Assembly: GCA_019308925.1 (NCBI GenBank)
Contig: JAFDHG010000007.1
Span: 10,169-74,168, forward strand
DNA from: Deltaproteobacteria bacterium
GTDB taxonomy: Bacteria > Desulfobacterota > B13-G15 > RBG-16-54-18
Direction of reading: 5' to 3'
DNA length: 64,000 bases
Shown here: piece by piece, positions 1-64,000 of the stretch
How positions within the stretch are numbered: the first letter of the stretch is position 1
Layout: every line of letters begins with the position of its first letter
The notes under the pieces: model-generated
What the model was told of the DNA's origin: nothing
Database searches by the model: none
Seen by the model: only the letters and a program-made list of their open reading frames with translations
Made by a program: the position numbers and the translations under genes

Positions 1-233
1 GTAGAAAACATGAAGCAACCTAAAGCTACCAAACCGATTTGTATAGAAGTAGAAAAGGCAAGGGATAACCCAACAATAAATAGTCCCCAATTCAGAATTT
101 GTTCACCCCCAAAAAGCAAGTTTCTGGTAGTTGGACCAAAACGCTGCCACCACGGTGGACCACTGGAATGAAGAAATCCCCTCAGAAGGACAAAACCGAT
201 AAATGCTACAAAAATGCCTACCATGATTCTCAT
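1..233 (-). CDS. Partial membrane protein that runs off the left edge. Minus-strand ATG at 233 (or 224) gives MRIMVGIFVAFIGFVLLRGFLHSSGPPWWQRF...
   Basis: Translated manually from the minus strand. The frame is open to position 1 and predicts 2-3 transmembrane helices. It is antisense to track ORF 99..359, which is lysine-rich and looks spurious. Confidence 0.4.
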   Translation of the reverse strand, partial: MRIMVGIFVAFIGFVLLRGFLHSSGPPWWQRFGPTTRNLLFGGEQILNWGLFIVGLSLAFSTSIQIGLVALGCFMFS

Positions 234-317
234 TTCACAAACATCCAACGTCGAGATCAGATGCCTGGGAAAAGCGGCAGCTTTTTCCAGGTCAGCTGGA
301 TTGACTTGTTAGCCTTT

Positions 318-722
318 TTAAGTCATGGTTGTCATTTCAACAAGATTGTTCAAGTGTGATTCGACAAAATCCAATATCTCTATCAATCGACTTTCATCTA
401 CGAGTTCAAGCCCAAGGTGACTTGCAAGATAACAGAATGCAAAAGACATCTGGGGTATGTCGAAAAAATCGCCAGCTATTTCCTTTGTGGCAACATAACT
501 AGATAAAGCAGCGTCGGTTGCTCTTTTCAAGTTCCTATTTGAGCTTTTGATACCTCTGAGTTTGAGGCATATAGGTGGACCCAAGCGGAAAAGATCCTTC
601 GGCTCAATCTTTTCTCCTGCCAATTCACCAAATGGCAAAGTTTCAAGGGCGTCAATGTAAGCTCTTGCGATTTCCCCAAGCCAAGATTCAGGTGAGTCTG
701 GAATTTTGTTCTTAGCTTTCAT
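318..722 (-). CDS. Hypothetical cytosolic protein, 134 aa, no family recognised
   Basis: Clean ORF in a lower-GC stretch. It is flanked by AT-rich intergenic DNA (723-1064). Confidence 0.5.
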   Translation of the reverse strand: MKAKNKIPDSPESWLGEIARAYIDALETLPFGELAGEKIEPKDLFRLGPPICLKLRGIKSSNRNLKRATDAALSSYVATKEIAGDFFDIPQMSFAFCYLASHLGLELVDESRLIEILDFVESHLNNLVEMTTMT

Positions 723-1064
723 GATGCAAAGCTTTTTCGAAGGCTAACAATTAATATACGAAATTCCTGTTTGCTCTTGATACGAGTACACTATAGCACA
801 CGCTAAGAATGGTGAAAAGAAAAAATCCTTTAAAAATCAAGTTGTGAAGGGTATACGATGTCGTAATTTTCGGTAATATGGACTAAAAGCGCAATTCGTA
901 TAATATGGGAAATCTGTCCAATACAGCCAAAGTGACCCTGCCGGAGTTCCAGAAGTTTCTTCTGGAGCGGAAGCTTGTGCCGGCAAAGGGAAAATTAGAA
1001 AATTAGGGAACGTTCAAGGAATTATGTAATTCTGATATTTTTTATATAAAGCTGTGGTTGGATA

Positions 1065-1832
1065 TTACTTCTCCACATAGGCGTAGGCGCTGTGGTTGTG
1101 GATGCTCTCGAAGTTCTCCGACTCCACGGAGAACCAGGTGATGTTGGGGTCGGCGGAGAGCTTTTTGGCAACCTCCCTCACTACGTCCTCCACAAACATG
1201 GGGTTTTCATAGGCCTTTTCAGTGACGTACTTCTCGTCGGGACGCTTGAGGATGGAGTATACGTCACAGCTGGCCGAGTCCTCCACTAGTTGGATGAGGT
1301 CCTCTATCCAGATGAATCTTTTGAAGCGGATGTTAACAGTGACGATACCCCTCTGATTGTGGGCCCCTTGATCGCTGATCTCCTTGGAACAGGGGCAGAC
1401 AGTGGTGATAGGCACATCGATCCCCACATAGAAATCCTCTCCCTCCCCCTCATTGCTGCTGCCGCAGAAACGGCAGATGTATTCCATGAGCCCCCTGGCC
1501 TTGGTCACCGGGGCATCTTTCTCGATGAAGTAGGGGAACTCGACCTCCAGGTGGGCGGACTTGGCCTTCAGCTTTTTCTTCATCTCCTGGAGGATCTTGG
1601 TCAAGTTCTTGATGGCGATATCCCCCTTGTATTTATTGAGGATCTCGATGAATCGGCTCATATGGGTCCCCTTGAAATGGTGAGGGAGGTCCACATACAT
1701 GTTGACGCTCGCCACTGTATGTTGCATCCCTTTGACCTTGTCCAGCACAGTGATGGGATAGCGGATATTCTTCACCCCAACCTTGTTTATCTCGACATGG
1801 CGGTAGTCTTGCTGGTTTTGGACGTCGATCAT
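1065..1832 (-). CDS. folE2: GTP cyclohydrolase I type 2 (FolE2/MptA family)
   Basis: 255 aa with the FolE2-type CPCSKEIS motif and DUF198-like layout. It overlaps the upstream gene by 4 nt. Confidence 0.85.
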   Translation of the reverse strand: MIDVQNQQDYRHVEINKVGVKNIRYPITVLDKVKGMQHTVASVNMYVDLPHHFKGTHMSRFIEILNKYKGDIAIKNLTKILQEMKKKLKAKSAHLEVEFPYFIEKDAPVTKARGLMEYICRFCGSSNEGEGEDFYVGIDVPITTVCPCSKEISDQGAHNQRGIVTVNIRFKRFIWIEDLIQLVEDSASCDVYSILKRPDEKYVTEKAYENPMFVEDVVREVAKKLSADPNITWFSVESENFESIHNHSAYAYVEK

Positions 1833-2206
1833 CTCTCCCCTCCCAAGTAAGAAGCCCCTGCTCCCTCCGACTCCCAGGCGGTGACCTTATAAGGACTCAG
1901 GCGGTAGGTACGCAAACTTTGTTCCAGGGCCTCATATATATAGCGGGCGATGTTCTCCGATGACGGCTCCTCTTTCTGGAAGGAGGGGAGGTCGTTGAGG
2001 TATTTGTGATCTAAGGTCTGAAGGATCCTTTCGGTCTCCTCCCTCAGGATGTTGAAGTCCAGGACCATCCCCCCCTTACCCAGAGAGTCGGCTCTCACAA
2101 AGACCTCCACCTGCCAGTTATGGCCGTGCAGGGCCTCACATTTGCCTTTGTAGTTCCTCAGGTTATGGGCCGCAGAAAACTGCGACCTGACTACCAACTC
2201 ATACAT
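1829..2206 (-). CDS. queD: 6-pyruvoyl-tetrahydropterin synthase / QueD-like (PTPS family)
   Basis: 125 aa with the Cys-x5-His-Gly-His zinc motif (CEALHGHNWQVEV) typical of PTPS/QueD. Confidence 0.8.
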   Translation of the reverse strand: MYELVVRSQFSAAHNLRNYKGKCEALHGHNWQVEVFVRADSLGKGGMVLDFNILREETERILQTLDHKYLNDLPSFQKEEPSSENIARYIYEALEQSLRTYRLSPYKVTAWESEGAGASYLGGER

Positions 2207-2274
2207 TTGTGATCATTTTAACAATGGGGAGAGGGGATGTCAAACCTTTAGACCAGGCTGCCCAATATTAGAAT

Positions 2275-3114
2275 TCAAAGGGATTGGCCCAAGAGCCTTT
2301 TGGCGTTCAGCCCCAAGATATCCTCTAGCTCCTGCTCGCCGAGGTCAGCCTCCCTCATCTCCCTCACATACCGCCGGGGGTGGATAAGGGGATAGTCTGA
2401 GCCGAACAAGATCCTTTTAGAACCTATGATGGAGATGGCGATCTTATAGACCCTTTTGTCGTAGATAAGGGGGGAGGCTGCCGTGTCGTAATATACCCCC
2501 TGGCAGATGGCGGCGATCTCCGGCATGAGCTCATAGAAGAAGAACCCCCCTCCCAGATGGGCCAGGACGACCTTCATCCCCTGCAGGGCATGCAACAGGT
2601 TCTGCATCTGGTGCAGCCTCACCTTCCCCTTCCCAGGATAGAAGTGACCCAAGGGCTCGTTATAGTGGATGAGCACAGGGAGACCCTTTTCCTTGATGGG
2701 CTCGAAGATGGCGGTAATGGCCTCTGCGTCCCATAGCTCCTCGCCATAGGTCCCCGGGGCAAGCTCCCCTATTCCCAGCGCCCCTGCTGCTGCGCACCTC
2801 TGAAGCTCTGAGATCCCCGCCTTCTGCTCCTTGGGGAGGGTGACAAAAGGGATGATCTTTTCGGGATACCTTTGGTGGCACTCCAGGAGATAGTCGTTTT
2901 CCCTTTGACAGAGATCCCCCCTTTGCCAGGGGAACCCGCAGGTCACCGATGCCTCTACCTTCTCCTCTTCCATGACCCGCAGGAGCTCCTCAACGCCGAT
3001 CATCCCCGCCTTCTTGTCGGAGTAGATGAGGGAGAAGATGGGGTCTTCATTTGCCAACTGATCCCTATGGTCTCTGGCGTAACGGGAAAAGATATGGGTG
3101 TGAAAGTCTATCAA
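2275..3114 (-). CDS. Amidohydrolase-superfamily (TIM-barrel metal-dependent hydrolase) protein
   Basis: N-terminal HxH (FHTHIF), C-terminal GSDYP and conserved His/Asp spacing. Its start overlaps the bioA stop by 4 nt. Confidence 0.7.
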   Translation of the reverse strand: MIDFHTHIFSRYARDHRDQLANEDPIFSLIYSDKKAGMIGVEELLRVMEEEKVEASVTCGFPWQRGDLCQRENDYLLECHQRYPEKIIPFVTLPKEQKAGISELQRCAAAGALGIGELAPGTYGEELWDAEAITAIFEPIKEKGLPVLIHYNEPLGHFYPGKGKVRLHQMQNLLHALQGMKVVLAHLGGGFFFYELMPEIAAICQGVYYDTAASPLIYDKRVYKIAISIIGSKRILFGSDYPLIHPRRYVREMREADLGEQELEDILGLNAKRLLGQSL

Positions 3115-4472
3115 CGTCCTTTCCCTTCTGATATCGTCTTTATGGATTGATAGATCACCTCCACGAGTTGTTCCAATTCCCCTTCGGTAATGCCCAGCGG
3201 AGGCATGATGACGATCACATCCCCCAGGGGGCGAATGATGGCACCCTTCTTTCTCGCCTCCAAGATCACCCTGATGCCTATTTCCTCCTGAGGGGGAAAA
3301 GGGGCCTTGGTCCCCTTGTCGGCCACCAGCTCTATGCCCACCATAAACCCCCTCTGTCTCACCTCACCCACAATGGGCAGGGCATTGAACTCCTCCAATC
3401 TCCAAGTAAGAAGTTCGATCTTGGGGGCAAGTCTCTCCAGGGTCTCATCTCTTTCGAAGACCTCCAGGTTGGCCAGGGCCGCAGCGCAGGCCAGGGGATT
3501 ACCCGTATAGGTGTGCCCATGAAAGAAGGTCTTGAACTCGTGGTATTCCCCGAGAAAGGCCTGGTATATCTCTTCTGTGGTTAGGGTGGCGGCCAGAGGT
3601 AGGTAACCTCCGGTGATCCCCTTGGCCAGGACCATGAGGTCCGGCTTCACCCCCTCATGTTCACAGGCGAACATCTTTCCTGTCCTGCCGAAGCCCACAG
3701 CCACCTCGTCGGCGATCATCAAGACCCCATAGCGGGTGCAGAGCTCCCTCACCCTTTGGAGGAAGCCAGGGGGGTGGGTGATCATCCCCGCTGCCCCCTG
3801 GACCAGGGGCTCGATAATGAGGGCGGCGACCTCCTGGTGATGTCCTTCTAGAATATCCTCCAGGTCTCGCAGGCACTCCAGCCCGCACCCCGGCCAGGTG
3901 CGCCCCTGAGGGCAACGATAACAGTAAGGGGCCTCGGCCTGAAAGACGGGAAAGAGCAAGGGGCGGTAGGCCTGATGGAAGAGGTCGATCCCCCCCACGC
4001 TCACCGCCCCCAAGGTATCACCGTGGTAGGCGTTTTTAAAGGAAATAAACGTGGTCTTACCCTTATAGCCTCTATGTTGCCAGTATTGAAAGGCCACCTT
4101 CAGAGCGGCCTCATTGGCGGTGGAGCCGTTGTCGGAATAAAAGACCCTCTCCAAACCCTGAGGGGTGATCTCTACTAACTTCTTGGCCAGCTCTATGGCC
4201 GGGGGATTGGAGAGGCCCAAGAGGGTGGAGTGGGAGATCTTGCCCATCTGTTCGACGATGGCTTGATCTATCTCTTCCCTGCGGTGACCATGGATGATGA
4301 CCCATAGGGAGGAGACCCCATCCAGATATCTCCTGCCGTAGATGTCGATAAGATAAGCCCCTTCACCCCGTTCGATGATCACCGGCTCCATCTCCTGATA
4401 ATCCCTCATCTGGGTAAATGGGTGCCATATATACCTCTTGTCGTCTTGCTCTAATCTCCTGTGCCAGGACAT
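3111..4472 (-). CDS. bioA: Adenosylmethionine-8-amino-7-oxononanoate aminotransferase
   Basis: 453 aa class-III aminotransferase with a BioA-type N-terminus (YIWHPFTQM) and a PLP-lysine region. Confidence 0.9.
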   Translation of the reverse strand: MSWHRRLEQDDKRYIWHPFTQMRDYQEMEPVIIERGEGAYLIDIYGRRYLDGVSSLWVIIHGHRREEIDQAIVEQMGKISHSTLLGLSNPPAIELAKKLVEITPQGLERVFYSDNGSTANEAALKVAFQYWQHRGYKGKTTFISFKNAYHGDTLGAVSVGGIDLFHQAYRPLLFPVFQAEAPYCYRCPQGRTWPGCGLECLRDLEDILEGHHQEVAALIIEPLVQGAAGMITHPPGFLQRVRELCTRYGVLMIADEVAVGFGRTGKMFACEHEGVKPDLMVLAKGITGGYLPLAATLTTEEIYQAFLGEYHEFKTFFHGHTYTGNPLACAAALANLEVFERDETLERLAPKIELLTWRLEEFNALPIVGEVRQRGFMVGIELVADKGTKAPFPPQEEIGIRVILEARKKGAIIRPLGDVIVIMPPLGITEGELEQLVEVIYQSIKTISEGKGR

Positions 4473-4480
4473 GTCTCCTC

Positions 4481-5653
4481 CTAGATCAAACCGAGTTCTT
4501 TCCCTACCTCTTGGAAGCTGTCCAAGGCAAGATCGAGGTCCTCCCTGGTGTGGGTGGCCATAAGCGAGGCCCTCAATCTGGAGCTCTGCGACGGTACTGT
4601 GGGTGGCCTTATCCCCTGGGCGAATATCCCCCTCTCTATAAGCCGGCGATCTGCCTCCATGGTGAGGGCGTTGTCCCCTATGAGGATGGGTACTATGGGG
4701 GTCTCGCTCCCCAAGGTGTCAAACCCCATCTCTTTTAGCCCATTCGTAAAATAGTGGGTATTCTCCCAGAGCCTTTCCCTTCTCTGCGGTTCTGCCTCTA
4801 CTATCTCCAGGGCCGCCAGGGCCATGGCCGCTATTGCTGGGGGCAGGGCCGTGGTGTACATAAAGGTACGGCAACGGTTGATGAGGTAATCAATCAGGAC
4901 CCTGCTGCCGGACACATAGGCCCCGAATCCCCCCAGGGCCTTTCCCAAGGTCCCCATCTGGATCTCAACCTGACCCATCAGACCGAAATGTTCCGCTGTC
5001 CCCCGGCCCCCTTTGCCCAGGACCCCCATGGCATGGGCATCGTCCACCATGACCATGGCCCCATAACGATTGGCCAATTCCCTGATCTGAGGTAGGGGGG
5101 TGATATCACCCTCCATGCTGAAGACCCCGTCGATAACGATGAGCCTTCTGCGATGTGATGACATCTTCAGCAAGGTCTCCAGATGGTCCATGTCCCGATG
5201 GCGGTATACCCATACCTCGGCCTTGGAGAGACGACACCCATCGACGATGCTGGCGTGGTTGAGCTTATCGCTCAAGATCAGATCTTCTTCGCCGACCAAT
5301 GTGGTGAGGAGACCTAGATTGGCCATATAGCCGTTGCTGAACAGCAGGGCTGCCTCACATCCCTTGAAGCGAGCCATCCTTTCCTCCAGCTCTTTGTGAA
5401 GCTCCATGGTACCCGATATGGACCTCGATGCCCCGGCGCCGCATCCATAGTGCTCCAGGGCTTGGATAGCCGCCTCCTTTAAGGCGGGGTGTTCGGCCAG
5501 ACCCAGGTAGTTGTTAGAAGAGATGAGCACCACCTCCTTCCCCTCTATTTGCACCCTGGCCGACTGGGCTCCATGGATGAGTCTTAGCCGGCGGTACAGG
5601 TCCCGACCCTTGATCTCTTCCAGTGCCGTCGAGAGGAAAGTCAGGTTACCCAT
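4481..5653 (-). CDS. bioF: 8-amino-7-oxononanoate synthase
   Basis: 390 aa alpha-oxoamine synthase. The GTLGKALG segment carries the PLP lysine. Confidence 0.9.
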   Translation of the reverse strand: MGNLTFLSTALEEIKGRDLYRRLRLIHGAQSARVQIEGKEVVLISSNNYLGLAEHPALKEAAIQALEHYGCGAGASRSISGTMELHKELEERMARFKGCEAALLFSNGYMANLGLLTTLVGEEDLILSDKLNHASIVDGCRLSKAEVWVYRHRDMDHLETLLKMSSHRRRLIVIDGVFSMEGDITPLPQIRELANRYGAMVMVDDAHAMGVLGKGGRGTAEHFGLMGQVEIQMGTLGKALGGFGAYVSGSRVLIDYLINRCRTFMYTTALPPAIAAMALAALEIVEAEPQRRERLWENTHYFTNGLKEMGFDTLGSETPIVPILIGDNALTMEADRRLIERGIFAQGIRPPTVPSQSSRLRASLMATHTREDLDLALDSFQEVGKELGLI

Positions 5654-6626
5654 CGGCCACCTCCAACTCTAAGTCTTGGATCATCCGTAGGTCTGCTCGA
5701 TGATCCCTCCCCCTGGTGGTTAGGTAGTTCCCGATCATGATCCCGTTGGCCCCTGCCCAGAAGACCAGGGGGTGGAGGTCACAGAGGCCGAATTCCCTCC
5801 CCCCACAGATCCGGATGTCCTTATCGGGGAGGATAAACCTGAAGAGGGCCACAGATTTTAAGATCTCCAAGGGGGGCAAGGGTTTGGTCCCCTCCAAGGG
5901 GGTCCCGGGGATAGGGTGGAGGAAGTTGAGGGCCACAGAGTCTACCCCAATCTCCTGTAAGGTAAAGGCAAGATCCAACCTCTGCTCTGCTGACTCCCCC
6001 AGGCCCAAGATCCCCCCACTGCATACCTCCAATCCGGCCTCTTTGGCCCATCTCAATGTATCTAGGTCCTCCTCATATCCATGGGTGGTGCAGATCTTGA
6101 GGAAAAAGGAGGAGGCCGTCTCCAGGTTATGGTGGTAACACCTGAGTCCGGCCTCCTTCAACTGGTGTGCCGCTTGTTGGGTGATGATTCCCAAGGAGGC
6201 ACAGAGGACAAGCCCTGTCTCCTCCCTCATTAAACGAAGGGCCTGAACGACCTTCCCCATCTCTCCCCCCCCAGGGGATTTGCCGCTGGTGACGACGGAA
6301 AAACGCCTCGCCCCCATGTGCTCGGCCTCCTGGGCCTTCTGCAGGATCTGCCGAGGGTCCATTAGTGGATAGACCTCGATCTGGGTCTTGTGGTGGGCAG
6401 ATTGGGCACAGAAGGCGCAATCCTCAGGGCAGCGTCCGGACTTGGCATTGACGATGGCGCAGAGTTTCACCCCATTTCCCTTGAAGTGGCCCCGGATGCG
6501 GCAGGCCCCATAAAGAAGGAGGGGTAGAAAGTTGTTTTCTATCCCCAGGAGGTCCTGGGCCGTGGGGGGGGTCAGCCCCTCTTCTTCTATGGCCTCCTGG
6601 ACACATCTCTCGATGAATTCCTGCAT
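5646..6626 (-). CDS. bioB: Biotin synthase (radical SAM). The start is probably the internal ATG at 6626 (MQEFIERC), not the track start at 6659.
   Basis: Radical SAM motif CPEDCAFC and BioB-like C-terminus. AAGGTG lies 5 nt upstream of the 6626 ATG. The predicted promoter and operator would sit inside the longer ORF. Confidence 0.9.
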   Translation of the reverse strand: MQEFIERCVQEAIEEEGLTPPTAQDLLGIENNFLPLLLYGACRIRGHFKGNGVKLCAIVNAKSGRCPEDCAFCAQSAHHKTQIEVYPLMDPRQILQKAQEAEHMGARRFSVVTSGKSPGGGEMGKVVQALRLMREETGLVLCASLGIITQQAAHQLKEAGLRCYHHNLETASSFFLKICTTHGYEEDLDTLRWAKEAGLEVCSGGILGLGESAEQRLDLAFTLQEIGVDSVALNFLHPIPGTPLEGTKPLPPLEILKSVALFRFILPDKDIRICGGREFGLCDLHPLVFWAGANGIMIGNYLTTRGRDHRADLRMIQDLELEVADG

Positions 6627-6672
6627 GATGACACCTTGATTTTGATGGACACATAGCACAGGAGGAAGGGAG

Positions 6673-6704
6673 TTGTCAACCTAAATCACCATAGTGGTTT
6701 ACCA
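6673..6704. promoter_or_regulatory. Candidate BirA (bio) operator: TTGTCAACC-N14-GGTTTACCA imperfect inverted repeat overlapping the bioB -35
   Basis: Half sites match 7 of 9 as reverse complements. The site resembles the BirA consensus TTGTAAACC-N14/15-GGTTTACAA and lies 47-78 nt upstream of bioB. Confidence 0.45.
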
Positions 6705-6816
6705 TTTGACTCCGCCTATGCAACTATCGACGTGTTTCTTAGGCGTCCCTTTGGGGACCCTGACCCCAAACCCTCACAAGAGGGAGTCCTTATTAGGGAT
6801 TTAAATAAAAAAGTTC

Positions 6817-6846
6817 TTGACATGTCTATATATGTATAGTATACAT
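6817..6846 (+). promoter_or_regulatory. lexA promoter (TTGACA-17-TATACA). A 15-bp palindrome ATGTATA-G-TATACAT overlaps the -10 and is a candidate LexA operator.
   Basis: Read directly from the sequence. The palindrome is perfect except for its centre base. Confidence 0.5.
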
Positions 6847-6861
6847 TTGTAAAGGTGACAA

Positions 6862-6881
6862 CTGTATAGTTTATAAGACAG
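6862..6881 (+). promoter_or_regulatory. Second candidate SOS-box-like element, CTGTATAGTTTATAAGACAG (CTGT-N12-ACAG), just upstream of the lexA ATG
   Basis: It shares TGTATAG with the upstream palindrome. The spacing differs from the E. coli CTGT-N8-ACAG. Confidence 0.3.
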
Positions 6882-6885
6882 AGAT

Positions 6886-7503
6886 ATGGAGACAATTACT
6901 GAGAAACAGAAAGAAGTCTACAATCTTATAGTAGAAAGCATTAAGAGATTGGGGTATCCTCCTTCCCTAAGAGAGATCGGGGCTGCGATGAAGATAACCC
7001 CTAATGCTGTTAGGGGGTACTTGGATGCCCTCGTAAAAAAGGGATATATTGAAAGAGATTCCATAGCTAGGGGTATCAGGGTAATAAAGCCCTTGGATAA
7101 AGAGACCTCAGTCAGCGGAAATGGAGATATAGTTACCTTACCCATTATCGGAAGAATCCAGGCAGGTCTGCCTATCTTAGCCATTGAAAACATTGAAGGG
7201 GAAGTATCCTTATCAAAAGATTTAAGGAAGGGGCTTGATGGATGCTTTCTCTTAAGGGTTCAGGGTGATAGTATGGTGGAGGATCATATCCTAGAAGGAG
7301 ACCTTGCCATTGTGAAACCTCAGGAGACAGCAGAGAATGGGAAGATTGTTGTTGCCTTAGTCAATGATGAAGCTACCATAAAACGATTTTACAGAGAGAA
7401 AACCAGGATCAGGCTTCAACCTGCAAATCCTCTTTACGAGCCGATCTATGTGGAAAGAGATTTTAAGGTTCAGGGTAAAGTAATTGGTTTAATCAGGATA
7501 TAA
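6886..7503 (+). CDS. lexA: LexA repressor (S24 peptidase family)
   Basis: 205 aa with an N-terminal winged HTH, an Ala-Gly cleavage site (IQAGLPI), catalytic Ser (GDSM) and catalytic Lys (IKRFY). Confidence 0.9.
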   Translation: METITEKQKEVYNLIVESIKRLGYPPSLREIGAAMKITPNAVRGYLDALVKKGYIERDSIARGIRVIKPLDKETSVSGNGDIVTLPIIGRIQAGLPILAIENIEGEVSLSKDLRKGLDGCFLLRVQGDSMVEDHILEGDLAIVKPQETAENGKIVVALVNDEATIKRFYREKTRIRLQPANPLYEPIYVERDFKVQGKVIGLIRI

Positions 7504-7531
7504 AAAGTAACAGACAATATGGATACATAGT

Positions 7532-7753
7532 ATGCCTTATAATACATGGTGGGTTACCAGACCGAGAAGATATCTGAATCCTATCCCAGAGGCAATCAAA
7601 ATTTTTGTCAATTATGTAGGTGAAGAATGGCTGACTGGCTCGGCAGTGCAATTGGATTTTGAAGATGAACTTGTGAAAGCAGGGCTAAAGGGCACAGGAG
7701 GCAAAAGAGACAAGAGAGGTAGTGGGGCAAGGAAGGCGTTATGGGTACAATAA
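7532..7753 (+). CDS. Hypothetical 73-aa protein, first ORF of the low-GC cassette
   Basis: Its end overlaps the next ORF start by 13 nt. The N-terminus is aromatic-rich (MPYNTWWVTRPRRY). No family recognised. Confidence 0.35.
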   Translation: MPYNTWWVTRPRRYLNPIPEAIKIFVNYVGEEWLTGSAVQLDFEDELVKAGLKGTGGKRDKRGSGARKALWVQ

Positions 7754-8163
7754 CCAAAAAAATAACAAAGTTTCAGATAAACTGTAGGGTTTGTCGAGAT
7801 ATTTTCCATGAAAAATTTTATAAGGAAATTCTCGGTTACCATCCAGAAGAATTGAATATTTATAATTTTGATGAAGAGACAGAGGAAATACTCTTTGTTA
7901 TGAATTGGAAGGACTGCCTGGAGTGCTACCACTTTAAATGCCACATATGTCACAAACCACCTGTTGTCCTTAATGAATCTTTAACTTGGGTAGAAGAATT
8001 ATCAAGTTGGTATTGTGATAATCATATTCCAAAAAGTAGTTCTGTCTTCAGAAACTATAGATGCAATAGGTGTGACAGAGAAGGAAATATGATTTGGGTA
8101 GAAAAAGAGGGTAAATGGTATTGTAAGCAGTGTATTCCTGTTGGGCTTTCAATATTTAGATGA
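7741..8163 (+). CDS. Cys-rich zinc-ribbon protein, 140 aa, with six CxxC pairs
   Basis: CxxC at residues 15, 59, 67, 107 and 128, plus CDNH. AAGGAAGG RBS upstream. Low-GC codon usage. Confidence 0.55.
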   Translation: MGTITKKITKFQINCRVCRDIFHEKFYKEILGYHPEELNIYNFDEETEEILFVMNWKDCLECYHFKCHICHKPPVVLNESLTWVEELSSWYCDNHIPKSSSVFRNYRCNRCDREGNMIWVEKEGKWYCKQCIPVGLSIFR

Positions 8164-8909
8164 CGGAGTTTGTTATGCAAAGACGAAATGCCGGTCTTAT
8201 GTGGGAAAATGCAATACTAACAGCAATTGAAAAATGTGGGGGTTCAGCCACGTTAAAAGAATTATATCAAACAATTCCTACAATTAAAAAAGTACCCATA
8301 GATAAGGATTGGAGAAAGATTATAAGGGCCTTCTTAAGACGCTTTGTAAGAATAAAAGGAAAGTTAAGAAGAACTGGACTTGGCATTTATAGTCTGAGCG
8401 ACAGTAGGGTTATTCCGACAATTTATGAAGAAATTAAGAGTGGCAGAAGCGAAAAGGAAATCCTTAAAAATATTCCAGATGAAACAAGGCATGGTCAAAT
8501 TGAAGGAATGTTGATAGGGTTAGGAAATATTTATAATTTTTCAACATATACTGCCGATCCAAACGAACTATTCAACGACAAAAGACTTTCAGCCCTAACG
8601 TCCTTAGACGAGCTTCCTGTGTTTTCTTCAAAAGAAGTAATAGATGTTGCAAAGGAGATAGATGTTATTTGGTTTAAAAAACGGGCATTGGCAATAGCCC
8701 CAAAACATACCTTTGATGTAGAGAAAAGCACTGATTTTACAAAGGCATTACATCGTGCTTATCAATTGCAAGACTTCAAGGTCAGTTTTTATTTTGTTGC
8801 ACCAACTTTTAAAGAAAACCAATTCAACAAGAGAATAAACACAAACCCTTATCAATCGTTAAAAAATTCTTTCTTCTATCGAAGCTTCAAAGATGTAATA
8901 GCCCTCTAG
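8160..8909 (+). CDS. Protein with an Mrr_N-like winged-helix N-terminus and an uncharacterised C-terminal domain (244-249 aa)
   Basis: The N-terminus (MWENAILTAIEKCGGSATLKELYQTI...RTGLGIYSL) matches the restriction-system Mrr_N-type winged helix by eye. ATGA overlap with the previous ORF. An alternative ATG at 8175 has a GGAG RBS. Confidence 0.6.
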   Translation: MTEFVMQRRNAGLMWENAILTAIEKCGGSATLKELYQTIPTIKKVPIDKDWRKIIRAFLRRFVRIKGKLRRTGLGIYSLSDSRVIPTIYEEIKSGRSEKEILKNIPDETRHGQIEGMLIGLGNIYNFSTYTADPNELFNDKRLSALTSLDELPVFSSKEVIDVAKEIDVIWFKKRALAIAPKHTFDVEKSTDFTKALHRAYQLQDFKVSFYFVAPTFKENQFNKRINTNPYQSLKNSFFYRSFKDVIAL

Positions 8910-9138
8910 AAATCAGCAGTCGAACATTATGAAAAAAGGGAAAGATTCATCGTCGAACCTTAATTATTACCTCACAAAGTCAAGGGGACTTACACCAAAA
9001 CGTAATTATACAGCAGGGTTAATTGAAGTAGAATGGTTGATGGTTTTTAAAAAGATGGATTGATAGAAACTTTACTATTCCTTTAAGACTTCCACGTTCA
9101 TGACTCAGGAAGAAGAAAGGAAATACCTTATTGGGGGT

Positions 9139-9161
9139 TTCAGGGGGCCTTGCCCCCTGAA
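9139..9161. terminator. Perfect 10-bp GC-rich hairpin (TTCAGGGGGC-ctt-GCCCCCTGAA) with an outer GGTTTCAG/CTGAAACC extension, a likely bidirectional terminator
   Basis: It lies between the convergent low-GC cassette (+) and the end of the yibQ-like operon (-). There is no clear U-tract. Confidence 0.4.
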
Positions 9162-9241
9162 GTAGACCTGAAACCACATAAGGGCCGAAATGGCACAGGG
9201 ACTCAATTTACCGTACAGTATTTTCGCGGCAAAATGGTTGA

Positions 9242-10456
9242 CTAATCCAAAATCTGGGAAAGGGGGACAATTTCCACCCCCTCTGCCTGTAGCTTGGGAA
9301 TCACCTCCTTGAGGGCGGTGATGGTAGCGGGGTGGGGGTGGCATATCCCGATGGCCTTGCCGTGGGTCTGAGCGATTCGGATCAACCTTTTCAATTGGGC
9401 TTCGATATCCTTCACATTGGCTTCGTTGTCCAAGAAGAGGTCTCTTTTGCCCACCTTCAGGGCCATCTCTTGGGCGATCCGATAGCCCTTGCTCTTGGAT
9501 GTGGTGAGGCTATCAAGAAAGAAGAGGTCTCTTTTTTTCAATTCTTGCAGCACCAACCTCACCTTTTCCCCATGTTCCATGAACCGAGAGCCCATATGGT
9601 TGTCTACCCCCCTGATGTAAGGGATCGCTTCTAGATCCTCTCTCAACTGGCGCAAGAGCTCTTTTTCGCCCATGGAGACAAAGAGGGCCCCTTCTCCTGG
9701 GTCCTTTAAAGGATATCCACGTGGCTCCATGGGCAGATGAAGGATGACCTCCCTGCCCTGGGCATGGGCCCTTTGGGCGATGCGGCGGGAAAAGGAACGC
9801 AAGGGTAAGATGGAGAAGGTCAGGGGGACATCCAGACGCAAAAACTCCTCGGCGGCCTTTTTGTCCAGCCCTAGATCGTCCACCACAATGACTATACGGT
9901 GCCGCAGAGGTATAGGTTTAGGTGGCTTCAATTTTGGGGGACGGAGGATCAGGTGGTGGGTCAAGAGGCCATCGGTCCTTAGCTCTATCCCCCAAGCGCC
10001 GTCCGGGGCCCTCGCCCTGGTTAGGGTGACCTCTGGGCAGACCTCCTTTATCTTCTGCACCAGCTGGGAGGTGAACTTTTCCGGCCCGGCCCCTTGGGGC
10101 AAAATTACCTCCCAGTAGGATAGGGTCCAGGCCTTTCCCTCCCTCCTTCGCGCTTCCCCCCACTTGTGGATATCGTTGCGGGGGATCTCCAACTGATAAA
10201 ACTGGGCAAGCAGCACCTGATCCACCACCCTCACCCTCTGAGGGAAAGGGGTGGGGGGGGGTCTCAGGTGCAGATAATACAGGGTGATCCCCAGAACAGC
10301 CCCCATGCATAAAAGGACCACTAACCAGATGGGGATTTTTCTGCCCTTCTTTTTTTTTCTCGTAGAAGGGGACCTCTTTTTGACGGTGGACCTTCGACTG
10401 GTGCTTGCCTTAGGGGGAGTAGTTCTTCCCTTCCTGTTGCCCCTTTTGTCGGCCAC
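9242..10456 (-). CDS. Divergent polysaccharide deacetylase family protein (YibQ-like) with an N-terminal membrane anchor
   Basis: 404 aa: a basic N-terminus, one transmembrane segment, then a YibQ-type domain. Last gene of the ftsEX-envC-ctpA operon. Confidence 0.7.
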   Translation of the reverse strand: MADKRGNRKGRTTPPKASTSRRSTVKKRSPSTRKKKKGRKIPIWLVVLLCMGAVLGITLYYLHLRPPPTPFPQRVRVVDQVLLAQFYQLEIPRNDIHKWGEARRREGKAWTLSYWEVILPQGAGPEKFTSQLVQKIKEVCPEVTLTRARAPDGAWGIELRTDGLLTHHLILRPPKLKPPKPIPLRHRIVIVVDDLGLDKKAAEEFLRLDVPLTFSILPLRSFSRRIAQRAHAQGREVILHLPMEPRGYPLKDPGEGALFVSMGEKELLRQLREDLEAIPYIRGVDNHMGSRFMEHGEKVRLVLQELKKRDLFFLDSLTTSKSKGYRIAQEMALKVGKRDLFLDNEANVKDIEAQLKRLIRIAQTHGKAIGICHPHPATITALKEVIPKLQAEGVEIVPLSQILD

Positions 10457-10462
10457 TTCCGC

Positions 10463-11689
10463 TTATCTCACCGCAGAACCGAGGAATTTCTGAAAGATCC
10501 TCAGCCCCTTAAGGTGCTCCAAGGCCCTGTTCAATTGGTGATCTTCCTTGCGTTCCTTTTTTATCTCCCCGTGAGATACCTCCTTGGCCAGGGGGATATC
10601 TGGTTGGATCCCTTTATCTTGGATAGAACGATTGCTGGGGGTATAATAAAGGGCGGTGGTCAACCTAATGCCAGAGCTGTCTCCCAGAGGGATGATGGTC
10701 TGCACAGAGCCCTTGCCAAAGGTCTTGGTCCCCAAGATCACCGCCCGCCCATAATCCTGGAGGGCCCCGGCCACGATCTCCGAGGCGCTGGCACTGCCTT
10801 GGTTCACCAGGACGACTACTGGCCAAGGAGGTAAGGTCCCCTCCTTGTGGGCCTTAAAGACCATCTTCTCCGGGTCTCCTCGCCCCTTGATGGTGACGAT
10901 CACCCCTTGGTCCAGAAAGAAATCTGCCACTTCCACCGCCTGATCCAGAAGACCTCCGGGGTTGTTCCTCAGATCCAGGATCATACCGTTTATCCCCTCT
11001 GGGTTTTCCTTTTTCAAGGCCTCCAGGGCCTTTCTGACATCAGCAGTGGTCTGTTCCTGAAACTGCAATATCCGGAGGTACCCATATCCCTTCTCCAAGG
11101 TCTTGAACTTTACACTCTTGATCTTGATGATATCCCTCATGATGGTGAAATCTTTGGGCTTAGTGAACCCCTCTCGCATAATGGTGATGGTAACCTGGGT
11201 CCCCTTGGGACCCCTCAGCCTCTTCACACACTCCATAAGGCTCAACCCCTTGGTCGAGTGCCCCTCTATCTTCAAGATCTTATCCCCTGCCTTAATCCCC
11301 GCCCGGTGGGCTGGGGTGTCCTCAATAGGGGCGATGACCGTCAGGATCCTATCCTTTACGGCGATCTCTATTCCCAACCCCCCAAAGCTCCCTTTTGTCT
11401 CCAATTGGAGTTCCCGGTACATATCAGGGGTGAGGTAGGCGGAGTGGGGATCGAGGCTGTTCAGCATCCCCTCTATCGCTCCACTGATGAGGTCTTCTGT
11501 CTTTACCTCCTCCACGTAGTTCTTCTTGACGATCTCCAAGACCTCGGTGAAGATCCTCAGCATTTCGTAGGTCTTGTTGGACAAGGCCGAGACCTTGTGG
11601 ACATAGAGGCCACCTACAAGAAGGCCGAATACAAAGCAGAGGAGTATCAACCAACCTATCTTTTTGTTCTTGAACATATCTCCCTCCAT
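10463..11689 (-). CDS. ctpA: Carboxyl-terminal processing protease (S41 peptidase with PDZ domain)
   Basis: N-terminal transmembrane segment, PDZ region (GLGIEI...) and an S41 catalytic region (GSASASEI). Confidence 0.85.
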   Translation of the reverse strand: MEGDMFKNKKIGWLILLCFVFGLLVGGLYVHKVSALSNKTYEMLRIFTEVLEIVKKNYVEEVKTEDLISGAIEGMLNSLDPHSAYLTPDMYRELQLETKGSFGGLGIEIAVKDRILTVIAPIEDTPAHRAGIKAGDKILKIEGHSTKGLSLMECVKRLRGPKGTQVTITIMREGFTKPKDFTIMRDIIKIKSVKFKTLEKGYGYLRILQFQEQTTADVRKALEALKKENPEGINGMILDLRNNPGGLLDQAVEVADFFLDQGVIVTIKGRGDPEKMVFKAHKEGTLPPWPVVVLVNQGSASASEIVAGALQDYGRAVILGTKTFGKGSVQTIIPLGDSSGIRLTTALYYTPSNRSIQDKGIQPDIPLAKEVSHGEIKKERKEDHQLNRALEHLKGLRIFQKFLGSAVR

Positions 11690-11693
11690 TTCT

Positions 11694-12842
11694 TCATTTC
11701 TTCTTTGACCTCCCCTTGTGGGAGAAGGCCAGCCACTTTAAAGGATCCTCAGACCTGCCGTGGTGTCTGATCTCAAAATAGAGCATGGGGCCTTCTATGG
11801 ATCCTGTGCTCCCCACCAAGGCCACCACCTCGCCCATCTTTACCTCCTCCCCCACCTTCTTCAGAAGGCGAGAGGCATGGGCAGAAATGGTGTAGTACCC
11901 ATCTCCATGGTCGATGATCATCAGATTCCCATATCCCTTGAACCAAGAGGCATAGGCTACCTTACCGTTGAAGACCGCCTGTATCTCCGCTCCCTCCGGG
12001 GCCTTGATCCCTATTCCCTTTTTCCTTCCCTGCGGGGAAAAGGGGATTCCTCTAACAGGGGGGAGAAGCTTTCCCCGCAGGGCCTTAAAACCAGCCCCTT
12101 TTAAGGAGGCGGCCTTTAGCTTCAACTTTTCGATCAGGGAGCGCAGGTCCTTCTCACTTTCCTTCAACTCAGCAATGGCCTTCTGATAGGCCCGCCTTTC
12201 GGCCTTTACGGCGGCCAACATTTTGGACCTTTTCCGCTTTTCCCTCTCTATTTCCTTTTTTTTGGCCTCTATCTCCCTCTTTTTCCTCAGCAGGTCCCCC
12301 CTTTCCTGTATCAATTCCTTCTTTCTTCCTTCCCTCTCTCCGATGGCCCTCTGATATGCCTGCAGAAGTCGCAGATCACTCTCCACGATCAGGCGAAAGA
12401 GCTTATACCTTCTCAGGGCGTCGCTGTAACCCTCAGCAGAGAAGAGAACCCTCACCACACCCACCCGATGGAGTTTATACATGGCCCTCACCCTGGATGT
12501 AAATCTCTCTTCCAAGGCCGCCAGGAGTCTTTCCAATCTCGCTATCTCACCTTCATGTTGGGCCACCTTTTTCCCCAGCACCTTCATCTCTGTGTTCAGT
12601 TTTCTGAGCTCTCTCTTCTTACGATTCAGCCTGCGCCCGATCTCATCGAGGGCATCTGTGATCTTCCTTTCCTCCCACCACTTCTTACGGGCCTTCTTCT
12701 TCTTTTCTTGTAGCTGTTTTTGGACCTCCGTAAGATCTCCCTTTTTCTTCTGGATGGTCTTTTCCAGCTCCTTCACCCCTTTGCCCCAAGAAGGGCAGGA
12801 GAGGAGCACAGCGATGATGGGCACAAAAAGAAGGACCTTCAT
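11694..12842 (-). CDS. envC: Murein hydrolase activator EnvC-like (coiled coil plus M23 peptidase domain)
   Basis: Signal peptide, a long coiled-coil region rich in Glu/Lys/Arg, and a C-terminal M23 (LytM) domain. Confidence 0.8.
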   Translation of the reverse strand: MKVLLFVPIIAVLLSCPSWGKGVKELEKTIQKKKGDLTEVQKQLQEKKKKARKKWWEERKITDALDEIGRRLNRKKRELRKLNTEMKVLGKKVAQHEGEIARLERLLAALEERFTSRVRAMYKLHRVGVVRVLFSAEGYSDALRRYKLFRLIVESDLRLLQAYQRAIGEREGRKKELIQERGDLLRKKREIEAKKKEIEREKRKRSKMLAAVKAERRAYQKAIAELKESEKDLRSLIEKLKLKAASLKGAGFKALRGKLLPPVRGIPFSPQGRKKGIGIKAPEGAEIQAVFNGKVAYASWFKGYGNLMIIDHGDGYYTISAHASRLLKKVGEEVKMGEVVALVGSTGSIEGPMLYFEIRHHGRSEDPLKWLAFSHKGRSKKK

Positions 12843-12845
12843 ACC

Positions 12846-13736
12846 CTAAACCCCCGCCGCTTTCCTCAAGGCGAGGAGCCCTCCCAGCAGACCCGAGGCC
12901 ATCCCCACCCCCAGGATCCCGACAATCAAGTCAGGGGGGAGAAAACTCAGGCGCAGCTGGCCGAAATAGAGGCTCAAATAGGGAGATACCTTGAGGGAAA
13001 AGAGATGGAACAGAAAAAAGAGCAGCAGGAGGGAACCCCCGGCCCCCAAGAGCCCCTGTAGCCCCCCCTCCAGGTAGAAGGGGGATTTGACAAAGGCCTC
13101 CGCCACCCCCACCAGCCTCATGATCTCGATCTCCTCCCTTTTATTATAGAGTGTGAGGCGAACGGTGTTAGCTGTGACCGAGACAATGATGATTACCAGA
13201 ATTCCCCCCAGGATCCATGCCCCCCACCTGAGGATGTAGAGAAAGAGGGAGAGCCTTTCCAACCAAACACCTCCGTATTGGGCCTCTTCTACCTCTTTTA
13301 TCCTATTTAATTTCGTGGACAAGGACCGTATTCGCTCAGGGGTCCTTAAGGATTCACCCAATTCGACCTCCAAAGAGGCCGGGAAGATCTTCTCCTTCAC
13401 CCCCTCCAGCACCCCCCCATAGCCAGCGAGATCCCGCTTAAAGGACTCCATGGCCTTCCGTTTAGAGATATACCTCACCTCTCTTATGCCATCTTCCTTT
13501 TGCAGGTCTGTCTTGAGCTGAAGAGCCCTTTTTTCGCTTACCCCATCTTTTAGATAGAGAATAATTTGTACCTTCTTCTCCCAGGTCTCCAGAAAGAAGT
13601 CGAAATTGAGGAACAGGAGCAGAAAAGATCCAAAGAGAAAAAAGGAGGTAGCGATGGTCCCTATACTCATGAAGTGGGCGGGACCATTCTCCTTCATATC
13701 CCCCAAGGCCCTTCGGATGAAATAAGAGGTGCCCAT
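12846..13736 (-). CDS. ftsX: Cell division permease FtsX
   Basis: 296 aa with four transmembrane segments and a periplasmic loop. Adjacent to ftsE. Confidence 0.85.
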   Translation of the reverse strand: MGTSYFIRRALGDMKENGPAHFMSIGTIATSFFLFGSFLLLFLNFDFFLETWEKKVQIILYLKDGVSEKRALQLKTDLQKEDGIREVRYISKRKAMESFKRDLAGYGGVLEGVKEKIFPASLEVELGESLRTPERIRSLSTKLNRIKEVEEAQYGGVWLERLSLFLYILRWGAWILGGILVIIIVSVTANTVRLTLYNKREEIEIMRLVGVAEAFVKSPFYLEGGLQGLLGAGGSLLLLFFLFHLFSLKVSPYLSLYFGQLRLSFLPPDLIVGILGVGMASGLLGGLLALRKAAGV

Positions 13737-13745
13737 CCTTCCTCC

Positions 13746-14402
13746 TCACCCCACCAGTCTTCCTCTGTAAAGGGGCAGGGCCCTCTTTTTATACTTGGCT
13801 ACCAGGTTTGTATCGTGGGTCGCCACCACCACCGTCGTCCCCAAGTAGTTGACCTTCTCCAAAAGGTCTATTATCTCCACCGTGAGCCCAGGATCTAAAT
13901 TCCCGGTGGGCTCATCCGCCATGAGGATGGAGGGAGTATTGACCAGGGCCCGAGCTATGGCCACCCTCTGTTGTTCCCCCCCGGAGAGCTTAAAGGGGGT
14001 TTGCTTCACCACCCTCTCCTCCAGCCCCACCAACCTCAAGACCTGTCTGACCCTCTTCGAGATCTCCTGCTTCTTGTACCCCAGGGTCTCCAAGAGCAGT
14101 GAGATGTTTCCATAGACGGTCTTGTGGCTTAACAGCTTGAAGTCTTGAAAGACAAAGCCAATCTCCCTGCGTAAAAGGTGGATCTGGGAGTTTTTGAGCC
14201 TGGCCACATTCCTTCCGTTGACCAAGATCTCCCCCCGGTCAGGCCTCTCAGTCCGGATGATCAATTTCAACAGCGTCGTCTTACCCGCCCCACTGGGTCC
14301 GGTGATGAAGACGAATTCACCCTTTTCTATCCTGAAGCTAATTTCGGCCAGGGCCTCGATATTCCCCGGGTATGTCTTGTAGACCTGAAAGAATTGGATC
14401 AT
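13746..14402 (-). CDS. ftsE: Cell division ATP-binding protein FtsE
   Basis: ABC ATPase with Walker A (GPSGAGKTT), signature LSGGQQQR and Walker B motifs. Confidence 0.9.
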
Positions 14403-14534
14403 TGAACCGTGCTAATAATTTTAGAAATCTAGTTAACATATTCTGGCAATTATTGCAAGGGACAGAGGCAGGGTGACAAAAAGGGAATCAGAGGTGCGCG
14501 AGGCCGTCGTAGAGGCGATTGGTGATGACCAAGA

Positions 14535-15161
14535 TTACCCCTTTTCGAGGTCAACCAACGTCCTTTCTATGGCCTCGGCGAGTAGCTTGTTGATCATCCT
14601 CTCGGCGGTTTTCAGGCGAAATGTCACCGTCTTATAAGAAGAGGAGAGCTCTATTGTCTGGTTATATCTGACTTTCTTCTCCTTTACATCGGCAACCACC
14701 ACCCTGAGTTTGAGTTTGCATTCATAGAAGGTCCTCACATAGCTCTTCACCTCGACAGAGAGCTCCTCTAGTGAGCCACCGATAACCCAGCCCCCCCACT
14801 CAGGGCTTATGGTCTGAGAATCCAGACCCCAGCCGGGGGTCTCCCCTCGAACTGTATACCCCTTTTTGAAGAGATATGTCTTAAAGGCCTTGGTGACGTT
14901 GGCTGAGGGGGCCTCTCGTGACGAGACAAAAGGAGTTTCTTTACCCTCAGAGTCCACCCTCGTGCCGATGGTCCTCAAATCGGCCACCCCCCTGTTATCC
15001 CCAAAGGTGGTTACGGTGATCACCTTCCCCCTGAGCTCTGTGCTTACTTGGGGAGGCTCCTTTTCGGGGACATAGCGGAGGTGGATGGGGTATGTGGACA
15101 CCGTGGCACAGGCGAGCAATAGAGCCGCCACCCCCATGGTTATAAGACCCATCTTTTTCAT
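14535..15161 (-). CDS. Lipoprotein of unknown function (lipobox LLAC)
   Basis: Signal peptide MKKMGLITMGVAALLLAC followed by a soluble domain. Confidence 0.6.
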   Translation of the reverse strand: MKKMGLITMGVAALLLACATVSTYPIHLRYVPEKEPPQVSTELRGKVITVTTFGDNRGVADLRTIGTRVDSEGKETPFVSSREAPSANVTKAFKTYLFKKGYTVRGETPGWGLDSQTISPEWGGWVIGGSLEELSVEVKSYVRTFYECKLKLRVVVADVKEKKVRYNQTIELSSSYKTVTFRLKTAERMINKLLAEAIERTLVDLEKG

Positions 15162-15754
15162 GATAATATCTCGCTAAATTGCAAGGGGCTAGAAGCTAGT
15201 ATAGGGCCTTTAAGGGGGGTTGTAAAGGGGTTTAAAACTAATAATATATGTTACGGTCTTATTTTGCCTCTTAATCCTATGATAGGCAGGATATCTACTT
15301 TGTCCAATGTCAACAGGCTGACCTCAGATATGAAATGGATTATACGCCATCTTACAAAAAGAACAAAAAGACCAAAAATCCATAGAACATACCCATCATC
15401 CCTAAGATTATGCCCCTGTACACGTTCATCTCGGCAACCTCCTTGAATAATTTTTGATTACCTCTATGTGCTCGGTTATATCCATGACAACTTTGGTGCA
15501 AAATTTGTGCTAAGATATGGTTTTGGTAAGTCCTTGATAGCACTGGTTTTCTGCGGTGAGGTGAGGTTGACCTTGGAGTCTATGTGACAATTTTTGTCAG
15601 TTATTTTAGTCTAATTTGGCCCCTTTCCCAAAGTCGGCTACCCTCCAATGACGTAACTTCTTGGAATTACTGTCGCTGGAGATCGGGCGTGACTTTGCAG
15701 TTGAAAATTTCCCTTTCTTTTTTTATAATTTTACTATATTAACCACGCTCCGAC

Positions 15755-15781
15755 AAAAAAAGGCCAGGCATTTGCCTGGCC
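15755..15781 (-). terminator. Rho-independent terminator of fhs (GGCCAGGC-ATTT-GCCTGGCC followed by a U-run on the minus strand)
   Basis: 8-bp GC stem followed by an A7 run on the plus strand (a T-run on the minus strand), 28 nt past the fhs stop. Confidence 0.55.
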
Positions 15782-15808
15782 TTATGAACGGATGTTTTTT
15801 CGCCTCTC

Positions 15809-17572
15809 TTAGAAAAGCCCTTGAACTAAGCCGGTCTCTACATCCACATCAACCTTGCGGAAGGCAGGACTAGAGGAAGTACCTGGCATCAGGCTGATGG
15901 TCCCGGCGCACGGGCAGAGGAACTTGGCCCCGGAATAGATCAACACGTCGCGGATAGGCAGGGTCCATCCTTTGGGGGTGCCCTTAATAGCTGGATCGTG
16001 TGTCAGGCTCAGGTGGGTCTTCACCATCATAGTGGCGTAGTCATCATATTTGGAATCGCTCTCAAGCATCTTGGCCTTGGCCTCGGCATCAGGGGTCCAC
16101 GACACCCCGTCAGCTCCATAGACCACCTTGGCGATCTTATCGACCCGCTCCCGCAGCTTCATTTCCACGGGATAGAGGAACTTAAAATCGTTCGTATCTT
16201 CGCAGGCTTCCATCACTGCATCGGCCAACTCCAAGGCGCCATCGCCGCCCTTGAGCCAGTGTTCGCTGACCGCGCAGCGTGCCCCGGCCCCCTCGGCTGC
16301 CTTTCGGACCATGGCGATCTCTTCCTTGGTGTCGGTATGGAAGGCATTGATGCACACCACCGGGTTGATGCCTGATGTCTTGATGATCTTGATGTGGTGC
16401 AGCATGTTAGAAATGCCCTTTTCCAATAGCCCCAGATCCTCCTTGGCGTAGGAATCAGGTATGGGCAGACCAGCCACCACCTTGGGGCCACCGCCATGCA
16501 TCTTCAAGGCCCTGATGGTGGTGGTGAGGACCGACACATGCGGCGTGAGACCGCTGTAGCGACACTTGACGTTCCAGAACTTCTCAAAGCCGATATCTGC
16601 GCCAAAGCCGCTCTCAGTAACATGGTAGTCAAACAGCTTCAGACCAACACGGTCGGCGATGATGGAGGACTGACCCACAGCGATGTTGGCAAAGGGGCCA
16701 GCGTGCACCATGCAAGGCTGATACTCCACGGTGCAGCCCAGGGTGGGGTTGATGGTGTTGCGCATCCAGGCGGTCATGGCACCTCCCACCTCGAGGTCGC
16801 CGGTGGTGACGATATTGCCCTTCTTGTCAAAGGCTACGGTAATGTTATCCATCCTCTCGCGCAGGTCTGCCAGGTCCCTGACAATGGAGAGCATGGCCAT
16901 GAGTTCAGAGCTCACGGTGATACCGAACTTGGACTGCATGGCAAAGCCGTCCATGCGACCACCGAGGCCTATGACGATGTTCCTGAGGCTCTGGGCACAG
17001 AAGTCCATGACCCAGCCCATCTCCACCCTGGTGGGGTCAATGTCCAGGCGGCGCATCCCGCTGCGCTTGATCAATTCCTCGTCATCGTAATTGCGCTCAT
17101 GTTGCATCCTGGCGGTCAGTGCTACCATGGCCAGGTTGTGGGCATTGGTGATGTCGTTGATGTCTCCAGTGAGGCCCATGGAAAATTCTGTCATAGGAAT
17201 CCAGAGGGCGTTCCCCCCACCAGCAGCTGTCCCCTTGATGTTCATGGTAGGACCGCCAGAGGGCTGACGAATGGCCCCTCCGACATTCTTGCCACGCTTG
17301 CCCATACCCTCCAGGATACCCATCGTGGTCGTTGTTTTACCCTCACCCAATGGCGTGGGGGTTATGGCGGTTACCTCAATGTACTTGCCGTCCGGTTTGT
17401 CCTTGAGCCGTTCGATGATCTTCAGAAAATCGAGCCTACAGAGTCTCGCGTAAGGTATGATTTCATCCCTTTGCAGGTTCAGCCTTTCGCGCCACTCCTC
17501 TGGGGTTGGCATCTTCTTCTCTGCATCCTCTGCAATTTGCCAATCGGCAAGTTTTGTGGGATCGTACGCCAT
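15809..17572 (-). CDS. fhs: Formate--tetrahydrofolate ligase
   Basis: 587 aa with the FTHFS signature [12 protein letters not shown] and conserved C-terminal blocks. Confidence 0.92.
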
Positions 17573-17870
17573 TTTTTAACCTCCTTTTAAAATTTTTTTG
17601 ATTTGTTCAAAGGCCCCTTTTCCGATTAATTTTGTTGCCTTTAGTCATTAAATGCAATTTATTATATTAACCTCTCCGATTTGTCAAGAGAGATTTTATG
17701 CCCATGGTGGGGTATTACGCCTTATGCAAGATTTTGGAGATAGAGAGTGTTTAAAAATATGGATCTTCTTCAATTTAGTTGGTGGAATTGAAAGGATGCA
17801 AGGGGTCAACCTTCAAGCAGGGTTCAAGGATTCCAGGATCCTAGGGTTCTAGTGTATTTCACTCGACCAC

Positions 17871-17940
17871 TGGACCCCTGGAACCCTGTATCTATTGGCC
17901 CCTAGCCCCCTGGAACCCTATGAGATGAATCCTTGGACCC
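17871..17940. repeat. Five dispersed copies of a TGG(A)ACCC(C/T) octamer in the fhs upstream / mnmE downstream intergenic region
   Basis: Copies start at 17871, 17879, 17896, 17911 and 17934 with irregular spacing. Confidence 0.3.
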
Positions 17941-18040
17941 TTTTTAGCAACTTTTTTGGAGAAAAATCAAAAACATTTACTTTCAAAAAACCTCATTATG
18001 GCTAGTATCCTTGGTGTTTCTCTCTATATCTTTTTTAGCC

Positions 18041-19426
18041 CTACTTCCCGACGCAGAATCGGGAAAAGATCGCCCCTAAGACCTCCTCAGGGGTCGTCTC
18101 CCCCACAATCTCTCCCAGGATGCCGAGGACCCTTTTGATTTCGATGGCGGTAATGTCCCATGGTATCCCTTGCCCCTCCAGGACCTCCTTAAGGGCCTCC
18201 TTTGCCCTCTCTAAGACCCTCTTGTGGCGCAAGTTCACGGGGACCAGCTCCCCTGCCCCCCTCCTCACCCTCCCCTTCACGATGGCATCTACCATCCCCC
18301 TCCTTAACCTCTCGATCCCATCCCCCCTCAGGGCGGATATGGGATAAATATCCTTTATCTCCGCTTCCTTTCTTACCTCCTCCTCAGAAAGACGATGGGG
18401 AAGATCTATCTTATTGAGAACAACAACGGCCTTTCTCCCCTTCGCTTCCCTGAAGATCCCTCGGTCCTCCTCGTCCAGGGGACGGCTCCTGTCCACCACA
18501 AGGAGGATTAGATGAGCCTCGGACAGTTTCTCCTTGGCGAGCTTCACCCCCTCCTGCTCCACCTCATCCCTTGGCTCCCTTAATCCGGCCATATCCATAA
18601 GCCTGATAAGGACCCCCGATAGGTTTATGACCTCTTCGATGACATCGGTGGTGGTCCCGGGGATTGTAGTGACGATGGCTCGCCTCCTCTCTAGCAACTG
18701 GTTCAGAAGGGTTGACTTTCCCACATTGGTCTTCCCCACTATGGCCACCTTCACCCCATCCCGGTAGATCTCCCCTTCCTCATAGGCCCCTATCAACCCA
18801 TCTAACTTGGCCAAGATGCGATGAAGCCCCTCCGTTACTTCCTCTATAGAGGGGGGGTCTATATCCTCCTCAGGAAAATCTATATACGCCTCGATGGGGA
18901 CGAGGACCCCCACAAGCTCCTCCCTCAGCCCCTTTACCTCTTGGGAGAGCCTCCCCCGAAGTTGTTCTCTGGCCAGCCGCAGCCCCTCCTCGGTCTTGGC
19001 CTGGATGATGTCCAGGACGGCTTCGGCCTGCGCAAGGTCTATCCTCTCCGCAAGAAAGGCCCTCTTGGTGAACTCCCCTGGAAGGGCCTCCCTGGCCCCC
19101 TCTCGCAAAACCACCTCCAGGACCCGTTGTATGACCAAAAACCCCCCATGGCAGTTGATCTCCACCACATCTTGCCTAGTATATGTCTTTGGGAGGGCCA
19201 TAAAGGTAAGGAGGACCTCATCGATGGTCCTCCCTTCTTTGGGATCTACGATCTCCCCGTAGCGAATTTGGTGGGATTTGAGGACTGACGAACCTCTCCG
19301 CGGCTGGAAGATCCTCTCCGCGATCCTCTTCGCATCCGGACCGCTTATCCGCACAATGCCGATACCGCTCTCTCCATAAGGAGTGGCTATAGCGGCAATG
19401 GTGTCATTCTCATCTCCCTGAAACAT
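18041..19426 (-). CDS. mnmE: tRNA modification GTPase MnmE (TrmE)
   Basis: 461 aa with a central G domain (GKTNVGKSTLLN) and the C-terminal C(V/I)GK motif. Confidence 0.9.
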   Translation of the reverse strand: MFQGDENDTIAAIATPYGESGIGIVRISGPDAKRIAERIFQPRRGSSVLKSHQIRYGEIVDPKEGRTIDEVLLTFMALPKTYTRQDVVEINCHGGFLVIQRVLEVVLREGAREALPGEFTKRAFLAERIDLAQAEAVLDIIQAKTEEGLRLAREQLRGRLSQEVKGLREELVGVLVPIEAYIDFPEEDIDPPSIEEVTEGLHRILAKLDGLIGAYEEGEIYRDGVKVAIVGKTNVGKSTLLNQLLERRRAIVTTIPGTTTDVIEEVINLSGVLIRLMDMAGLREPRDEVEQEGVKLAKEKLSEAHLILLVVDRSRPLDEEDRGIFREAKGRKAVVVLNKIDLPHRLSEEEVRKEAEIKDIYPISALRGDGIERLRRGMVDAIVKGRVRRGAGELVPVNLRHKRVLERAKEALKEVLEGQGIPWDITAIEIKRVLGILGEIVGETTPEEVLGAIFSRFCVGK

Positions 19427-19608
19427 TCTCCAAAAGGACTTTTAAAATTGCTTCTTCTTGAAGGTTAACCACTTGAATACGTTCAATTCCACCAACTAAA
19501 TGGGATAAGATCCTTAAGATTATATAGCTTTCGGAGCCTTCAAAGGGTCTTGACCTCTGAGGTATGCGGGCAAACCCCTAATTCAGGTCAGTGTTTCACG
19601 TGGAACAT

Positions 19609-20256
19609 TCACTTAGCGCCCCTTGGCCGGGGGATTATCTTTATACTTTTCATCTCCCCCTCCCCCTCACTTCTGGTCTCTACCTCGCTGTAATCTTTCA
19701 AGGCAAGATGCACTACCCTCCTGTCTCTTGGGTTCATGGGCTGCAAACTGACCGCCCTCCCCGCGCTTTTGACCTTCTCCCCCATGCGCAGCGCCAATCG
19801 TTCTAGGGCTTCATTTCTTCTCTCGCGGTACTGTTCTGTATCTACAACTACTATCTTCCTCTCCCCTAGGCCTTTAGCCACGATCCTCTCCACCATATAT
19901 TGGATGGCATCCAAGGTCTTGCCATGCCGCCCGATCAACAGGCCACTTCCGTCTCCCTTGATGTTTAAATAGATCCTCCCCCCTTCCACTCTTCCCTCTA
20001 CCTGGGCAGGTACGTTGATGCCCGCAATGATCCTTTCCAAGACCATCTTCGCATAGTTGAGGTCCTCATCCTCTGCCTCCTGGGGCCCTTTTGGTCTCGC
20101 CCTCACCTTCACCTTTTTATTCCCTATTAAACCGAATATCCCACGGGACTTCTCCTCGATGACCTCAAACTCCAGTTCTTCCCTCTTTTTTCCTAGTTCC
20201 TTGCATATCTCCTCGATGGCCTCCTCGGCGTTCCTGGCCTCTTTTTCTATCAACAT
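19609..20256 (-). CDS. jag: Jag/KhpB (EloR) RNA-binding protein with KH and R3H domains
   Basis: R3H-type C-terminus. Lies in the conserved position between yidC and mnmE. Confidence 0.8.
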   Translation of the reverse strand: MLIEKEARNAEEAIEEICKELGKKREELEFEVIEEKSRGIFGLIGNKKVKVRARPKGPQEAEDEDLNYAKMVLERIIAGINVPAQVEGRVEGGRIYLNIKGDGSGLLIGRHGKTLDAIQYMVERIVAKGLGERKIVVVDTEQYRERRNEALERLALRMGEKVKSAGRAVSLQPMNPRDRRVVHLALKDYSEVETRSEGEGEMKSIKIIPRPRGAK

Positions 20257-20268
20257 CTTGCCGCCTCC

Positions 20269-21933
20269 TTACTTCTTCCTGTTTATGTAAAATTGGTGTC
20301 CGATAGTAAGGACATTGGTCACCAGCCAATACAAGACCAGCCCAGAGGGAAAGTTTAGAAAGATAAAGGTAAAGAAGATGGGCATGAGGGACATCATCTT
20401 AGACTGGGCAGGGTCTGCGGTGGGTGCAGTAGTCATCTTTTGTTGTAAGTACATTGTTCCCCCCATGAGCAATGGTGCAATATAGGTAGGGTCTTTATCT
20501 GCCAGGTCTCTTATCCACCAGATAAAGGGGGAATGCCTGAGCTCTATAGAGTTCAGAAATGCCCGATAGAGGGCAAAAAATACCGGCAATTGCAGGAGCA
20601 TGGGGAAGCACCCGCTGAAGGGATTCACCTTGCGCCTTTTATACATTTCCATAATTTCCTTATTTAAACGCTGTTTATCGTTTTTATATTTCTGTTGTAA
20701 TTTCTTTATCTCTGGCTGCAACTTCTGCATCTCTTTCATCGACTCCTGGCTTTTGTGGGTAAGGGGGGTGAAGAGAATCTTAAGAAACAAGGCCAGAATG
20801 ATGATATCCAGACCATAGTTGCCCGTAAATTTGTTGGTGAAGCTGAGGATCTTCAGGATAGGAACTGCTATAATGCTAAACCAACCATAATCAACGGCCT
20901 TCTTCGCCGTAGGAGCTATCTGCGAGAGAAGGTGAGAAAGCTTTGGCCCCAGAAAGAGGGTGTAGGATACCATCCCCTTCTCCCCTGGCCTGATATCCAT
21001 GGGGGTGAGGAGGACATTGTGGATGACATCTTCAGGGACACGGCTTAATATCAGTCTTGTCCCCTTAATCGACGGATAGATCAGGGAGATGAAATAGTCT
21101 TCGTTATAGGCAAACCACTCCATCTCCTTGACGGCCTTTCCCTCTCCTTTTATCTTCTTCGGCTTGATCTTTTCCAAGCCACCATCAGTATAATAGATAG
21201 GGCCAAAGAACCCATAATATCCCTTCTTTTTTTCAACCTTACCTATCCATTCCAGCTCCAGCGTGTCTTTGACTAAACCCGGGTTGACAGAGTTGGAGAC
21301 CACTACTTCCATATCCAACCTGTAGCTACCGGCGTAAAATTTAAACCTCTTTTCGATCTGCTCCCCCGCAGGGGACCTCCAGTGCAAGGTGAGTACCCCT
21401 TCCTCTCCTTCGTGTCTCAATTTTATTCCTTTTGAGGAGGAAACAAAGGGTATCCCCTCGTCGTATCCAATCCCCCCCCTTCTAAACCTGATCCCCAGAG
21501 GTAACTCATCCAGGGCCGTGGTGTTCACGATATCTACCGGTTTAGCAGGGGTTTTCTCCACCTTTTTTCGTCCAAGGACCCCCCTCACCAAGTTCTGCAC
21601 GTACCTTCCCAGGGGGTGCATAGGGACCCGGTCCTTATATCCCTTCAGCTTCCAGCTCTTCAGCCGCCCCCCATAGGTAGTGAAGGTAGCTGTATACAGG
21701 GGAGTATCCACCACTACATCTTGACAGGAGACCTTCTTTAAGGGCAGCCTGGGCCTTGTGACAGCCTTGGCCACCTCTTCCTTAGGCTCGAACCTTCGCT
21801 CCTCCACTTGTTGCTCAACCTTGGCCCCCTCCTTACTGGGAACCTTTTTCTTCGTCTTCTGGTCAACCAATCCTTGATAGAGGAACAACACCAATATGGC
21901 AAGGATCATAGCAATGATCAACCGCTGGTTCAT
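20269..21933 (-). CDS. yidC: Membrane protein insertase YidC
   Basis: 554 aa: N-terminal transmembrane segment, a large periplasmic domain, and a C-terminal five-helix insertase core. Confidence 0.9.
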   Translation of the reverse strand: MNQRLIIAMILAILVLFLYQGLVDQKTKKKVPSKEGAKVEQQVEERRFEPKEEVAKAVTRPRLPLKKVSCQDVVVDTPLYTATFTTYGGRLKSWKLKGYKDRVPMHPLGRYVQNLVRGVLGRKKVEKTPAKPVDIVNTTALDELPLGIRFRRGGIGYDEGIPFVSSSKGIKLRHEGEEGVLTLHWRSPAGEQIEKRFKFYAGSYRLDMEVVVSNSVNPGLVKDTLELEWIGKVEKKKGYYGFFGPIYYTDGGLEKIKPKKIKGEGKAVKEMEWFAYNEDYFISLIYPSIKGTRLILSRVPEDVIHNVLLTPMDIRPGEKGMVSYTLFLGPKLSHLLSQIAPTAKKAVDYGWFSIIAVPILKILSFTNKFTGNYGLDIIILALFLKILFTPLTHKSQESMKEMQKLQPEIKKLQQKYKNDKQRLNKEIMEMYKRRKVNPFSGCFPMLLQLPVFFALYRAFLNSIELRHSPFIWWIRDLADKDPTYIAPLLMGGTMYLQQKMTTAPTADPAQSKMMSLMPIFFTFIFLNFPSGLVLYWLVTNVLTIGHQFYINRKK

Positions 21934-21969
21934 TATGCCAACCTCCTAGAATATCATCGACACCAAGGG

Positions 21970-22272
21970 CTATTTTACGGGATCATAACCGCCAGGGTGT
22001 AAGGGGTGACATTTGAGAATCCTCTTGGCGGAAAGAAGGATGCCACGCCACAATCCATAAACCCTGATAGCCTCAATGGCATAACTGGAACAAGATGGAT
22101 AGAAACGGCAAGAGGGGCCAAGTAGGGGGGATATGAAAATCTTATATGCCTTGATGATCCCTATGGCCAAATCCCTCCAGATATGCCTCCTAAAGGAAAC
22201 CTTCTCCACTCCTTCGGCCATCCTCCTTTCGCAGCTCCAAAAGGGAGCGTAATTCCTCCACCACCTGGTCAT
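21970..22272 (-). CDS. yidD: Membrane protein insertion efficiency factor YidD. The real start is likely the internal Met near 22221.
   Basis: Conserved [23 protein letters not shown]...[12 protein letters not shown]. Confidence 0.8.
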
Positions 22273-22576
22273 ACTTTAAATCCTGAGCCCCCTTTTTCCC
22301 CACGATTACATAGTCAGTGGAAGGGGGTAACATATCCTTATTCCTCCGGAAGAATTCCCTTATCAACCTCTTCACCCTGTTTCTCTCCACGGCCGTGCCC
22401 ATCTTTTTGCTTGCCACTGCCCCAACTCTGGAAAATCCCCAATCGTTTCCCCTCGCGATGATCAGAAAATTTTTTGTATTCCTCCTGTTGCCCTCTTTAG
22501 CAATACGTTGGAAATCTCTTTTCTTTCTCAATCTTTCTTCTTTGCGCAGACCCTCGCCTTTGCCTTGTTGGGGCAT
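22190..22576 (-). CDS. rnpA: RNase P protein component
   Basis: Basic 128-aa protein with an RnpA-type RNR motif region ([12 protein letters not shown]). It follows rpmH. Confidence 0.85.
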
Positions 22577-22578
22577 TT

Positions 22579-22713
22579 TTATACTGTCAACCTCTTCCTC
22601 CCCTTAGCCCTTCTGCGTTTCAATATCCTTCTTCCCCCTTTTGTGCTCATCCTCTGCAAAAATCCGTGTGTCCTCTTTCTGCTGATATTACTGGGTTGAT
22701 AAGTCCTTTTCAT
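22579..22713 (-). CDS. rpmH: 50S ribosomal protein L34 (44 aa); not in the ORF track
   Basis: Manual translation gives [44 protein letters not shown]. The stop abuts the rnpA start. Confidence 0.85.
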
Positions 22714-22872
22714 TTAACCCGCTCCCTTCACCGATTATAAAAATAGATCTCTGAATTATAATATTTAATCATAGCATATACTTTCTTGTCAAGCATTGCC
22801 TGCAGTCCCATTCAGGCGATTTTCGATAATGCCGAGAAGGTAAGCTTAGGTCATTAAAAATAAATTTATATA

Positions 22873-22904
22873 TTGACAAATGTGGATATGCTAATTAATA
22901 TAAT
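22873..22904 (+). promoter_or_regulatory. Sigma70-like promoter of the ArsR-family gene (TTGACA-17-TAATAT/TATAAT)
   Basis: The track ORF start at 22873 is the TTG of TTGACA. The real ATG is at 22909. Confidence 0.4.
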
Positions 22905-22908
22905 TTCC

Positions 22909-23289
22909 ATGCATCAACTACAGGAGATATTCAAGGCCCTCTCCGATGAGACGAGGTTCAGGATCTTGAAGCTCCTCGGCGAAAGGGAGGTCTGTGTCTG
23001 CGAGATGATGCAAGTCCTGGAGATGCCCCAGTCCACTATCTCCCGACACATGAACATCCTCAAGCGGGCAGGACTTGTAATGGGGAGGAGAGAGGGGAAA
23101 TGGGTGCATTATAGCCTTCAGCCTGCTGCCTTTAACCCTTATGCTGGATCTGTACTCGAGCTGATAAAGGGGCTCTTGGAGGACAATGATACGGTAAGAA
23201 AAGACAAAGAAGCATTGAAAAAGGCAGTAAGGGTGTGCTCGGTTCCCCGAATTTCCTCACCGTCCCAAAACTCTTCAGGCCTTAGATAA
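22909..23289 (+). CDS. ArsR/SmtB-family metalloregulator
   Basis: HTH_20 region (DETRFRILKLL...CVCEMMQVLEMPQSTISRHMNILK) with a CVC metal-binding motif. Confidence 0.8.
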   Translation: MHQLQEIFKALSDETRFRILKLLGEREVCVCEMMQVLEMPQSTISRHMNILKRAGLVMGRREGKWVHYSLQPAAFNPYAGSVLELIKGLLEDNDTVRKDKEALKKAVRVCSVPRISSPSQNSSGLR

Positions 23290-23303
23290 GGAGGTAAGGA
23301 AAG

Positions 23304-23787
23304 ATGGGGTTTAACCATGTATTGGCCTTGCTGGTAACCGGCTTAGGCGTAGGTTTTGCCAGTGGCCTTCTGGGAATCGGCGGTTGTTTCATCATGATAC
23401 CGGTCCAGTACTGGATCTATGTATCCATGGGTGTAGAGCCGGGTACCGCCATCAAGGTGGCCTTTGGTACCAACCTCTTTGTGGTGCTGCCCACGGCAAT
23501 GAGCGGCTCCATGGGCCATCATAGAAAGGGGGCGGTGTGGTGGAAGGCGGCCTTTGTGCTGGGCATCTGCGGACTCATCGGCGCCATCATCGGCGCCACC
23601 ATACCAGCATCGGTGGTTTAATCGGTTACATTACAAACGGTTGGGGGGTGCCGGGTATCCCCTCACCCAATCCAGGACGGCCCATTTGCTTCCCGCCAAG
23701 CAACTCAAACTCATCTTCATCATCGTCATGTTCTACATGGGGCTGAAGATGATCGGGGTCTTCCAGTGGCTCCACTTGCCGATATAA
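23304..23787 (+). pseudogene. TauE/SafE (TSUP, DUF81) family transporter gene disrupted by at least one frameshift
   Basis: The N-terminal part (GxxSGLLGIGG) is in frame 0 and ends at 23621. The C-terminal part (LLPAKQLKLIFIIVMFYMGLKMI) is in another frame. A G6 run lies at 23641-23646. Confidence 0.55.
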
Positions 23788-23910
23788 CGGAATTATGAAG
23801 GGCCTTCAAGAAATTACCCGAGGGAGCAAATTTCATGATTTCCCACCCAACTCCTCCTTGACAAAAATATATAACCACTGTTTAATAAGGGCTCAAAAAG
23901 GGAATGGAAT

Positions 23911-24126
23911 ATGAGGGAGATATTCAAACATAACTCAGGCCGGATCTTTCTCACTATCCTGTTGCTATCAATAATAGCTATGCTCTGGGTCCCCAGGTAT
24001 TTCTTTGAGCCCCATATCTTCTTCGGCTGGTTGCCCCCACCCTTTCTCGCTGGTATTATCTTCGTCCTCGTTTGGCTCGTTGCCTATCTCATCTATTTCT
24101 TTAGATACTGGCCCTTCAGAGATTAA
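23911..24126 (+). CDS. Small two-transmembrane protein preceding the symporter (DUF4212-like, SSS-associated)
   Basis: 71 aa with two hydrophobic helices. Sits in the typical position upstream of an SSS transporter gene. Confidence 0.6.
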   Translation: MREIFKHNSGRIFLTILLLSIIAMLWVPRYFFEPHIFFGWLPPPFLAGIIFVLVWLVAYLIYFFRYWPFRD

Positions 24127-24137
24127 AAGGAGGCGCC

Positions 24138-25637
24138 ATGTCCATAGTTATCTTGGGTCTGTTCGGGATCGCGGTCCTCTGGATGGCTGTCTACGGCTAC
24201 AGGATCTCCGCCAAGACCGCGGAAGACTACATGCTGGCCGGCAGGGGGATCGGGATCATAGTGATGTTCTTCCTCACCCTCTTTGGCATATCAAGCGCCT
24301 GGACCTTCTACGGATATCCCGGATTTTTATATCGCCATGGCCCCTCCTTTGTCTACTTTGTGTGGGGGTGTGTGGTGGGGTTTGTATCGCTCTATATGTT
24401 TTTGGGGCCCAGGTTGTGGGCGGTGGCCAAGCTCAACCACTTCCTCTCCCCTGTAGAGATCCTTTCCAAAAGATATGAATCAAATACCCTGCGCTTCGTC
24501 CTGGCCCTTGTCCTGCTCGCCTCCATCATCCCCTATATCGGTCTGGAGTCCTTGGGTGTGGGATTGGGGTTTAAGGCCTTTGCAGGATTTCATCCGGCAA
24601 TAGGGATCATCTATACGACAATCCTCTTGATCTTCATCATCCTCTTGGGGGGGATGAGGATGACCGCCTGGACCAATATCCTTCTCGGCATCATCTATAC
24701 TACTACCTTTTTGGGTTCCCTCTTATGGATAATACATATAGTTTTCCCCCACGGCCTTCCTCAAGCCGTCCAGATCCTCGCCGCCAAGGGGCCAAAACTC
24801 CTCTACGCCCCAGGACCAAAGGTGGTGGGTGAACCCCTCTTTACCCATCCGGTTATCGTGGGCGTATTCATCACTGGATTTATGGCCTTTTCCTGGCCCC
24901 ATATCGTAATGGGAGCCTTAACCGTGAGGGACAAGTCCATTTTTAAATGGCTTCCCCTATTGGGTATAGCGGCTGGAGGGATAGGCTTTTACACCATCCC
25001 CTTCCTTTGGGGTTCTCTCGTGGCCCCTGCCATAAGCCACATGGATGGGACCCTGGTCCCTGTGGCTAGTGGCAAGGCGGCGGACAATATTGTTCAGGTG
25101 ATCATCACCAAATATCTCCCCGGCTGGTTCTCAGCCTTTGCCCTCATGGGGGTCGTCGCTGCTGCCCTCTCTACCGCCGCTATACAGCTAATGACATCGG
25201 CTATCCTGGTCTCCAGGGATCTGATCCACGGATTCTTTAAGCCCGATGCCACTGATAAACAACTCATCACCTGGACAAAGTTCGCGGTCATAGGTCTGAT
25301 CATCTTATCCTTGGGGATAGCCGTCTGGAACCCCATGGCCCTGGCCCTCTATCTCACGCACGTGGCCGTGCCCGGGTTTGCCCAGTGGGCACCGTGCCTT
25401 GCGGGTGGGATCCTCTGGAAAAGGGGTACAAAACAGGGGGCTATCGCAGGGGTCCTTGCAGGAACGGCCCTTTTGATTGTAGGGTTTATCTGCCATTTCA
25501 CGGATGCCATAATCCTCTCCTTTATTATCAACACCCTCATCTACATAGTAGTCAGCCTCTTGACCCCTAAACCCTCGGACCAAGTCGAGAGGATATTCTT
25601 CGATGAGGTGGAGGAATTCTTAAAGGAAAAGGCCTGA
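24138..25637 (+). CDS. Sodium:solute symporter family transporter
   Basis: 499 aa with about 13 transmembrane segments and an SSF-type N-terminal region (EDYMLAGRGIG). Confidence 0.85.
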   Translation: MSIVILGLFGIAVLWMAVYGYRISAKTAEDYMLAGRGIGIIVMFFLTLFGISSAWTFYGYPGFLYRHGPSFVYFVWGCVVGFVSLYMFLGPRLWAVAKLNHFLSPVEILSKRYESNTLRFVLALVLLASIIPYIGLESLGVGLGFKAFAGFHPAIGIIYTTILLIFIILLGGMRMTAWTNILLGIIYTTTFLGSLLWIIHIVFPHGLPQAVQILAAKGPKLLYAPGPKVVGEPLFTHPVIVGVFITGFMAFSWPHIVMGALTVRDKSIFKWLPLLGIAAGGIGFYTIPFLWGSLVAPAISHMDGTLVPVASGKAADNIVQVIITKYLPGWFSAFALMGVVAAALSTAAIQLMTSAILVSRDLIHGFFKPDATDKQLITWTKFAVIGLIILSLGIAVWNPMALALYLTHVAVPGFAQWAPCLAGGILWKRGTKQGAIAGVLAGTALLIVGFICHFTDAIILSFIINTLIYIVVSLLTPKPSDQVERIFFDEVEEFLKEKA

Positions 25638-27031
25638 TGGAATGGAGGCTGATCAATAATAGCGAGGGAGAGGTAGCAGACCTGCTGGCCCTGCCAGCGG
25701 CCGTGGCTGAGGCCAGAATAGCGGGGCGCTATATCCTCACCTCAAAACCCATACCGGAGACGATAATCATTCAACGGGTTAAGAAAAAAGGAATTTTAGC
25801 TGGTGCGGAGGTGGTGGTAGACAGGGAGGAAGCAGAAAGCGAGGAAATAGAGATCGCCGTGCAGCCCAGAGGAGGGCGTGGGGGTATGCGCCCGGCAGAG
25901 ACGATCTCTCTTCAGGAGCTGATGCTTAAGGCAAAGGACAAGTTCACCCCAGTGGATAACCCACCTGATGAGACCGCAGCCCTCATCTATACCTCTGGCA
26001 CTACGGGAAATCCCAAGGGGGTAATGCTCACCCACGGCAACTTCCTGGCCGAGTGCGAGGCGACCTCAGAGATCATAACCACCACTGAGGGGGATAGATT
26101 CGCCACCTTGGTCCCCTTTTTCCATATCTATGGTCTGGCCATAGGTCTGGTGGTCTCCCTCTTTCGAGGGTGCGGCTCGGTCTTATTCCCCCAATACTCC
26201 CCACGCCAGTTCCTGAAGCGGATGGGTAAGGAAAAGGTCTCCATCCTCATCGCCATCCCCACTCAATACCATCACCTCTTGCTTGCCGCCAAGAAGAGGT
26301 CCTTCGCCCAGCCCTCTCTAAAATACTGCATATCTGGGGCTGCTCCCTTGCCCGTAAATGTTATCCAGGCCTTCAAGGAGGCCTTCGGGGTCGATATCAC
26401 CGAGGGGTATGGTCTTACCGAGACCACGGCCGCCGTGGCAGTAAACCCTCGGGAAAAGACAAAACCAGGATCTGTGGGTATATCAGTTAAGGGCGTGCAG
26501 ATAAAGATAGGGGATGACCAGGGGAATGCGTTGTCTCCTCACAAGGCAGGGGAGGTCCTCGTAAAGGGCAAGGTGGTGATGAATGGGTATTATAACCTCC
26601 CGGAGGAGACCCAAGAGGTCTTGAGAGATGGGTGGTTGTGCACAGGCGATATAGGATATCAAGACGAGGAGGGATACCTCTATATCACCGAGAGAAAGAA
26701 GGATATCATCATAAAAGCAGGATTCAACATCTCCCCGGCGGAGATAGAGGAGCTCTTGTGCTCCCATCCTAAGGTGAAGGAGGCAGCCGTAGTGGGCCAG
26801 AAGGAAAAGGAGGGGAGGGAGGAGGCCATAAAGGGCTTTATAGTCCCTGTTGAGGGGGAGGAGATAACCCCTGCGGAGATCATCGGATACTGCAGGATGA
26901 AACTGGCCCCCTATAAGGTGCCTGATGAGATAGAGTTTACGGAAGGCCTGCCTAAGAGTGCCACCGGCAAGGTAGTGAGAAGGGAGCTGCGGCAGGGATA
27001 TAAAGACATGAGGGTCATAGAGAGGGGATGA
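25637..27031 (+). CDS. AMP-dependent synthetase/ligase (acyl-CoA ligase) lacking the canonical first ~100 residues
   Basis: Motifs YTSGTTGNPKG, TEGYGLTET, GDIGYQDEEGYLYITER and PKSATGKVVRREL are present. TSGTTG sits at residue 119 instead of about 160-190. Confidence 0.8.
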   Translation: MEWRLINNSEGEVADLLALPAAVAEARIAGRYILTSKPIPETIIIQRVKKKGILAGAEVVVDREEAESEEIEIAVQPRGGRGGMRPAETISLQELMLKAKDKFTPVDNPPDETAALIYTSGTTGNPKGVMLTHGNFLAECEATSEIITTTEGDRFATLVPFFHIYGLAIGLVVSLFRGCGSVLFPQYSPRQFLKRMGKEKVSILIAIPTQYHHLLLAAKKRSFAQPSLKYCISGAAPLPVNVIQAFKEAFGVDITEGYGLTETTAAVAVNPREKTKPGSVGISVKGVQIKIGDDQGNALSPHKAGEVLVKGKVVMNGYYNLPEETQEVLRDGWLCTGDIGYQDEEGYLYITERKKDIIIKAGFNISPAEIEELLCSHPKVKEAAVVGQKEKEGREEAIKGFIVPVEGEEITPAEIIGYCRMKLAPYKVPDEIEFTEGLPKSATGKVVRRELRQGYKDMRVIERG

Positions 27032-27915
27032 ATTTAGGAAGACTTCTAGAGGAAAGGGCCAAGGAGTATCCCAAAAAGGCCGCCCTCCTCTATGAGGGAA
27101 AGGCCATAAGCTTTGAGGAGCTCAACAAGAACGTAAATCGGCTTGCAAATGGCCTGAAGGGTCTCGGTATAGAGGGAGGGGACAGGGTGGCCCTCATGCT
27201 CCCCAATACACCGGAGTTTGTCTATTCTTTCTTTGCATGCCAGAAGCTGGGCGCAATAGCGGTCCCCTTTAATACAATGCACAAAGGTGGTGAGATACTT
27301 TACATTCTTAAAGATTGCGCGGCCAAGGCTATCATCACCCTTAACAGCGCAGTCCCCCTTATCAATGAGATCCGACCAGAACTTCCCCATTTGCAATACA
27401 TCATCACTACCGGGGAGCGCAACCTGACCTTTGCCGATCCTGAATCCACGCTCTTCCTCCAGGGGGTGTTATCCAAGGGTATCTTCAAGGACCTAGATGA
27501 TGCCTATAGGAAGATAGGGGATGCCTTAGTACAGGGGTTGTGGGAGTTGGGATTGAAAGAGATATGGTATAAGCACAGGGGAAGCCTGCGGATAGGGGGA
27601 AGGAAGCTGGCGGGTTTTTATTTCTCCGAAATCGAAGGCTTATATATCTTAAATATCATCTGTTTCCTTGCCCCTTTTGACCCCTCGGACTTCTTTTCCG
27701 TCATCTGGGTTCCACCAGAGGTAAAGGACAAGGTCTTAGAGCCCTTGACCTCGATCCAGGAGGAGTTGGGGAGGCGGCCCACCGACGAGGAATTTCGAGA
27801 GGCAATCTTGGGCGCCCTGGAGAAGGGGTTTGGAATTAAATTAAAAGAGGGTACCTTCACAAGGGATGAACGATTTGGTTACGAAAAACATAAGGCTGTG
27901 GCCAAGAAAAAATAA
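27028..27915 (+). CDS. Mosaic protein: an ANL (acyl-CoA ligase) N-terminal subdomain (~140 aa) fused to a fragment resembling the C-terminus of lipoate-protein ligase (LplA)
   Basis: The N-terminus is the typical ligase start (KKAALLYEGKAISFEELNKNVNRLANGL...GDRVALMLPNTPEF...). The C-terminus is LplA-like (RIGGRKLAG...EEFREAILGALEKGFGIKLKEGTFTRDE). Confidence 0.6.
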   Translation: MNLGRLLEERAKEYPKKAALLYEGKAISFEELNKNVNRLANGLKGLGIEGGDRVALMLPNTPEFVYSFFACQKLGAIAVPFNTMHKGGEILYILKDCAAKAIITLNSAVPLINEIRPELPHLQYIITTGERNLTFADPESTLFLQGVLSKGIFKDLDDAYRKIGDALVQGLWELGLKEIWYKHRGSLRIGGRKLAGFYFSEIEGLYILNIICFLAPFDPSDFFSVIWVPPEVKDKVLEPLTSIQEELGRRPTDEEFREAILGALEKGFGIKLKEGTFTRDERFGYEKHKAVAKKK

Positions 27916-28063
27916 ACCCCTCTCCTATCATGGACTTGGCCAAACACCCCAGGCCGACGGAATTCCGTAAGATCAGCGGTCCATATCTTTAGAGGATAGA
28001 GGCTTTCCCTTTTTCACTTAAGAGCCGCAACACCTTTCCTTTTCATCTATTGCAAATTTCACA

Positions 28064-28092
28064 TTGACGTGGTGCATCACTTGTGTTACACT
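28064..28092 (+). promoter_or_regulatory. Candidate promoter of the toxin-antitoxin pair (TTGACG-17-TACACT)
   Basis: It lies upstream of the GGAGG RBS and the ATG at 28121. Confidence 0.35.
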
Positions 28093-28120
28093 TAGAAAAC
28101 TACTGAAGGAGGAAAACAAT

Positions 28121-28348
28121 ATGCCTTCAAAAAATCCTCGTATCAATGTGGTACTTGACGAGCATATCTACCAAGACGTTAGATTTCTAGCTGAAAAGGA
28201 TGGCGTATCCCTATCTACAGAGGTGAGAAACCTCCTAAAAGAGGCCCTTGAGCTACAGGAAGACCTTTACCTGGCCGCTTTTGCTGAAGAAAGAGAGGAA
28301 TCATGGGATGAATCTGCGGCCCTTACACATGAAGAGGTCTGGTCTTAG
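28121..28348 (+). CDS. Type II antitoxin (ribbon-helix-helix/RelB-ParD-like), 75 aa
   Basis: Small acidic protein upstream of the RelE/ParE toxin. The start at 28121 has a GGAGG RBS. The track start at 28064 is inside the promoter. Confidence 0.7.
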   Translation: MPSKNPRINVVLDEHIYQDVRFLAEKDGVSLSTEVRNLLKEALELQEDLYLAAFAEEREESWDESAALTHEEVWS

Positions 28349-28371
28349 AGCTCTACTTCTGAAAAAAGGCG

Positions 28372-28653
28372 ATGGCTTTCAGAACTCTTTACCATCGTGA
28401 TGTTAAAAAAGTCGATCTACCAAAGATCGACAAGAAGAACAGGGCTATGATAAAAAGAGCTATTGAAGAACGCCTCGCAACTAGACCAGAGCTTTATGGT
28501 AAACCATTACGAAAAACACTTAAAGGGTACTGGAAATTGAGGGTAGGAGAATATCGAATTGTTTATAAAATATCCGCTGATGATATTCTTATTCTGGGTA
28601 TTATTAATCGAAAAGATGTTTATCAGCGAATTAAAAAGAGAACGAGCGGTTAG
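28372..28653 (+). CDS. Type II toxin of the RelE/ParE family
   Basis: 93 aa with a typical RelE/StbE pattern (...KGYWKLRVGEYRIVYKI...ILILGIINRKDVY). Confidence 0.8.
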   Translation: MAFRTLYHRDVKKVDLPKIDKKNRAMIKRAIEERLATRPELYGKPLRKTLKGYWKLRVGEYRIVYKISADDILILGIINRKDVYQRIKKRTSG

Positions 28654-28677
28654 CTTTTGACTCATATATTACGTTTA

Positions 28678-29412
28678 TTACACCTCTTTACCGATGACCT
28701 CCTCCTTGAGAGGGAATCTACCGCAGCTGAACTTTCCCTCTGGGCAATACCCCAGACGCTCGCACTTCGCACCTCCATTCTCAAATACAGGGGGCAACTC
28801 CTTGCGGCATATCTCCAACATCTTGTTCGCCAATGCCCGTATCTCCCACTGTGCCCGCTGGCAGCACCTCTGGGCAAAGAAATGTAATAATTCCCTGCAG
28901 TTCATGGTGACCACGATCTTGGTTTCCACGGCCTGGGGGAGGACGAATCTCGCATCTTCATAGGCCTTTTCCCCTACGATCCCCTTCTCCTTAAACCCAG
29001 CCACCAGGGTCAGATAACCCCGTTGGATATCGTCCATGAGCCGCAAGAACTCTTTTCGAAGGACCTCATCCTCTGCGATAGAGGGTGGAACAATGTAGTT
29101 AAATCGCTCCATGTCCACATACCTTTGGCTCTGCTGGGAGTAAGAGGCTATCCTGTATCTCACCAGCTGATGGGTCAAGGCCCTGGAGATCCCTTCGATG
29201 GCAAAGGTGAACTTTACATGTTCCAGGGGGCTATCGTGGCCAGAAACCATCATCTCCCTGATAAAGGTGGCCTTGCGCCCCTCGCTTATATCCTCCTCCC
29301 ACATATCCCCTGCCCAGCGGGAAGAGTAACACTGGCGATAGGCCACATAGAGCAAAGAGAGGGGGTCCTCACTCATCTCCAAAAGACTTACCTTTAATCC
29401 TACTAGGGGCAT
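28678..29412 (-). CDS. thyX: Flavin-dependent thymidylate synthase
   Basis: ThyX motif RHRxxSxxxQSxR (THQLVRYRIASYSQQSQRY) and a conserved N-terminus. Confidence 0.9.
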   Translation of the reverse strand: MPLVGLKVSLLEMSEDPLSLLYVAYRQCYSSRWAGDMWEEDISEGRKATFIREMMVSGHDSPLEHVKFTFAIEGISRALTHQLVRYRIASYSQQSQRYVDMERFNYIVPPSIAEDEVLRKEFLRLMDDIQRGYLTLVAGFKEKGIVGEKAYEDARFVLPQAVETKIVVTMNCRELLHFFAQRCCQRAQWEIRALANKMLEICRKELPPVFENGGAKCERLGYCPEGKFSCGRFPLKEEVIGKEV

Positions 29413-29511
29413 CTTTCCCTCCTTTTGAGCACCATTTTAGCCTAATTATGGGGTCCCTGCAAAGGTTTTTAAGGTTGCATACCTATCATAAAATTTGTAT
29501 GCTGGGAAGCA

Positions 29512-30729
29512 ATGAAACGGGTTGTAATTACAGGGATAGGGGTCATCAGCCCCATCGGGATCGGCAGGGAGGAGTTCTGGCAGGGTTGTGTGGAGGGACA
29601 ATCCGGCATCAGACCCATCCAGAGTTTTGAAGTGGGTCACCTCCGCTGCGGGCTGGGCGGACAGGTGGAGGACCCAGATTACAAGAAATATATAAAGGCG
29701 GGCAACCTTCGCCGTATGGACCGCATCAGCAGGATGGCGGTGGCCTCGGTGAAGCTCGCCATGGAAGATGCGGACCTGCTGATAGAGGAGGAAGCCCCTG
29801 AGAGGGTGGGGATCATGATCGGAACCGGGCTGGGTAGTTCTAAAACGGTGGACCTCTTCTTCCGGGACCTGGTGCGGGACGGCCCTAATGAGGTAGCCCC
29901 CCTGCTGTTTCAGACCTCAGTCCCCAACGCCATCTGCAGCCATGCCTCTATCGAGTTTGCGATCAAGGGGATCAATTCCACCTTTTCCCAAAAAGAGGCC
30001 TCAGCTGAGAGCGCCATCGTCCACGCCTTCGAGGCCTTGCGCCGTGGTAAGGCAGAGGTGATCTTCGCCGGTGGAGCAGATGAGATCAGCGAACCCCTTT
30101 ATAATGTATACGCCACTTTGGGGGGTCTCTCCCCCCAAAGGTCTAAGTATCCGGAGGGGATGAGGCCCTTTGATCGCACCAGAAACGGGATCGTACTAGG
30201 AGAGGGAAGCGGCATTATGGTCATGGAGACCCTCGAACATGCACATCGACGTGGCGCCACTATCTATGCAGAGATAGTGGGATATGGGATGACCGGGGGT
30301 AACTACGGTATCTTGAGCTATGACAGTGACGGCCGTTCCATGGCCAGGGCGATCTCGCAGGCAGTGGCAGATCTCCCGCAAGTGGATTACATCTGCGCTG
30401 CTGCCAATTCCACCCAGGCCCTGGATCGAGCTGAAACTAAGGCCATCAGGGAAGTATTTGGAAAAAAGGCAAGGGGGATATCCATCAGTGCCATCAAGTC
30501 GATGACCGGAGAATTTGACGCCTCAGGGGGTATAAGGGGATGTGCCGCGGTTCTGGGCATTAAGGAAGGGGTCGTTCCCCCAACCATCAACTACCGAGAA
30601 CCCGACCCAGAGTGCGACCTGGATTATACGGTCCAGGGGGCCAGGAGGAAAAAGATTGAATCTGCCCTCCTCAACGGCTTTGCCAATGGTGGAGCCAACG
30701 TATCCGTTCTCTTTAAGAGGTTTTCCTAG
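29512..30729 (+). CDS. Beta-ketoacyl-ACP synthase (KAS I/II, thiolase-fold) family protein with a non-canonical active site
   Basis: Collinear with FabF by eye. The catalytic Cys aligns to Glu (SQKEASAES region) and the two His align to Asn and Glu (AAANSTQ; SMTGEFDASGG). Confidence 0.8.
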   Translation: MKRVVITGIGVISPIGIGREEFWQGCVEGQSGIRPIQSFEVGHLRCGLGGQVEDPDYKKYIKAGNLRRMDRISRMAVASVKLAMEDADLLIEEEAPERVGIMIGTGLGSSKTVDLFFRDLVRDGPNEVAPLLFQTSVPNAICSHASIEFAIKGINSTFSQKEASAESAIVHAFEALRRGKAEVIFAGGADEISEPLYNVYATLGGLSPQRSKYPEGMRPFDRTRNGIVLGEGSGIMVMETLEHAHRRGATIYAEIVGYGMTGGNYGILSYDSDGRSMARAISQAVADLPQVDYICAAANSTQALDRAETKAIREVFGKKARGISISAIKSMTGEFDASGGIRGCAAVLGIKEGVVPPTINYREPDPECDLDYTVQGARRKKIESALLNGFANGGANVSVLFKRFS

Positions 30730-30923
30730 AAGTAACCGTCAATCCTGCCCCCCTCCCAAAGGATGCTATATGTAGAGGTGTGATTATCGATGATAAAAGA
30801 GTCGGTGAGATATGGCGCTGTTCAGAATCTATATGTGGGCAATGGAGATTAGGTGGTGTTTTGAAAAATTAGGGTTTCTTCTCCTTTGTTGAGGTAATTG
30901 TTACTCTTTTCCCAGGTTACGTT

Positions 30924-30953
30924 GAGGGTGGAGATGTTGCAATCTCCACCCTC
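30924..30953. terminator. Perfect 12-bp stem-loop (GAGGGTGGAGAT-gttgca-ATCTCCACCCTC) 12 nt past the stop of the hydrolase gene
   Basis: Read directly from the sequence. No U-tract on either strand. Lies between convergent genes. Confidence 0.4.
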
Positions 30954-30965
30954 GATCCATTCCTG

Positions 30966-31910
30966 CTATTCGGAAAGCCAACCATAGATCGTCCGGAACA
31001 CCATATCGTGAGATTTTTCCAAGACCAGCCCATGAGAGGCGTTGCCAATCAGCATATAGGCCTTCTTCTCGACCTTACAGTCTTTGAAGCAATTCATTGC
31101 ATCTTCTAAATCGACAAACACTTCATGTTCGCCATACATGAAAAGCGTAGGACATTTAAGCATTGGTACATATTTTGCGTGGGGACAATATTGGGCGTCT
31201 ATGAAAGGACCAGTAGGTATTTTGGGAGTTCGCTTCTGGACAATTTCAACAAATTTATTCAGAACTTTTTCATCATATTTATACCAAATACCTTTGGCTG
31301 ACACAGGATTTGAGGGAACGAAATTTTTCCCTGTTTCGGCCATATGACTCAACTTGGCAACCCCCTTTTTCACCTTCTTATTAACCGTTTTGTAGGGCAA
31401 CCCCATTAATACCATACGTTCTACTTCTTCTGGATACTTTGCAGCAAGTGCTAGTGAAATCACCGTTCCGAAAGAGAGGCCAACCACATCAACCTTGTCA
31501 ACGTTTTCTTTGGACTCAATAAAATCAGCAACTGCTTTCATATCCTCTGAACAGTTCTCTGCGACGACGTCTGGTCCTTTTGTTTTTGTGCTCTTGCCGT
31601 AACTCCTATGGTCTACTGCATAGACGGCAAAGCCCTTCTTGACGAGGTAGTCCATTAAATTATAGCCTTCGACAGGCAGGTTATACAGTGTGGCCCCACT
31701 CTTGACCCACGGAACCATGAGCACTACGTTTGAGGGAACGCCCTTGGCTGCCTTTTTCCCTACTACATAGATATCCAACCCCTGCGGTGTCTTGACCATG
31801 TATTCCTTCTGGACAATGCTGATCTCTTTTGCTGGACGAAGGGCAGCACAGCCTGAGAGATAGACAAAGGCCACCATTAACACAATAAAATACGTAATGA
31901 ACCTCTTCAT
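30966..31910 (-). CDS. Alpha/beta-hydrolase-fold lipoprotein
   Basis: Lipoprotein signal (lipobox LSGC), nucleophile elbow GLSFG, and a low-GC gene body. Confidence 0.75.
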   Translation of the reverse strand: MKRFITYFIVLMVAFVYLSGCAALRPAKEISIVQKEYMVKTPQGLDIYVVGKKAAKGVPSNVVLMVPWVKSGATLYNLPVEGYNLMDYLVKKGFAVYAVDHRSYGKSTKTKGPDVVAENCSEDMKAVADFIESKENVDKVDVVGLSFGTVISLALAAKYPEEVERMVLMGLPYKTVNKKVKKGVAKLSHMAETGKNFVPSNPVSAKGIWYKYDEKVLNKFVEIVQKRTPKIPTGPFIDAQYCPHAKYVPMLKCPTLFMYGEHEVFVDLEDAMNCFKDCKVEKKAYMLIGNASHGLVLEKSHDMVFRTIYGWLSE

Positions 31911-32080
31911 TTTCCCCCTCCTTATCTGTTGCCGCGTTTTTAAACTAGCCCCCTCACCATGGCGACAAACAATAAAATTAACTCTGCCATTATCACCTCC
32001 CTTCTACTATGTCCTTAAAACAAATCTCCTTACATCTTAAAGATTCTCTTGATAGCTATCACCTCCTCTTCAACGGCTTG

Positions 32081-32123
32081 AAACAAAAAAGGGTTGGAGA
32101 TGACAATTTTGTTACTCCAACCC
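32081..32123 (-). terminator. Rho-independent terminator downstream of the Tat-MBL gene (GGGTTGGAG-loop-CTCCAACCC followed by a U-run on the minus strand)
   Basis: 9-bp stem with an A-run at 32081-32090 on the plus strand (a T-run on the minus strand). A further hairpin at 32231-32268 sits right after the stop. Confidence 0.5.
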
Positions 32124-32274
32124 TTGCACGTAGATTTTAGACACAGGCTTTGCTGAAAAACAGGCGCAAGATTCACCCCTGCAGTAAGCTCAAATGCCCC
32201 AACAAAAACTGTGTTGTGAACCTCTGTTGCAGACGGGTTGGAACGTCTCGAAGCGTCCCAGCCCGTCTCAGTCC

Positions 32275-33444
32275 TTACCCAGCCTTAAACTCAATGGTGT
32301 CGCCGTTGCCGAGGTAGGCCGTATCCTTAGAACGGTACCGGGCCGTACCCCTCACCACCGGGTATCCAGCATCGATAAACTTCTTGGCCGTAACGATCCC
32401 GGTGCAGTGATTACATCCCACCTTCTCAAAGCCGTATTTCCCCAATGAGATGACCAGGTCGTCATATTTTGGATCCCAGTCCTCAAACGGTGAGATGTGC
32501 AGACCGCCATAGACACCGTGGAGCTTCTCATACTTGATCTCCCGATACGCGGTCTCGGCGAATTGGATGATGCTCTGGTGGCAACATCCGGTCACAGAAA
32601 CCAACCCAGCATCTTTGACATTGAAGTACAGGGATAGCTCACCATAGACACGACAGATGATCGGTATGGCGAACACATACATCGCAACACCAGGCATGAA
32701 GGGGTGCAATCCGGCCTTGAGGTAATTAACCTTGCCCCGGTGTCCGCTGTCCTTGACGTACTGGCGCCCTTCCGGGTAGAACCCATCAGCACAATACATC
32801 GTTATTGTCGGATCGTATTTCATGGTTACTGGCAGGCCCCAGAAGTGGTCAAAGTGCTCATGGGAGATGAACAGACACTCAATCTCCCTATTCGCCAGCA
32901 TCCTATCGATACCTTCCCGCTTAAAACACTCCTCGGTCCATGCATACGACCATCCAGAATCCAGGAGTAGCTTTTTACGGCTCCCATCAAGGAATTCCAC
33001 ATCGATCAGGCAAGCATACCCGCCTGCATTCTCCGGATGCACCGCATTCTCCATCTGAAATTCCCAGGCCTTCTCCAGCTTATCAGGAAGATACTGCTTG
33101 ATCTCTTTCATCCCCTTTTCGTAGGAACCCTTGCCAAGCTTGCCATTTTTCTCAGCAAAGGGGGGCCAATTATAGGTATACTGGTTGACGAGCAGACCAC
33201 CTGCGCCCTTGATATCACCCATCAGGTTATCGTTATCGAACCAGCTCGTTTCGCTAATATTGGTGATCTTGATGCTCTTGCATTCTCCAATATCAGCGGT
33301 TCCCCTCTTTACAGCGGGAAAGTGGCGCTTGCGCCATGGAGAATAGGAGTAGACACCCATCGCTCCGATGGCCCCTACCGCACCTCCGGCGGCCAAGCCT
33401 TTGATAAAATCCCGCCGACTAACGCCTTCTTGCTTTTTTGCCAT
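32275..33444 (-). CDS. Tat-exported metallo-beta-lactamase (MBL)-fold hydrolase
   Basis: The start at 33444 has a GAAGGAGGTG RBS. Twin-arginine signal SRRDFIKGLAAGGAVGAIGAMG. MBL motif HEHFDHF (HxHxDH) plus downstream His/Asp ligands. Confidence 0.8.
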   Translation of the reverse strand: MAKKQEGVSRRDFIKGLAAGGAVGAIGAMGVYSYSPWRKRHFPAVKRGTADIGECKSIKITNISETSWFDNDNLMGDIKGAGGLLVNQYTYNWPPFAEKNGKLGKGSYEKGMKEIKQYLPDKLEKAWEFQMENAVHPENAGGYACLIDVEFLDGSRKKLLLDSGWSYAWTEECFKREGIDRMLANREIECLFISHEHFDHFWGLPVTMKYDPTITMYCADGFYPEGRQYVKDSGHRGKVNYLKAGLHPFMPGVAMYVFAIPIICRVYGELSLYFNVKDAGLVSVTGCCHQSIIQFAETAYREIKYEKLHGVYGGLHISPFEDWDPKYDDLVISLGKYGFEKVGCNHCTGIVTAKKFIDAGYPVVRGTARYRSKDTAYLGNGDTIEFKAG

Positions 33445-33517
33445 CGTCTTCACCTCCTTCACTGTCCCATCACTAGGGGCAAAAACCCCTGCGCAGGACA
33501 GCAAGTTTTAGATTTTT

Positions 33518-33625
33518 CTAGGTGTAAAGCCATGTTAGCTTTCCCAAGACCGGGAGCAGCCATACGGTGACGAAATAAATTACCACTCCCAAGACTATCC
33601 CTATGACAAACCCTGCTTTAAACAT
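33518..33625 (-). CDS. 35-aa single-transmembrane peptide (MFKAGFVIGIVLGVVIYFVTVWLLPVLGKLTWLYT); not in the ORF track
   Basis: Manual translation. A strong GGAGGAGG RBS lies 7 nt upstream of the ATG. It sits exactly between the membrane protein and the MBL gene. Confidence 0.45.
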   Translation of the reverse strand: MFKAGFVIGIVLGVVIYFVTVWLLPVLGKLTWLYT

Positions 33626-33649
33626 CTTCTATCCTCCTCCTCAAAGGTT

Positions 33650-34903
33650 TTATTTTTTTACCTTTTTCCATCCTGGCCAGTTGTCCATGAACCAGTGATT
33701 AATCAGCATCAAGTTGATCAACCAGATAGTCGGGATCATAGGAAACTGCTGCGGATGGGAGTAGCCCTTCTGAGTCCCCAGGGTCAGGTGGCTGATATTG
33801 TAGTAGATCCAGTACACTGCCATCCCGCCGAAGATGGCGACGAGGGTACGGATCACCCAGTTGACAGGCGTGCTGAATCTATTGGGCCAGTTACCACAGT
33901 AGAAGGTAAGAAACAGGGCCGGGAGCAAGAAGAAGACCATGGTCTCTCCTACATGCAGCCAGCGCCAATCAGGGGCAAAGAGCCTGCGTGTGCCGCGGAT
34001 GGCCTCACCCCACCACAATTCCTGGGCAAAGTAGAGGAAGAAAAAGAAGCAGAAGGCAACAGCGATGATCCCAAAGAAGGAAGAAAACCCTCGCAGGACA
34101 GGCCTCTTAATAAGTCTGTAGGGGTAGCGCTCCCAGATAGTTTCTGTCAACCACACCGATATGGTACAGCACATAATCCAGGCCACATGGAAGTTTCCAC
34201 TTACCGTATTGGCAAATTTCTCCCAATAGGGCGGGCATATGGCGCAAAAATACTGCCAAGGATAGGAAAGGATGCCCATATGCGAATGCATGGTGCATAA
34301 GTAGATGATGGTGCACAGGAAGAAGGTGAAGATGAGCACGGTAACCCCCTTGGCAGGTTGCCTAAGGTCTTGCCAAGGCCACATATTGCTGAACGATACC
34401 GGCCAGGCAGGGCTCAACCAGGAAGCGAGGGCCGCAAACATCAGACAGGCCAATGCCGCATACTCGATGGCAAAGAAGTCCGTGATTCCGGGTATCTTAG
34501 TGGACTGGGCCGGATTGAAATAGGCCATGGCAAAGTTCCCCAAGATCCCTTCAAAGAATCCTTTTATCAATACCATCAATATCACGAACATTAGGGCCGT
34601 CATCACAATCCCCTTCAACACCGGGTTCCAGTTCTCAATCTGCCGACGCCTGAAGGGCCAGTAGTGCATGATGTAGACCTGCCAGATCAGAACGATAAGT
34701 ATCCACCTGGTGTACATGTAGCCAACATAAGGGGTATACATCCTGAGCCAACCTCTGGGGTCCTGGAAGATCCACCAAGTAATATAGAACACCACTAACA
34801 AGAAAACGGTATTTGCAATCTGCGGCCATGGTGCTGGCCACCTGGGAACCAATTTCCGCTCCTCCAGATAATCCTCTCCAAATATCTCTTTTGCCTTAGC
34901 CAT
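33650..34903 (-). CDS. Trp/Tyr-rich polytopic integral membrane protein (about 10-12 transmembrane segments), family not recognised
   Basis: 417 aa, strongly hydrophobic with many aromatic residues. Co-directional with and upstream of the peptide and MBL genes. Confidence 0.7.
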   Translation of the reverse strand: MAKAKEIFGEDYLEERKLVPRWPAPWPQIANTVFLLVVFYITWWIFQDPRGWLRMYTPYVGYMYTRWILIVLIWQVYIMHYWPFRRRQIENWNPVLKGIVMTALMFVILMVLIKGFFEGILGNFAMAYFNPAQSTKIPGITDFFAIEYAALACLMFAALASWLSPAWPVSFSNMWPWQDLRQPAKGVTVLIFTFFLCTIIYLCTMHSHMGILSYPWQYFCAICPPYWEKFANTVSGNFHVAWIMCCTISVWLTETIWERYPYRLIKRPVLRGFSSFFGIIAVAFCFFFFLYFAQELWWGEAIRGTRRLFAPDWRWLHVGETMVFFLLPALFLTFYCGNWPNRFSTPVNWVIRTLVAIFGGMAVYWIYYNISHLTLGTQKGYSHPQQFPMIPTIWLINLMLINHWFMDNWPGWKKVKK

Positions 34904-34971
34904 ATTGCACCCTCCTTAATTTGAGATACATACTAACATTTAAAAACCCCCTCATTGGGAACTAACTAGTC

Positions 34972-35268
34972 TCACCTCCTTTCCCTTGATCTTTTCTTCA
35001 CCCGTTGCTCGGGTTTAAAGACCTCCCTGGCGATCTCCAGCTTGCTCTTGCCCTCAACCTCAATCCCCATCTTCATCGCCTCCTCTATGAGGAGCTCACC
35101 AGACTCGGAGAGCAGCGGATAACAACTTTCAAAGGACTTAAAGTAATCATCCTCTTCTTTCAGAGAATCTCCCTCTTTATACGAATCCATCATTTCGTTG
35201 AGAAACCGAGCAGCCTTGGAAAAAACATCTCTGGTTAGAAAATCTCTTCTGCTCTTATCAATGGCCAT
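34972..35268 (-). CDS. Hypothetical 98-aa acidic protein beginning with an SRRDFL motif but with no hydrophobic h-region
   Basis: Clean ORF between the regulator and the membrane-protein gene. Not recognisable as a signal peptide. Confidence 0.5.
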   Translation of the reverse strand: MAIDKSRRDFLTRDVFSKAARFLNEMMDSYKEGDSLKEEDDYFKSFESCYPLLSESGELLIEEAMKMGIEVEGKSKLEIAREVFKPEQRVKKRSRERR

Positions 35269-35332
35269 CCATATTCTCCACAGGACTTACACTGTTCTGT
35301 CTCCACATAAACAAACTTCATCTACCTCACGA

Positions 35333-35782
35333 TCAAGCGGCCAACAATCGCTTCCTGTTAAACCGGAAATAATCGCACTCTTCGCATGGAACTGTACAAT
35401 TAATTTTCTGATGCCCCACCTCCTCCCTGAGGGCATAACAGTTTAGGGCCTTAGTTTTGTATACGAGACACTGCTCACAACTTAGGCCAGGGCGGACGTG
35501 AGTATCTATTGTTGTGCCATAGAATTCCCAGCAAAATGCTGTGGTCTCGTCGGTATGGTCGTAGACGCTTAAGTCCACACCTGTTTCTTGCGGGTCTGGA
35601 AATGGAATTCTATTTTTCCTTAAGAATGCGACCAGATCTTTGGGTAAAATTCGCCAATGGCCCGTTTTACCAATCCTATACCCCTTAAGTTTATCCTGTT
35701 GGAGCCATCGTTTTACTGTCTCCCGTGAATGGTGACATAATTTGGCCACTGCACCTGTTGTAAAGCTCTTCTTTATCCCCAT
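35333..35782 (-). CDS. HTH regulator (excisionase/MerR-like HTH_17 N-terminus) with a seven-Cys C-terminal domain
   Basis: N-terminus TTGAVAKLCHHSRETVKRWLQQDKLKGYRIGKTGHWRI. C-terminal CxxC and CxxxCxxC-type spacing suggests metal or Fe-S binding. Confidence 0.7.
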   Translation of the reverse strand: MGIKKSFTTGAVAKLCHHSRETVKRWLQQDKLKGYRIGKTGHWRILPKDLVAFLRKNRIPFPDPQETGVDLSVYDHTDETTAFCWEFYGTTIDTHVRPGLSCEQCLVYKTKALNCYALREEVGHQKINCTVPCEECDYFRFNRKRLLAA

Positions 35783-35888
35783 AACTGTTATCTGTTCGTT
35801 TTGTGTGTTTTGGACAACCTATTTCATCTGTTTTTCTTTGTCAAGCACTTTTTGAAAAAAATATAGCAGTGATTACCCCTCGCCTTGT

Positions 35889-35917
35889 TTGCTATACCTA
35901 AGCGGTTATGATATAAT
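35889..35917 (+). promoter_or_regulatory. Sigma70-like promoter (TTGCTA-17-TATAAT) for the COG0523-fusion gene
   Basis: It is followed by an AAGGAGA RBS 10 nt upstream of the GTG start at 35941. Confidence 0.45.
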
Positions 35918-35940
35918 ATGTTTAAGGAGAATGATCTGTC

Positions 35941-37884
35941 GTGGCAACGCTTAAAGATCTACAGCCTTCGGGGATCGTAACCCAACCTGATTTGGGATTT
36001 CCGGATCTAATTGAAAATTTTTTTATCAGACTCTTCTATGAACCCCGCATCAAGGAACTGATCGGCTGGATCGGTATTGCCTATAGTGAGACCTCCTCAA
36101 GAGGCTGGACCATCAGGGTAAAGGGGCAGAAGGGCATCTACGGCCTCCAGTACGGGGGATGTGAGAAGGAAGATCCCACCTGGAATCACGGGATCTTCTA
36201 TATCCAATACTTTCCTGCTGCGGATGAGGATATCTTAGATTGTTTCTCCATACACGAAAATATCCTCCGTCAAGACCCATCATTCGAAGGCTTACTCCGT
36301 GAGAGACCACCAGGGATTGATCCTCTCGATGCTCAATTCATCGTGGGAAGGTTGATTCTGTCTATCGACGCTGAGGAGAACAACCTCTTTCTTTCTCTTT
36401 GGGCGCCTGAAAAATGGCGCGAGATCCTCAAAGATGGGCTCAGTTTGCCTCAAGATGATGGTACTATGGTTGAGGCTATTCCCGCCGGGGGGATGGACCG
36501 CGATGTCCCAGCCTATACTCTATCGTGGCCCTTTTTTGACAAAATCGTTCTTACTGCTGCGTACCACCTCAAGCAGCCTCCAGTCTTTGTGACCTTAAAG
36601 GGGCGTCCAGCCCAGGTCTTCGAGATCACTGGCGAAAATCAATACACAATTAAACACAACCCGGATATCGAAGAACGGTGTCTCTCCGTTGGGTTCGGCC
36701 CTGAACTGGGAGAGGGAACAGATGATCCTCGACTCGACTTGGTGAAGAGCTTCTTCCCCGCAGAGGCCTCTTCTCCCTCTCCCCCTCCCTCAAGAGTGAT
36801 CTGGTCTATAACATCACAACAGCCAGATCCCGCAAAGGGGAACCCTCTCTGGTGGGAAGCCCCCTCTTGGGAGGAAACGCTTAAACTGAAGGGGGTCAAG
36901 GCCTTAGGATTAGACTACCGACCCCCTCTATTGTTTATTACTGGCTTTTTGGGGAGCGGCAAGACCACACTGCTCAACCAGGTTGTCGAACATTACTCCG
37001 GGATGCGCAACGAATTCGTAGCCATAATCCAAAACGAGGTGGGGCAAATTAACGTGGACGGCGAATCCACAGATGGAGCAATCGCTGTTACTGAATTAGA
37101 GGAGGGTTGTGTCTGCTGCACCCTTCTCGGGGAGTTTCGAAGGGCCATCCGCAAGATCTGTATCGAGTATGAACCAGACTTGATCATTGTGGAGACAACC
37201 GGAGTTGCCGATCCCCACAATATCCTGGCGGAACTGCCTCAACTCAAGCCCTTTGTGCGCTTTGACTCTATGGTCACAGTCGTGGATGGGGCCAACCTTG
37301 AACGGATACTAAAGGAATACCCTGTGGCTACAGCACAGATTGAGGCCTCAGACTTAGTCCTTTTGAATAAATGCGACCTGATGGACGATCAAACCCTTGC
37401 CTGGGCACAGCCGACGCTTGAGAGGATCAATCCACGGGCGACCATTGTTCATACTGTCAATGCCCAAATTCCTCCAGGGCTTTTGCTCTGCACCCAAGAC
37501 GACATTGATACACCTCATCCAGGACAGCCTTCGGATAGGAAAAAAATGCCCCTGTCTGAGCGTCATTTGGCCGAACGCCCCAGTTTGGCCCTTGACTCAC
37601 AAAACATCGAGACCGTCACCGTAGTGCTGGAAGGTCGCTTTAAGGAAGTCAAATTAATTCAGCTATTGGATAATCTGTCTGACTCTGTCTATCGATTGAA
37701 AGGATTTGTTAATATAGAGGGTTTGGAAAAAACCCAATTGCTACAATATGTTGCCGGCCGCTATGAATTTGAAACCCCGCCCAAACCCCATCCCGGGCCC
37801 AATACACTGGTTTTCATCGGTCGCCATCTCAACGAAGAGGCCCTTAAAGCCAGCTTGAAGTACTGCTTAGCAGAGGAGGGCTAA
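35941..37884 (+). CDS. COG0523 (CobW/ZigA/YciC-type G3E) GTPase with a ~300-aa N-terminal extension of unknown function
   Basis: The C-terminal half has a P-loop (GFLGSGKTTLLN), the metal-binding CVCC motif (EEGCVCCTL), a switch region (VETTGVADP), NKCD (LLNKCDL) and a CobW_C-like tail. The N-terminal 300 aa match nothing recognised. Confidence 0.8.
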   Translation: MATLKDLQPSGIVTQPDLGFPDLIENFFIRLFYEPRIKELIGWIGIAYSETSSRGWTIRVKGQKGIYGLQYGGCEKEDPTWNHGIFYIQYFPAADEDILDCFSIHENILRQDPSFEGLLRERPPGIDPLDAQFIVGRLILSIDAEENNLFLSLWAPEKWREILKDGLSLPQDDGTMVEAIPAGGMDRDVPAYTLSWPFFDKIVLTAAYHLKQPPVFVTLKGRPAQVFEITGENQYTIKHNPDIEERCLSVGFGPELGEGTDDPRLDLVKSFFPAEASSPSPPPSRVIWSITSQQPDPAKGNPLWWEAPSWEETLKLKGVKALGLDYRPPLLFITGFLGSGKTTLLNQVVEHYSGMRNEFVAIIQNEVGQINVDGESTDGAIAVTELEEGCVCCTLLGEFRRAIRKICIEYEPDLIIVETTGVADPHNILAELPQLKPFVRFDSMVTVVDGANLERILKEYPVATAQIEASDLVLLNKCDLMDDQTLAWAQPTLERINPRATIVHTVNAQIPPGLLLCTQDDIDTPHPGQPSDRKKMPLSERHLAERPSLALDSQNIETVTVVLEGRFKEVKLIQLLDNLSDSVYRLKGFVNIEGLEKTQLLQYVAGRYEFETPPKPHPGPNTLVFIGRHLNEEALKASLKYCLAEEG

Positions 37885-37921
37885 GATACCGCTCTTATGG
37901 TCCCCTCAGGCCAGAGACCCT

Positions 37922-39028
37922 TCATATCCTCACCAGCTCATACCCCCTACTGCCCAGCCCCATCTCCTCACCATATGCCAACTGGACCTCCCAGTCTACC
38001 TCCCGATGTACCGCCCGGAACTTGTCCTCCCCGGGGGGGAGCCCTGTCGTATACGGTGAGTGCGGGTTGCCCGGTTGCGCCCTTACCAAATCGACAGAGG
38101 CCTGGTCAATGGCCACCGGGTCATCTGAGGCGAGGATCCCCACATCCCCCACGATGGGGGCATCGCTGTGTCCGTAGCAGTCGCAGTACGGGCTTACCTG
38201 GGTGACAAAGCTCACAAACGCCACCCTCTCCCCTTTATTTTTCAACGCCCCCGCCGCATACTCCACCATCTTGCGCTGGAATTCCGGAGCAACCTCATCC
38301 CACTGGATCTTGATGGCCCCCTGCGGGCAGATCACATAACACTCTCCACACCCCACACACCTATCAGGGTCGATAAAGGCCTTCTCGTCCTTTATCTCGA
38401 TGGCCCCATGCGCACACCACTCGACGCAGGTTCCACAGCCAACACACGCTTTCCTCTTCACCTTCGGTGCTACGGTGGAGTGCTGGCTCAGCTTCCCCTT
38501 CCGGCTGGCACACCCCATACCCACGTTTTTTATAGCCCCACCAAAGCCGGTGAGTTCGTGACCTTTAAAGTGCGTCGCCACAAGCAGAGAATCAGCAAAG
38601 TAGATCTCATGGGCGATGCTCACTTCATGGTAGGTCTTCCCCTCTATTGGTACCCGAACAGAGGCGTTACCCCTCAGGCCGTCTGCAATAATGATCGGGG
38701 CCATCACCACAGAGAAGGAAAAGCCGTTCTCCACCGCCGTTATGAGATGGGAGACCGCATCGGACCTGGTGCCACCATAGAGGGTGTTGGTGTCGGTGAG
38801 AAAGGGCTTCCCCCCCAGTTCCTTCACCCGCTCGACGATCCGGCGCAGGAAGATGGGCCTGATATAGGCGGTGTTTCCCCGCTCGCCGAAGTGGAGCTTG
38901 ATGGCCACCGTCCCCTTGGGCCTGATCCTCTTGGGGAGCTCCACCCTCTCTAATAACTCCCCCACCTTGTCCAGAAGATTTCTTTTGACCTCGGCCCTAA
39001 GGTCAGCGAAATAGACCGTGCTCGCCAT
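37922..39028 (-). CDS. DUF362-family protein fused to a 2x[4Fe-4S] ferredoxin domain
   Basis: Two CxxCxxCxxxCP motifs (CVGCGTCVEWCAHG; CVGCGECYVICPQG) inside a DUF362-like scaffold. Confidence 0.7.
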   Translation of the reverse strand: MASTVYFADLRAEVKRNLLDKVGELLERVELPKRIRPKGTVAIKLHFGERGNTAYIRPIFLRRIVERVKELGGKPFLTDTNTLYGGTRSDAVSHLITAVENGFSFSVVMAPIIIADGLRGNASVRVPIEGKTYHEVSIAHEIYFADSLLVATHFKGHELTGFGGAIKNVGMGCASRKGKLSQHSTVAPKVKRKACVGCGTCVEWCAHGAIEIKDEKAFIDPDRCVGCGECYVICPQGAIKIQWDEVAPEFQRKMVEYAAGALKNKGERVAFVSFVTQVSPYCDCYGHSDAPIVGDVGILASDDPVAIDQASVDLVRAQPGNPHSPYTTGLPPGEDKFRAVHREVDWEVQLAYGEEMGLGSRGYELVRI

Positions 39029-39118
39029 GTTCTACTCCTCCTAAACCCTCATGAGGGTTTACCTTGCTGCTGGCAATGAAAATACCGAAGTGGATGGCAA
39101 CATCGGGAGAGGAAATGT

Positions 39119-40054
39119 CTAAGGTTTACTTTCAACGTAAGCTGGATATATCTCCCGCAGGACCTCCTCTGCCCCCTGGGCCAAGAGATCCTCGGCCAAC
39201 CTCTTCCCCACCTCCTCAGGGTCCTCCCCCTGGGCCTCAGCGCGTATAAGGTGGGAGCCGTCAAGACGGGCCACCATCCCCCGCAACAGGAGCCCCCCCT
39301 CGTGCACCTCTCCGTAGGCAGCGATGGGGACCTGACACCCCCCTTTCAGCCGGCGCAGAAAGGCCCTCTCCCCCCTCACAGCCATGGCGCTTTCGGGGTG
39401 ATGGACAAAGGCGATCAACTCGTTGACCTCGGCATCCTGTCGGCACTCAATCCCCAGGGCCCCCTGGCCGACGGCCGGGAGCATCACCTCGAAGGGAAGG
39501 TATTCGGTGATGCACTGTTCCAGCCCCATTCGGCAAACCCCGGCAGCGGCCAGGATCACGGCATCAAGCCCCTTAGTCTCCAGCTTCCTGATCCTGGTGT
39601 CCAGGTTTCCCCGCATGGGGACTATTTCCCAATCTGGGTTGACCCCTAAAAGCTGAGCCTTTCTGCGTAGGGAGGAGGTCCCGATTCTGGCCCCAGGGGG
39701 GATCTCCTGCAGTCCCCGCCCCTCCCTAGAGACCAACACATCCCTGGGGTCCTCCCTTTCGGTGATGGCCCCAAGGTGAAGACCTGGAGGAAGTTCGGTG
39801 GGGACGTCCTTCATGCTGTGCACAGCCAGATCTATCTCCCCGCGCAGGAGGGCCTCCTCTATCTCTTTGACAAAGAGCCCCTTCCCCCCCACCTTGGCCA
39901 GCGGCACATCCATGATCTTGTCTCCGGTGGTCCGGATCCGGACCACCTCCCAGGGAAGCCCTGGATACCTCGCGGTGATCCTGCCCTGCACCCATGCGGT
40001 CTGCTGCAGGGCAAGCTTACTCCCTCGGGTACCGATCCTTATTACCTTTTTCAT
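39119..40054 (-). CDS. hemC: Hydroxymethylbilane synthase (porphobilinogen deaminase). The real start is MKKVIRIGTRGSKLAL at 40054; the track ORF is over-extended to 40243.
   Basis: Canonical HemC N-terminus and conserved blocks. The 63-codon upstream extension is not protein-like. Confidence 0.9.
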   Translation of the reverse strand: MKKVIRIGTRGSKLALQQTAWVQGRITARYPGLPWEVVRIRTTGDKIMDVPLAKVGGKGLFVKEIEEALLRGEIDLAVHSMKDVPTELPPGLHLGAITEREDPRDVLVSREGRGLQEIPPGARIGTSSLRRKAQLLGVNPDWEIVPMRGNLDTRIRKLETKGLDAVILAAAGVCRMGLEQCITEYLPFEVMLPAVGQGALGIECRQDAEVNELIAFVHHPESAMAVRGERAFLRRLKGGCQVPIAAYGEVHEGGLLLRGMVARLDGSHLIRAEAQGEDPEEVGKRLAEDLLAQGAEEVLREIYPAYVESKP

Positions 40055-40373
40055 AGCCCAGGTGCTAGAGGCCTTCCCCTTTCCTTGAGGTAATCTTCGT
40101 ATGAATTCAATCCATCTAAAAAACCACAAGATCCCCTTTTTGTCAAAGGGAAAGGTGGGGAAAAAGTAATACCTCAGTCTTGGTGGGATGGGTTTCAAAG
40201 GGCCTCTTGTCCCCGAGCGAAGTTGCTGGGAGCGGTGGGGCACCCACCGAGGGTGAGCAGGAAGGGGAAAGCCCCGCCTAGGGTCGCCGCGAAAGCTCTG
40301 AAGCGAGGGGATAAGAGGTCCTCCTCCCCTGATAAGTGAGGCATTACAGGAAAAAAGTAGGCCTTACCGGCTG

Positions 40374-40955
40374 CTACAGCTCCTGCTCCATTGCCATCTT
40401 CCCCAACAACCCCTCGGGGCCGAAGGGAAGGGGGGCAAAGATGATTTGTTCCAGTTTTTTTATCCTTTCATAAAGAAAGTTAAGGCGATCTTTCCTGCTT
40501 TCATCCACTCCATACTTCCTGATTATGTACTCGAACCTCTCTTTAATGCTCACCAGCGTTGTCTCCATCACCCTCTTGTCCGCATAGTTGACCACCGCTA
40601 TCTCGGAGATCCTCATCTCCTCGTCAGGGAGGTGGACGTGGTAGTAGACTATATCGGCCACCTTATAAAGCCCCCTCTCCCTGAGCCACTCTCCTCCCAG
40701 GCGAGCGTGATCCTCACCCGTTTTGAGGCTGTGGGCCTTGGCAACGTCGTGCAGAAAGGCCCCAGCCTCGACCAAGGAAAGCTCCAAGGTATAACCCGCC
40801 TTTCTAAGTTCACGGCCCAGAAAGCAGGCCACCTCGGCTACCTTTTTGCTGTGTTCGATTATATGGTGAGGGACGCCGAACTCCTGCAGGAGTTCCCAGG
40901 CCTCTTGCGGGGTGATCTCACCGTTTTGATAAGGGATTCCAGTATATAGTTCCAT
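40374..40955 (-). CDS. HD-domain phosphohydrolase-like protein
   Basis: The H...HD...D pattern is present (HHIIEHS...FLHDVAK). Confidence 0.75.
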   Translation of the reverse strand: MELYTGIPYQNGEITPQEAWELLQEFGVPHHIIEHSKKVAEVACFLGRELRKAGYTLELSLVEAGAFLHDVAKAHSLKTGEDHARLGGEWLRERGLYKVADIVYYHVHLPDEEMRISEIAVVNYADKRVMETTLVSIKERFEYIIRKYGVDESRKDRLNFLYERIKKLEQIIFAPLPFGPEGLLGKMAMEQEL

Positions 40956-41113
40956 CCCAACTCTAGTCCCATATACACCTATATACCTACCCCATCTTTT
41001 CTGTCAAGATTTACTATCTCAAATGTCTAAAATTCAATATACAACTACATCCCTCGCTTTTTGTGGCCAACTTTGTTAATATTCTGCCAAGGGCAATTAC
41101 ATAAGGAGATAAG

Positions 41114-42478
41114 ATGAAGGCGCGGATAAAATTGGAGCTCATCACCCCGGCGGTGGAGGACAATGCCCCCATCCCCAACCTCTCCCTCGCCACGGTGGCC
41201 GCCCTGACCCCGCCCGAGGTTGAGATCTCCTTCACCGATGACCTCGTCAACCCTATCGACCTGGATGGCGACCTGAAAGACGTGGACCTAGTGGGGATCA
41301 CCTGCTCTACCAAGACCGCCCCCAGGGCCTACGAGATCGCCAGGTCCTATCGCGAGCAGGGAACTCCCGTAGTCCTGGGGGGAATCCACCCCACGGCCAT
41401 GCCCGAAGAGGCCCTGGGGCACTGCGATGCCGTGGTGGTAGGGGAGGCAGAGGAGAGCTGGCCCTCCCTGATAGAGGACTTCCAAAGGGGAAAACTGGAG
41501 CGGATCTATCGGCAGGGGGGGTTCACCCCTCCGGAACAGATCCCTCAGGCCCGCCGCGACATCTACAACCCCAAGGACTACTTTCCCATTGACTCCCTGC
41601 AGGCCACCCGAGGTTGCCCCTATCTGTGTGACTTCTGCTCTGTGAGGAGGTTTTTCGGGGGGACCTTTCGCTACCGCCCCTTAGAGGATGTAATAGAGGA
41701 GATCCGCTCCCTGCATCACAAGGTGATCATGTTTGCCGATGACAATATCGTGGGCCACCCCCGCTACTCCAGAGAGCTACTAGAGGCCCTCATCCCCCTG
41801 CGGAAGAGGTGGATCGGCCAGGCCTCCCTGGCCGGCTTAGAGGATGAGGAAATGATCAAGCTCATGGTGAAAAGCGGCTGTGTGGGGCTTCTCATCGGCT
41901 TTGAGTCCATCTCCGAGGAAAACATCAAACTATCGAGAAAGTATCAGAACCGGCCTGCTGAATATCAGGGGATCATTCACAACCTGCACCGGCACGGCAT
42001 CGCCATCTGGGCCTCCTTTCTGTTCGGCTTCGACCACGATGACAAAGAAATCTTTGGACGGACGGTACGCTTCGCCATAGAGGCCAAGTTCTTCTCGGTG
42101 GTCTTCGCAATCCTCACCCCCTACCCCGGCACCGCCCTCTACGAACGCCTAAATGAGGAAGGGAGGCTGACCGATGAGAGGTGGTGGTTATTAAAGGATC
42201 AGGAAGCCTACGCCCCCCATTTCCACCCCCGGGGGATGACCAGGGAGGAGCTCCGGGAGGGGTGGGAATGGGCCTGGCAGGAGTACTATTCCTATCCCTC
42301 CATCCTGAGGAGGTTTCAGTGGGAGTATCCGCCCACCTTGGTCAACAAAGCTATCTACTTCCCTTTTAACCTCATTCAACGTCGCTTCGTCCGCAAAAAG
42401 ATCCTCAGGGGGGAGAGGCTCAGGTGGACCAAGGTTCCCTGGAAGAGTGGAACGGCTCAGCCTTGGACGTTGATGTGA
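41114..42478 (+). CDS. B12-binding-domain radical SAM protein (class B)
   Basis: N-terminal cobalamin-binding Rossmann-like region and a CxxxCxxC motif (CPYLCDFC). 454 aa. Confidence 0.85.
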   Translation: MKARIKLELITPAVEDNAPIPNLSLATVAALTPPEVEISFTDDLVNPIDLDGDLKDVDLVGITCSTKTAPRAYEIARSYREQGTPVVLGGIHPTAMPEEALGHCDAVVVGEAEESWPSLIEDFQRGKLERIYRQGGFTPPEQIPQARRDIYNPKDYFPIDSLQATRGCPYLCDFCSVRRFFGGTFRYRPLEDVIEEIRSLHHKVIMFADDNIVGHPRYSRELLEALIPLRKRWIGQASLAGLEDEEMIKLMVKSGCVGLLIGFESISEENIKLSRKYQNRPAEYQGIIHNLHRHGIAIWASFLFGFDHDDKEIFGRTVRFAIEAKFFSVVFAILTPYPGTALYERLNEEGRLTDERWWLLKDQEAYAPHFHPRGMTREELREGWEWAWQEYYSYPSILRRFQWEYPPTLVNKAIYFPFNLIQRRFVRKKILRGERLRWTKVPWKSGTAQPWTLM

Positions 42479-42539
42479 GGCTTGACTTGCCAAGGGGGGG
42501 TATGTTAGCAATGGTAAAAATGCGGGCTGGAGGCTGAAA

Positions 42540-43436
42540 TTGAGGAAGAATCTTTTTTTGGCCCTTCTCCTTTTCCTCTTGATGCTGGGATGCACAGGAG
42601 GGGAGGTGGGTTTGAAAGGGCTCCTCCCCTCTCCCACCGAGGTGCAGGGGGTCACGAAAGAAGGCTGAGCTCAGGTCTATAAAGGAACAAAGCTCTTCGA
42701 CTACATGGATGGGGGGGCGGAGCTCTTTTACGAATACCACTTTGAGCAGGCGTGCGTGCAGAGGTATCAGACCCCCCACGGGGAAGCCACGGTGGAGATA
42801 TACCAGATGGACCTCCCCGCCCATGCCTATGGGATCTACACCTTCGACACCCAGGGGGAGCACCCCTTGATAGGACAGGACGCCACCTATGAGAGGGGGC
42901 TTTTGACCTTCTGGAAGGGGAGCTACTTCGTCAGGGTCTTCTCCCAGAACGAGGGGCTCAAGGAGACTATCCTGGCCCTGGGGCAGACCATCGCCCAAAA
43001 GATCCCCCAGGAAGGGGCCAGACCCGATATTCTGATCTCCCTCCCCCAACAAGGAATGATACAGGACTCCCTCCTCTATTTCCGCGGGATGATCGCCCTG
43101 AACAACGCCTATTTCCTCTCCCACCAGAACGTCCTCTCCCTGGGGGAGGGCGCCGAGGGGATCACCTTTAAATATACGCCAGGGGCTCAACCCCTCAGGG
43201 CCATCATGGTGCGCTATCCGGGTAGTCCCCAGGCCGATGAGGCCTTCCAGGCCTTTTGTTCATCTAAAGTCATCAAAGAAGGCGTCTTGAAAGATGGGGT
43301 CTTTGGGGGAAAGAGCAGGAGGGGATACGGAGGGGCCAAATTGGTGGGGGATCTCTTGGTCCTGGTCTTCGACGGGAAAGACCCACGTATCGTCACAAAC
43401 GTCTTAAAATCTCTACCGCATAAAGGGGGTAGGTGA
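42540..43436 (+). CDS. Lipoprotein gene (TTG start, lipobox LMLGC) interrupted by a single in-frame TGA at 42666-42668. It could be a pseudogene, a read-through or selenocysteine codon, or a sequencing error.
   Basis: The signal-peptide segment (42540-42665) and the 243-aa track ORF (42705-43436) are in the same frame, separated only by the TGA. A GGAGG RBS precedes the TTG. Confidence 0.5.
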
Positions 43437-44161
43437 TGAAGAGGGTAGCTATAGCCATCTTTCTGGGGGCAGCAGCCGGTGGGGTCGGGATTATTGTCTA
43501 TGAATTGATTGACCAATGGATCTGGGGCTGGTTGACCACCGGGATCCTCCTGGGAATAGTCTCCCAGGTCCCTCACCTTGCCAAGGGGAGGTGGTTCTGG
43601 TGGGGACTTATAGGGGGTGGCACTATCCTAGTCGGCTGGTACCTAGGCAGGGTGATAGGATATCCCGTCTGGCTCGCCTGGCCCCTCCTGGGGGCGGTTT
43701 TCGGTACCCTCTGCTCTCGTAACGGGTTGGGTTGGAGGATCGGCGGGGGCCTGGTCGGCCTTCTGGGTGGACTCTTGGGGATAGGCACCCTCCCCCTGAT
43801 CACCATGGTCCTCTTGCCGTACCTAGGGCTTCCCACCACCTTTGACTACGACATGGACGTGCTAGGGTTGGTGGTGGCAGGGGCCTTTATCGGGGGGACC
43901 ACTGCTAGCTTTCACCACGATTACCCCCTCACCTGCCCTTCAGCCAGGCAGTGGTCCCCGGGGCACAAGATGCCCGAGCAGGGATCCCCAACCCCTTTGT
44001 GGAGGGGGACAAGCCCCTGGTGGTCTCTGTCCAGGGGAAGGCCCCGGAGCAGATGCTCCGCGCCGCATTGGAGGCCCTGGGTGGCCTCAAGCCTCTGGTG
44101 GGGGGTGGAAAGGATGCCCTCATCAAGCCCAACTTTGTCTTCCCCCAGCCTTTCCCCATAA
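43433..44161 (+). CDS. Gly/Trp-rich integral membrane protein (~5 transmembrane segments). The last ~75 codons overlap the next gene out of frame and look non-native.
   Basis: ATGA overlap with the lipoprotein gene. The hydrophobic core ends near 43930. The tail is low-complexity. Confidence 0.55.
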   Translation: MMKRVAIAIFLGAAAGGVGIIVYELIDQWIWGWLTTGILLGIVSQVPHLAKGRWFWWGLIGGGTILVGWYLGRVIGYPVWLAWPLLGAVFGTLCSRNGLGWRIGGGLVGLLGGLLGIGTLPLITMVLLPYLGLPTTFDYDMDVLGLVVAGAFIGGTTASFHHDYPLTCPSARQWSPGHKMPEQGSPTPLWRGTSPWWSLSRGRPRSRCSAPHWRPWVASSLWWGVERMPSSSPTLSSPSLSP

Positions 44162-44922
44162 CCACAGATCCGGAGATGATCTTTTTGATGACCCACCTCC
44201 TGCGGGAGTCAGGGGCCTCAGGGGTGGAGGTCTTCGACTCCCCGGGGACCTACCTGGTAGGAACCGAGCGGGAGACCTTTGACTTCTATGACCTCATACA
44301 CAAAGGAAAGGAAAGAGGGATTACAGTCACCTACGGTGATGCGGGCCGCCGCCGGGAATATGTGAAGACCAGAAAGGAGGGGTGGCGGGCTTACCAGGAG
44401 ATCATCGTGCACAAGAAGGTTTATCAAGCCCAGGTAATCGTCAACATGCCCTGCCTTAAGAGGCACCATACTTCCTTCCTGACCTGCGCCCTGAAGAACA
44501 ACTTTGGTGCCATCTATGGGCCCCAGCGCTGGGATGCTCACATCCGGGGAGAGGGTTTCCGAAAGGGGATCAAAGGGGCTAGTGAGAGGGCCAAGACCCC
44601 TTTCCGGGATGAAACCCACTTCATGACTGCTCTGGCCGAGTTCGCCGATGCGGTGCGCCCCGAACTTTCCATCGTGGACGCCAGGACCATCCTCATCAAA
44701 GGAGGCCCCACCAGGGGGAAGGGAGAGCTCAAGAAGGGGGTCAACAGGTTCATCCTGAGCGGTGATATAGTGGCCTTGGACACCTACTGCTCGCGGATCA
44801 TGGAGGAGCACGACGAGACCTACACCACCGAGATGATACTGCCCTACCTGAGAGTGGCCGAGAGGCTAGGGCTGGGGACCATGGACCTGAACAAGGTGAA
44901 GGTGATCGAGCTAAGGGTATAA
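43951..44922 (+). CDS. DUF362-family protein without a ferredoxin domain
   Basis: GTG start. A DUF362-like N-terminus (…EALGGLKPLVGGGKDALIKPNFV…). 323 aa. Confidence 0.7.
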   Translation: MVPGAQDARAGIPNPFVEGDKPLVVSVQGKAPEQMLRAALEALGGLKPLVGGGKDALIKPNFVFPQPFPITTDPEMIFLMTHLLRESGASGVEVFDSPGTYLVGTERETFDFYDLIHKGKERGITVTYGDAGRRREYVKTRKEGWRAYQEIIVHKKVYQAQVIVNMPCLKRHHTSFLTCALKNNFGAIYGPQRWDAHIRGEGFRKGIKGASERAKTPFRDETHFMTALAEFADAVRPELSIVDARTILIKGGPTRGKGELKKGVNRFILSGDIVALDTYCSRIMEEHDETYTTEMILPYLRVAERLGLGTMDLNKVKVIELRV

Positions 44923-45235
44923 AAATAAGGGCAAAGGCCACCCCCTCAACACACGCCTCTCCTCAGGATTTGTTAACAGGCCTCTCCGGATCTTGCAGGA
45001 CTCGATATCGGCCTATCTATTCGGCGCGCAGTGCCCCCCTATCCAGTGCCCACGGGGTCCATAGTGGCCCGGGACCCAGTGATACCCCGGTGGACAACGC
45101 CGCCGTCGTGGGGCACAGGAGAGAAAAAGACCACCGATAAACAACACCAGAAGGAAGCAGGCTATGATTTTTGTAAACCTGGACATGACTTACCTCCATC
45201 CAAAAGATATCAACGATCGGCAAATACTCCTTTGG

Positions 45236-45838
45236 TTACCTGGTGATCTTGTCGATCACATACCACTCGTCTTCTGAATCCGAGGCTGTGTCAACCAAAA
45301 GATGCACGATGGAAAGGTTTGGGAAGCGCCCCTTCAGCTCATTGAGGTCGACGGGTTCAAATCTCTCCTTGTTGTTGAAATATGCCTGTGGAGTCAAGGC
45401 ATTGGATTCATAATTCTCCTTTGTCCTCTTTGAGATCTTGTTGAGGGAATAGTCTTCAGGACACTGGGTCTGCTGGATAATAAAGGCCCTGTTGTTTTTC
45501 GAGGCCACCTCCGCAGCCCTTATCCTGAGCTTCTGGCTGATGAAGGTGGCATCCAGAATGACCCCTTTGCCCTGGGAGGCGAGATCGTCTGCCATGGAAA
45601 ACATCTTTTCATAGACCATCTTTCGCTTATCCATATTCGAGGCCACCTTTTCATCAAAGATGTCCTCCCCCTTGAGCACCTCTTGGCGAATGAGATCCGT
45701 GCGCAACATCTCATAGCCCTTTAGCCGTGCGATGACCTCCGTGGTCTCAGTCTTGTTGGTGGCGGGAAGCCCGCAGGCGATCAGGACAGCATCATCCACA
45801 ATTTCCTTCTTAACAAATTCCTTAAATGATTCTCTCAT
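45236..45838 (-). CDS. P-loop kinase-like protein (AAA_33/COG0645-like) with a degenerate Walker A motif (GLPATNKT)
   Basis: Walker A-like with Ala and Asn in place of the second and third Gly. Walker B-like ILDATF. 200 aa. Last gene of the dgt operon. Confidence 0.6.
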   Translation of the reverse strand: MRESFKEFVKKEIVDDAVLIACGLPATNKTETTEVIARLKGYEMLRTDLIRQEVLKGEDIFDEKVASNMDKRKMVYEKMFSMADDLASQGKGVILDATFISQKLRIRAAEVASKNNRAFIIQQTQCPEDYSLNKISKRTKENYESNALTPQAYFNNKERFEPVDLNELKGRFPNLSIVHLLVDTASDSEDEWYVIDKITR

Positions 45839-45886
45839 ATAGCAGCTCCTTTAAAAACCGTGTTAAGATTTTGGTTATGCGGTCTT

Positions 45887-46759
45887 CTATAACACAAATT
45901 GTTTCCCCACATAATCCGGTACATCCACCTCTCCCATGAGCACGGGCTGCTGATGGCAGTCGGAACCTCCGGAGACCATGAGCCCCATCTCCCGGGCAAA
46001 GGCCAGGTATGCCTCCGCGGTCTTTTTGTCATGCCGGGAGTGCCAGCACTCAACCCCGTCGATATAGTCCATCATGGCATCTTGAATAATCTGTTGCTGT
46101 TCCTTCAGCGAGGGGCTCAGATTCACCAGAGAGGTGCCGTTCGGATCGTTGGGGTGGGCGAGCAGAATCCTTCCTCCTGCACCACGGATGAGTTCAGAGG
46201 CCTCCTTCAAACTCAATGGCATCTTGGGCACATCGCACTTGATCAGATATCGGCCAAATGCCTCCTGTTTGGTGGCCACAATGTCCTTTTTGATCATGTA
46301 ATTGGCGATGTGGGGCCTGCCGAAGGCCCCGTCAACACTGGCCTGGATCGCATCGAGGTCCGCAGAGGTAAACTCCGGTAGGCCTTCTTTGACGAATTCG
46401 CGATTCAGGTTCTCCAGGATCTTCTCTGCCCGCCTCTTCCTATAGTCTCTGATGGTCTTTAGTTTCTCAACCAAAGAAGGATTGTGGATATCGTACTGAT
46501 ATCCGAGAAAATCCAGGGAGATGGGTTTAGCTTTATTATAGTCCGGATGGGAGAACGTCACGTTCAATTCCACCCCAGTGAGATACTGGATGCCGTAGGA
46601 TTGGGCCAGCTCAAGGGCGTGTCCCTGAGCGTGGATGGCATCGTGGTCGGTGATCGAGATCAGATCGATCTGCCTTCTCTTTGCCTCTGCAAAGATTTCC
46701 TCCAGGCTCCAGCGCCCGTCCGAGCCGTCTTTCGAGTGTATGTGAAGATCTATCTTCAT
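45887..46759 (-). CDS. PHP-domain phosphoesterase (TrpH/YciV-like)
   Basis: N-terminal MKIDLHIHSKDGSDG and ITDHD motifs, with downstream His ligands. Confidence 0.8.
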   Translation of the reverse strand: MKIDLHIHSKDGSDGRWSLEEIFAEAKRRQIDLISITDHDAIHAQGHALELAQSYGIQYLTGVELNVTFSHPDYNKAKPISLDFLGYQYDIHNPSLVEKLKTIRDYRKRRAEKILENLNREFVKEGLPEFTSADLDAIQASVDGAFGRPHIANYMIKKDIVATKQEAFGRYLIKCDVPKMPLSLKEASELIRGAGGRILLAHPNDPNGTSLVNLSPSLKEQQQIIQDAMMDYIDGVECWHSRHDKKTAEAYLAFAREMGLMVSGGSDCHQQPVLMGEVDVPDYVGKQFVL

Positions 46760-46874
46760 GTTTTCTTTTAGGTTTCCTTCCCTTCTATGCTCTCAGTAAG
46801 GCTACAAACCCTGTCCACTCCTGAGACGACCTTCAGGGGGCTGCGCCCCCAGAGAGAGGGGGCGAAGACCCCTC

Positions 46875-47897
46875 TCAGATATTGCCTTTGACATATTCGA
46901 GCGCCAGGTCATAGTATTGTTTTGCTCTCTGAAAGGCATCATCCCTCACCTTCTTGTCGAGCCCCTCATCATCGAGCATGAAGGAGGTGACCTTGGCTCT
47001 CACATAGGCCCGGTAGACCTTGTAGAACTGAAGGACACGTGCCAGGGTGGAATCACCCGAGGCCTCGGTATATGCCTCCACAAAGATCCTGCCGAGCTCA
47101 GGATATCCGTTTAGGTCCAGATCCATGGAAAGGAATGCCACGTCTGAGGCCACGTCACCGAAGCGAAACCGTTCGTTGAACTCAATGCAGTCGAAGATGT
47201 ATATTCCCTCACCTTCTATGCAGATGTGCTGCAAATGCAGATCGCCGTGGCATTCCTTGATGCAGCCCTGGACCACCCTCTGTTCGAACAGTGCTGCATT
47301 TTCTTCCATAAAGGATAGACTCCACGATTCGATTGATTCGAATATCTCCTTTGAAATAGGGCCGCCGATATACTTTCTGGTCTGCTCGAAGTTTTCCTTC
47401 ACGTTGGTGGAGATGACATCCAGCCCGCCGAAGGCCCGGGATTTCTCATCGCTTTGGATGGCCGCATACACCCTGGCAAGGTGGCTGCCGATGCGCTGCA
47501 TATGGTCAGAGGTTACCCTGCCTGCCTCCAGGAGCCGGTAGAGCATGCGATCCTCGCTAATGCGCCTCATCTTGAGGGCGTATTCTATCACCTTTGAATC
47601 ATCTCCCAGGCGGAAAGAGTCACCATCAACGGAGATGGGGACCACCTCCAGGTAGACATCTGGAGAGAATCGTCTGTTCAGCCGGAGCTCCTCCTGACAA
47701 AAATGGCGGCGTTTCTCCAAGGTGGTGAAATCTAAGAACCCGAAATCCACAGGTTTTTTGACCTTATAGACCAGTTCTCCTGTGAGGAATATGTAAGAGA
47801 TATGTGTCTGAAGAAGGTCCACCTTGGGAGGGCGATGGGGATAGAAGGCGGGATCAAGCATCGCCTTTATCAATGGGGAAAGCTCTACCATCTTCAC
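46875..47897 (-). CDS. Aminoglycoside phosphotransferase (APH)-like kinase-fold protein (COG2187-like)
   Basis: Catalytic-loop HGDLHLQH and DFG-like IFDCIEF...D motifs. 340 aa. Confidence 0.75.
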   Translation of the reverse strand: MKMVELSPLIKAMLDPAFYPHRPPKVDLLQTHISYIFLTGELVYKVKKPVDFGFLDFTTLEKRRHFCQEELRLNRRFSPDVYLEVVPISVDGDSFRLGDDSKVIEYALKMRRISEDRMLYRLLEAGRVTSDHMQRIGSHLARVYAAIQSDEKSRAFGGLDVISTNVKENFEQTRKYIGGPISKEIFESIESWSLSFMEENAALFEQRVVQGCIKECHGDLHLQHICIEGEGIYIFDCIEFNERFRFGDVASDVAFLSMDLDLNGYPELGRIFVEAYTEASGDSTLARVLQFYKVYRAYVRAKVTSFMLDDEGLDKKVRDDAFQRAKQYYDLALEYVKGNI

Positions 47898-49042
47898 ACC
47901 CTTTCATAAGGGTCGAAGAGTTTTTTGTACTCACCCAGTGCAAACCGGTCGGTCATCCCGGCTATATAATCGCATACCACCTTGGGTGCGGGCTCTTCAG
48001 CCATACGCCCCTGGTATTTCTCGGGAAGTAACGTGGGGTTTTCTATGTAGGCATTGAAAAGCTCCGTTATGAACTTTTCTGCCTTTATCCTCATCCTCTC
48101 CACCCGCCAGTGACGGTATAGCCTTTTATATAGGAATGCCTTTAAGAGGTCGCTATCCTTTTGGACTTGAGGGCTATAACTGACCGAGTTTCTCCTTATA
48201 CATCTTACATCTTTTAGTGTCTCTATGCCGCTGTCTTTTATTGCTTTTTGGGTCTGTGCCACTACGTCCTGGATTAGAAGGCCGATGAGGTGGCTTATGG
48301 CCGTATATTTTTTCGCCTTTGGTATAGCATGAGGATATTTTCTCTCCACCCTCTGGTAGACCTCCTGCCATATAGGGACTTCCATGAGCTCCTCCATCTG
48401 GATAAGGCTCGATTCCAACCCGTCATCTATATCGTGATTGTTGTATGCAATCTCATCGGCCAAGTTTATTATCTGGGCCTCCAAGGTGGGGGCCAGGCTC
48501 ATCTCGTATTCGGAAAGGTCAACGGATGGTGAATCGTGATAGGAAGAATGCTTGGCCAATCCCTCCCTCGTCTCAAAGGTCAGGTTCAGACCAGGGAAAT
48601 TGGGATATCTCTCCTCCAGCATCTCCACTACCCGCAGGCTCTGGAGGTTGTGCTCAAAGCCTCCGTAATCGGACATCAGGACGTTTAGGGCACTTTCTCC
48701 CGCATGGCCGAAAGGGGTATGTCCCAGGTCATGCGCCAAGGCGATGGCCTCGGTGAGCTCCTCGTTGAGCCTCAGCTTACGCGCAATCCCCCTGGCGATC
48801 TGGGCCACTTCCAAGGAGTGGGTGAGGCGTGTCCGGTAATAATCTCCCTCGTGGTTGACGAAGACCTGGGTCTTATACTCCAGCCTCCTGAAGGCGGCGC
48901 AGTGGATGATCCGATCCCGATCCCTCTCGAAGGCAGGCCGATCGTCCTTGAACTCCTCTGGATACTTCCTGCCCTTGGAGCTGCGGCTGCAGGAGGCATA
49001 AGGGGCGAGATCGCGGCGCTCATAATCGACCATTTCCTTCAC
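47894..49042 (-). CDS. dgt: dGTP triphosphohydrolase-like HD-domain protein
   Basis: Dgt-type N-terminus (…IIHCAAFRRLEYKTQVF…RTRLTHSLEVAQIAR) and an HD motif (LAHDLGHTPFGH). Confidence 0.85.
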   Translation of the reverse strand: MKEMVDYERRDLAPYASCSRSSKGRKYPEEFKDDRPAFERDRDRIIHCAAFRRLEYKTQVFVNHEGDYYRTRLTHSLEVAQIARGIARKLRLNEELTEAIALAHDLGHTPFGHAGESALNVLMSDYGGFEHNLQSLRVVEMLEERYPNFPGLNLTFETREGLAKHSSYHDSPSVDLSEYEMSLAPTLEAQIINLADEIAYNNHDIDDGLESSLIQMEELMEVPIWQEVYQRVERKYPHAIPKAKKYTAISHLIGLLIQDVVAQTQKAIKDSGIETLKDVRCIRRNSVSYSPQVQKDSDLLKAFLYKRLYRHWRVERMRIKAEKFITELFNAYIENPTLLPEKYQGRMAEEPAPKVVCDYIAGMTDRFALGEYKKLFDPYERV

Positions 49043-49155
49043 CTCATGGGCATCTTATAGCCTCCTCTCTCCCCTTGTCAAGGGAGTGAACCCCAAAGCC
49101 CCCTGCAAACTGATAAGCCGTTCTAAATGATTTTGGGCTTCTATGAACATTTTCC

Positions 49156-49184
49156 TTGATAAGGGGCCTAATTTCTGATAAAAT
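49156..49184 (+). promoter_or_regulatory. Candidate gyrA promoter (TTGATA-17-TAAAAT)
   Basis: Read directly from the sequence. The -10 ends 16 nt upstream of the gyrA ATG. Confidence 0.45.
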
Positions 49185-49200
49185 ATAAAAAAATTAACCA

Positions 49201-51654
49201 ATGGAGTATGTTGTGATGCTTCCTGCCAAAAGGCCTTTGCCGGTGAATATCGAAGATGAGATGCGCAAATCCTATATGGATTATGCCATGAGCGTCATCA
49301 TCGGGCGGGCCCTCCCGGATGTGCGGGATGGACTCAAGCCCGTACACCGGCGAGTCCTCTATGCCATGCACACACTCGGAAACCATTGGAACAAACCCTT
49401 CAAGAAATCGGCCCGGGTGGTGGGAGACGTTATCGGGAAATACCACCCCCATGGGGACGCTGCGGTCTACGATACCATCGTCAGGATGTCCCAGGACTTT
49501 TCTCTACGCTACCCCCTTGTGCAAGGGCAAGGCAACTTCGGCTCAGTGGACGGGGACTCTGCAGCTGCCATGAGGTATACAGAGGTCAGGCTCACCCGCT
49601 TGGCCCATGAACTACTGGCAGACATCGATAAGGATACGGTAGACTTTGGGCCCAACTATGACGATTCCCTTCAGGAACCCCTGCTTCTGCCAGCCCCTTT
49701 CCCTAACCTCCTAGTCAATGGCTCAGCAGGCATCGCCGTGGGGATGGCCACGAATATACCACCCCACAACCTAGTTGAGGTCATCGACGCCATCGTGGCC
49801 CAGATAGAGGATCCGAGAATAACCATCGAGGAGTTGATGGAGTTCATCCCTGGGCCCGACTTCCCCACCGGTTCCATCATCTATGGGAAGGAGGGGATTA
49901 GGGCGGCCTATCAGACGGGTAAGGGGGTCATCCATCTCCGGGCCCGGGCCTTGGTGGAGAAGCAAAAGGGGGAGCGTGATCGGATCATCATCACTGAGAT
50001 CCCCTATCAGGTGAACAAGGCCCGCCTAGTGGAGAAAATCGCCCTGTTGATGCAAGAGAAGCGCATCGAGGGGATCTCCGAAGTAAGGGATGAGTCCGAT
50101 CGAGATGGTATGAGGATAGTATTGGAGCTCAAAAAGGACGAGGTGGCTGAGGTGGTACTCAACCAACTCTATAAGCTCACCCAGATGCAGGTCTCCTTCG
50201 GGATCATCCTCCTGGCCATAGTGGACAACAGGCCTTCCGTTTTAAATTTAAAGGAACTTATCGGCCATTTTATCGAACATCGCAAGGTGGTAGTCACCCG
50301 TCGCTCCCGCCACGAACTGCGTGAGGCCGAGGCCCGTGCCCACATCCTGCAAGGGCTGCTGAAGGCCTTGGGCCAGATAGATGCCATTATCGCCCTGATC
50401 AAGGGTTCAAAAACACCAGCTGGGGCGAAGGAAACACTGGTTAAAAGATTCGCATTCACCGAGGCTCAGGCTCAGGCCATCTTGGACATGCGGCTGCAAC
50501 GCCTCACTGGCTTGGAACGAGAGAAGGTCGCCGAAGAGTTCGAAGGGCTGAGCAAGGAGATCGCTAGGCTTAGACAGATCCTCGGCGATGAAGGGCTCTT
50601 GATGGAGGTGATCGTCAAGGGGCTACGGGATATCCAAGAGGAGTTCGGTGACCCCCGTCAGACACAGATCATCGAGGAGGAGGGGGAAGTTCGTCTGGAA
50701 GACCTCATCCTGGAGGAGGATATGGTGGTCACCATAACGCATACCGGCTATATCAAGAGGACGTCGCCTGGACTTTATCGCAGCCAACGCCGAGGTGGGA
50801 AGGGGAGGTTGGGTATCACTGTAAAGGATCAGGACTTCGTGGAACACATCTTTATCGCCTCCACCCACCATTACATCCTCTTTTCTACCGATAGAGGTAA
50901 GGTCTATTGGTTGAAGGTGCATCAAATACCCCAGGCTGCCCCCTCAGCCAAGGGTAAGGCCCTGGTCAACCTCATCACCCTCTCTCCCCAGGAGAGGATA
51001 ACGGCCATCCTCCCGGTTAAGGAGTTCAAGTCAGGAATATCCATCATCATGGCTACCAAAAAAGGGATGTTGAAAAAGACCGCCCTGCAGGCCTTCAGTC
51101 ATCCGCGCTCCGACGGTATCATCGCCCTACGCCTGGGGGAAGGGGATGGTCTGGTAGCTGCTAAGCTCTCTATGGAGAAGAGGGAGATCTTTTTGGGGAC
51201 GCGCATGGGAAAGGCGATTAGGTTCAAGGAGACTCAGCTTAGGGAGATGGGCAGAGGAGCCAGAGGGGTTAGGGGGATCAACCTCGGGCCGCATGACCGC
51301 TTGGTCGCCTTGGAAATCATCCAAGAGGGGGCCTTTATCCTCAGCGTGACCGAAGGGGGCTACGGGAAAAGGACCTCTTTATCAGAGTACAGGTGTCAAA
51401 ACCGGGGAGGGAAAGGGGTGATCAACACCATGGTCTCCGAGAAGAATGGACCAGTAGTGGGTATTCTGCAGGTTGTGGAGGAGGACGAGGTGATCTTGAT
51501 TACAGATAAAGGTAAGGTATTGAGACTCTCGGTGGAAGACGTCCCCCTGCGGGGGAGAAATACCATAGGGGTCAGGCTCATCGGCCTGGAGGAAGGGGCA
51601 AGGGTGGTGGGTTTGGCAAAACTCGTGGAAAAAGAGAAAAAGGACTTGACCTAG
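49201..51654 (+). CDS. gyrA: DNA gyrase subunit A
   Basis: 817 aa with the active-site Tyr region (AAMRYTE), a QRDR-type region and C-terminal beta-pinwheel repeats. Confidence 0.95.
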
Positions 51655-51780
51655 AATTGTTTTTTTGATAAATATGAAATTGTTGTACATCTTGGTCTTT
51701 AAAAGCCTTCGGCTTTGGAATTTAAAATGGGTTAACAGGCTTTCAAGATTTTTTCCCTTCTCCTATCTATCTTAAAAAGA

Positions 51781-51800
51781 TATCCACAAATTGTGGATTA
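51781..51800. promoter_or_regulatory. Two inverted DnaA-box-like 9-mers (TATCCACAA / TTGTGGATTA) forming a 17-bp palindrome upstream of dnaA
   Basis: Each matches the TTATCCACA consensus at 8 of 9. They sit in an AT-rich intergenic region (51655-51860). Confidence 0.5.
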
Positions 51801-51860
51801 AATGTCGAAAAATCCATTTATGAAAAACTGTGACCCCCTTAAAAATCTTTGGTATAAATC

Positions 51861-53189
51861 ATGGAAGATTTCTGGCTACAGGTTTTAGAGGCCATCAAGG
51901 GACAGATAAATATAAACAGCTTTGAGACATGGATTAAACCCATTCAGGTTGGGTCCCTATTAGAGAAGGAGATCATCCTCGAGGTGCCCAATAACTTCTT
52001 CCGTGACTGGGTCGCCGAGCATTACTTAAATACTATAAAAACGGCTCTTTATGACCTAACTGGTGAAGATTTTTTGGTATCCCTACAGACAAAGAAGATG
52101 AAGCCTCCCTACCTGAAAGGGGCTTCGGAAAAGAAAGTGGCGGTTGATGAAGATTTGGCCAGCCGCATGTTCAACCTCCGGTATACCTTTGAAAATTTTG
52201 TGGCTGGTGCGGGGAACCAATTTGCCCATGCAGCATCACAGGCAGTAGCCGACACACCAGGGAGAAGATATAACCCCCTGTTTATTTATGGCGGGGTTGG
52301 GTTGGGGAAGACACATCTATTGAACGCCATCGGCCACCGAATGGTAAAAAACAGGACCGTCTCTGACCCCAACAAGCTGTGTTATATCTCTTCTGAGGAG
52401 TTCACAAATGAACTGGTCAACTCCATTCGTTTTGAGCGCATGGATGGATTTAGGCGGAGGTTCAGGAGTGTCGAGGTACTTCTGATAGACGATATCCAGT
52501 TTATTTCTGGGAAGGAGAGGACGCAGATAGAGTTTTTCCATACTTTCAACTCTTTGTATGAGAACAAAAGGCAAATTGTAATCACGAGCGATAAGTTCCC
52601 TCGAGAAATCCCTGATTTTGAGGAGCGTCTCAAATCCCGCTTTGAGTGGGGTCTCATCGCCGACATCCAACCTCCTGATGTTGAGACAAAGGTGGCTATT
52701 CTAAAGAAAAAGGCAGAGCTAGAAAATATATATATACCTAATGATGTAGCATTTTTTTTGGCTTCTCACATCAATTCTAATATCCGCATATTGGAGGGCT
52801 GTCTCATAAGACTGGGGGCCTTTGCTTCTCTTACCAAGAGGGAAATTACCCTAGAAATGGCCAAGGAGGTATTGAGAAGCTTTATAAAAGACAGGGAGGC
52901 GACAATTTCCATCGATAATATACAAAAGAGGGTTGCATCCTATTTTAACCTAAAGCCAAAAGATCTGAGGTCTAAAAGGAGATTGAAACAAGTGGTGATA
53001 CCCAGGCAGATAGCCATGTATCTTGCCAAAAAGCTCACTACTTGTTCCCTCATAGAGATTGGGGAAAAGTTCGGTGGAAAGGATCATTCTACGGTTATCC
53101 ACTCTATAAAGAAGACTGAAGAAAAGATTTCCCACGATAAATACATAAAAAGTGTAGTCGATGATCTAATGGCAAAAATTAGGGAGTAG
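51861..53189 (+). CDS. dnaA: Chromosomal replication initiator DnaA
   Basis: AAA+ Walker A (GGVGLGKTHLL), sensor motifs and a C-terminal DNA-binding domain. 442 aa. Confidence 0.95.
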   Translation: MEDFWLQVLEAIKGQININSFETWIKPIQVGSLLEKEIILEVPNNFFRDWVAEHYLNTIKTALYDLTGEDFLVSLQTKKMKPPYLKGASEKKVAVDEDLASRMFNLRYTFENFVAGAGNQFAHAASQAVADTPGRRYNPLFIYGGVGLGKTHLLNAIGHRMVKNRTVSDPNKLCYISSEEFTNELVNSIRFERMDGFRRRFRSVEVLLIDDIQFISGKERTQIEFFHTFNSLYENKRQIVITSDKFPREIPDFEERLKSRFEWGLIADIQPPDVETKVAILKKKAELENIYIPNDVAFFLASHINSNIRILEGCLIRLGAFASLTKREITLEMAKEVLRSFIKDREATISIDNIQKRVASYFNLKPKDLRSKRRLKQVVIPRQIAMYLAKKLTTCSLIEIGEKFGGKDHSTVIHSIKKTEEKISHDKYIKSVVDDLMAKIRE

Positions 53190-53317
53190 TTTTGCACAGA
53201 GATGAACTTCGATATGTGAAAATAGTAAACAAACTTATTCTCTTTATTATCAGTGAATTATAGGAGATATTAACCTTTTAACACCTATTATTACTACTAA
53301 GAACTAAGGAAACTTAT
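53190..53317. other. Candidate DNA-unwinding-element-like spacer: AT-rich (about 30% GC) dnaA-dnaN intergenic region
   Basis: Composition judged by eye against flanking genes of about 55% GC or more. It contains only weak DnaA-box-like 9-mers (TTATCAGTG). Confidence 0.35.
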
Positions 53318-54424
53318 ATGAAGTTCATAGTAGAAAAGGCCTTTTTTCAGACAAGTTTGGGAAAAATTCAAGGGATTGCAGAAAGAAGAAGTACCATTCC
53401 CATTCTTTCAAACATATTAATTTCAGGAGAGAAGAACAGGTTAAATATAGTGGCCACCGACCTCGAAATAGGAGTGAAGGAAAGTATTGAGGCCAACATT
53501 ATGGAAAAGGGCGACATCTGTATCCCTGCGAAAAAGCTATATGATGCTGTCAGAGAGCTTTCCGAAGAGAAGGTTGAAATACAACGAGAAGGGAACTTTT
53601 GGATCTCGATAAAGGCTGGTAAAACAATCTTCAGCCTTCCTGGGGTAGACCCCGACGAGTTTCCCAAATTTCCCGATACTGAGGGCGCTAATTATTTTAA
53701 TTTAAGGACTTCCGACCTCTTAGGAATGGTTGAAAAGACTGTTTTCGCAGCTTCGACAGAGGAATCTAGGTTCAATCTTAATGGAATTTATATGGAGAAG
53801 GTGAAGGAGGAAAACAGAGAGTTTTTACGCATGGTGGCTACTGATGGACACAGGTTATCCAAAATAGATAAAGAGGTGGAGTCAACCCTAGACAAGGGTG
53901 TTATTATCCCCCGCCGAGGTTTGATAGAGTTAAGGAGGATCTTAGGGGAAGAAGAGGAGGAGGTGGCCATTTCTATCAAGGACAACAACTGTATTTTTAA
54001 GACAAATCGCAATACGGTAGTAGTTCGCCTATTAGAAGGAGAATACCCTGACTATCAACAGGTTATTCCCACAGCTAACGACAAGCTGATATTGGTTAAC
54101 AAAAAAGAGTTTATGGGTTCTTTACGTCGAGCCCAAGTAATCGCCAGCGAAAAAGGAGAAGGGGTTAGATTCTCCATAAAGGGTGGTCTAATGGAGATCA
54201 ACACGGGAGGCCCAGATGTGGGCAGTGTACAAGAAGAGATAAAGATCGATTATGAAGGGGACCCCTTAGAAATATCCTTTAATGCCAGATACCTCCTAGA
54301 TGTTTTGAATATAATGGATGCGGATGAGGTAAGGGTGGAGTTAAAAGAAGAATTGATTGCTGGGGTGATAAGACCTGTGGATGGAGAGGCGTTTTTATAT
54401 GTAATAATGCCCATGCGCCCTTAA
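53318..54424 (+). CDS. dnaN: DNA polymerase III beta sliding clamp
   Basis: 368 aa with three-domain clamp architecture and a conserved N-terminus. Confidence 0.92.
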   Translation: MKFIVEKAFFQTSLGKIQGIAERRSTIPILSNILISGEKNRLNIVATDLEIGVKESIEANIMEKGDICIPAKKLYDAVRELSEEKVEIQREGNFWISIKAGKTIFSLPGVDPDEFPKFPDTEGANYFNLRTSDLLGMVEKTVFAASTEESRFNLNGIYMEKVKEENREFLRMVATDGHRLSKIDKEVESTLDKGVIIPRRGLIELRRILGEEEEEVAISIKDNNCIFKTNRNTVVVRLLEGEYPDYQQVIPTANDKLILVNKKEFMGSLRRAQVIASEKGEGVRFSIKGGLMEINTGGPDVGSVQEEIKIDYEGDPLEISFNARYLLDVLNIMDADEVRVELKEELIAGVIRPVDGEAFLYVIMPMRP

Positions 54425-54480
54425 GACCAGAGATATCCCCTCCTATAAAAATGTCTTTTCCTGTTCATTTCATAGATTAA

Positions 54481-57505
<3,025 letters not shown>

Positions 57506-57509
<4 letters not shown>

Positions 57510-58768
57510 ATACAGAGGTTATAAACCTTAGAGATTTGAAAAGCAAGAAAATATCGGAGCTGGCGGCCTTGGCCAAGGAGCTGAAGGTGGGTGGGGCGGC
57601 CAATATGCGCAGGCAGGAGCTGATCTTCGCCATTCTGCAGGCGCAGGCTGATAAGGACGGGGTCATCTATGGGGAGGGGGTCCTGGAGATCCTGCCCGAC
57701 GGTTTCGGCTTTCTCCGCTCTCCGGACTACAACTATCTGCCGGGTCCAGACGACATCTATGTCTCCCCCTCGCAGATAAGGAGGTTCAATCTGAGGACAG
57801 GGGAAACCATCTCGGGGCATATAAGGCCCCCCAAGGAAACGGAGAGATACTTTGCCCTCCTCAAGGTGGAGAAGCTCAGCTACGAAGACCCCGAGGTGGC
57901 GAAAGACAAGATCCTTTTTGACAATCTTACACCCCTATATCCGCAGGAGAAGGTCAAATTGGAGTACGATCCCAACAACTACTCTACGAGGGTGATGGAC
58001 CTCCTCACCCCCATAGGAAAGGGGCAGAGGGGTTTGATTGTTGCCCCTCCAAGGACAGGGAAGACTATGCTCCTACAGTCCATCGCCCACAGCGTTATGG
58101 CCAATCACAAGGAGATGATCCTGATCGTGCTCCTCATCGATGAGCGGCCCGAGGAGGTGACTGATATGGAGCGTTCGGTAGAGGGGGAGGTGATAAGCTC
58201 CACCTTTGATGAGCCCCCTCAACGACATGTCCAGGTGGCTGAGATGGTGGCCGAAAAGGCCAAGAGGCTGGTGGAGCACCAGATGGACGTGATCATCCTC
58301 TTGGACAGCATTACTAGGTTGGCCAGGGCCTATAATGCCGTGATACCTCCCAGCGGAAAGGTCCTCTCGGGTGGGATAGACGCCAACGCCCTCCAGAAGC
58401 CTAAGCGCTTCTTCGGCGCCGCCAGAAACATCGAGGAGGGAGGGAGCCTGACCGTCGTCGCCACGGCCCTGATCGATACGGGGAGTAGGATGGATGATGT
58501 GATCTTCGAGGAGTTCAAGGGGACAGGTAATATGGAGTTGGTGTTGGATAGACGCCTAGTGGACAGGAGGATCTTTCCGGCCATAGATATAAACCGCTCG
58601 GGGACGAGGAAGGAAGAGCTCTTGCTGGACGAGAACGACCTAAACCGCATCTGGCTCTTGCGCAAGGTGCTGACACCTATGAACACGGTGGACAGCATGG
58701 AGTTCCTGTTGGACAAGTTGTGCAAGACCACCAGCAACAGGGAATTTTTAGATACCATGAACCAGTGA
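57506..58768 (+). CDS. rho: Transcription termination factor Rho
   Basis: N-terminal RNA-binding domain, Walker A (PPRTGKT) and Q/R loops. 420 aa. ATGA overlap with coaE. Confidence 0.95.
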
Positions 58769-58826
58769 GAAGGGGTTGAAAATAAGGACAAGATACGCTA
58801 TTTTTATCTAAAAAGGGGGTTGAAGG

Positions 58827-59051
58827 ATGAAGAAAGGGATCCACCCTGAGCTGTACGATATCACCATTACCTGTGCCTGTGGGGCCACCTTTCAAACCAA
58901 GTCCACCCGAAGGGACTATTCTGTTGATGTATGTTCCCGCTGTCACCCCTTCTTTACGGGCAGGGAAAAGTTGGTGGATACGGCGGGCAGAATAGAGAAG
59001 TTTACCCGCAAGTACAAACACCTCCAGAAAGAGGGGCAGAAGAAGGGATAG
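58827..59051 (+). CDS. rpmE: 50S ribosomal protein L31 (zinc-ribbon form)
   Basis: [11 protein letters not shown]-terminus. CxC...CxxCHPF zinc motif. Confidence 0.9.
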
Positions 59052-59061
59052 GGGGACTCCT

Positions 59062-59110
59062 CACCGGCCGAAGGGAGAGGTATCCTTTGCCCAGCCGGTG
59101 ATATTTTTTT
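59062..59110 (+). terminator. Rho-independent terminator after rpmE (CACCGGC...GCCGGTG stem followed by T7)
   Basis: GC stem followed by ATATTTTTTT. Confidence 0.6.
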
Positions 59111-59266
59111 GCCCCGAAAGAGAGTGAGGGGGGATAGGTTAAAGACAAGGGGAATCTGCTGTTCCACGTTGTGGCGGGCCTGTCCTATGCAGAGGTTGAC
59201 CGTTGATGAGCCCTCTGATACTCAGATAAAGGCGGCCATTGTGGCCTTATAAGGAGGAGGTGGATC

Positions 59267-60358
59267 TTGAATATGGAGGTCCTGGAGAAGTTGGACGAGC
59301 TGGAGGCCAGGTATGAGGAGGTGGAGTGCCTCCTGGGTGACCCCCAGGTGGTGGCCCGGAAGGAGGAGTACCAGCAATACGCCAAAGAACATGCGGATCT
59401 GGGGCGGATAGTGGAACGCTTCCGGAGGTACAAGGACCTCCTCAGGCGAATAGAGGAGGATAAGGCCCTGCTTAAGGAAGAAGAAGAGGAGCTCAAAAAT
59501 ATGGCCCGTGAAGAGGTCGCCGACCTCATGGAAGAAAGGGAGCGGGTGGAGCGGGAGCTGATCGTCTCCCTTCTACCCAAGGACCCCAACGATGAAAAGA
59601 ACATCGTCCTGGAGATTAGGGCTGGTACAGGAGGGGAAGAGGCCGCCCTCTTTACGGCGGATCTCTTTCGGATGTATGCCAAATATGCCGAGATGAATAA
59701 CTGGCGGGTAGAAGTACTAAGCCAGCACCCCACCGGTGTTGGGGGATTCAAAGAGATCATCGCCCTCATCGAAGGGAAGGGGGTCTATAGCAAGTTGAAA
59801 TATGAGAGTGGCGTACACAGGGTGCAGCGGGTCCCCGCCACCGAGTCCCAGGGGCGGATCCACACCTCAGCGGTCACTGTGGCGGTTCTGCCCGAGGCTG
59901 AGGAGGTAGAGGTGGAGACCACCCCCAAGGACCTCAGGATAGATGTATACCGGTCCTCGGGCCCCGGCGGGCAACATGTCAACACCACAGACTCAGCGGT
60001 CAGAATAACCCACCTTCCCACCGGCATAGTGGCGACTTGCCAGGATGAGAAGTCCCAGCACAAGAATAAGGCCAAAGCAATGAAGGTCCTGCGGGCGAGG
60101 CTCCTCGATATGCAAAGGCAGAGGCAGCAAGAGGAGATTACCCAACGGAGGCGCAGCCAAGTGGGAACGGGGGACCGCAGTGAGCGGATCAGGACCTATA
60201 ATTTCCCCCAGGGCAGGGCAACCGACCACCGCATTGGCCTCACCCTTTATAAACTGGAGGAGGTCATGGAGGGGAACCTGGGAGAGATCATCGATGCCCT
60301 CATCACCCATTATCAGGCCGAGGCCATTCGACAAAAGGAGGGGGCAGTTAGCCGCTGA
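59267..60358 (+). CDS. prfA: Peptide chain release factor 1 (TTG at 59267 or ATG at 59273)
   Basis: GGQ motif (GGQHVNTT) and an RF1-type PxT region (PATE). A GGAGGAGG RBS lies upstream. Confidence 0.92.
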
Positions 60359-61218
60359 TGGCCCAGGAGCGCTGGACGGTGCTGAAGGTCCTAGAGTGGA
60401 CGACGGAGTACTTTCGGGAAAAGGGGATGGAAAAACCACGCCTGGAGGCCGAGGTGCTCCTGGCCCACCTCTTGGGGGTAGATCGGGTGGGGCTCTATCT
60501 CAACTATGACAAACCCCTCAAGGAGGAGGAGCGGAGGGTATATCGGGAGATGATCCAACGGCGCACCGCTTGGGAGCCTATCGCCTATATCTTGGGGTAT
60601 AATGAGTTTTGGTCCTTGAGATTTAAGGTGAGCCCTGAATGCCTCATCCCGCGCCCGGAGACCGAGCACTTGGTGGAGGAGGTCTTGCGAATAGGCGGAC
60701 AGTTGCAACCTCCGCTGCGGGTGCTGGAGATAGGGACCGGCTGCGGGGCAGTGGCCATTGTCTTGGCCAAGGAACTAAAGGAGACACAAATCGTGGCCAC
60801 GGATATCTCAGCCCATGCCCTCTCCTTGGCGCAGGAGAACGCCCAGGCGCACGGGGTAGGGGAGAGGATCAGGTTTGTACAAAAGGATCTTTTCCCATGT
60901 GTAGGGACACCCTTCTGCCTCATCGTCTCCAATCCCCCCTATATTCCCACCGACGAGATCCTCCAACTGGCCCCGGACGTGAGGGATTATGAACCCCTCA
61001 ACGCCCTGGATGGGGGAGAGGATGGGCTGCGCTTTTTCCGGGAGATCGCTCAAGGGGCACCGGGTTTTCTGATCGAAGGGGGTTGGCTCCTCTTGGAGAT
61101 GGGGAAGGGGCAGGCCCAGAAGGTAACCGATATCTTGGAGGGGGAGAAGTTCACGCATATTGAACTGGTCCCGGACTATGCCGGGATCAAGAGGGTGGTC
61201 AGGGCACAGAGGGGATGA
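60358..61218 (+). CDS. prmC: Release factor glutamine N5-methyltransferase PrmC (HemK)
   Basis: NPPY motif ([10 protein letters not shown]) and a SAM-binding Gly-rich loop (EIGTGCG). 1-nt overlap with prfA. Confidence 0.85.
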
Positions 61219-62498
61219 AGGGGTTAGTTATCGAAGGGGGAGAGAGATTGATGGGAGAGGTAACGGTCAGTGGGGCCAAGAACGCGGCCTTGCCAGCCAT
61301 GGCCGCCGCACTCCTGGTCGAGGGGACCTGTAAGTTCACCAATGTCCCCCACCTGCGGGATGTGGAGACCCTCCGGGCCCTGCTGGAGAACTTGGGAGCT
61401 AGGACCAATTGGAGGGGGAGGGGTGAGCTGGAGGTGGGCACCCCCAGCATAGAGGGGGTGACCGCACCTTATGAATTGGTGAAGACCATGCGGGCCTCCA
61501 TCCTGGTCCTGGGGCCATTGCTGGCCAGGATGGGGGAGGCAGTGGTCTCCATCCCCGGTGGCTGTGCCATAGGGGCAAGGCCGGTGGACCTTCACATAAA
61601 GGGGCTGGAGCAGCTTGGAGCTCAGATCGAACTGGAGCACGGTTATATCAAGGCTCGTGCTCCCCGGCTCAAGGGGGGCCAGATATATCTAGATATCCCC
61701 ACGGTTACCGGAACAGAGAATCTCATGATGGCGGCGGTGAATGCCCAGGGGACCACAGTCATCGAGAATGCCGCCTGTGAGCCAGAAGTGGAGGAATTGG
61801 CCCAGATCCTCAAAGAGATGGGGGCCCAGATAGAGGGGGCAGGGACCAAGGTAGTGACCATCCGGGGGGTGGAGAGGTTGCGGCCGGTGGCCTACAGCAT
61901 CATGCCCGACAGGATAGAGGCAGGCACCCTGATGGTGGCGGCTGGGATCACCGGAGGGAATATCCTGATCAAGGGGTGTCGCTTGGAACACATGGAGGCC
62001 GTGGTGGGGAAGTTACGGGAGGTGGGGATGGATATCTCCCCCCTAGGGGAGAGGAGGGTGAGGGTTGTGGGAGACCATAGGATAAGGAGCGCTGATGTGA
62101 AGACCCTCCCCTATCCGGGATTCCCCACCGATATGCAGGCTCAATTTATGGCGCTGATGATCTTGGCCAATGGGCTCAGCGTCATCTCGGAGACCATCTT
62201 CGAGAACAGGTTCATGCACGTCAGTGAGCTCAGGAGGATGGGTGCCGACATTCGGGTGCAGGGCGCTACCGCCATCGTCAATGGCGTGCCCAGGTTGAGC
62301 GGGGCCCCGGTTATGGCTACTGATCTGCGGGCCAGCGCCTCGCTGGTGCTGGCAGGCCTGGCTGCTGAAGGGACGACGGTGGTCTCCCGGCCGTATCACC
62401 TGGAGAGGGGATATGAGGATCTAGAAGGGAAGCTTGGCGCCTTGGGGGCCAAAGTGAGGAAGGTGGATCTGGATGAGGGTTTTGGACAGCAAGAGTAA
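61215..62498 (+). CDS. murA: UDP-N-acetylglucosamine 1-carboxyvinyltransferase
   Basis: 427 aa EPT fold. The active-site Cys region is conserved ([12 protein letters not shown]). Confidence 0.92.
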
Positions 62499-63762
62499 GG
62501 AGTTTGAGGCAGAATTGGAGATCCTCCTCGCCCAGAGGCGAGAGGAGATGGAGGGTGTCGAGGGGGCCGTGCGGGAGATTATTGAGGAGGTGAAGGGCAG
62601 AGGTGATGAGGCCCTACTCCATTATACCCAACAGTTCGACGGGGTGGAGATCTCCCGGCAGGAGATGGAGGTCCCGCAAAAAGACTGGGAGAGGGCCTGG
62701 CAGGAGGTAGAGGGGGAGGCCCTCATCTCCCTTCAACGGGCCGCCGGGCGGATCGAGTCCTTCCACCGCCAGGAGCTCTATCGCTCTTGGTTTGATACGG
62801 ATAAAGGAGTAGTGAGGGGACAGTTGGTGCATCCCTTGGCCAGGGCCGGGGTCTATGTCCCCGGGGGGAAGGCGGCCTACCCCTCCTCACTGTTGATGAG
62901 CGTCATCCCCGCCAAGGTGGCGGGGGTGAGAGAGGTGGTGGTGGTGACCCCTCCCTCCCGAGAGGGCGTGAACCCTTACATCTTGGCCGCCGCCCGGATG
63001 GTAGGGGTGAATAGGGTCCTGCTGGTCGGGGGAGCCCAGGCCGTCGCAGCCTTGGCCTATGGTACGGAGACCGTGCCGCGGGCCGATTTAATAGTGGGGC
63101 CGGGAAATCTGTATGTAGCCACGGCCAAACGGTTGTTGTTCGGGGTCGTAAGGGTGGATATGGTGGCGGGGCCCAGTGAAATCCTGGTAGTCTGCGATGG
63201 ATCCACTCCCCCCACCTTTGTTGCCGCTGACCTCCTCTCCCAGGCAGAACACGATGAGATGGCCTGGCCGATCCTGATCACCCCTTCCAAGGAGTTCGCC
63301 AATCAAGTGCATGAGGAGGTGGAGAGGATGAAGGGGGCCCTCCCACGCCAGGGGATTATCGAGGCCTCCCTTGAACGCCACGGACTCATCATCTTGGTGC
63401 GGGATCTGGGGGAGGGGATACAGATCGCCAACCGGATCGCCCCTGAGCATCTGGAGTTGGCCCTCGAAGACCCCTTCCGGTGGTTGGGGGAGGTGCATAA
63501 TGCTGGTGCCGTCTTCCTCGGCCCCTACACCCCAGAGGCAATAGGGGATTATCTGGGAGGGCCCAATCATGTGCTGCCCACTGGGGGTACGGCCAGGTTC
63601 TTCTCCCCTCTGGGGGTTGAGCACTTTTTAAAGAGGACCAATCTCCTCTTCTTGTCCCGGGAGGCCCTGGAAGCGGTGAAGGAGGATGTAGCCCGATTGG
63701 CCCGCCTGGAGGGGCTGGAGGCCCATGCCCAGGCCGTGGTGGTGAGGGCAAAGGAGGATTGA
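62473..63762 (+). CDS. hisD: Histidinol dehydrogenase
   Basis: 429 aa with a conserved Zn/NAD site (…SQAEHDE…) and canonical C-terminus. Confidence 0.92.
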
Positions 63763-63767
63763 GACAG

Positions 63768-64000
63768 ATGCAGCGCAGAGCCCAGACAGAGAGGAAGACC
63801 AAAGAGACGGATATCTCTCTCTCTATCCACTTGGACGGAGGTGGAAATTCGGAGATCTCCACAGGGATACCCTTCTTCGACCACATGCTCTCCTTGATGG
63901 CCATGCACGGCCTCTTCGATCTGTCCTTAAGGGCAAAGGGGGACCTGGAGGTCGATTTTCACCACACCGTGGAGGATGTGGGGATCGCCTTGGGCGAGGG
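63768..64000 (+). CDS. hisB: Imidazoleglycerol-phosphate dehydratase, N-terminal part; runs off the right edge
   Basis: [18 protein letters not shown]...FFDHML...[12 protein letters not shown] motifs. Confidence 0.8.

What the first reader, a model, noticed from the sequence alone, without database searches (positions are those of the whole stretch)
7504..9161. Low-GC three-gene cassette directly downstream of lexA: small ORF, multi-CxxC zinc-ribbon protein and Mrr_N-like winged-helix protein
The stretch from about 7500 to 9100 is visibly AT-rich against the GC-rich flanks, so it reads as an acquired island. It holds three tightly overlapping ORFs: 7532-7753, 7741-8163 (13-nt overlap) and 8160-8909 (ATGA overlap). 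None looks like a housekeeping gene. The middle one is a 140-aa protein with six CxxC pairs (several zinc ribbons). The last has an N-terminus that by eye matches the winged helix found on Mrr-type restriction proteins, followed by an unassigned ~150-aa domain. The island sits between the SOS repressor gene and a strong bidirectional hairpin. There is no integrase or transposase. Small zinc-ribbon plus nucleic-acid-binding effector pairs in low-GC islands are the typical look of uncharacterised anti-phage or toxin modules. The closeness to lexA, with candidate LexA palindromes in the lexA promoter, raises the possibility of SOS coupling.
Basis: partly seen in the sequence, partly recalled or inferred. 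Interest (0 to 1): 0.7.

Follow-up and report, generated by a model that had tools for sequence, protein, structure and literature searches.

The report
Decayed restriction-enzyme locus beside lexA
The AT-rich stretch after lexA is a broken, horizontally acquired restriction-enzyme locus: a stump of one nuclease gene, a rare zinc-ribbon gene, a second nuclease gene cut short by a stop codon, and a methylase stump. It is not a purpose-built SOS or anti-phage module.

Summary

- **ORF2:** a three-site zinc-ribbon protein that precedes this nuclease in its closest relatives. The family is tiny: 2 cluster representatives among 1.84 billion.
- **ORF1:** not a gene of its own. It is the first ~70 codons of an AlwI-family type IIS restriction endonuclease.
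- **8959-9057:** the last 33 codons of a DNA methyltransferase. The window holds no intact methylase.
- **Related contigs:** the zinc-ribbon + nuclease pair sits where the end of the AlwI-like gene and the start of the methylase gene should be.
- **lexA:** about 25 related loci lie elsewhere, none next to lexA. The lexA operator palindrome is absent from the cassette, so SOS coupling would be read-through at most.

Verdict: a decaying restriction-type island. The intact two-gene cassette is uncharacterised and moderately interesting.

The parts
6886..7503 (+). lexA. This is context, not part of the restriction block. It is the only apparent source of transcription into the island.
   Evidence: NCBIfam TIGR00498 lexA scores 208.8 bits (cutoff 110.95). 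Pfam finds LexA_DNA_bind and Peptidase_S24. The promoter has TTGACA at 6817-6822 and the palindrome TGTATAGTATACA at 6833-6845. No terminator-like site was found on the + strand between lexA and position 9000.
7532..7753 (+). ORF1: the 5' stump (about 70 codons) of an AlwI-family type IIS restriction endonuclease gene, ending in a deletion junction just before ORF2.
   Evidence: ORF1 shares a 90%-identity cluster with proteins of 490-569 aa (P0100-P0102). These match Pfam RE_AlwI at 32 bits (cutoff 23) and weakly match FokI_cleav_dom. Window 7528-7731 is 75% identical to L035 42-245, the start of that gene. tblastn with P0101 residues 1-74 gives 81% identity. Annotated AlwI-family genes on Geobacillus plasmids match P0101 residues 6-182.
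7741..8163 (+). ORF2: a 140-aa protein with three Zn-binding sites (C15/C18/C59/C62; C67/C70/C92/H95; C108/C111/C128/C131). It is the conserved upstream partner of the nuclease. RBS AGGAAGG lies at 7730-7736.
   Evidence: Cys/His pattern. Internal repeat ..W(V)EE..(S/K)WYC..(H/C) and DNA repeat 8008-8030 / 8116-8138. Homologues lie directly upstream of the nuclease in L007, L006, L030 and L035. Only 2 cluster representatives were found in 1.84e9 proteins. No significant Pfam, PADLOC, PHROG, NCBIfam or PDB match.
8175..8909 (+). ORF3: winged-helix + PD-(D/E)xK (NmeDI_C) nuclease, ended early by TAG at 8907-8909. The ORF could also start at 8160.
   Evidence: P0001 (identical from M6) carries PF27126 NmeDI_C. 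PADLOC REase_II PDLC03534 scores E 3.4e-5 and covers residues 97-240. All homologues run about 18 residues further.
8199..8399 (+). Winged-helix DNA-binding domain of ORF3 (residues ~14-80).
8472..8906 (+). PD-(D/E)xK nuclease domain of ORF3 (residues ~105-249). The putative active site is E115, D168 and D186-x-E188.
8910..8963 (+). Cut-off tail of ORF3: 17 codons (KSAVEHYEKRERFIVEP) plus the original TAA stop, still in frame behind the TAG.
   Evidence: 76% amino-acid identity to the tails of the L030 and L006 homologues. TAT in the relatives is TAG here.
8959..9063 (+). Stump of a type II N6/N4 DNA methyltransferase gene: the last 33 codons, then one further codon and the stop.
   Evidence: tblastn with the L006 144-aa ORF gives 70% identity over residues 112-144. 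That ORF matches PADLOC MTase_II PDLC03362 positions 296-436 of 438, E 2e-18. Relative to L006, 363 nt are missing between 8963 and 8965.
9139..9161 (.). GC-rich hairpin between the convergent lexA-side and yibQ transcription units. It is probably the native shared terminator and lies outside the acquired block.
   Evidence: Stem of 10 bp. The 101-nt context folds at -34.7 kcal/mol, z -2.1. Homology to related loci ends at 9053-9057.

Best explanation
Bases ~7528-9063 are a horizontally acquired restriction-type locus that is decaying. It sits between the stop codon of lexA and the terminator hairpin that lexA shares with the convergent yibQ gene.

**Four pieces**
1. The first ~70 codons of an AlwI-family type IIS restriction endonuclease gene (ORF1).
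2. A rare triple zinc-ribbon protein (ORF2).
3. A nuclease made of a winged-helix DNA-binding domain and an NmeDI_C-type PD-(D/E)xK cleavage domain (ORF3). Here a recent TAT-to-TAG mutation truncates it.
4. The last 33 codons of a DNA methyltransferase.

**The intact form, from related contigs**
The zinc-ribbon gene and the nuclease gene are a conserved pair under purifying selection. The pair occupies the place where the 3' end of the AlwI-like gene and the first two thirds of the methylase gene lie in a cassette-free relative.

**Inferred mechanism of the intact nuclease**
- The winged helix binds DNA.
- The cleavage domain resembles FokI, BspD6I and BamHI in fold and carries a D...DxE motif. 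It cuts beside the bound site, after pairing with a second copy or with the AlwI-like large subunit.
- The zinc-ribbon protein acts as adaptor or regulator.

**In this genome**
The locus is most likely inactive. Any transcription would come from read-through out of the lexA promoter. That would be a by-product of where the block landed, not an evolved SOS circuit.

**Shown:** the identities of the four pieces, the lesions, the pairing of ORF2 with ORF3, and the fold.
**Inferred:** the catalytic roles of residues, the mode of cleavage, the role of the zinc-ribbon protein, the loss of function, and the read-through.
For: **Composition.** The island holds the lowest GC in the window.

**Lesions in this copy.**
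- All 20 aligned homologues extend ~18 residues past the window's TAG, and the tail is still encoded in frame at 8910-8963.
- 363 nt are missing from the methylase fragment relative to L006.
- The restriction-gene stump ends at about codon 70.
- ORF2 compared with its closest relative (L010) has dN/dS 0.75. Between intact loci the values are 0.06-0.12 for ORF2 and 0.03-0.16 for the nuclease.

**Reconstruction of the locus.**
- L036 carries the AlwI-like gene (569 aa) followed by the methylase N-terminus.
- L035 is 88.6% identical to L036 up to codon 487 of that gene, then the zinc-ribbon gene starts.
- L030 and L007 carry independent deletions of the AlwI-like gene but keep the zinc-ribbon + nuclease pair intact.

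**No methylase.** A motif scan found no candidate methylase anywhere in the 64-kb window.

**lexA.** The palindrome occurs only in the lexA promoter, and no terminator-like site lies between lexA and the island.
Against: - The TAG could be an assembly or consensus error in a metagenome-assembled genome. ORF3 would then be intact.
- The truncated 244-249-aa protein keeps every putative catalytic residue and may still fold. The model of the truncated domain is confident.
- ORF2 keeps all 12 metal ligands, so it may still be functional.
- The stump of the AlwI-like gene is 91% identical in protein to L035 with saturated synonymous sites. This shows that long purifying selection acted on that gene after, or despite, the arrival of the cassette. 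It fits a working multi-subunit enzyme better than a dead relic.
Confidence: 0.7

Rival explanations
1. ORF2 + ORF3 are still a working stand-alone defence module. It would be a modification-dependent (type IV-like) nuclease whose winged helix reads modified DNA, with the zinc-ribbon protein as regulator. Losing the 18-residue tail would be tolerated.
For: - Across the family the nuclease is stand-alone. None of about 20 distinct loci with flanks has an intact adjacent methylase, except for one neighbouring type IIG enzyme.
- Relatives fuse the same nuclease domain to HARE-HTH + EVE (L028) or to an OGG-like domain.
- Winged-helix/nuclease fusions have been shown to be 6mA-dependent type IV enzymes (PMC11037411).
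- The catalytic residues are intact in the window copy.
Against: - The premature stop removes a tail with three nearly invariant residues.
- ORF2 is under relaxed constraint against its nearest relative (dN/dS 0.75).
- The neighbouring fragments are deleted further here than in relatives.
- No experiment or residue-level evidence shows that this winged helix reads a modification.
Confidence: 0.2
2. In its intact form the locus encodes a split type IIS restriction enzyme of the BspD6I kind. The AlwI-like protein is the large, site-recognising subunit. ORF3 is the small subunit that cuts the second strand. ORF2 is an adaptor. Protecting methylases are encoded elsewhere. The window holds its wreck.
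For: - An AlwI-family gene lies directly upstream in L035. A different AlwI/nickase-like gene lies directly downstream of a distant relative of ORF3 in L022.
- The 490-aa AlwI-like gene stayed under purifying selection (dN/dS 0.07-0.11; stump 91% identical in protein with saturated synonymous sites).
- L010 has a complete 212-aa methylase, and part of another, upstream of the ORF2 homologue.
Against: - The AlwI-like gene is cut inside its FokI-like cleavage domain in L035. It was then deleted independently in three lineages while ORF2 + ORF3 stayed intact.
- Most relatives of ORF3 have no AlwI-like neighbour.
- The adjacent methylase is always a fragment.
- ORF3 and the AlwI-like protein show no sequence relation.
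Confidence: 0.3
3. One reading: a DNA-damage-induced toxin or anti-phage cassette, wired to the SOS response through lexA.
For: - The cassette is on the same strand as lexA, 28 nt after its stop codon. No terminator-like site lies between them, and no promoter-like site was found on the + strand before ORF2.
- The lexA promoter carries a perfect palindrome overlapping its -10 region.
Against: - No copy of the palindrome lies in 7504-9161 at up to 2 mismatches.
- None of the related loci is next to lexA. They sit between pyrD and pyrK, between leuD and leuB, and in other unrelated places.
- The homologous block begins at 7528, after lexA, so lexA did not travel with it.
- The genes are damaged.
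Confidence: 0.08
4. A toxin-antitoxin-like pair: ORF3 nuclease as toxin, ORF2 zinc-ribbon protein as its inhibitor.
For: - A small upstream gene abuts the nuclease gene.
- ORF2 diverges about four times faster than ORF3 (32% against 78% identity to the L030 lineage).
- In L010 the nuclease is deleted and ORF2 kept. In the window the nuclease is the gene carrying the nonsense codon.
Against: - Many relatives of the nuclease have no zinc-ribbon gene at all (L001, L002, L004, L008, L018 and others).
- ORF2 matches no known antitoxin family.
- No interaction data exist.
Confidence: 0.1

Closest known systems
R.NmeDI of Neisseria meningitidis (type II, cuts on both sides of RCCGGY; PMC2095814) and Pfam family NmeDI_C (PF27126)
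   Same: The C-terminal ~150 residues of ORF3 belong to the same domain family. This rests on precomputed PF27126 hits. It also rests on the 351-position PADLOC REase_II model, the same length as R.NmeDI, which matches at positions 166-316. A cleavage domain placed after a separate DNA-binding domain fits cutting at a distance from the site.
   Different: R.NmeDI is 351 aa with a different N-terminal half, and its gene overlaps a cognate C5 methylase gene. ORF3 has a ~90-residue winged helix instead, has no intact methylase next to it, and is truncated.
Winged-helix fusion endonucleases acting as 6mA-dependent type IV restriction enzymes (DpnI, HhiV4I and relatives; PMC11037411)
   Different: The domain order is wH then nuclease, whereas DpnI has the nuclease first. 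The nuclease family is different. The winged helix is nearer to HARE-HTH and H1/H5. Dependence on methylation is untested. A zinc-ribbon partner gene is not reported in the passages of that paper read here.
Heterodimeric type IIS enzyme R.BspD6I (AlwI-family nickase large subunit + small catalytic subunit)
   Different: Sequence identity is only 6%. ORF3 has its own DNA-binding domain. The AlwI-like gene is truncated or deleted in every cassette-bearing locus seen, and no intact methylase is present.
Mrr (type IV; Mrr_N winged helix + Mrr_cat PD-QxK)
   Same: The overall plan is the same: an N-terminal winged helix and a C-terminal PD-(D/E)xK-fold nuclease.
   Different: No Mrr_N or Mrr_cat profile match. 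The motif is D...DxE, not D...QxK.
AlwI-family type IIS restriction-modification systems
   Same: ORF1 is the N-terminus of such an enzyme. A methylase gene follows the full-length gene in L036.
   Different: Only ~70 codons of the enzyme and 33 codons of the methylase remain here.

Membership tests
NmeDI_C (PF27126) PD-(D/E)xK restriction nuclease domain | Significant match to the family profile | tested here: met
   PF27126 is recorded for P0001 (identical to ORF3 from M6) and for its homologues. PADLOC REase_II PDLC03534 scores E 3.4e-5. The local Pfam copy lacks this model, so the hit is precomputed and was not rerun.
NmeDI_C (PF27126) PD-(D/E)xK restriction nuclease domain | Restriction-endonuclease (alpha-beta-beta-beta-alpha-beta) fold with conserved acidic residues on strands 2 and 3 | tested here: met
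NmeDI_C (PF27126) PD-(D/E)xK restriction nuclease domain | Full-length, uninterrupted reading frame | tested here: not met
   TAG at 8907-8909 replaces a conserved Tyr, and 17 further conserved codons follow in frame.
Type II restriction-modification system | Cognate, intact DNA methyltransferase gene next to the nuclease gene | tested here: not met
   Only a 33-codon stump remains at 8959-9057. No ORF with methylase motifs was found in the 64-kb window.
Type II restriction-modification system | Sequence-specific cleavage blocked by the cognate methylation | not testable with these tools
   Needs enzyme assays.
Type IV winged-helix fusion endonucleases | Winged helix fused to a nuclease domain in one polypeptide | tested here: met
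Type IV winged-helix fusion endonucleases | Stand-alone gene with no protecting methylase in the neighbourhood | tested here: met
   In the loci with flanks the adjacent methylase ORFs are all fragments of 72-209 aa without motif IV, or absent.
Type IV winged-helix fusion endonucleases | Cleavage depends on modified DNA | not testable with these tools
   There is only indirect support: EVE and HARE-HTH fusions in relatives.
Mrr family | Mrr_N and Mrr_cat profile matches; D...QxK motif | tested here: not met
   No Mrr_N or Mrr_cat hit at E <= 1 for ORF3 or at E <= 0.01 in 60 relatives. The motif is D168...D186-x-E188.
Heterodimeric type IIS enzyme (BspD6I type) | Intact AlwI-family large subunit gene adjacent to the small-subunit gene | tested here: not met
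   The window keeps ~70 codons. L035 has a 490-aa version cut inside the cleavage domain.
Heterodimeric type IIS enzyme (BspD6I type) | Small subunit homologous to ss.BspD6I | tested here: inconclusive
AlwI-family restriction endonuclease (ORF1) | Homology to the family over the N-terminal recognition region | tested here: met
   Cluster mates P0101 and P0102 pass the RE_AlwI gathering score. Annotated AlwI-family genes match P0101 residues 6-182. ORF1 itself is only a fragment.
SOS (LexA) regulon member | LexA operator in front of the gene or operon | tested here: inconclusive
   There is no copy of the lexA-promoter palindrome inside the cassette. Co-transcription from the lexA promoter is possible, since no terminator was found. 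The LexA box of this lineage is assumed, not known.
Type II toxin-antitoxin pair | Match to a known toxin or antitoxin family; antitoxin neutralises toxin | tested here: not met
   No TA family hit in Pfam, PADLOC or NCBIfam. Neutralisation is not testable.

The most novel reading that the evidence does not exclude
The zinc-ribbon + winged-helix-nuclease pair is an autonomous, mobile nuclease cassette that invades and displaces restriction-modification systems. It lands inside methyltransferase genes of one family, next to their most conserved motifs, in a homing-like way. In doing so it disables the resident restriction gene and methylase in one step, and it persists while their remains decay.
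Probability: 0.12. Interest if true: 0.75.

Novelty: new variant of a known kind. Interest (0 to 1): 0.35.

Why it matters
For this genome it matters little. The island is a wreck, and the link to lexA is an accident of where it landed.

The family is more interesting. A winged-helix + NmeDI_C nuclease occurs across many bacterial and archaeal phyla, usually with no working methylase. It is often flanked by pieces of one methylase family, and in one lineage it is paired with a very rare triple zinc-ribbon protein. Only R.NmeDI has been studied in this domain family.

Testing an intact pair could add a new type IV-like or split type IIS enzyme. It could also show how one restriction-type element replaces another.

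Tried and rejected
- **Mrr_N assignment for the N-terminus.** No profile hit. I kept only 'winged helix, near HARE-HTH'.
- **ORF1 as a small independent gene.** Rejected once it clustered with 490-569-aa AlwI-family proteins.
- **ORF1 + ORF2 as one frameshifted gene.** Rejected. The ORF2 frame is closed by a stop at 7720-7722, and ORF2 has its own RBS.
- **A short 'YNAWWVT' match in L007.** On its own it was no better than shuffled DNA. Homology of L007 to L036 later showed that L007 does keep the region upstream of the AlwI-like gene.
- **Phage or plasmid origin.** There are no relatives of ORF3 in IMG/VR or in GenBank phages, and none of ORF2 in phages or plasmids. Five distant relatives of ORF3 on plasmids are stand-alone hypothetical proteins.
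- **Sequence searches of the PDB.** Profiles of ORF3, ORF2 and the clade-B partner gave nothing.
- **Homology between ORF3 and the AlwI-like protein.** None found.
- **lexA as part of the island.** Not settled. Its GC3 of 0.41 is an outlier, but dnaA and dnaN are almost as low. Homology to related loci starts only after lexA. Exact look-ups of LexA and P0001 for other contigs found nothing.
- **The afdb50 fold library.** Unavailable.
- **dN/dS for deep comparisons.** Synonymous sites were saturated, so those values are not informative.
Full report
**1. The observation.**
The three ORFs are at the stated coordinates on the + strand (7532-7753, 7741-8163, 8160-8909). The region is the most AT-rich of the window. 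ORF2 has GC 0.333 and ORF3 0.351. The neighbours bioB and yibQ have 0.575 and 0.554, and 500-nt windows average 0.518 (sd 0.061).

- Low GC begins near 6660 and includes lexA (0.417; GC3 0.41). dnaA and dnaN in the same window have GC3 of 0.45-0.50, so composition alone cannot show that lexA is foreign.
- A 10-bp GC-rich hairpin lies at 9139-9161.
- No tRNA, Rfam family, integrase or transposase lies nearby.

**2. ORF3 is a winged-helix nuclease of the NmeDI_C family.**
The window comes from a metagenome-assembled 'Deltaproteobacteria bacterium' (locus tags JRI46_01885 and JRI46_01890). Forty close homologues, and the identical NCBI protein (244 aa, starting at ATG 8175), carry Pfam PF27126 NmeDI_C. 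That model is missing from the local Pfam copy, which is why one search found nothing.

- PADLOC's 351-position type II REase model matches residues 97-240 (E 3.4e-5). R.NmeDI is 351 aa. It is a characterised enzyme that cuts on both sides of RCCGGY (PMC2095814).
- Foldseek was not significant.
- H111 and D168 are invariant and E115 nearly invariant across 60 relatives. D186 is nearly invariant and E188 invariant among the closest 21. From the predicted strands I infer a BamHI-like D...DxE active site.
- There is no Mrr_N match. Six of 60 relatives match HARE-HTH.

**3. ORF3 is truncated here.**
Every homologue continues for about 18 residues with the motif LY..A..H.E...E..I.EP. In the window the Tyr codon is TAG (8907-8909). 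The next 17 codons still read KSAVEHYEKRERFIVEP, followed by TAA (8910-8963). They are 76% identical to the relatives' tails. The change is therefore a recent nonsense mutation or an assembly error.

**4. ORF2.**
ORF2 has five CxxC motifs and one CxxH, which make three four-ligand sites. It also has an internal repeat, (L/M)(T/I)WVEE..(S/K)WYC..(H/C).

- Homologues lie directly upstream of the nuclease gene in L006, L007, L030 and L035.
- A full HMMER pass over 1.84 billion cluster representatives found two: P0041 at 85% identity and P0096 at 33%.
- No library or PDB sequence matches it.
- It is 32% identical to the L030-type protein, whereas the nuclease is 78% identical. All metal ligands are kept.

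**5. ORF1 and the right-hand stump.**
- ORF1 sits in a 90%-identity cluster with proteins of 490-569 aa. These pass the RE_AlwI gathering score, have a weak FokI-cleavage-domain match, and resemble annotated AlwI-family genes on Geobacillus plasmids.
- Window 7528-7731 aligns to the first 67 codons of that gene in L035. So ORF1 is a 5' stump that runs into a deletion junction just before ORF2.
- Downstream, 8959-9057 encodes the last 33 residues of a 144-aa ORF seen in L006 and L030. That ORF matches positions 296-436 of a 438-position type II methylase model.
- Relative to L006, 363 nt are missing.
- No ORF in the window has methylase motifs.

**6. Reconstruction from relatives.**
- L036 carries the 569-aa AlwI-like gene followed 14 nt later by the N-terminus of that methylase family.
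- L035 is 88.6% identical to L036 up to codon 487, inside the FokI-like domain. There the ORF2 homologue starts.
- So the ORF2 + ORF3 pair stands where the last ~80 codons of the restriction gene and the first ~290 codons of the methylase lie in L036.
- The restriction gene then lost 997 nt in L030 and almost everything in L007. In the window and L010 it lost all but ~70 codons, and those two share one junction.
- In L006, L007 and L030 the pair is intact and under purifying selection. dN/dS is 0.03-0.16 for the nuclease and 0.06-0.12 for ORF2.
- ORF2 between the window and L010 has dN/dS 0.75. L010 has lost the nuclease after codon 14.
- One point is puzzling. The restriction-gene remains are well conserved in protein: 91% with saturated synonymous sites, and dN/dS 0.07-0.11. 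The truncated gene may therefore have worked alongside the pair for a long time.

**7. The wider family.**
- A second clade, about 50% identical, has the nuclease followed by an unassigned 203-315-aa protein. It is often preceded by a 126-157-aa N-terminal piece of the same methylase family, or by a 71-89-aa zinc-ribbon ORF.
- These islands sit between housekeeping genes, for example pyrD and pyrK, or leuD and leuB.
- More distant members are stand-alone, pseudogenised (L025), next to an AlwI/nickase-like gene (L022), or fused to HARE-HTH + EVE beside a type IIG enzyme (L028).
- No locus has an intact neighbouring methylase of the usual kind.
- Relatives of ORF3 are absent from viral contigs and phage genomes, and the few plasmid relatives are unannotated. 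ORF2 has no phage or plasmid match.

**8. lexA and SOS.**
- lexA is a true equivalog.
- Its promoter has TTGACA at 6817-6822 and a perfect palindrome, TGTATAGTATACA, at 6833-6845. A degenerate second copy lies at 6863-6875. Within the region examined here (about 6400-9500) these are the only copies, and none lies in the cassette.
- No terminator-like site lies between lexA and the island, and no promoter-like site precedes ORF2. Read-through is therefore plausible.
- No related locus is near lexA, and homology starts after lexA. I read the adjacency as incidental.

**9. Mechanism and rivals.**
- **Best reading (0.7):** a decaying, acquired restriction-type block. Its core was a zinc-ribbon + winged-helix nuclease pair, and the window copy is probably inactive.
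- **For the intact pair, two readings stay open.** One is a stand-alone, possibly modification-dependent nuclease; this fits the family-wide lack of methylases and the EVE and HARE-HTH fusions (PMC11037411). The other is the small subunit of a split type IIS enzyme with the AlwI-like protein, on the BspD6I pattern.
- **Less likely:** a toxin-antitoxin reading and the SOS-module reading.

**10. Novelty.**
The nuclease domain family is named, and one member is characterised. Winged-helix nuclease fusions are a known kind. What is new is the rare zinc-ribbon partner and the way the pair replaces the junction of an AlwI-type R-M system. I rate it a new variant of a known kind, with interest 0.35. 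The window copy is a wreck. The intact cassette deserves a test.

Noticed in passing
window 51861-56913: dnaA, dnaN and gyrB lie together, so this is the replication-origin neighbourhood. dnaA and dnaN have GC3 of 0.45-0.50 against 0.60-0.78 for most genes of the window. Low GC3 here is therefore not limited to foreign DNA.
   Followed up: partly
window 6788-6802 and 9126-9140: An imperfect 15-nt direct repeat (CCTTATTAGGGATTT / CCTTATTGGGGGTTT) brackets lexA plus the island. It could be chance or an old insertion scar that includes lexA.
   Followed up: no
window 6817-6881: The lexA promoter has a perfect palindrome, TGTATAGTATACA, overlapping the -10 region. A degenerate second copy lies at 6863-6875. 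These are a candidate LexA operator for this lineage.
   Followed up: partly
L028 1527-6570: A 407-aa HARE-HTH + EVE + NmeDI_C fusion protein lies two genes downstream of a 977-aa type IIG restriction-methylase. It looks like a modification-reading version of the same nuclease domain inside a defence island.
   Followed up: partly
L001, L002, L004, L008, L009, L015, L018 (gene just downstream of the NmeDI_C gene): A conserved 203-315-aa partner protein has invariant D...SxK...WAEA residues and no match in Pfam, PADLOC or PDB sequences. It may be a second nuclease of the Cfr10I/NgoMIV type. That idea comes from memory of their SxK motif and was not tested.
   Followed up: partly
L001 5639-6019, L002 5628-6020, L009 5306-5779, L022 99-317, L024 2684-3313, L006 1185-1619: Methyltransferase ORFs next to NmeDI_C genes are always fragments of one family. 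They are either N-terminal pieces ending shortly after motif I or a C-terminal 144-aa piece. The C-terminal piece has pN/pS 0.18 between L006 and L030.
   Followed up: partly
L022 782-2922: A distant relative of ORF3 (36% identity) is followed directly by a 453-aa AlwI/nicking-endonuclease-like gene. This is a second, independent pairing of the two families.
   Followed up: no
L025 5989-6751: The NmeDI_C homologue in a Nitrospirota MAG is split by a frameshift. This is another decayed copy.
   Followed up: no
L009 719-4231: The gyrB gene of this contig carries an intein (Intein_splicing, LAGLIDADG hits). This is unrelated to the finding.
   Followed up: no
P0092 (397 aa): One family member combines an OGG-like (putative 8-oxoguanine glycosylase-like) domain with NmeDI_C.
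   Followed up: no

What the first reader, a model, noticed from the sequence alone, without database searches (positions are those of the whole stretch)
25637..27915. Acyl-CoA ligase apparently circularly permuted across two translationally coupled genes; the second gene ends in a lipoate-protein-ligase-like fragment
Gene 25637-27031 carries ANL motifs from the Ser/Thr/Gly-rich TSGTTG loop through the C-terminal catalytic Lys (PKSATGKV). It lacks the canonical first ~100 residues and instead has an unusual 110-aa leader. The next gene (ATGA overlap) opens with exactly the missing ANL N-terminal subdomain (…KKAALLYEGKAISFEELNKNVNRLANGL…GDRVALMLPNTPEF…AKAIIT). It then switches to a sequence resembling the C-terminus of LplA-type lipoate-protein ligases (RIGGRKLAG…EEFREAILGALEKGFGIKLKEGTFTRDE). 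The C-then-N order is what a tandem duplication followed by terminal deletions would produce. It could be a split, permuted enzyme that still works, or a pair of decaying fragments. The cluster (small two-transmembrane protein, SSS symporter, ligase) otherwise resembles acetate or short-chain-acid uptake loci.
Basis: partly seen in the sequence, partly recalled or inferred. Interest (0 to 1): 0.5.

Follow-up and report, generated by a model that had tools for sequence, protein, structure and literature searches.

The report
Two enzymes interleaved across two genes
Two overlapping genes each encode half of an acyl-CoA ligase fused to half of a lipoate-ligase-like domain, so both domains exist only when the two proteins pair up; this criss-cross split is conserved in several bacterial phyla and I found no published description of it.

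Summary
Gene 1 (25637-27031) and gene 2 (27028-27915) together encode exactly one complete acyl-CoA ligase (ANL): g2 residues 1-135 plus g1 residues 90-464. The genes are therefore reciprocal hybrids, L_N–A_C and A_N–L_C. Evidence:
- Complementary profile coordinates.
- Intact lipoate-ligase relatives that align in one stretch across the leader/tail splice.

The pair is neither an assembly artefact nor decaying. It recurs, always as two genes in this order, in about 60 complete loci from Thermodesulfobacteriota, Spirochaetota and Fibrobacterota. All segments are equally conserved, and the ligase motifs and the LplA catalytic-lysine position are retained. It is always preceded by a sodium:solute symporter and, where enough upstream sequence was examined, a small membrane protein. 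The most likely function is uptake and activation of a carboxylic acid by an obligate two-chain enzyme. The role of the LplA-like domain is unknown.

The parts
23911..24126 (+). Small membrane protein of 71 aa with two hydrophobic segments; first gene of the conserved cassette.
   Evidence: ORF. A 71-77 aa homologue sits upstream of the symporter in L001, L002, L003 and in other loci. Alignment A11 shows invariant M1, E3, H7, G10, G39, W40, W55, Y59, W67, P68 and R70. No Pfam or NCBIfam family matches.
24138..25637 (+). Sodium:solute symporter (SSS family), 499 aa; its stop codon overlaps the g1 start by 1 nt (TGATG).
   Evidence: Pfam SSF 86.6 bits against a 22.8-bit cut-off, covering the full profile 1-406. 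Weak, below-cut-off NCBIfam matches to PutP, the VC_2705 family, PanF, MctP and ActP. Present immediately upstream of g1 in distant loci. Junction sequence.
25637..25903 (+). g1 residues 1-89: N-terminal half (L_N) of an LplA-type lipoate-protein-ligase catalytic domain. It ends in the Arg/Gly-rich loop PRGGRGGMRPAET.
25904..27031 (+). g1 residues 90-464: acyl-CoA ligase (ANL) from just before the P-loop to the C-terminus (A_C). It contains YTSGTTGNPKG (residues 118-128), EGYGLTE, TGD, the hinge DRKKDIIIKxGFNISPxEIE and the catalytic Lys445 (PKSATGK).
   Evidence: Pfam AMP-binding 125-384/384 and AMP-binding_C. NF004837 positions 145-525. All core motifs at least 95% conserved.
27020..27031 (+). 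g1/g2 junction: purine-rich GAGAGGGG (27020-27027), g2 start ATG (27028-27030) and g1 stop TGA (27029-27031).
   Evidence: Sequence. In homologues the junction ranges from a 50-nt overlap to a gap of about 165 nt, and the genes are never fused (start codons were assigned heuristically).
27028..27432 (+). g2 residues 1-135: N-terminal sub-domain of the same ligase (A_N).
27433..27915 (+). g2 residues 136-295: C-terminal half (L_C) of the LplA-type catalytic domain, including the conserved Lys193 in GGRKLAG (nt 27604-27606), WYKHRGS, PPEVKDKxxEPxTS and RDExFGYEK. No LplB-type accessory domain follows.
   Evidence: Pfam LplA-B_cat 86-199/200. Conserved residues. Aligns with E. coli LipB and BirA around the Lys motif. 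Intact relatives continue into a C-terminal domain that g2 lacks.

Best explanation
**What is shown**

The two genes encode an obligate two-chain enzyme in which two protein domains are each assembled from both chains.
- Chain 1 (g1) is the N-half of an LplA-type domain followed by the ligase from the P-loop to its C-terminus.
- Chain 2 (g2) is the ligase N-terminal sub-domain followed by the C-half of the LplA-type domain.
- Paired, they give one complete AMP-forming acyl-CoA ligase. A complete LplA-type catalytic domain sits at the surface loop between ligase core motifs a2 and a3.
- The chain connections are crossed (A_N to L_C, L_N to A_C) compared with an ordinary nested domain.
- The ligase keeps every catalytic motif.

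**What is inferred**
- Overlapping or closely spaced stop and start codons favour stoichiometric synthesis and assembly at the site of translation.
- The pair is the last part of a conserved cassette: small membrane protein, sodium:solute symporter, g1, g2. The cassette most likely imports a carboxylic acid and activates it to the acyl-adenylate and acyl-CoA. The substrate is unknown. The ligase is closest to medium- and long-chain fatty-acid, aryl-acid and oxalate ligases at about 30% identity.
- The LplA-type domain keeps the lysine that aligns with the Lys of E. coli LipB's GEKK motif. By my own knowledge this is catalytic Lys135, equivalent to LplA Lys133. It also keeps an Arg/Gly-rich version of the RRxxGGG loop.
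- The domain lacks the LplB accessory module needed for adenylation. At the position aligned to the Cys of LipB's PCG motif it has Pro; that this Cys is LipB's catalytic Cys is my own knowledge.
- I therefore think it is a ligand-binding or second catalytic module that uses the ligase's activated acyl group, not a self-sufficient lipoate ligase. This last step is the weakest.
For: **Complementarity of the ligase halves**
- NF004837 positions 8-142 (g2) and 145-525 (g1).
- The spliced ligase gives a single stretch, positions 8-525/531, at 503.5 bits against a cut-off of 476. The genes alone score 384 and 113 bits.
- It aligns continuously with 8weu and FadD13 3r44.

**LplA halves**
- Splicing the leader to the tail extends the Pfam match from 86-199 to 46-199.
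- An exhaustive HMMER search of 1.84 billion representatives finds intact LplA-B_cat proteins aligned in one stretch across the splice: P0251 q12-248/p15-252, E 3.9e-22; P0256 q2-246/p4-247; P0272.
- hhalign against E. coli LipB crosses the splice.

**Structure**

**Reality and selection**
- At least 130 g2-type clusters and at least 120 g1-type clusters.
- The same order appears in every locus long enough to show it, with 60 complete pairs.
- Found in Spirochaetota, Fibrobacterota and Thermodesulfobacteriota.
- Mean pairwise identity: leader 54.5%, ligase 54.5-63%, tail 50%. g1 and g2 divergence correlate at r = 0.955. Motifs are at least 95% conserved.

**Cassette and insertion site**
- Cassette.
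- The a2-a3 loop is a known permissive site for catalytic domain insertion in adenylation domains such as TioN and MarQ (PMC11355689).
Against: - No experiment supports any of this. Assembly of the two chains is inferred from AlphaFold models in which the chains were joined covalently, with unpaired alignment rows. I could not inspect model coordinates or inter-chain contacts.
- By sequence alone the leader profile does not hit solved LplA or LipB structures. The spliced profile hits them only weakly, E 0.26-1.6.
- The LplA-type domain has lost the HD that follows the GGG loop and the HHGT-type motif, so it may be catalytically dead.
- The substrate, and the assumption that the symporter's substrate is also the ligase's substrate, rest only on gene order.
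Confidence: 0.8

Rival explanations
1. The architecture is as described, but the LplA-type domain is a catalytically inert scaffold. It is retained only because its two halves clamp the two ligase pieces together, or because it mediates regulation or docking to the symporter. The enzyme would then be a plain acyl-CoA synthetase.
For: The domain lacks the LplB accessory module and the residues following the GGG loop. The HHGT-type motif is replaced. At the position aligned to the Cys of LipB's PCG motif the family has Pro. No lipoyl-domain acceptor gene is conserved next to the cassette. Some g2 homologues carry a basic, amphipathic C-terminal extension that could bind membrane.
Against: The lysine aligned to the catalytic-Lys position of LipB, the Arg/Gly loop and about 28 other tail positions are at least 95% conserved across phyla. 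That is more than a purely structural clamp would seem to need. In the known interrupted adenylation domains the inserted domain is catalytic (PMC11355689).
Confidence: 0.35
2. The two ORFs are decaying remnants of a rearranged ligase gene and a lipoate-ligase gene, that is, pseudogenes.
For: Each ORF alone falls below every curated family cut-off. PGAP names both only 'AMP-binding protein'.
Against: The same two-gene arrangement occurs in about 60 complete loci and hundreds of protein clusters from several phyla at 45-88% identity. The frames are intact, all segments are equally conserved, the catalytic motifs are retained and the two genes diverge in step. Only 2 of about 95 loci show frameshifts.
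Confidence: 0.02
3. The arrangement is an assembly or chimera artefact of this metagenome-assembled contig.
For: The window matches a MAG contig (P0121 and P0001, contig of 86,150 bp). One short metagenome contig (L161) does look chimeric.
Against: Identical architecture is found in independent assemblies from many samples. These include a 2.07-Mb Syntrophobacterales chromosome (CP070774.1) and the named species Alkalispirochaeta americana. Both junctions are in frame and conserved.
Confidence: 0.01
4. A programmed frameshift at the ATGA overlap makes a single 759-aa polypeptide (L_N–A_C–A_N–L_C), so the enzyme is really a single chain.
For: There is a 4-nt overlap in this window. The covalently joined model folds with confidence.
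Against: Junction geometry is not conserved. It ranges from a 50-nt overlap to a gap of about 165 nt in homologues, with no shared slippery context. No fused protein was found among 1.84 billion representatives. The ligase C-terminal domain is strained or poorly predicted when joined this way but well predicted when its C-terminus is free.
Confidence: 0.03

Closest known systems
Interrupted adenylation domains of non-ribosomal peptide synthetases (e.g. TioN and MarQ, with a methyltransferase inserted between core motifs a2 and a3)
   Different: Those are single polypeptides in which the insert is contiguous (A_N–M–A_C). Here the enzyme is two polypeptides with crossed connectivity (A_N–L_C and L_N–A_C). 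The inserted fold is LplA-type, not a methyltransferase. The host is an acyl-CoA-ligase-like enzyme in a transport cassette, not an NRPS.
Bipartite LplA–LplB and circularly permuted Lpl(BA) lipoate:protein ligases
   Same: The lipoate-ligase family is already known to tolerate gene fission and permutation (PMC10332631). The best structural match of the L domain is the LplB-dependent Thermoplasma acidophilum LplA, 2ars. Like that protein, the L domain here has no fused accessory domain.
   Different: Known splits and permutations fall between the catalytic and accessory domains. Here the break is inside the catalytic domain, in the RRxxGGG loop. No LplB is present, and the partner sequences are ligase halves. 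Several LplA active-site residues are not kept.
LIPT1-type 'half ligase' that transfers lipoate from pre-formed lipoyl-AMP
   Same: This is an LplA-fold protein unable to adenylate, which needs another source of acyl-adenylate (PMC7253636). From my own knowledge, a medium-chain acyl-CoA synthetase was reported as the mammalian lipoate-activating enzyme (Fujiwara et al. 2001). I could not verify this in the library.
   Different: There is no evidence that the L domain here transfers anything. LIPT1 is a separate, intact protein, and its physiological role is now thought to be amidotransfer.
acs–yjcH–actP type loci (carboxylate symporter of the SSS family, small membrane protein, AMP-forming acyl-CoA synthetase)
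   Same: The gene content is similar: an SSS symporter (Pfam SSF), a small two-segment membrane protein and an ANL ligase. The suggested logic is uptake coupled to activation.
   Different: The comparison is from my own knowledge of E. coli. The symporter matches ActP only weakly (36 bits against a cut-off of 750). The small protein matches neither DUF485 nor DUF4212. The ligase is not an acetyl-CoA synthetase, and it is split and carries the L domain.
Phenylacetate-CoA ligases lacking the first ANL sub-domain ('domain atrophy')
   Same: They show that the N-terminal sub-domain, roughly the part carried here by g2, is a separable structural unit of the ANL fold (PMC4432964).
   Different: There the sub-domain is lost and dimerisation compensates. 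Here it is retained on a second polypeptide.

Membership tests
ANL superfamily (AMP-forming acyl-CoA ligases; Pfam PF00501 + PF13193; NCBIfam NF004837) | Complete N-terminal domain of about 400 residues plus a C-terminal domain of about 100 residues in one protein | tested here: not met
ANL superfamily (AMP-forming acyl-CoA ligases; Pfam PF00501 + PF13193; NCBIfam NF004837) | Core catalytic motifs: P-loop (T/S)SGTTGxPKG, GYGxTE, TGD, hinge motif, C-terminal catalytic Lys | tested here: met
   YTSGTTGxPKG (118-128), EGYGLTE (256-262), TGD (336-338), DRKKxxIxxxGxNISPxExE (352-371) and PxxxxGK (439-445) are all at least 95% conserved over 60 loci.
ANL superfamily (AMP-forming acyl-CoA ligases; Pfam PF00501 + PF13193; NCBIfam NF004837) | Adenylation and thioester-forming activity | not testable with these tools
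   Needs enzyme assays with the co-expressed pair.
Lipoate/octanoate protein ligase-transferase catalytic domain (Pfam PF21948 LplA-B_cat; LplA, LipB, LipM) | Complete catalytic fold of about 200-245 residues | tested here: met
Lipoate/octanoate protein ligase-transferase catalytic domain (Pfam PF21948 LplA-B_cat; LplA, LipB, LipM) | Conserved active-site lysine (E. coli LplA Lys133 / LipB Lys135; residue numbering from my own knowledge) | tested here: met
   g2 Lys193 in GGRKLAG is invariant in the 14-sequence alignment and at least 95% conserved over 60 loci. It aligns with the second Lys of LipB's GEKK motif and with BirA's RKLAG, and the column is invariant in the alignment with intact relatives and E. 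coli LplA.
Lipoate/octanoate protein ligase-transferase catalytic domain (Pfam PF21948 LplA-B_cat; LplA, LipB, LipM) | RRxxGGGxV(F/Y)HD lipoyl-AMP-binding loop | tested here: inconclusive
   The family has PR-x-GR-x-G (R78 and G80 at least 95% conserved; R81 invariant in the 14-sequence alignments). The chain then leaves for the ligase at this loop, and the HD is absent.
ATP-dependent lipoate:protein ligase (LplA / LplAB) | LplB accessory domain (PF10437), fused or encoded nearby, required for lipoyl-AMP synthesis | tested here: not met
   g2 ends right after the catalytic domain. There is no PF10437 hit in g1 or g2 and none among cassette neighbours. The requirement is stated in PMC7253636 and PMC10332631.
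LipB-type octanoyltransferase | Catalytic cysteine (PCG motif) forming the acyl-thioester intermediate (role of this Cys from my own knowledge) | tested here: not met
   In the alignments to LipB 2qhs, 1w66 and 2qht, the position aligned to the Cys of 'vPCG' is Pro in the family's 'VPPE' motif. The only frequent Cys (C212) is replaced by L, T, G or I in several Spirochaetota and other members.
Sodium:solute symporter family (Pfam PF00474), for the upstream transporter | Full-length match above the gathering score | tested here: met
   86.6 bits against 22.8, profile 1-406/406. No equivalog-level assignment: PutP, PanF, MctP and ActP are all far below their cut-offs.

The most novel reading that the evidence does not exclude
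The ligase half-site and the LplA-type half-site form a relay. The imported acid (for example octanoate, lipoate or a related medium-chain acid) is adenylated by the ANL module, which functionally replaces the missing LplB accessory domain. The acyl-adenylate is then handed to the adjoining LplA-type module, which transfers the acyl group to a lysine of an acceptor protein or to another nucleophile. This would be a previously unknown, transport-coupled protein-acylation or lipoate-salvage route, built as a criss-cross two-chain enzyme.
Probability: 0.15. Interest if true: 0.85.

Novelty: new variant of a known kind. Interest (0 to 1): 0.72.

Why it matters
Both component folds are textbook families, but the way they are wired is not. 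Two genes each carry half of domain A and half of domain B with crossed connections, so neither domain can exist without the partner chain. I found no description of such an arrangement for ANL enzymes or lipoate ligases in the searchable literature. Current annotation calls both genes simply "AMP-binding protein".

- **Protein evolution:** this is a natural, widely conserved case of how genes can exchange or interleave parts and stay functional. It also gives a test bed for co-translational assembly driven by translational coupling.
- **Genome annotation:** two sub-threshold "partial" hits can add up to two complete domains.
- **Enzymology:** it physically couples the two unrelated classes of acyl-adenylate enzymes (ANL and the LplA/BirA class) next to a transporter. 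That hints at a new uptake-activation or protein-acylation chemistry in anaerobic sediment bacteria and spirochaetes.

Tried and rejected
1. Single-sequence and profile searches of the leader against solved structures and Pfam found nothing meaningful. The phosphoglycerate-dehydrogenase hits (E 0.08-0.5) are judged to be chance.
2. The spliced leader+tail profile against PDB sequences gave only weak LipB/LplA hits in the tail. hhalign against single E. coli BirA, LplA and LipB sequences was weak.
3. The word-indexed search with the spliced L sequence returned only g2-type proteins and no intact relatives. The exhaustive HMMER search was needed to find them.
4. The look-up of encoding contigs with the window's g2, given with its stop codon, found nothing, although P0001 is identical to g2.
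6. MAFFT misaligned block-diagonal inputs. A usable subset had to be found by trial.
7. An L-domain-only construct could not be aligned cleanly, because ligase residues were forced onto the tail columns. It was abandoned.
8. The idea that the ancestral state is an adjacent ligase gene followed by an LplA-like gene was not confirmed. In Sulfolobus sp. A20 an intact relative lies 170 nt downstream of a ligase in a β-oxidation cluster (PMC5127849). That ligase is only 26% identical to the split one, and two other intact relatives have no adjacent ligase. It remains a lead only.
9. The long open frame upstream of g1 in L145 and L157 is not a symporter fusion. For L145, the one I inspected, it is an open alternative frame in GC-rich DNA.
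11. Promoter and terminator scans gave counts no higher than shuffled sequence.

Full report
**1. The observation**

g1 is 25637-27031 (464 aa) and g2 is 27028-27915 (295 aa), both on the + strand. They share the four bases ATGA, preceded by the purine-rich GAGAGGGG.
- g1 matches the Pfam AMP-binding profile only from position 125 to 384 of 384, plus the C-terminal domain profile.
- g2 matches AMP-binding only from position 1 to 123.
- g2 then matches the second half (86-199 of 200) of the lipoyl-protein ligase A/B catalytic domain at 29.7 bits, just above the curated 27.
- On the 531-position NCBIfam model NF004837, g2 covers 8-142 and g1 covers 145-525.

The halves are exactly complementary, with nothing duplicated and nothing missing. 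When I splice g2(1-135) to g1(90-464):
- The product aligns in one unbroken stretch to solved ligases: 8weu residues 7-489 and FadD13 3r44 residues 17-512.
- It scores 503.5 bits on NF004837, above the curated cut-off of 476. Neither gene reaches that alone, at 384 and 113 bits.

The non-ligase leader is about 89 residues, and the ligase piece missing from g1 is about 135 residues.

**2.

g2's tail matches only the second half of the LplA/B domain, so I asked whether g1's leader is the first half.
- Splicing leader to tail extended the Pfam match from 86-199 to 46-199.
- The leader is as conserved as the rest of the protein.
- Sequence profiles against solved structures were too weak to decide.
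- A profile comparison with E. coli LipB did run across the splice. It put the family's PRGGRGG loop on LipB's RGG motif and g2 Lys193 on the Lys of LipB's GEKK motif.

Two independent lines then settled it.

*Exhaustive sequence search.* An HMMER search of 1.84 billion representative proteins with the spliced leader+tail found intact proteins that align in a single stretch across the splice point, with matching lengths. Examples are P0251 (query 12-248 to protein 15-252, 35% identity, E 3.9e-22), P0256 (2-246 to 4-247) and P0272 (3-237 to 4-233). These are bona fide LplA-B_cat proteins, scoring up to 187 bits. P0251 and P0260 also match the LplA C-terminal accessory domain weakly. The alignment places the break in the RRxxGGG loop. 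The split family has 'QPRGGRGGMRPAET | ADPEST' where P0251 has 'RRLGVGGG-TIYSS' and E. coli LplA has 'RRSSGGGAVFHD'.

- BH3822 2p5i, 222 residues.
- E. coli LplA 4tvw, 211 residues.
- LipB 2qht, 190 of 210 residues.

The tail has only 160 residues, so at least 55 aligned residues must come from the leader.

Both domains are therefore complete, and each is built from both chains: g1 = L_N–A_C and g2 = A_N–L_C.

**3. It is real and under selection**
- g1 and g2 are identical to two proteins of an NCBI Deltaproteobacteria MAG (P0121, P0001).
- The g2 architecture is found in at least 130 clusters at 90% identity, down to 46% identity.
- The top 120 g1 hits are almost all 455-495 aa and carry the leader.
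- I annotated about 95 loci with four segment HMMs. Wherever enough sequence was present, the order was leader–ligase_C then ligase_N–tail on one strand. I found no fused, unsplit or reordered version, and none among the 1.84 billion representatives.
- Sixty loci have both genes complete.
- Hosts include Syntrophobacterales (a 2.07-Mb chromosome), Desulfobacteraceae and other Thermodesulfobacteriota, Spirochaetota including Alkalispirochaeta americana and Salinispira, Chitinivibrionales (Fibrobacterota) and a Planctomycetes-labelled MAG.
- The junction between the genes varies from overlaps of up to 50 nt to gaps of about 165 nt (starts assigned heuristically). This argues for two polypeptides and against a conserved frameshift.
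- Mean pairwise identity over the 60 pairs is 54.5% (leader), 54.5% and 55% (ligase in g1), 63% (ligase in g2) and 50% (tail). Divergence of g1 and g2 is correlated at r = 0.955, and all ligase core motifs are at least 95% conserved.

Decay and assembly artefact are excluded.

**4. Surroundings**

g1 is immediately preceded by a sodium:solute symporter. Its stop overlaps the g1 start by 1 nt, TGATG, and it has a full Pfam SSF match but no equivalog-level assignment. Before that lies a 71-aa protein with two hydrophobic segments that belongs to no family in Pfam or NCBIfam. It is conserved, with motifs MRExxxHxxGRIFL … GW … WLVAYLIYFFxYWPYR. The same four-gene cassette occurs in Spirochaetota, Fibrobacterota and Syntrophobacterales, while the genes outside it differ. 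It is therefore a self-contained module.

**5. How it most likely works**

*Shown:*
- Two complementary hybrid genes.
- Complete ligase and LplA-type folds on pairing (models).
- Retention of the ligase catalytic motifs and of the LplA-type lysine.
- Conserved linkage to a symporter.

*Inferred:*
- The products form an obligate 1:1 complex.
- Close coupling of translation helps the nascent chains find each other.
- The cassette takes up a carboxylic acid and the ligase activates it.

The L domain sits in the loop between ligase motifs a2 and a3. This is the same interval in which some NRPS adenylation domains carry a catalytic methyltransferase (TioN, MarQ; PMC11355689).

The L domain lacks the LplB accessory module that lipoate ligases need to make lipoyl-AMP (PMC7253636; PMC10332631). 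At the position aligned to LipB's PCG cysteine it has Pro, and it has no other universally conserved cysteine. It keeps the active-site lysine and an Arg/Gly-rich loop.

The most economical functional guess is that it binds or uses the acyl-adenylate, or the acid, handled by the ligase. The boldest version is a relay in which the ligase replaces LplB and the L domain transfers the acyl group to a protein lysine. A sober alternative is that the domain is now only a clamp, docking or regulatory module. The tools available here cannot decide between them.

**6. Origin (inference only)**

The crossed connectivity is what a reciprocal exchange between a ligase gene and an LplA-like gene would give. 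It could equally arise from a nested-domain ancestor through duplication and complementary losses.

The nearest intact L relatives I found form a distinct clade of 365-369-aa proteins. One of them, in the archaeon Sulfolobus sp. A20, lies directly downstream of a full-length ligase in a β-oxidation cluster (PMC5127849). That ligase is not specifically related to the split one (26% identity), and other members have no adjacent ligase. This is a lead only.

**7. Comparison with what is known, and verdict**

The closest known systems are:
- Interrupted adenylation domains: the same insertion interval, but single-chain with a contiguous insert.
- Bipartite or permuted lipoate ligases: the same family and tolerance to fission, but the breaks fall between domains.
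- The LIPT1 'half ligase'.
- Acid-uptake loci of the acs-yjcH-actP type.
- Phenylacetate-CoA ligases that lack the first ANL sub-domain (PMC4432964).

None has two domains reciprocally split across two polypeptides. Literature searches found no description of this system. The library covers only open-access papers and preprints, so absence is not proof.

I rate it a new variant of known kinds, with an unusual and well-supported architecture, an unknown substrate and an open question about the second domain. Interest is 0.72.

Noticed in passing
window 22873-23787: An ArsR-type regulator (22873-23289) is followed by a TauE/SafE-like ORF of only 105 aa that matches profile positions 1-83 of 237. 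The reading frame appears to continue in other frames (ORFs 23537-23746 and 23554-23787). This is probably a frameshifted or pseudogenised sulfite-exporter gene.
   Followed up: no
window 28064-28653: A ribbon-helix-helix antitoxin (RHH_5) and a ParE/RelE-type toxin pair lie directly downstream of g2.
   Followed up: no
L161:335-1375: On a 1.4-kb metagenome contig, one ORF joins a sulfatase-like N-terminal part to the last ~88 residues of a g2-type tail. This is probably a chimeric assembly.
   Followed up: partly
L115:128-2710: A g1 homologue carries an internal partial duplication: leader–ligase(1-333)–leader(41-90)–ligase(1-378) in one open frame. It is either real or an assembly artefact.
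   Followed up: no
L110 and L133: Frameshifts lie inside g1 (L110) and between the ligase part and the tail of g2 (L133). These are the only disrupted copies among about 95 loci, and sequencing errors or rare decay would explain them.
   Followed up: no
g2 homologues P0048, P0071, P0074, P0100 (C-termini); L002:6001-6957: Some g2 homologues carry a basic, amphipathic C-terminal extension of 20-30 residues (e.g. KRPASTRKSIFTKIKESLSGKK) that the window copy lacks. It may be a membrane-binding helix that tethers the enzyme near the symporter.
   Followed up: no
window 26972-27028 (g1 residues 446-464): After the catalytic lysine of the ligase, g1 has a conserved extra tail, ELRxGYxDxRLIER (D457 and R459 conserved), that canonical ligases lack. 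g2 ends with a loosely similar RDExFGYEK motif. The meaning is unknown.
   Followed up: no
P0284 (573 aa), P0293 (517 aa): Some intact LplA-type relatives found by the exhaustive search are fused to a DUF116 domain.
   Followed up: no
L168:4158-8647 (Sulfolobus sp. A20, CP017006.1): An intact 369-aa LplA-like gene of the clade nearest to the split domain sits between two full-length acyl-CoA ligase genes inside a β-oxidation gene cluster. This suggests a link between this LplA-like clade and fatty-acid activation in Sulfolobales.
   Followed up: partly

What the first reader, a model, noticed from the sequence alone, without database searches (positions are those of the whole stretch)
32275..37884. 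Divergent cluster: Tat-exported MBL-fold hydrolase, a 35-aa single-transmembrane peptide, a Trp-rich polytopic membrane protein, a Cys-rich HTH regulator and an N-terminally extended COG0523 GTPase
The minus strand carries, in order, an HTH regulator with a seven-Cys sensor-like tail, a 98-aa acidic protein, a 417-aa aromatic-rich membrane protein with 10-12 transmembrane segments, an unannotated 35-aa single-transmembrane peptide with a consensus RBS, and a twin-arginine-signal MBL-fold (HxHxDH) hydrolase. Two hairpins close the operon. Diverging from the regulator, behind a near-consensus promoter, is a COG0523 metallochaperone-type GTPase with the CxCC motif. COG0523 proteins are known to deliver Zn or other metals to client enzymes. 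MBL enzymes are dinuclear Zn/Fe/Mn enzymes. Tat substrates acquire their metal in the cytoplasm before export. Together this points to a dedicated metal-insertion-and-export system for a periplasmic hydrolase, with a membrane partner and micropeptide of unknown role. No recognisable family was found for the membrane protein.
Basis: partly seen in the sequence, partly recalled or inferred. Interest (0 to 1): 0.65.

Follow-up and report, generated by a model that had tools for sequence, protein, structure and literature searches.

The report
Uncharacterised periplasmic metalloenzyme module with own chaperone
This is one copy of a widespread but undescribed gene module in anaerobic bacteria: an exported metallo-hydrolase-like enzyme, an orphan membrane partner, a small helper protein and a dedicated metal-delivery GTPase, which gives a rare, genomically defined "client" for this class of metal chaperones.

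Summary
Comparative genomics supports the main idea. The membrane protein and the Tat-signal MBL are adjacent in every related locus with room, across five or more phyla at 58-87% identity. A COG0523 GTPase carrying the same orphan N-terminal domain accompanies them in 40 of 48 loci; 7 of the 8 misses are truncated contigs.

Corrections:
1. The 35-aa peptide is the detached 11th transmembrane helix of the membrane protein. It is fused in most lineages and split, with its own AGGAGG ribosome-binding site, in Syntrophales and Rhodospirillales.
2. The 98-aa protein is a conserved component with a Tat-like RRxFL motif and no hydrophobic region.
3. The N-terminal "extension" is an autonomous domain. 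It also occurs without the GTPase, and then ends in a Cys/His-rich metal-binding tail.
4. The Cys-rich HTH regulator is lineage-specific.
5. The MBL belongs to the COG1237 / tw9814-phosphodiesterase subgroup.
6. The membrane protein is not an amino-acid transporter. It has no Pfam family and no natural fold match.

Best reading: cytoplasmic metal insertion, Tat export, then docking on the membrane partner. The substrate and the metal are unknown. I found no literature on the module.

The parts
32275..33444 (-). Tat-signal MBL-fold enzyme of the COG1237 subgroup, 389 aa from the ATG at 33444. The listed ORF extends to a TTG at 33504.
   Evidence: - TAT_signal, TIGR01409 and Lactamase_B all pass their cutoffs.
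- RBS GAAGGAGG precedes the ATG at 33444.
- AF2 model pLDDT 79.
- More than 1000 homologues, 70-85% identical among the best 120 listed.
33340..33444 (-). Twin-arginine signal, MAKKQEGVSRRDFIKGLAAGGAVGAIGAMGVYSYSP. It is unusually conserved and may be retained as a membrane anchor.
   Evidence: Mean column identity of the h-region is 0.72, against 0.765 for the mature protein, across 25 loci from several phyla. Gly, Met-Gly and Ser-Tyr positions are invariant. The anchor role is inference.
32845..32862 (-). HEHFDH metal-binding motif (aa 195-200) of the MBL.
   Evidence: The motif is invariant in alignment A2, together with GCCH (286-289), GGLH (313-316) and CNHC (344-347).
33518..33625 (-). 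35-aa single-helix peptide: the detached 11th transmembrane helix of the membrane protein.
   Evidence: - It is homologous to the C-terminal tail helix of the ~470-aa fused homologues.
- It is a separate ORF with an AGGAGG RBS in at least 13 Syntrophales-type loci. A separate tail-helix ORF of a different sequence type occurs in Rhodospirillales.
- The AF2 model of fused homologue P0072 has the tail as helix 435-465.
33650..34903 (-). Orphan Trp/His-rich polytopic membrane protein, 417 aa, 10 TM helices here.
   Evidence: - No Pfam, NCBIfam or PDB sequence relative.
- 498 homologues in the 5.8-billion-protein database, but only 131 representatives at 50% identity.
- Invariant H201/H203, H234, H312 and H378 (numbering of P0072), and many invariant Trp.
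34972..35268 (-). Small conserved cytoplasmic protein "S", 98 aa. N-terminal Tat-like SRRDFL motif without an h-region; C-terminal EEAMKMGIEVEG motif.
   Evidence: A small protein occupies this position immediately upstream of the membrane-protein gene in most lineages examined. The (R/K)RxF(L/F) motif is present in 16 of 17 sequences. It is also present in the distant locus L060.
35333..35782 (-). HTH_17 DNA-binding protein with a 7-Cys C-terminal tail. Probably the local regulator; not a conserved part of the module.
   Evidence: Pfam HTH_17, 41 bits. A homologue was found only in L057 among 58 loci. Other lineages use GntR+PAS, sigma54-PAS or a two-component system instead.
35889..35917 (+). 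Sigma-70-like promoter TTGCTA-17-TATAAT (extended -10 TG) in front of the GTPase gene.
   Evidence: 10 of 12 matches, the best site in the region scanned.
35941..36918 (+). Module-specific orphan N-terminal domain (aa 1-~326) of the GTPase; proposed client-recognition domain.
   Evidence: - No Pfam or PDB relative.
- Homologous domains precede the GTPase in all fused homologues.
- It also occurs standalone, ending in Cys/His metal motifs: HHHHHDHDHHH in L002, HCCF(K/R)DH in L005 and L007, CLCCLHDH in L059, CCCCH in L060.
36928..37449 (+). COG0523 G3E GTPase domain. Walker A GFLGSGKT at aa 335, CVCC at aa 390 (nt 37108-37119), NKCD at aa 476.
   Evidence: Pfam cobW, 147 bits; motifs.
37606..37869 (+). 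CobW_C C-terminal domain of the GTPase.
   Evidence: Pfam CobW_C, 64 bits, aa 556-643.
32089..32268 (-). Two hairpins (32231-32268 and 32089-32125) and a terminator-like stem with a T-run (32183-32165) downstream of the MBL stop codon.

Best explanation
The region encodes one copy of a horizontally spread, so far undescribed envelope module with four conserved components:
- S, a small cytoplasmic protein with a Tat-like RRxFL motif.
- MEM, an orphan membrane protein of 10 helices plus an 11th helix, which here is a separate 35-aa peptide.
- A Tat-targeted binuclear MBL-fold enzyme of the COG1237, phosphodiesterase-like subgroup.
- A metallochaperone built from a module-specific N-terminal domain plus a metal-binding unit. 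Here and in most lineages that unit is a COG0523 GTPase with CxCC. Elsewhere it is just a Cys/His-rich tail.

Proposed mechanism:
1. In the cytoplasm the N-domain binds the apo-MBL, possibly through its twin-arginine signal. S, which carries a look-alike motif, may modulate this step.
2. The CxCC site hands over the metal on GTP hydrolysis.
3. The folded holo-enzyme is exported by Tat.
4. It docks on the periplasmic face of MEM, where the invariant His/Asp/Trp residues are predicted to lie. It may be tethered by its conserved signal helix and the glycine-zipper tail helix or peptide.
5. The complex then acts on an extracytoplasmic ester-type substrate, whose presence is sensed by lineage-specific PAS, GntR, sigma54 or HTH regulators.

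Shown: the gene content, conservation, co-occurrence, fission and fusion events, fold class and motifs. Inferred: the direction of metal transfer, the physical complex, topology, chemistry, and the identity of the metal.
For: **Co-occurrence**
- MEM and MBL are adjacent in all loci with room.
- The N-domain or N-domain-GTPase is present in 40 of 48 loci. Seven of the eight misses are contig ends.
- It sits directly downstream of the MBL in Desulfovibrionales, Bacteroidales, Spirochaetota and Campylobacterota. It is divergent and upstream in Syntrophales, as in the window.
- The MBL, MEM and N-domain persist with a different gene order in branches whose MEM is only 28-29% identical (L059, L060); the S protein was also seen in L060.

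**Metallochaperone role**
- Where the GTPase is missing, the N-domain carries its own Cys/His metal motifs.
- The GTPase has all COG0523 motifs.

**Export**
- The MBL has a consensus S-R-R-D-F-I-K Tat signal.
- The signal is almost as conserved as the mature enzyme.
- The RR motifs of S and the MBL resemble each other and co-vary in Rhodospirillales: RRALCRG in S against RRAFLRG in the MBL.

**Fold**
- The MBL fold is closest to phosphodiesterase tw9814, Tm1679 and 2p4z, then RNase Z and RNase J.

**Membrane partner**
- MEM is an orphan with invariant His residues. A positive-inside reading of the AF2 helices places them at the periplasmic side.

**Precedent**
- G3E GTPases are typically encoded next to their client. 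Few bacterial COG0523 clients are known (PMC11672702).
Against: - There is no experimental or structural evidence of any protein-protein contact. No multimer prediction was possible, and the N-domain could not be modelled.
- The metal is unknown.
- A signal-peptidase site (A-M-G) cannot be excluded, so the anchor idea is weak.
- The MEM model is only moderately confident (pLDDT 72), and its topology comes from my own reading.
- TonB-ExbB-ExbD follow the GTPase in 6-8 loci, and a TonB-dependent receptor plus a NikA-like ABC importer lie next to the module in L022. This fits an uptake role at least as well.
- One locus with ample flanks (L017) has no chaperone gene nearby.
Confidence: 0.55

Rival explanations
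1. Metal or metallophore acquisition module. MEM is an inner-membrane permease for a metal or metal chelate brought in by TonB-dependent uptake. The periplasmic MBL hydrolyses or releases the metal from its carrier. The COG0523/N-domain protein receives and distributes the imported metal in the cytoplasm, so metal flows opposite to the best explanation.
For: - ExbB-ExbD-TonB lie directly after the GTPase in 6-8 loci from two phyla.
- A TonB-dependent heme-type receptor plus a NikA/Opp-type ABC importer are adjacent in L022. A homologous ABC importer is adjacent in L041, and one shared permease in L050.
- Secreted alpha/beta hydrolases lie next to the module in the window and in Bacteroidales.
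- The chaperones have His-rich or Cys-rich tails.
- COG0523 genes are often found with TonB components in Zur regulons (PMC11672702).
Against: - The associated regulators are GntR+PAS, sigma54-PAS, two-component systems and chemoreceptors, not Zur, Fur or NikR.
- No TonB-dependent receptor is consistently present.
- Tat export of the MBL argues for cytoplasmic cofactor loading.
- MEM shows no similarity to any known metal permease fold.
- The N-domain stays with the MBL and MEM even where no uptake genes are nearby (L059, L060, Rhodospirillales).
Confidence: 0.15
2. Membrane-bound redox enzyme, respiratory or detoxifying. The MBL-fold subunit carries a redox-active di-metal site, as in flavodiiron proteins or CmlA-type oxygenases. 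MEM is its quinol- or electron-coupling membrane subunit, analogous to Tat-exported reductases with membrane anchors.
For: - Very strong conservation of both proteins across phyla of anaerobes.
- Invariant His cluster in MEM.
- Invariant Cys residues around the MBL metal site: GCCH and CNHC.
- PAS-type sensors in three different regulatory solutions.
- A monoheme cytochrome c gene follows the module in L060, and NifX-like (Nitro_FeMo-Co) genes precede it in 10 Syntrophales loci.
Against: - There is no flavodoxin, rubredoxin or heme-binding motif in the MBL or MEM.
- The cytochrome and NifX neighbours are lineage-restricted.
Confidence: 0.15
3. Coincidental neighbours. The COG0523 is a generic zinc-limitation chaperone and the MBL a stand-alone periplasmic hydrolase, with no dedicated relationship to each other or to the membrane protein.
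For: - COG0523 proteins are commonly general Zn-starvation factors (PMC11672702).
- In the window the GTPase is transcribed divergently from its own promoter.
Against: - Co-occurrence in 40 of 48 loci across at least 5 phyla, with changing gene order.
- A unique N-domain that otherwise occurs as a stand-alone protein inside the same module.
- All scores against the ZigA, CobW and YjiA equivalog models are far below cutoff.
Confidence: 0.03

Closest known systems
[NiFe]-hydrogenase maturation and export (HypB G3E GTPase with HypA; Tat export; membrane cytochrome b anchor)
   Same: A G3E-family GTPase encoded with its client. The metal is inserted in the cytoplasm, the folded holo-enzyme is exported by Tat, and it docks on an integral membrane subunit. 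Tail or signal helices serve as anchors.
   Different: - The chaperone here is a COG0523 protein, not HypB, and is fused to an orphan domain.
- The client is an MBL fold, not a hydrogenase.
- The membrane partner has no heme motifs and no known fold.
- No endopeptidase or Fe(CN)2CO machinery is present.
COG0523 metallochaperones with known clients (Nha3 / Fe-nitrile hydratase; CobW / cobaltochelatase; ZNG1 / METAP1; ZagA / FolE)
   Same: cobW G-domain with Walker A, CxCC and NKxD, plus a CobW_C domain. The gene is linked to a putative client metalloenzyme.
   Different: - A ~326-aa N-terminal domain absent from canonical members, which PMC11672702 describes as an N-terminal G-domain plus a C-terminal domain.
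- The client is periplasmic and Tat-exported.
- The GTPase can be replaced by a Cys/His tail in some lineages.
- Scores lie far below the ZigA, CobW and YjiA equivalog cutoffs.
COG1237 MBL-fold proteins: phosphodiesterase tw9814 (7dck), Tm1679 (3h3e), 2p4z; KEGG K06897 / EC 2.5.1.105 name given by JGI
   Different: - The window protein has a Tat signal and an extra ~120-aa N-terminal region.
- It is always paired with MEM and the chaperone.
- It is 68-85% conserved across phyla.
- A cytoplasmic methanopterin-biosynthesis role is implausible for an exported protein in these bacteria.
Tat proofreading chaperones and vestigial Tat motifs (TorD, DmsD, NarJ; the NarG N-tail)
   Same: The concept fits. 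A cytoplasmic factor could hold a twin-arginine peptide until the cofactor is inserted. S carries an RRxFL motif without an h-region, like the remnant motif of NarG.
   Different: There is no sequence or family similarity: no Pfam hit for the N-domain or for S. Binding is untested. This is an analogy only.
APC/AAT amino-acid transporters (JGI's name for the membrane protein)
   Same: A polytopic inner-membrane protein of similar size.

Membership tests
COG0523 / CobW family of G3E GTPases | Walker A GxxxxGK[ST], CxCC metal motif between G2 and G3, NKxD | tested here: met
   GFLGSGKT at aa 335, CVCC at aa 390, NKCD at aa 476. Pfam cobW 147 bits against a cutoff of 20.7.
COG0523 / CobW family of G3E GTPases | C-terminal CobW_C domain | tested here: met
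   PF07683, 64.2 bits against a cutoff of 22, aa 556-643.
COG0523 / CobW family of G3E GTPases | Canonical two-domain architecture (G-domain at the N-terminus) and membership of a named equivalog (CobW, ZigA, YjiA/PRK11537) | tested here: not met
   A 326-aa orphan domain precedes the G-domain. Scores are 122 vs 332 (CobW), 106 vs 600 (ZigA) and 108 vs 361 (PRK11537).
Metallo-beta-lactamase superfamily | HxHxDH motif and alpha-beta/beta-alpha sandwich fold | tested here: met
COG1237 subgroup (tw9814 / Tm1679 / 2p4z) | Best sequence and structure matches; shared TGCxH, GGxH and HC(T/S)G motifs | tested here: met
EC 2.5.1.105 methanopterin-pathway synthase (name used by JGI for homologues) | Cytoplasmic enzyme in a methanopterin biosynthesis context | tested here: not met
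   The protein has a Tat export signal. No pterin-biosynthesis genes appear in any of about 50 neighbourhoods. Activity itself is not testable here.
Tat substrates | S/T-R-R-x-F-L-K motif followed by a moderately hydrophobic h-region | tested here: met
   VSRRDFIKG followed by LAAGGAVGAIGAMGV. PF10518 and TIGR01409 score above cutoff. The motif is conserved in all homologues aligned.
Tat substrates | Tat-dependent export demonstrated | not testable with these tools
   Needs export assays in tat mutants.
APC / AAT amino-acid transporter family | AA_permease-type profile match and LeuT fold | tested here: not met
Zur-regulon Zn-sparing COG0523 loci | Regulation by Zur and neighbours that are Zn-independent paralogues or Zn uptake genes | tested here: inconclusive
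   No Zur gene and no paralogue-type neighbours were seen. The regulators are GntR+PAS, sigma54, two-component systems or the HTH-Cys protein. Zur boxes were not searched across phyla. TonB-ExbBD is present in 6-8 loci.
Redox-enzyme maturation proteins (TorD/DmsD/NarJ family) | Family profile match; binding of the twin-arginine peptide | tested here: not met
   No Pfam hit for the N-domain or for S, and no PDB sequence relative. Binding is not testable here, so only the functional analogy remains open.

The most novel reading that the evidence does not exclude
This would be a new class of Tat-dependent, membrane-docked metalloenzyme complex. It would be built from three orphan protein families: MEM with its detachable 11th helix, the S protein, and the chaperone N-domain. 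Its COG0523 GTPase would be fused to a client- or signal-peptide-recognition domain, combining metal insertion and Tat proofreading in one protein. That would make it the first bacterial COG0523 with a genomically fixed periplasmic client, with a natural GTPase-free variant that uses only a Cys/His tail.
Probability: 0.35. Interest if true: 0.8.

Novelty: new variant of a known kind. Interest (0 to 1): 0.7.

Why it matters
- **A rare defined client.** Clients of bacterial COG0523 metallochaperones are almost unknown; a 2024 review names essentially only CobW and Nha3 (PMC11672702). Here comparative genomics pins one COG0523 subfamily to one client, through a dedicated extra domain. Natural GTPase-less variants offer a built-in test of what the GTPase adds.
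- **An experimental handle.** The system could show how a Tat-exported enzyme gets the right metal before export.
- **Three new families.** It exposes three protein families with no Pfam model. The membrane protein is conserved at 58-87% identity across Thermodesulfobacteriota, Bacteroidota, Spirochaetota, Campylobacterota and Alphaproteobacteria, which implies an important and transferable envelope function in anoxic habitats.
- **A textbook split gene.** The 35-aa ORF is a clear case of a transmembrane helix encoded either fused or as a separate micropeptide.

Tried and rejected
- **N-domain homologue search.** A search of the 5.8-billion-protein database returned nothing above threshold. 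This used the last search, so no alignment was admissible for structure prediction of that domain.
- **Metagenome scans with N-domain alignments.** I therefore could not test whether the N-domain ever occurs outside the module.
- **AFDB fold search for the membrane protein.** The library was unavailable.
- **JGI name "AAT family amino acid transporter".** Rejected.
- **JGI/KEGG name [quoted passage not shown].** Rejected as a function for an exported protein.
- **Rfam.** No riboswitch or other RNA family in the window or in four related loci.
- **Sigma54 promoter.** None upstream of the operon in the window; matches are at chance level.
- **Opp/Nik-type ABC association.** The apparent 10-locus cluster was a heterogeneous set of ABC ATPases. 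Only three loci share the actual importer genes.
- **Literature.** Searches for COG1237, COG0523 with MBL, tw9814, COG0523 with Desulfovibrio, and CobW with MBL fold or Tat found no description of the module. One Tat tail-anchor paper mentions an unrelated MBL neighbour.
- **Glycine-betaine or choline-ester substrate.** I considered this because of an OpuAC-like protein after the MBL in Syntrophales, and weakly in Roseospira. It occurs in too few lineages to commit to.

Full report
**Observation**

- **MBL.** The ORF (32275-33504, minus strand) most likely starts at the ATG at 33444, which follows GAAGGAGG. The 389-aa product passes the curated cutoffs of Pfam TAT_signal and TIGR01409 and, narrowly, Lactamase_B. 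It has HEHFDH at residues 195-200.
- **35-aa ORF** (33518-33625) follows GAGGAGGAGG.
- **Membrane protein** (33650-34903; 417 aa) is 7.0% Trp and 21% aromatic. It matches nothing in Pfam or NCBIfam and nothing in the PDB by sequence.
- **98-aa protein** (34972-35268) is only mildly acidic, with pI 5.7.
- **Regulator** (35333-35782) is an HTH_17 domain with seven Cys in its tail.
- **GTPase** (35941-37884; 647 aa) has cobW and CobW_C domains at residues 330-643, Walker A, CVCC and NKCD. Its first ~326 residues match no family.

A TTGCTA-17-TATAAT promoter with an extended -10 lies at 35889-35917. Two hairpins plus a terminator-like stem follow the MBL stop codon.

**The module is conserved**

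The membrane protein (MEM) and the MBL each have hundreds to more than a thousand homologues in the 5.8-billion-protein database. The best 120 of each are 66-87% identical to the window proteins.

A scan of one genome per species returned 55 loci at 53-86% MEM identity (58-86% over full-length matches). They come from:
- Thermodesulfobacteriota (Syntrophales, Desulfovibrionales);
- Spirochaetota;
- Bacteroidales;
- Campylobacterota (Sulfurospirillum, Arcobacter, Halarcobacter);
- Rhodospirillales (Roseospira, Rhodospira);
- one Alcaligenaceae MAG.

tblastn and ORF clustering of these loci gave the following:
- The MBL directly follows MEM wherever the contig has room.
- A protein containing the same N-terminal domain as the window GTPase is present in 40 of 48 loci with a called MEM ORF.
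- Seven of the eight exceptions are cut by a contig end on the relevant side. Only L017 truly lacks it, and its MAG carries a second, complete copy (L038).
- In Desulfovibrionales, Bacteroidales, Spirochaetota and Campylobacterota the order is MEM-MBL-GTPase on one strand. An example is Desulfohalobium retbaense: GntR, 84 aa, MEM 472, MBL 384, cobW 614, then ExbB-ExbD-TonB.
- In Syntrophales the GTPase is divergent and upstream, as in the window.

The high identity across phyla points to horizontal spread together with strong constraint.

**The 35-aa peptide**

Most MEM homologues are about 470 aa long. Their extra C-terminal tail contains a helix (…GWGLGTGALVGVAIYFITIW…) homologous to the window peptide MFKAGFVIGIVLGVVIYFVTVWLLPVLGK….

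- In at least 13 Syntrophales-type loci the tail is a separate 35-41-aa ORF with its own AGGAGG ribosome-binding site.
- In Rhodospirillales a separate 38-40-aa ORF of a different sequence type occupies the same place. It is called as a gene in Roseospira visakhapatnamensis.
- Elsewhere the tail is fused, 56-64 residues beyond the DNWPxWK motif.
- An AF2 model of the fused homologue P0072 (pLDDT 72, pTM 0.75) has ten helices plus this tail as an eleventh, residues 435-465.

So the micropeptide is real and conserved. It is a detached transmembrane helix of MEM rather than an independent element. Both it and the MBL signal helix carry GxxxG-type spacing, which is compatible with helix pairing. 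That pairing is inference.

**The 98-aa protein (S)**

A protein of about 80-145 aa sits immediately upstream of MEM in most lineages examined.

- In 16 of 17 aligned sequences it begins with a twin-arginine-like motif, (S/T)(R/K)RxF(L/F), that is not followed by a hydrophobic region.
- It ends with a motif of the type E-A-x-(K/R)-(L/M)-G-I-(D/E)-P.
- The motif mirrors the MBL's own signal: window S has SRRDFL and the MBL has SRRDFI.
- In Rhodospirillales both deviate in the same way: S has RRALCRG and the MBL has RRAFLRG.

This hints that one partner reads both motifs. S has no Pfam family.

**The N-terminal "extension" is an autonomous domain**

- In Roseospira and Rhodospira there is no GTPase. 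Instead a 294-382-aa protein homologous to the window's residues 1-326 ends in CAC…HHHHHDHDHHH or similar tails.
- In L005 and L007 stand-alone versions end in HCCF(K/R)DH.
- In two branches whose MEM is only 28-29% identical to the window's, the MBL, MEM and a stand-alone N-domain ending in CLCCLHDH (L059) or CCCCH (L060) are again adjacent, in a different order. L060 also has an S homologue.

The conserved unit is therefore the N-domain plus a thiolate/imidazole metal site. That site is supplied either by the COG0523 CxCC G-domain or by a short tail. This is the strongest argument that the protein is a metallochaperone dedicated to this module.

The N-domain has no Pfam or PDB relative. I could not model it, because the last homologue search returned nothing.

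The most distant MEM relatives, at 23-28% identity (L061, L062), stand alone or lie next to other hydrolases.

**The MBL**

HxHxDH, GCCH, GGLH and CNHC are invariant. JGI's pterin-synthase name reflects this COG1237 relationship, but it is implausible for an exported protein.

The Tat signal is almost as conserved as the mature enzyme: 0.72 against 0.765 mean column identity across phyla. That is unusual for a cleaved signal and suggests a retained or interacting helix. An A-M-G cleavage site cannot be excluded.

**MEM**

- Only 131 cluster representatives at 50% identity are detectable by HMMER among 1.84 billion. None of ten distant relatives has a Pfam domain.
- Invariant residues include H201 and H203 (MHxHMG), H234 (GNFH), H312 (DWRWLHVGE), H378 (SHPQQFPMIP) and many Trp.
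- Reading the AF2 helices with the positive-inside rule, these cluster at the periplasmic face, where the exported MBL would sit. This is inference.

**Context and function**

Regulators differ by lineage:
- a GntR/FCD protein plus a PAS protein in 17-18 loci;
- a sigma54-PAS activator in Syntrophales and some other loci (17 in all), with a NifX-like protein in 10 Syntrophales loci;
- a PAS histidine kinase and response regulator in Campylobacterota;
- the HTH-Cys protein only in the window and L057.

Chemoreceptor genes recur. An OpuAC-like periplasmic protein follows the MBL in some Syntrophales, and weakly in Roseospira. ExbB-ExbD-TonB follow the GTPase in 6-8 loci. L022 has a TonB-dependent receptor and a NikA-like ABC importer next door.

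This pattern indicates an inducible envelope function linked to an external compound. It does not look like a Zur-type zinc-sparing response. It also keeps a metal or metallophore uptake role alive as a rival. No riboswitch was found.

**Mechanism proposed**

1. The metal is inserted into the apo-MBL in the cytoplasm by the N-domain chaperone, driven by GTP where the COG0523 domain is present.
2. S may modulate this step through its signal-like motif.
3. Tat exports the folded holo-enzyme.
4. The enzyme docks on MEM and its tail helix at the periplasmic face.
5. The complex hydrolyses an ester-type substrate.

The nearest known logic is [NiFe]-hydrogenase maturation and export, and the COG0523/client pairs Nha3-nitrile hydratase and ZNG1-METAP1.

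I put 0.55 on this architecture and assembly reading, 0.15 on metal acquisition, 0.15 on a redox enzyme and 0.03 on coincidence. The substrate and the metal are unknown.

**Novelty**

Seven literature searches found no description of the module. A 2024 review states that clients of bacterial COG0523 proteins are essentially limited to CobW and Nha3.

I rate this a new variant of a known kind: a G3E chaperone with its client and Tat export, built largely from orphan families.

Interest is 0.7.

Noticed in passing
window 49201-56913, with 18041-21933: The window contains the chromosomal origin region: gyrA (49201-51654), dnaA (51861-53189), dnaN (53318-54424) and gyrB (54511-56913), with yidC and mnmE on the other strand at 18-22 kb. 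The cumulative GC skew reaches its minimum near 48-50 kb, and GC drops to 0.42 at 52-54 kb. The module therefore lies only ~15 kb from the likely oriC.
   Followed up: partly
window 25637-27915: Two overlapping ORFs split an AMP-binding enzyme in permuted order. The first (464 aa) matches AMP-binding profile positions 125-384 plus the C-terminal domain. The second (295 aa) matches positions 1-123, fused to an LplA/B-like catalytic domain. A sodium:solute symporter gene precedes them.
   Followed up: no
window 30966-31910 (-): A 314-aa alpha/beta-hydrolase lipoprotein (Hydrolase_4 / Abhydrolase_1, LSGC lipobox) lies ~360 nt downstream of the MBL, beyond the hairpins. An unrelated secreted alpha/beta hydrolase follows the GTPase in three Bacteroidales loci, and another follows the MEM-like gene in L062. 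Hydrolases recur next to MEM-family genes.
   Followed up: partly
MEM, window 33650-34903; residues RGTRRLFAPDWRW: The membrane protein has an invariant internal loop, G-T-R-R-x-F-A-P-D-W-R-W. It is a third RRxF-type motif in the module, besides those of the MBL signal and the S protein. No explanation.
   Followed up: no
L006 and L014 (same Syntrophaceae MAG); L017 and L038 (same Leptospirales MAG): Two MAGs each carry two copies of the MEM-MBL module on different contigs. In the Leptospirales MAG one copy (L017) lacks the chaperone gene and the other (L038) has it.
   Followed up: partly
L006, L012, L015, L016, L018, L020 and others (upstream of S/MEM): In Syntrophales relatives a sigma54-PAS activator and a ~110-aa NifX-like protein (Pfam Nitro_FeMo-Co) sit between the divergent GTPase and the S-MEM operon. 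The window instead has the HTH-Cys regulator.
   Followed up: partly
L009, L010, L016, L020, L029 (after the MBL); L002 10785-11402: A half-size OpuAC-like periplasmic protein (~187 aa; Pfam OpuAC E 1e-11) follows the MBL in five Syntrophales loci. A 205-aa secreted protein with a faint OpuAC match follows it in Roseospira. This is a possible hint at a quaternary-amine-type ligand.
   Followed up: partly
window 37922-39028 (-) and 41114-42478 (+): A DUF362 protein with two 4Fe-4S motifs converges on the GTPase gene, with a 37-nt gap. A B12-binding radical SAM protein (with DUF4070) lies 3 kb further on. No link to the module was seen in other loci.
   Followed up: no
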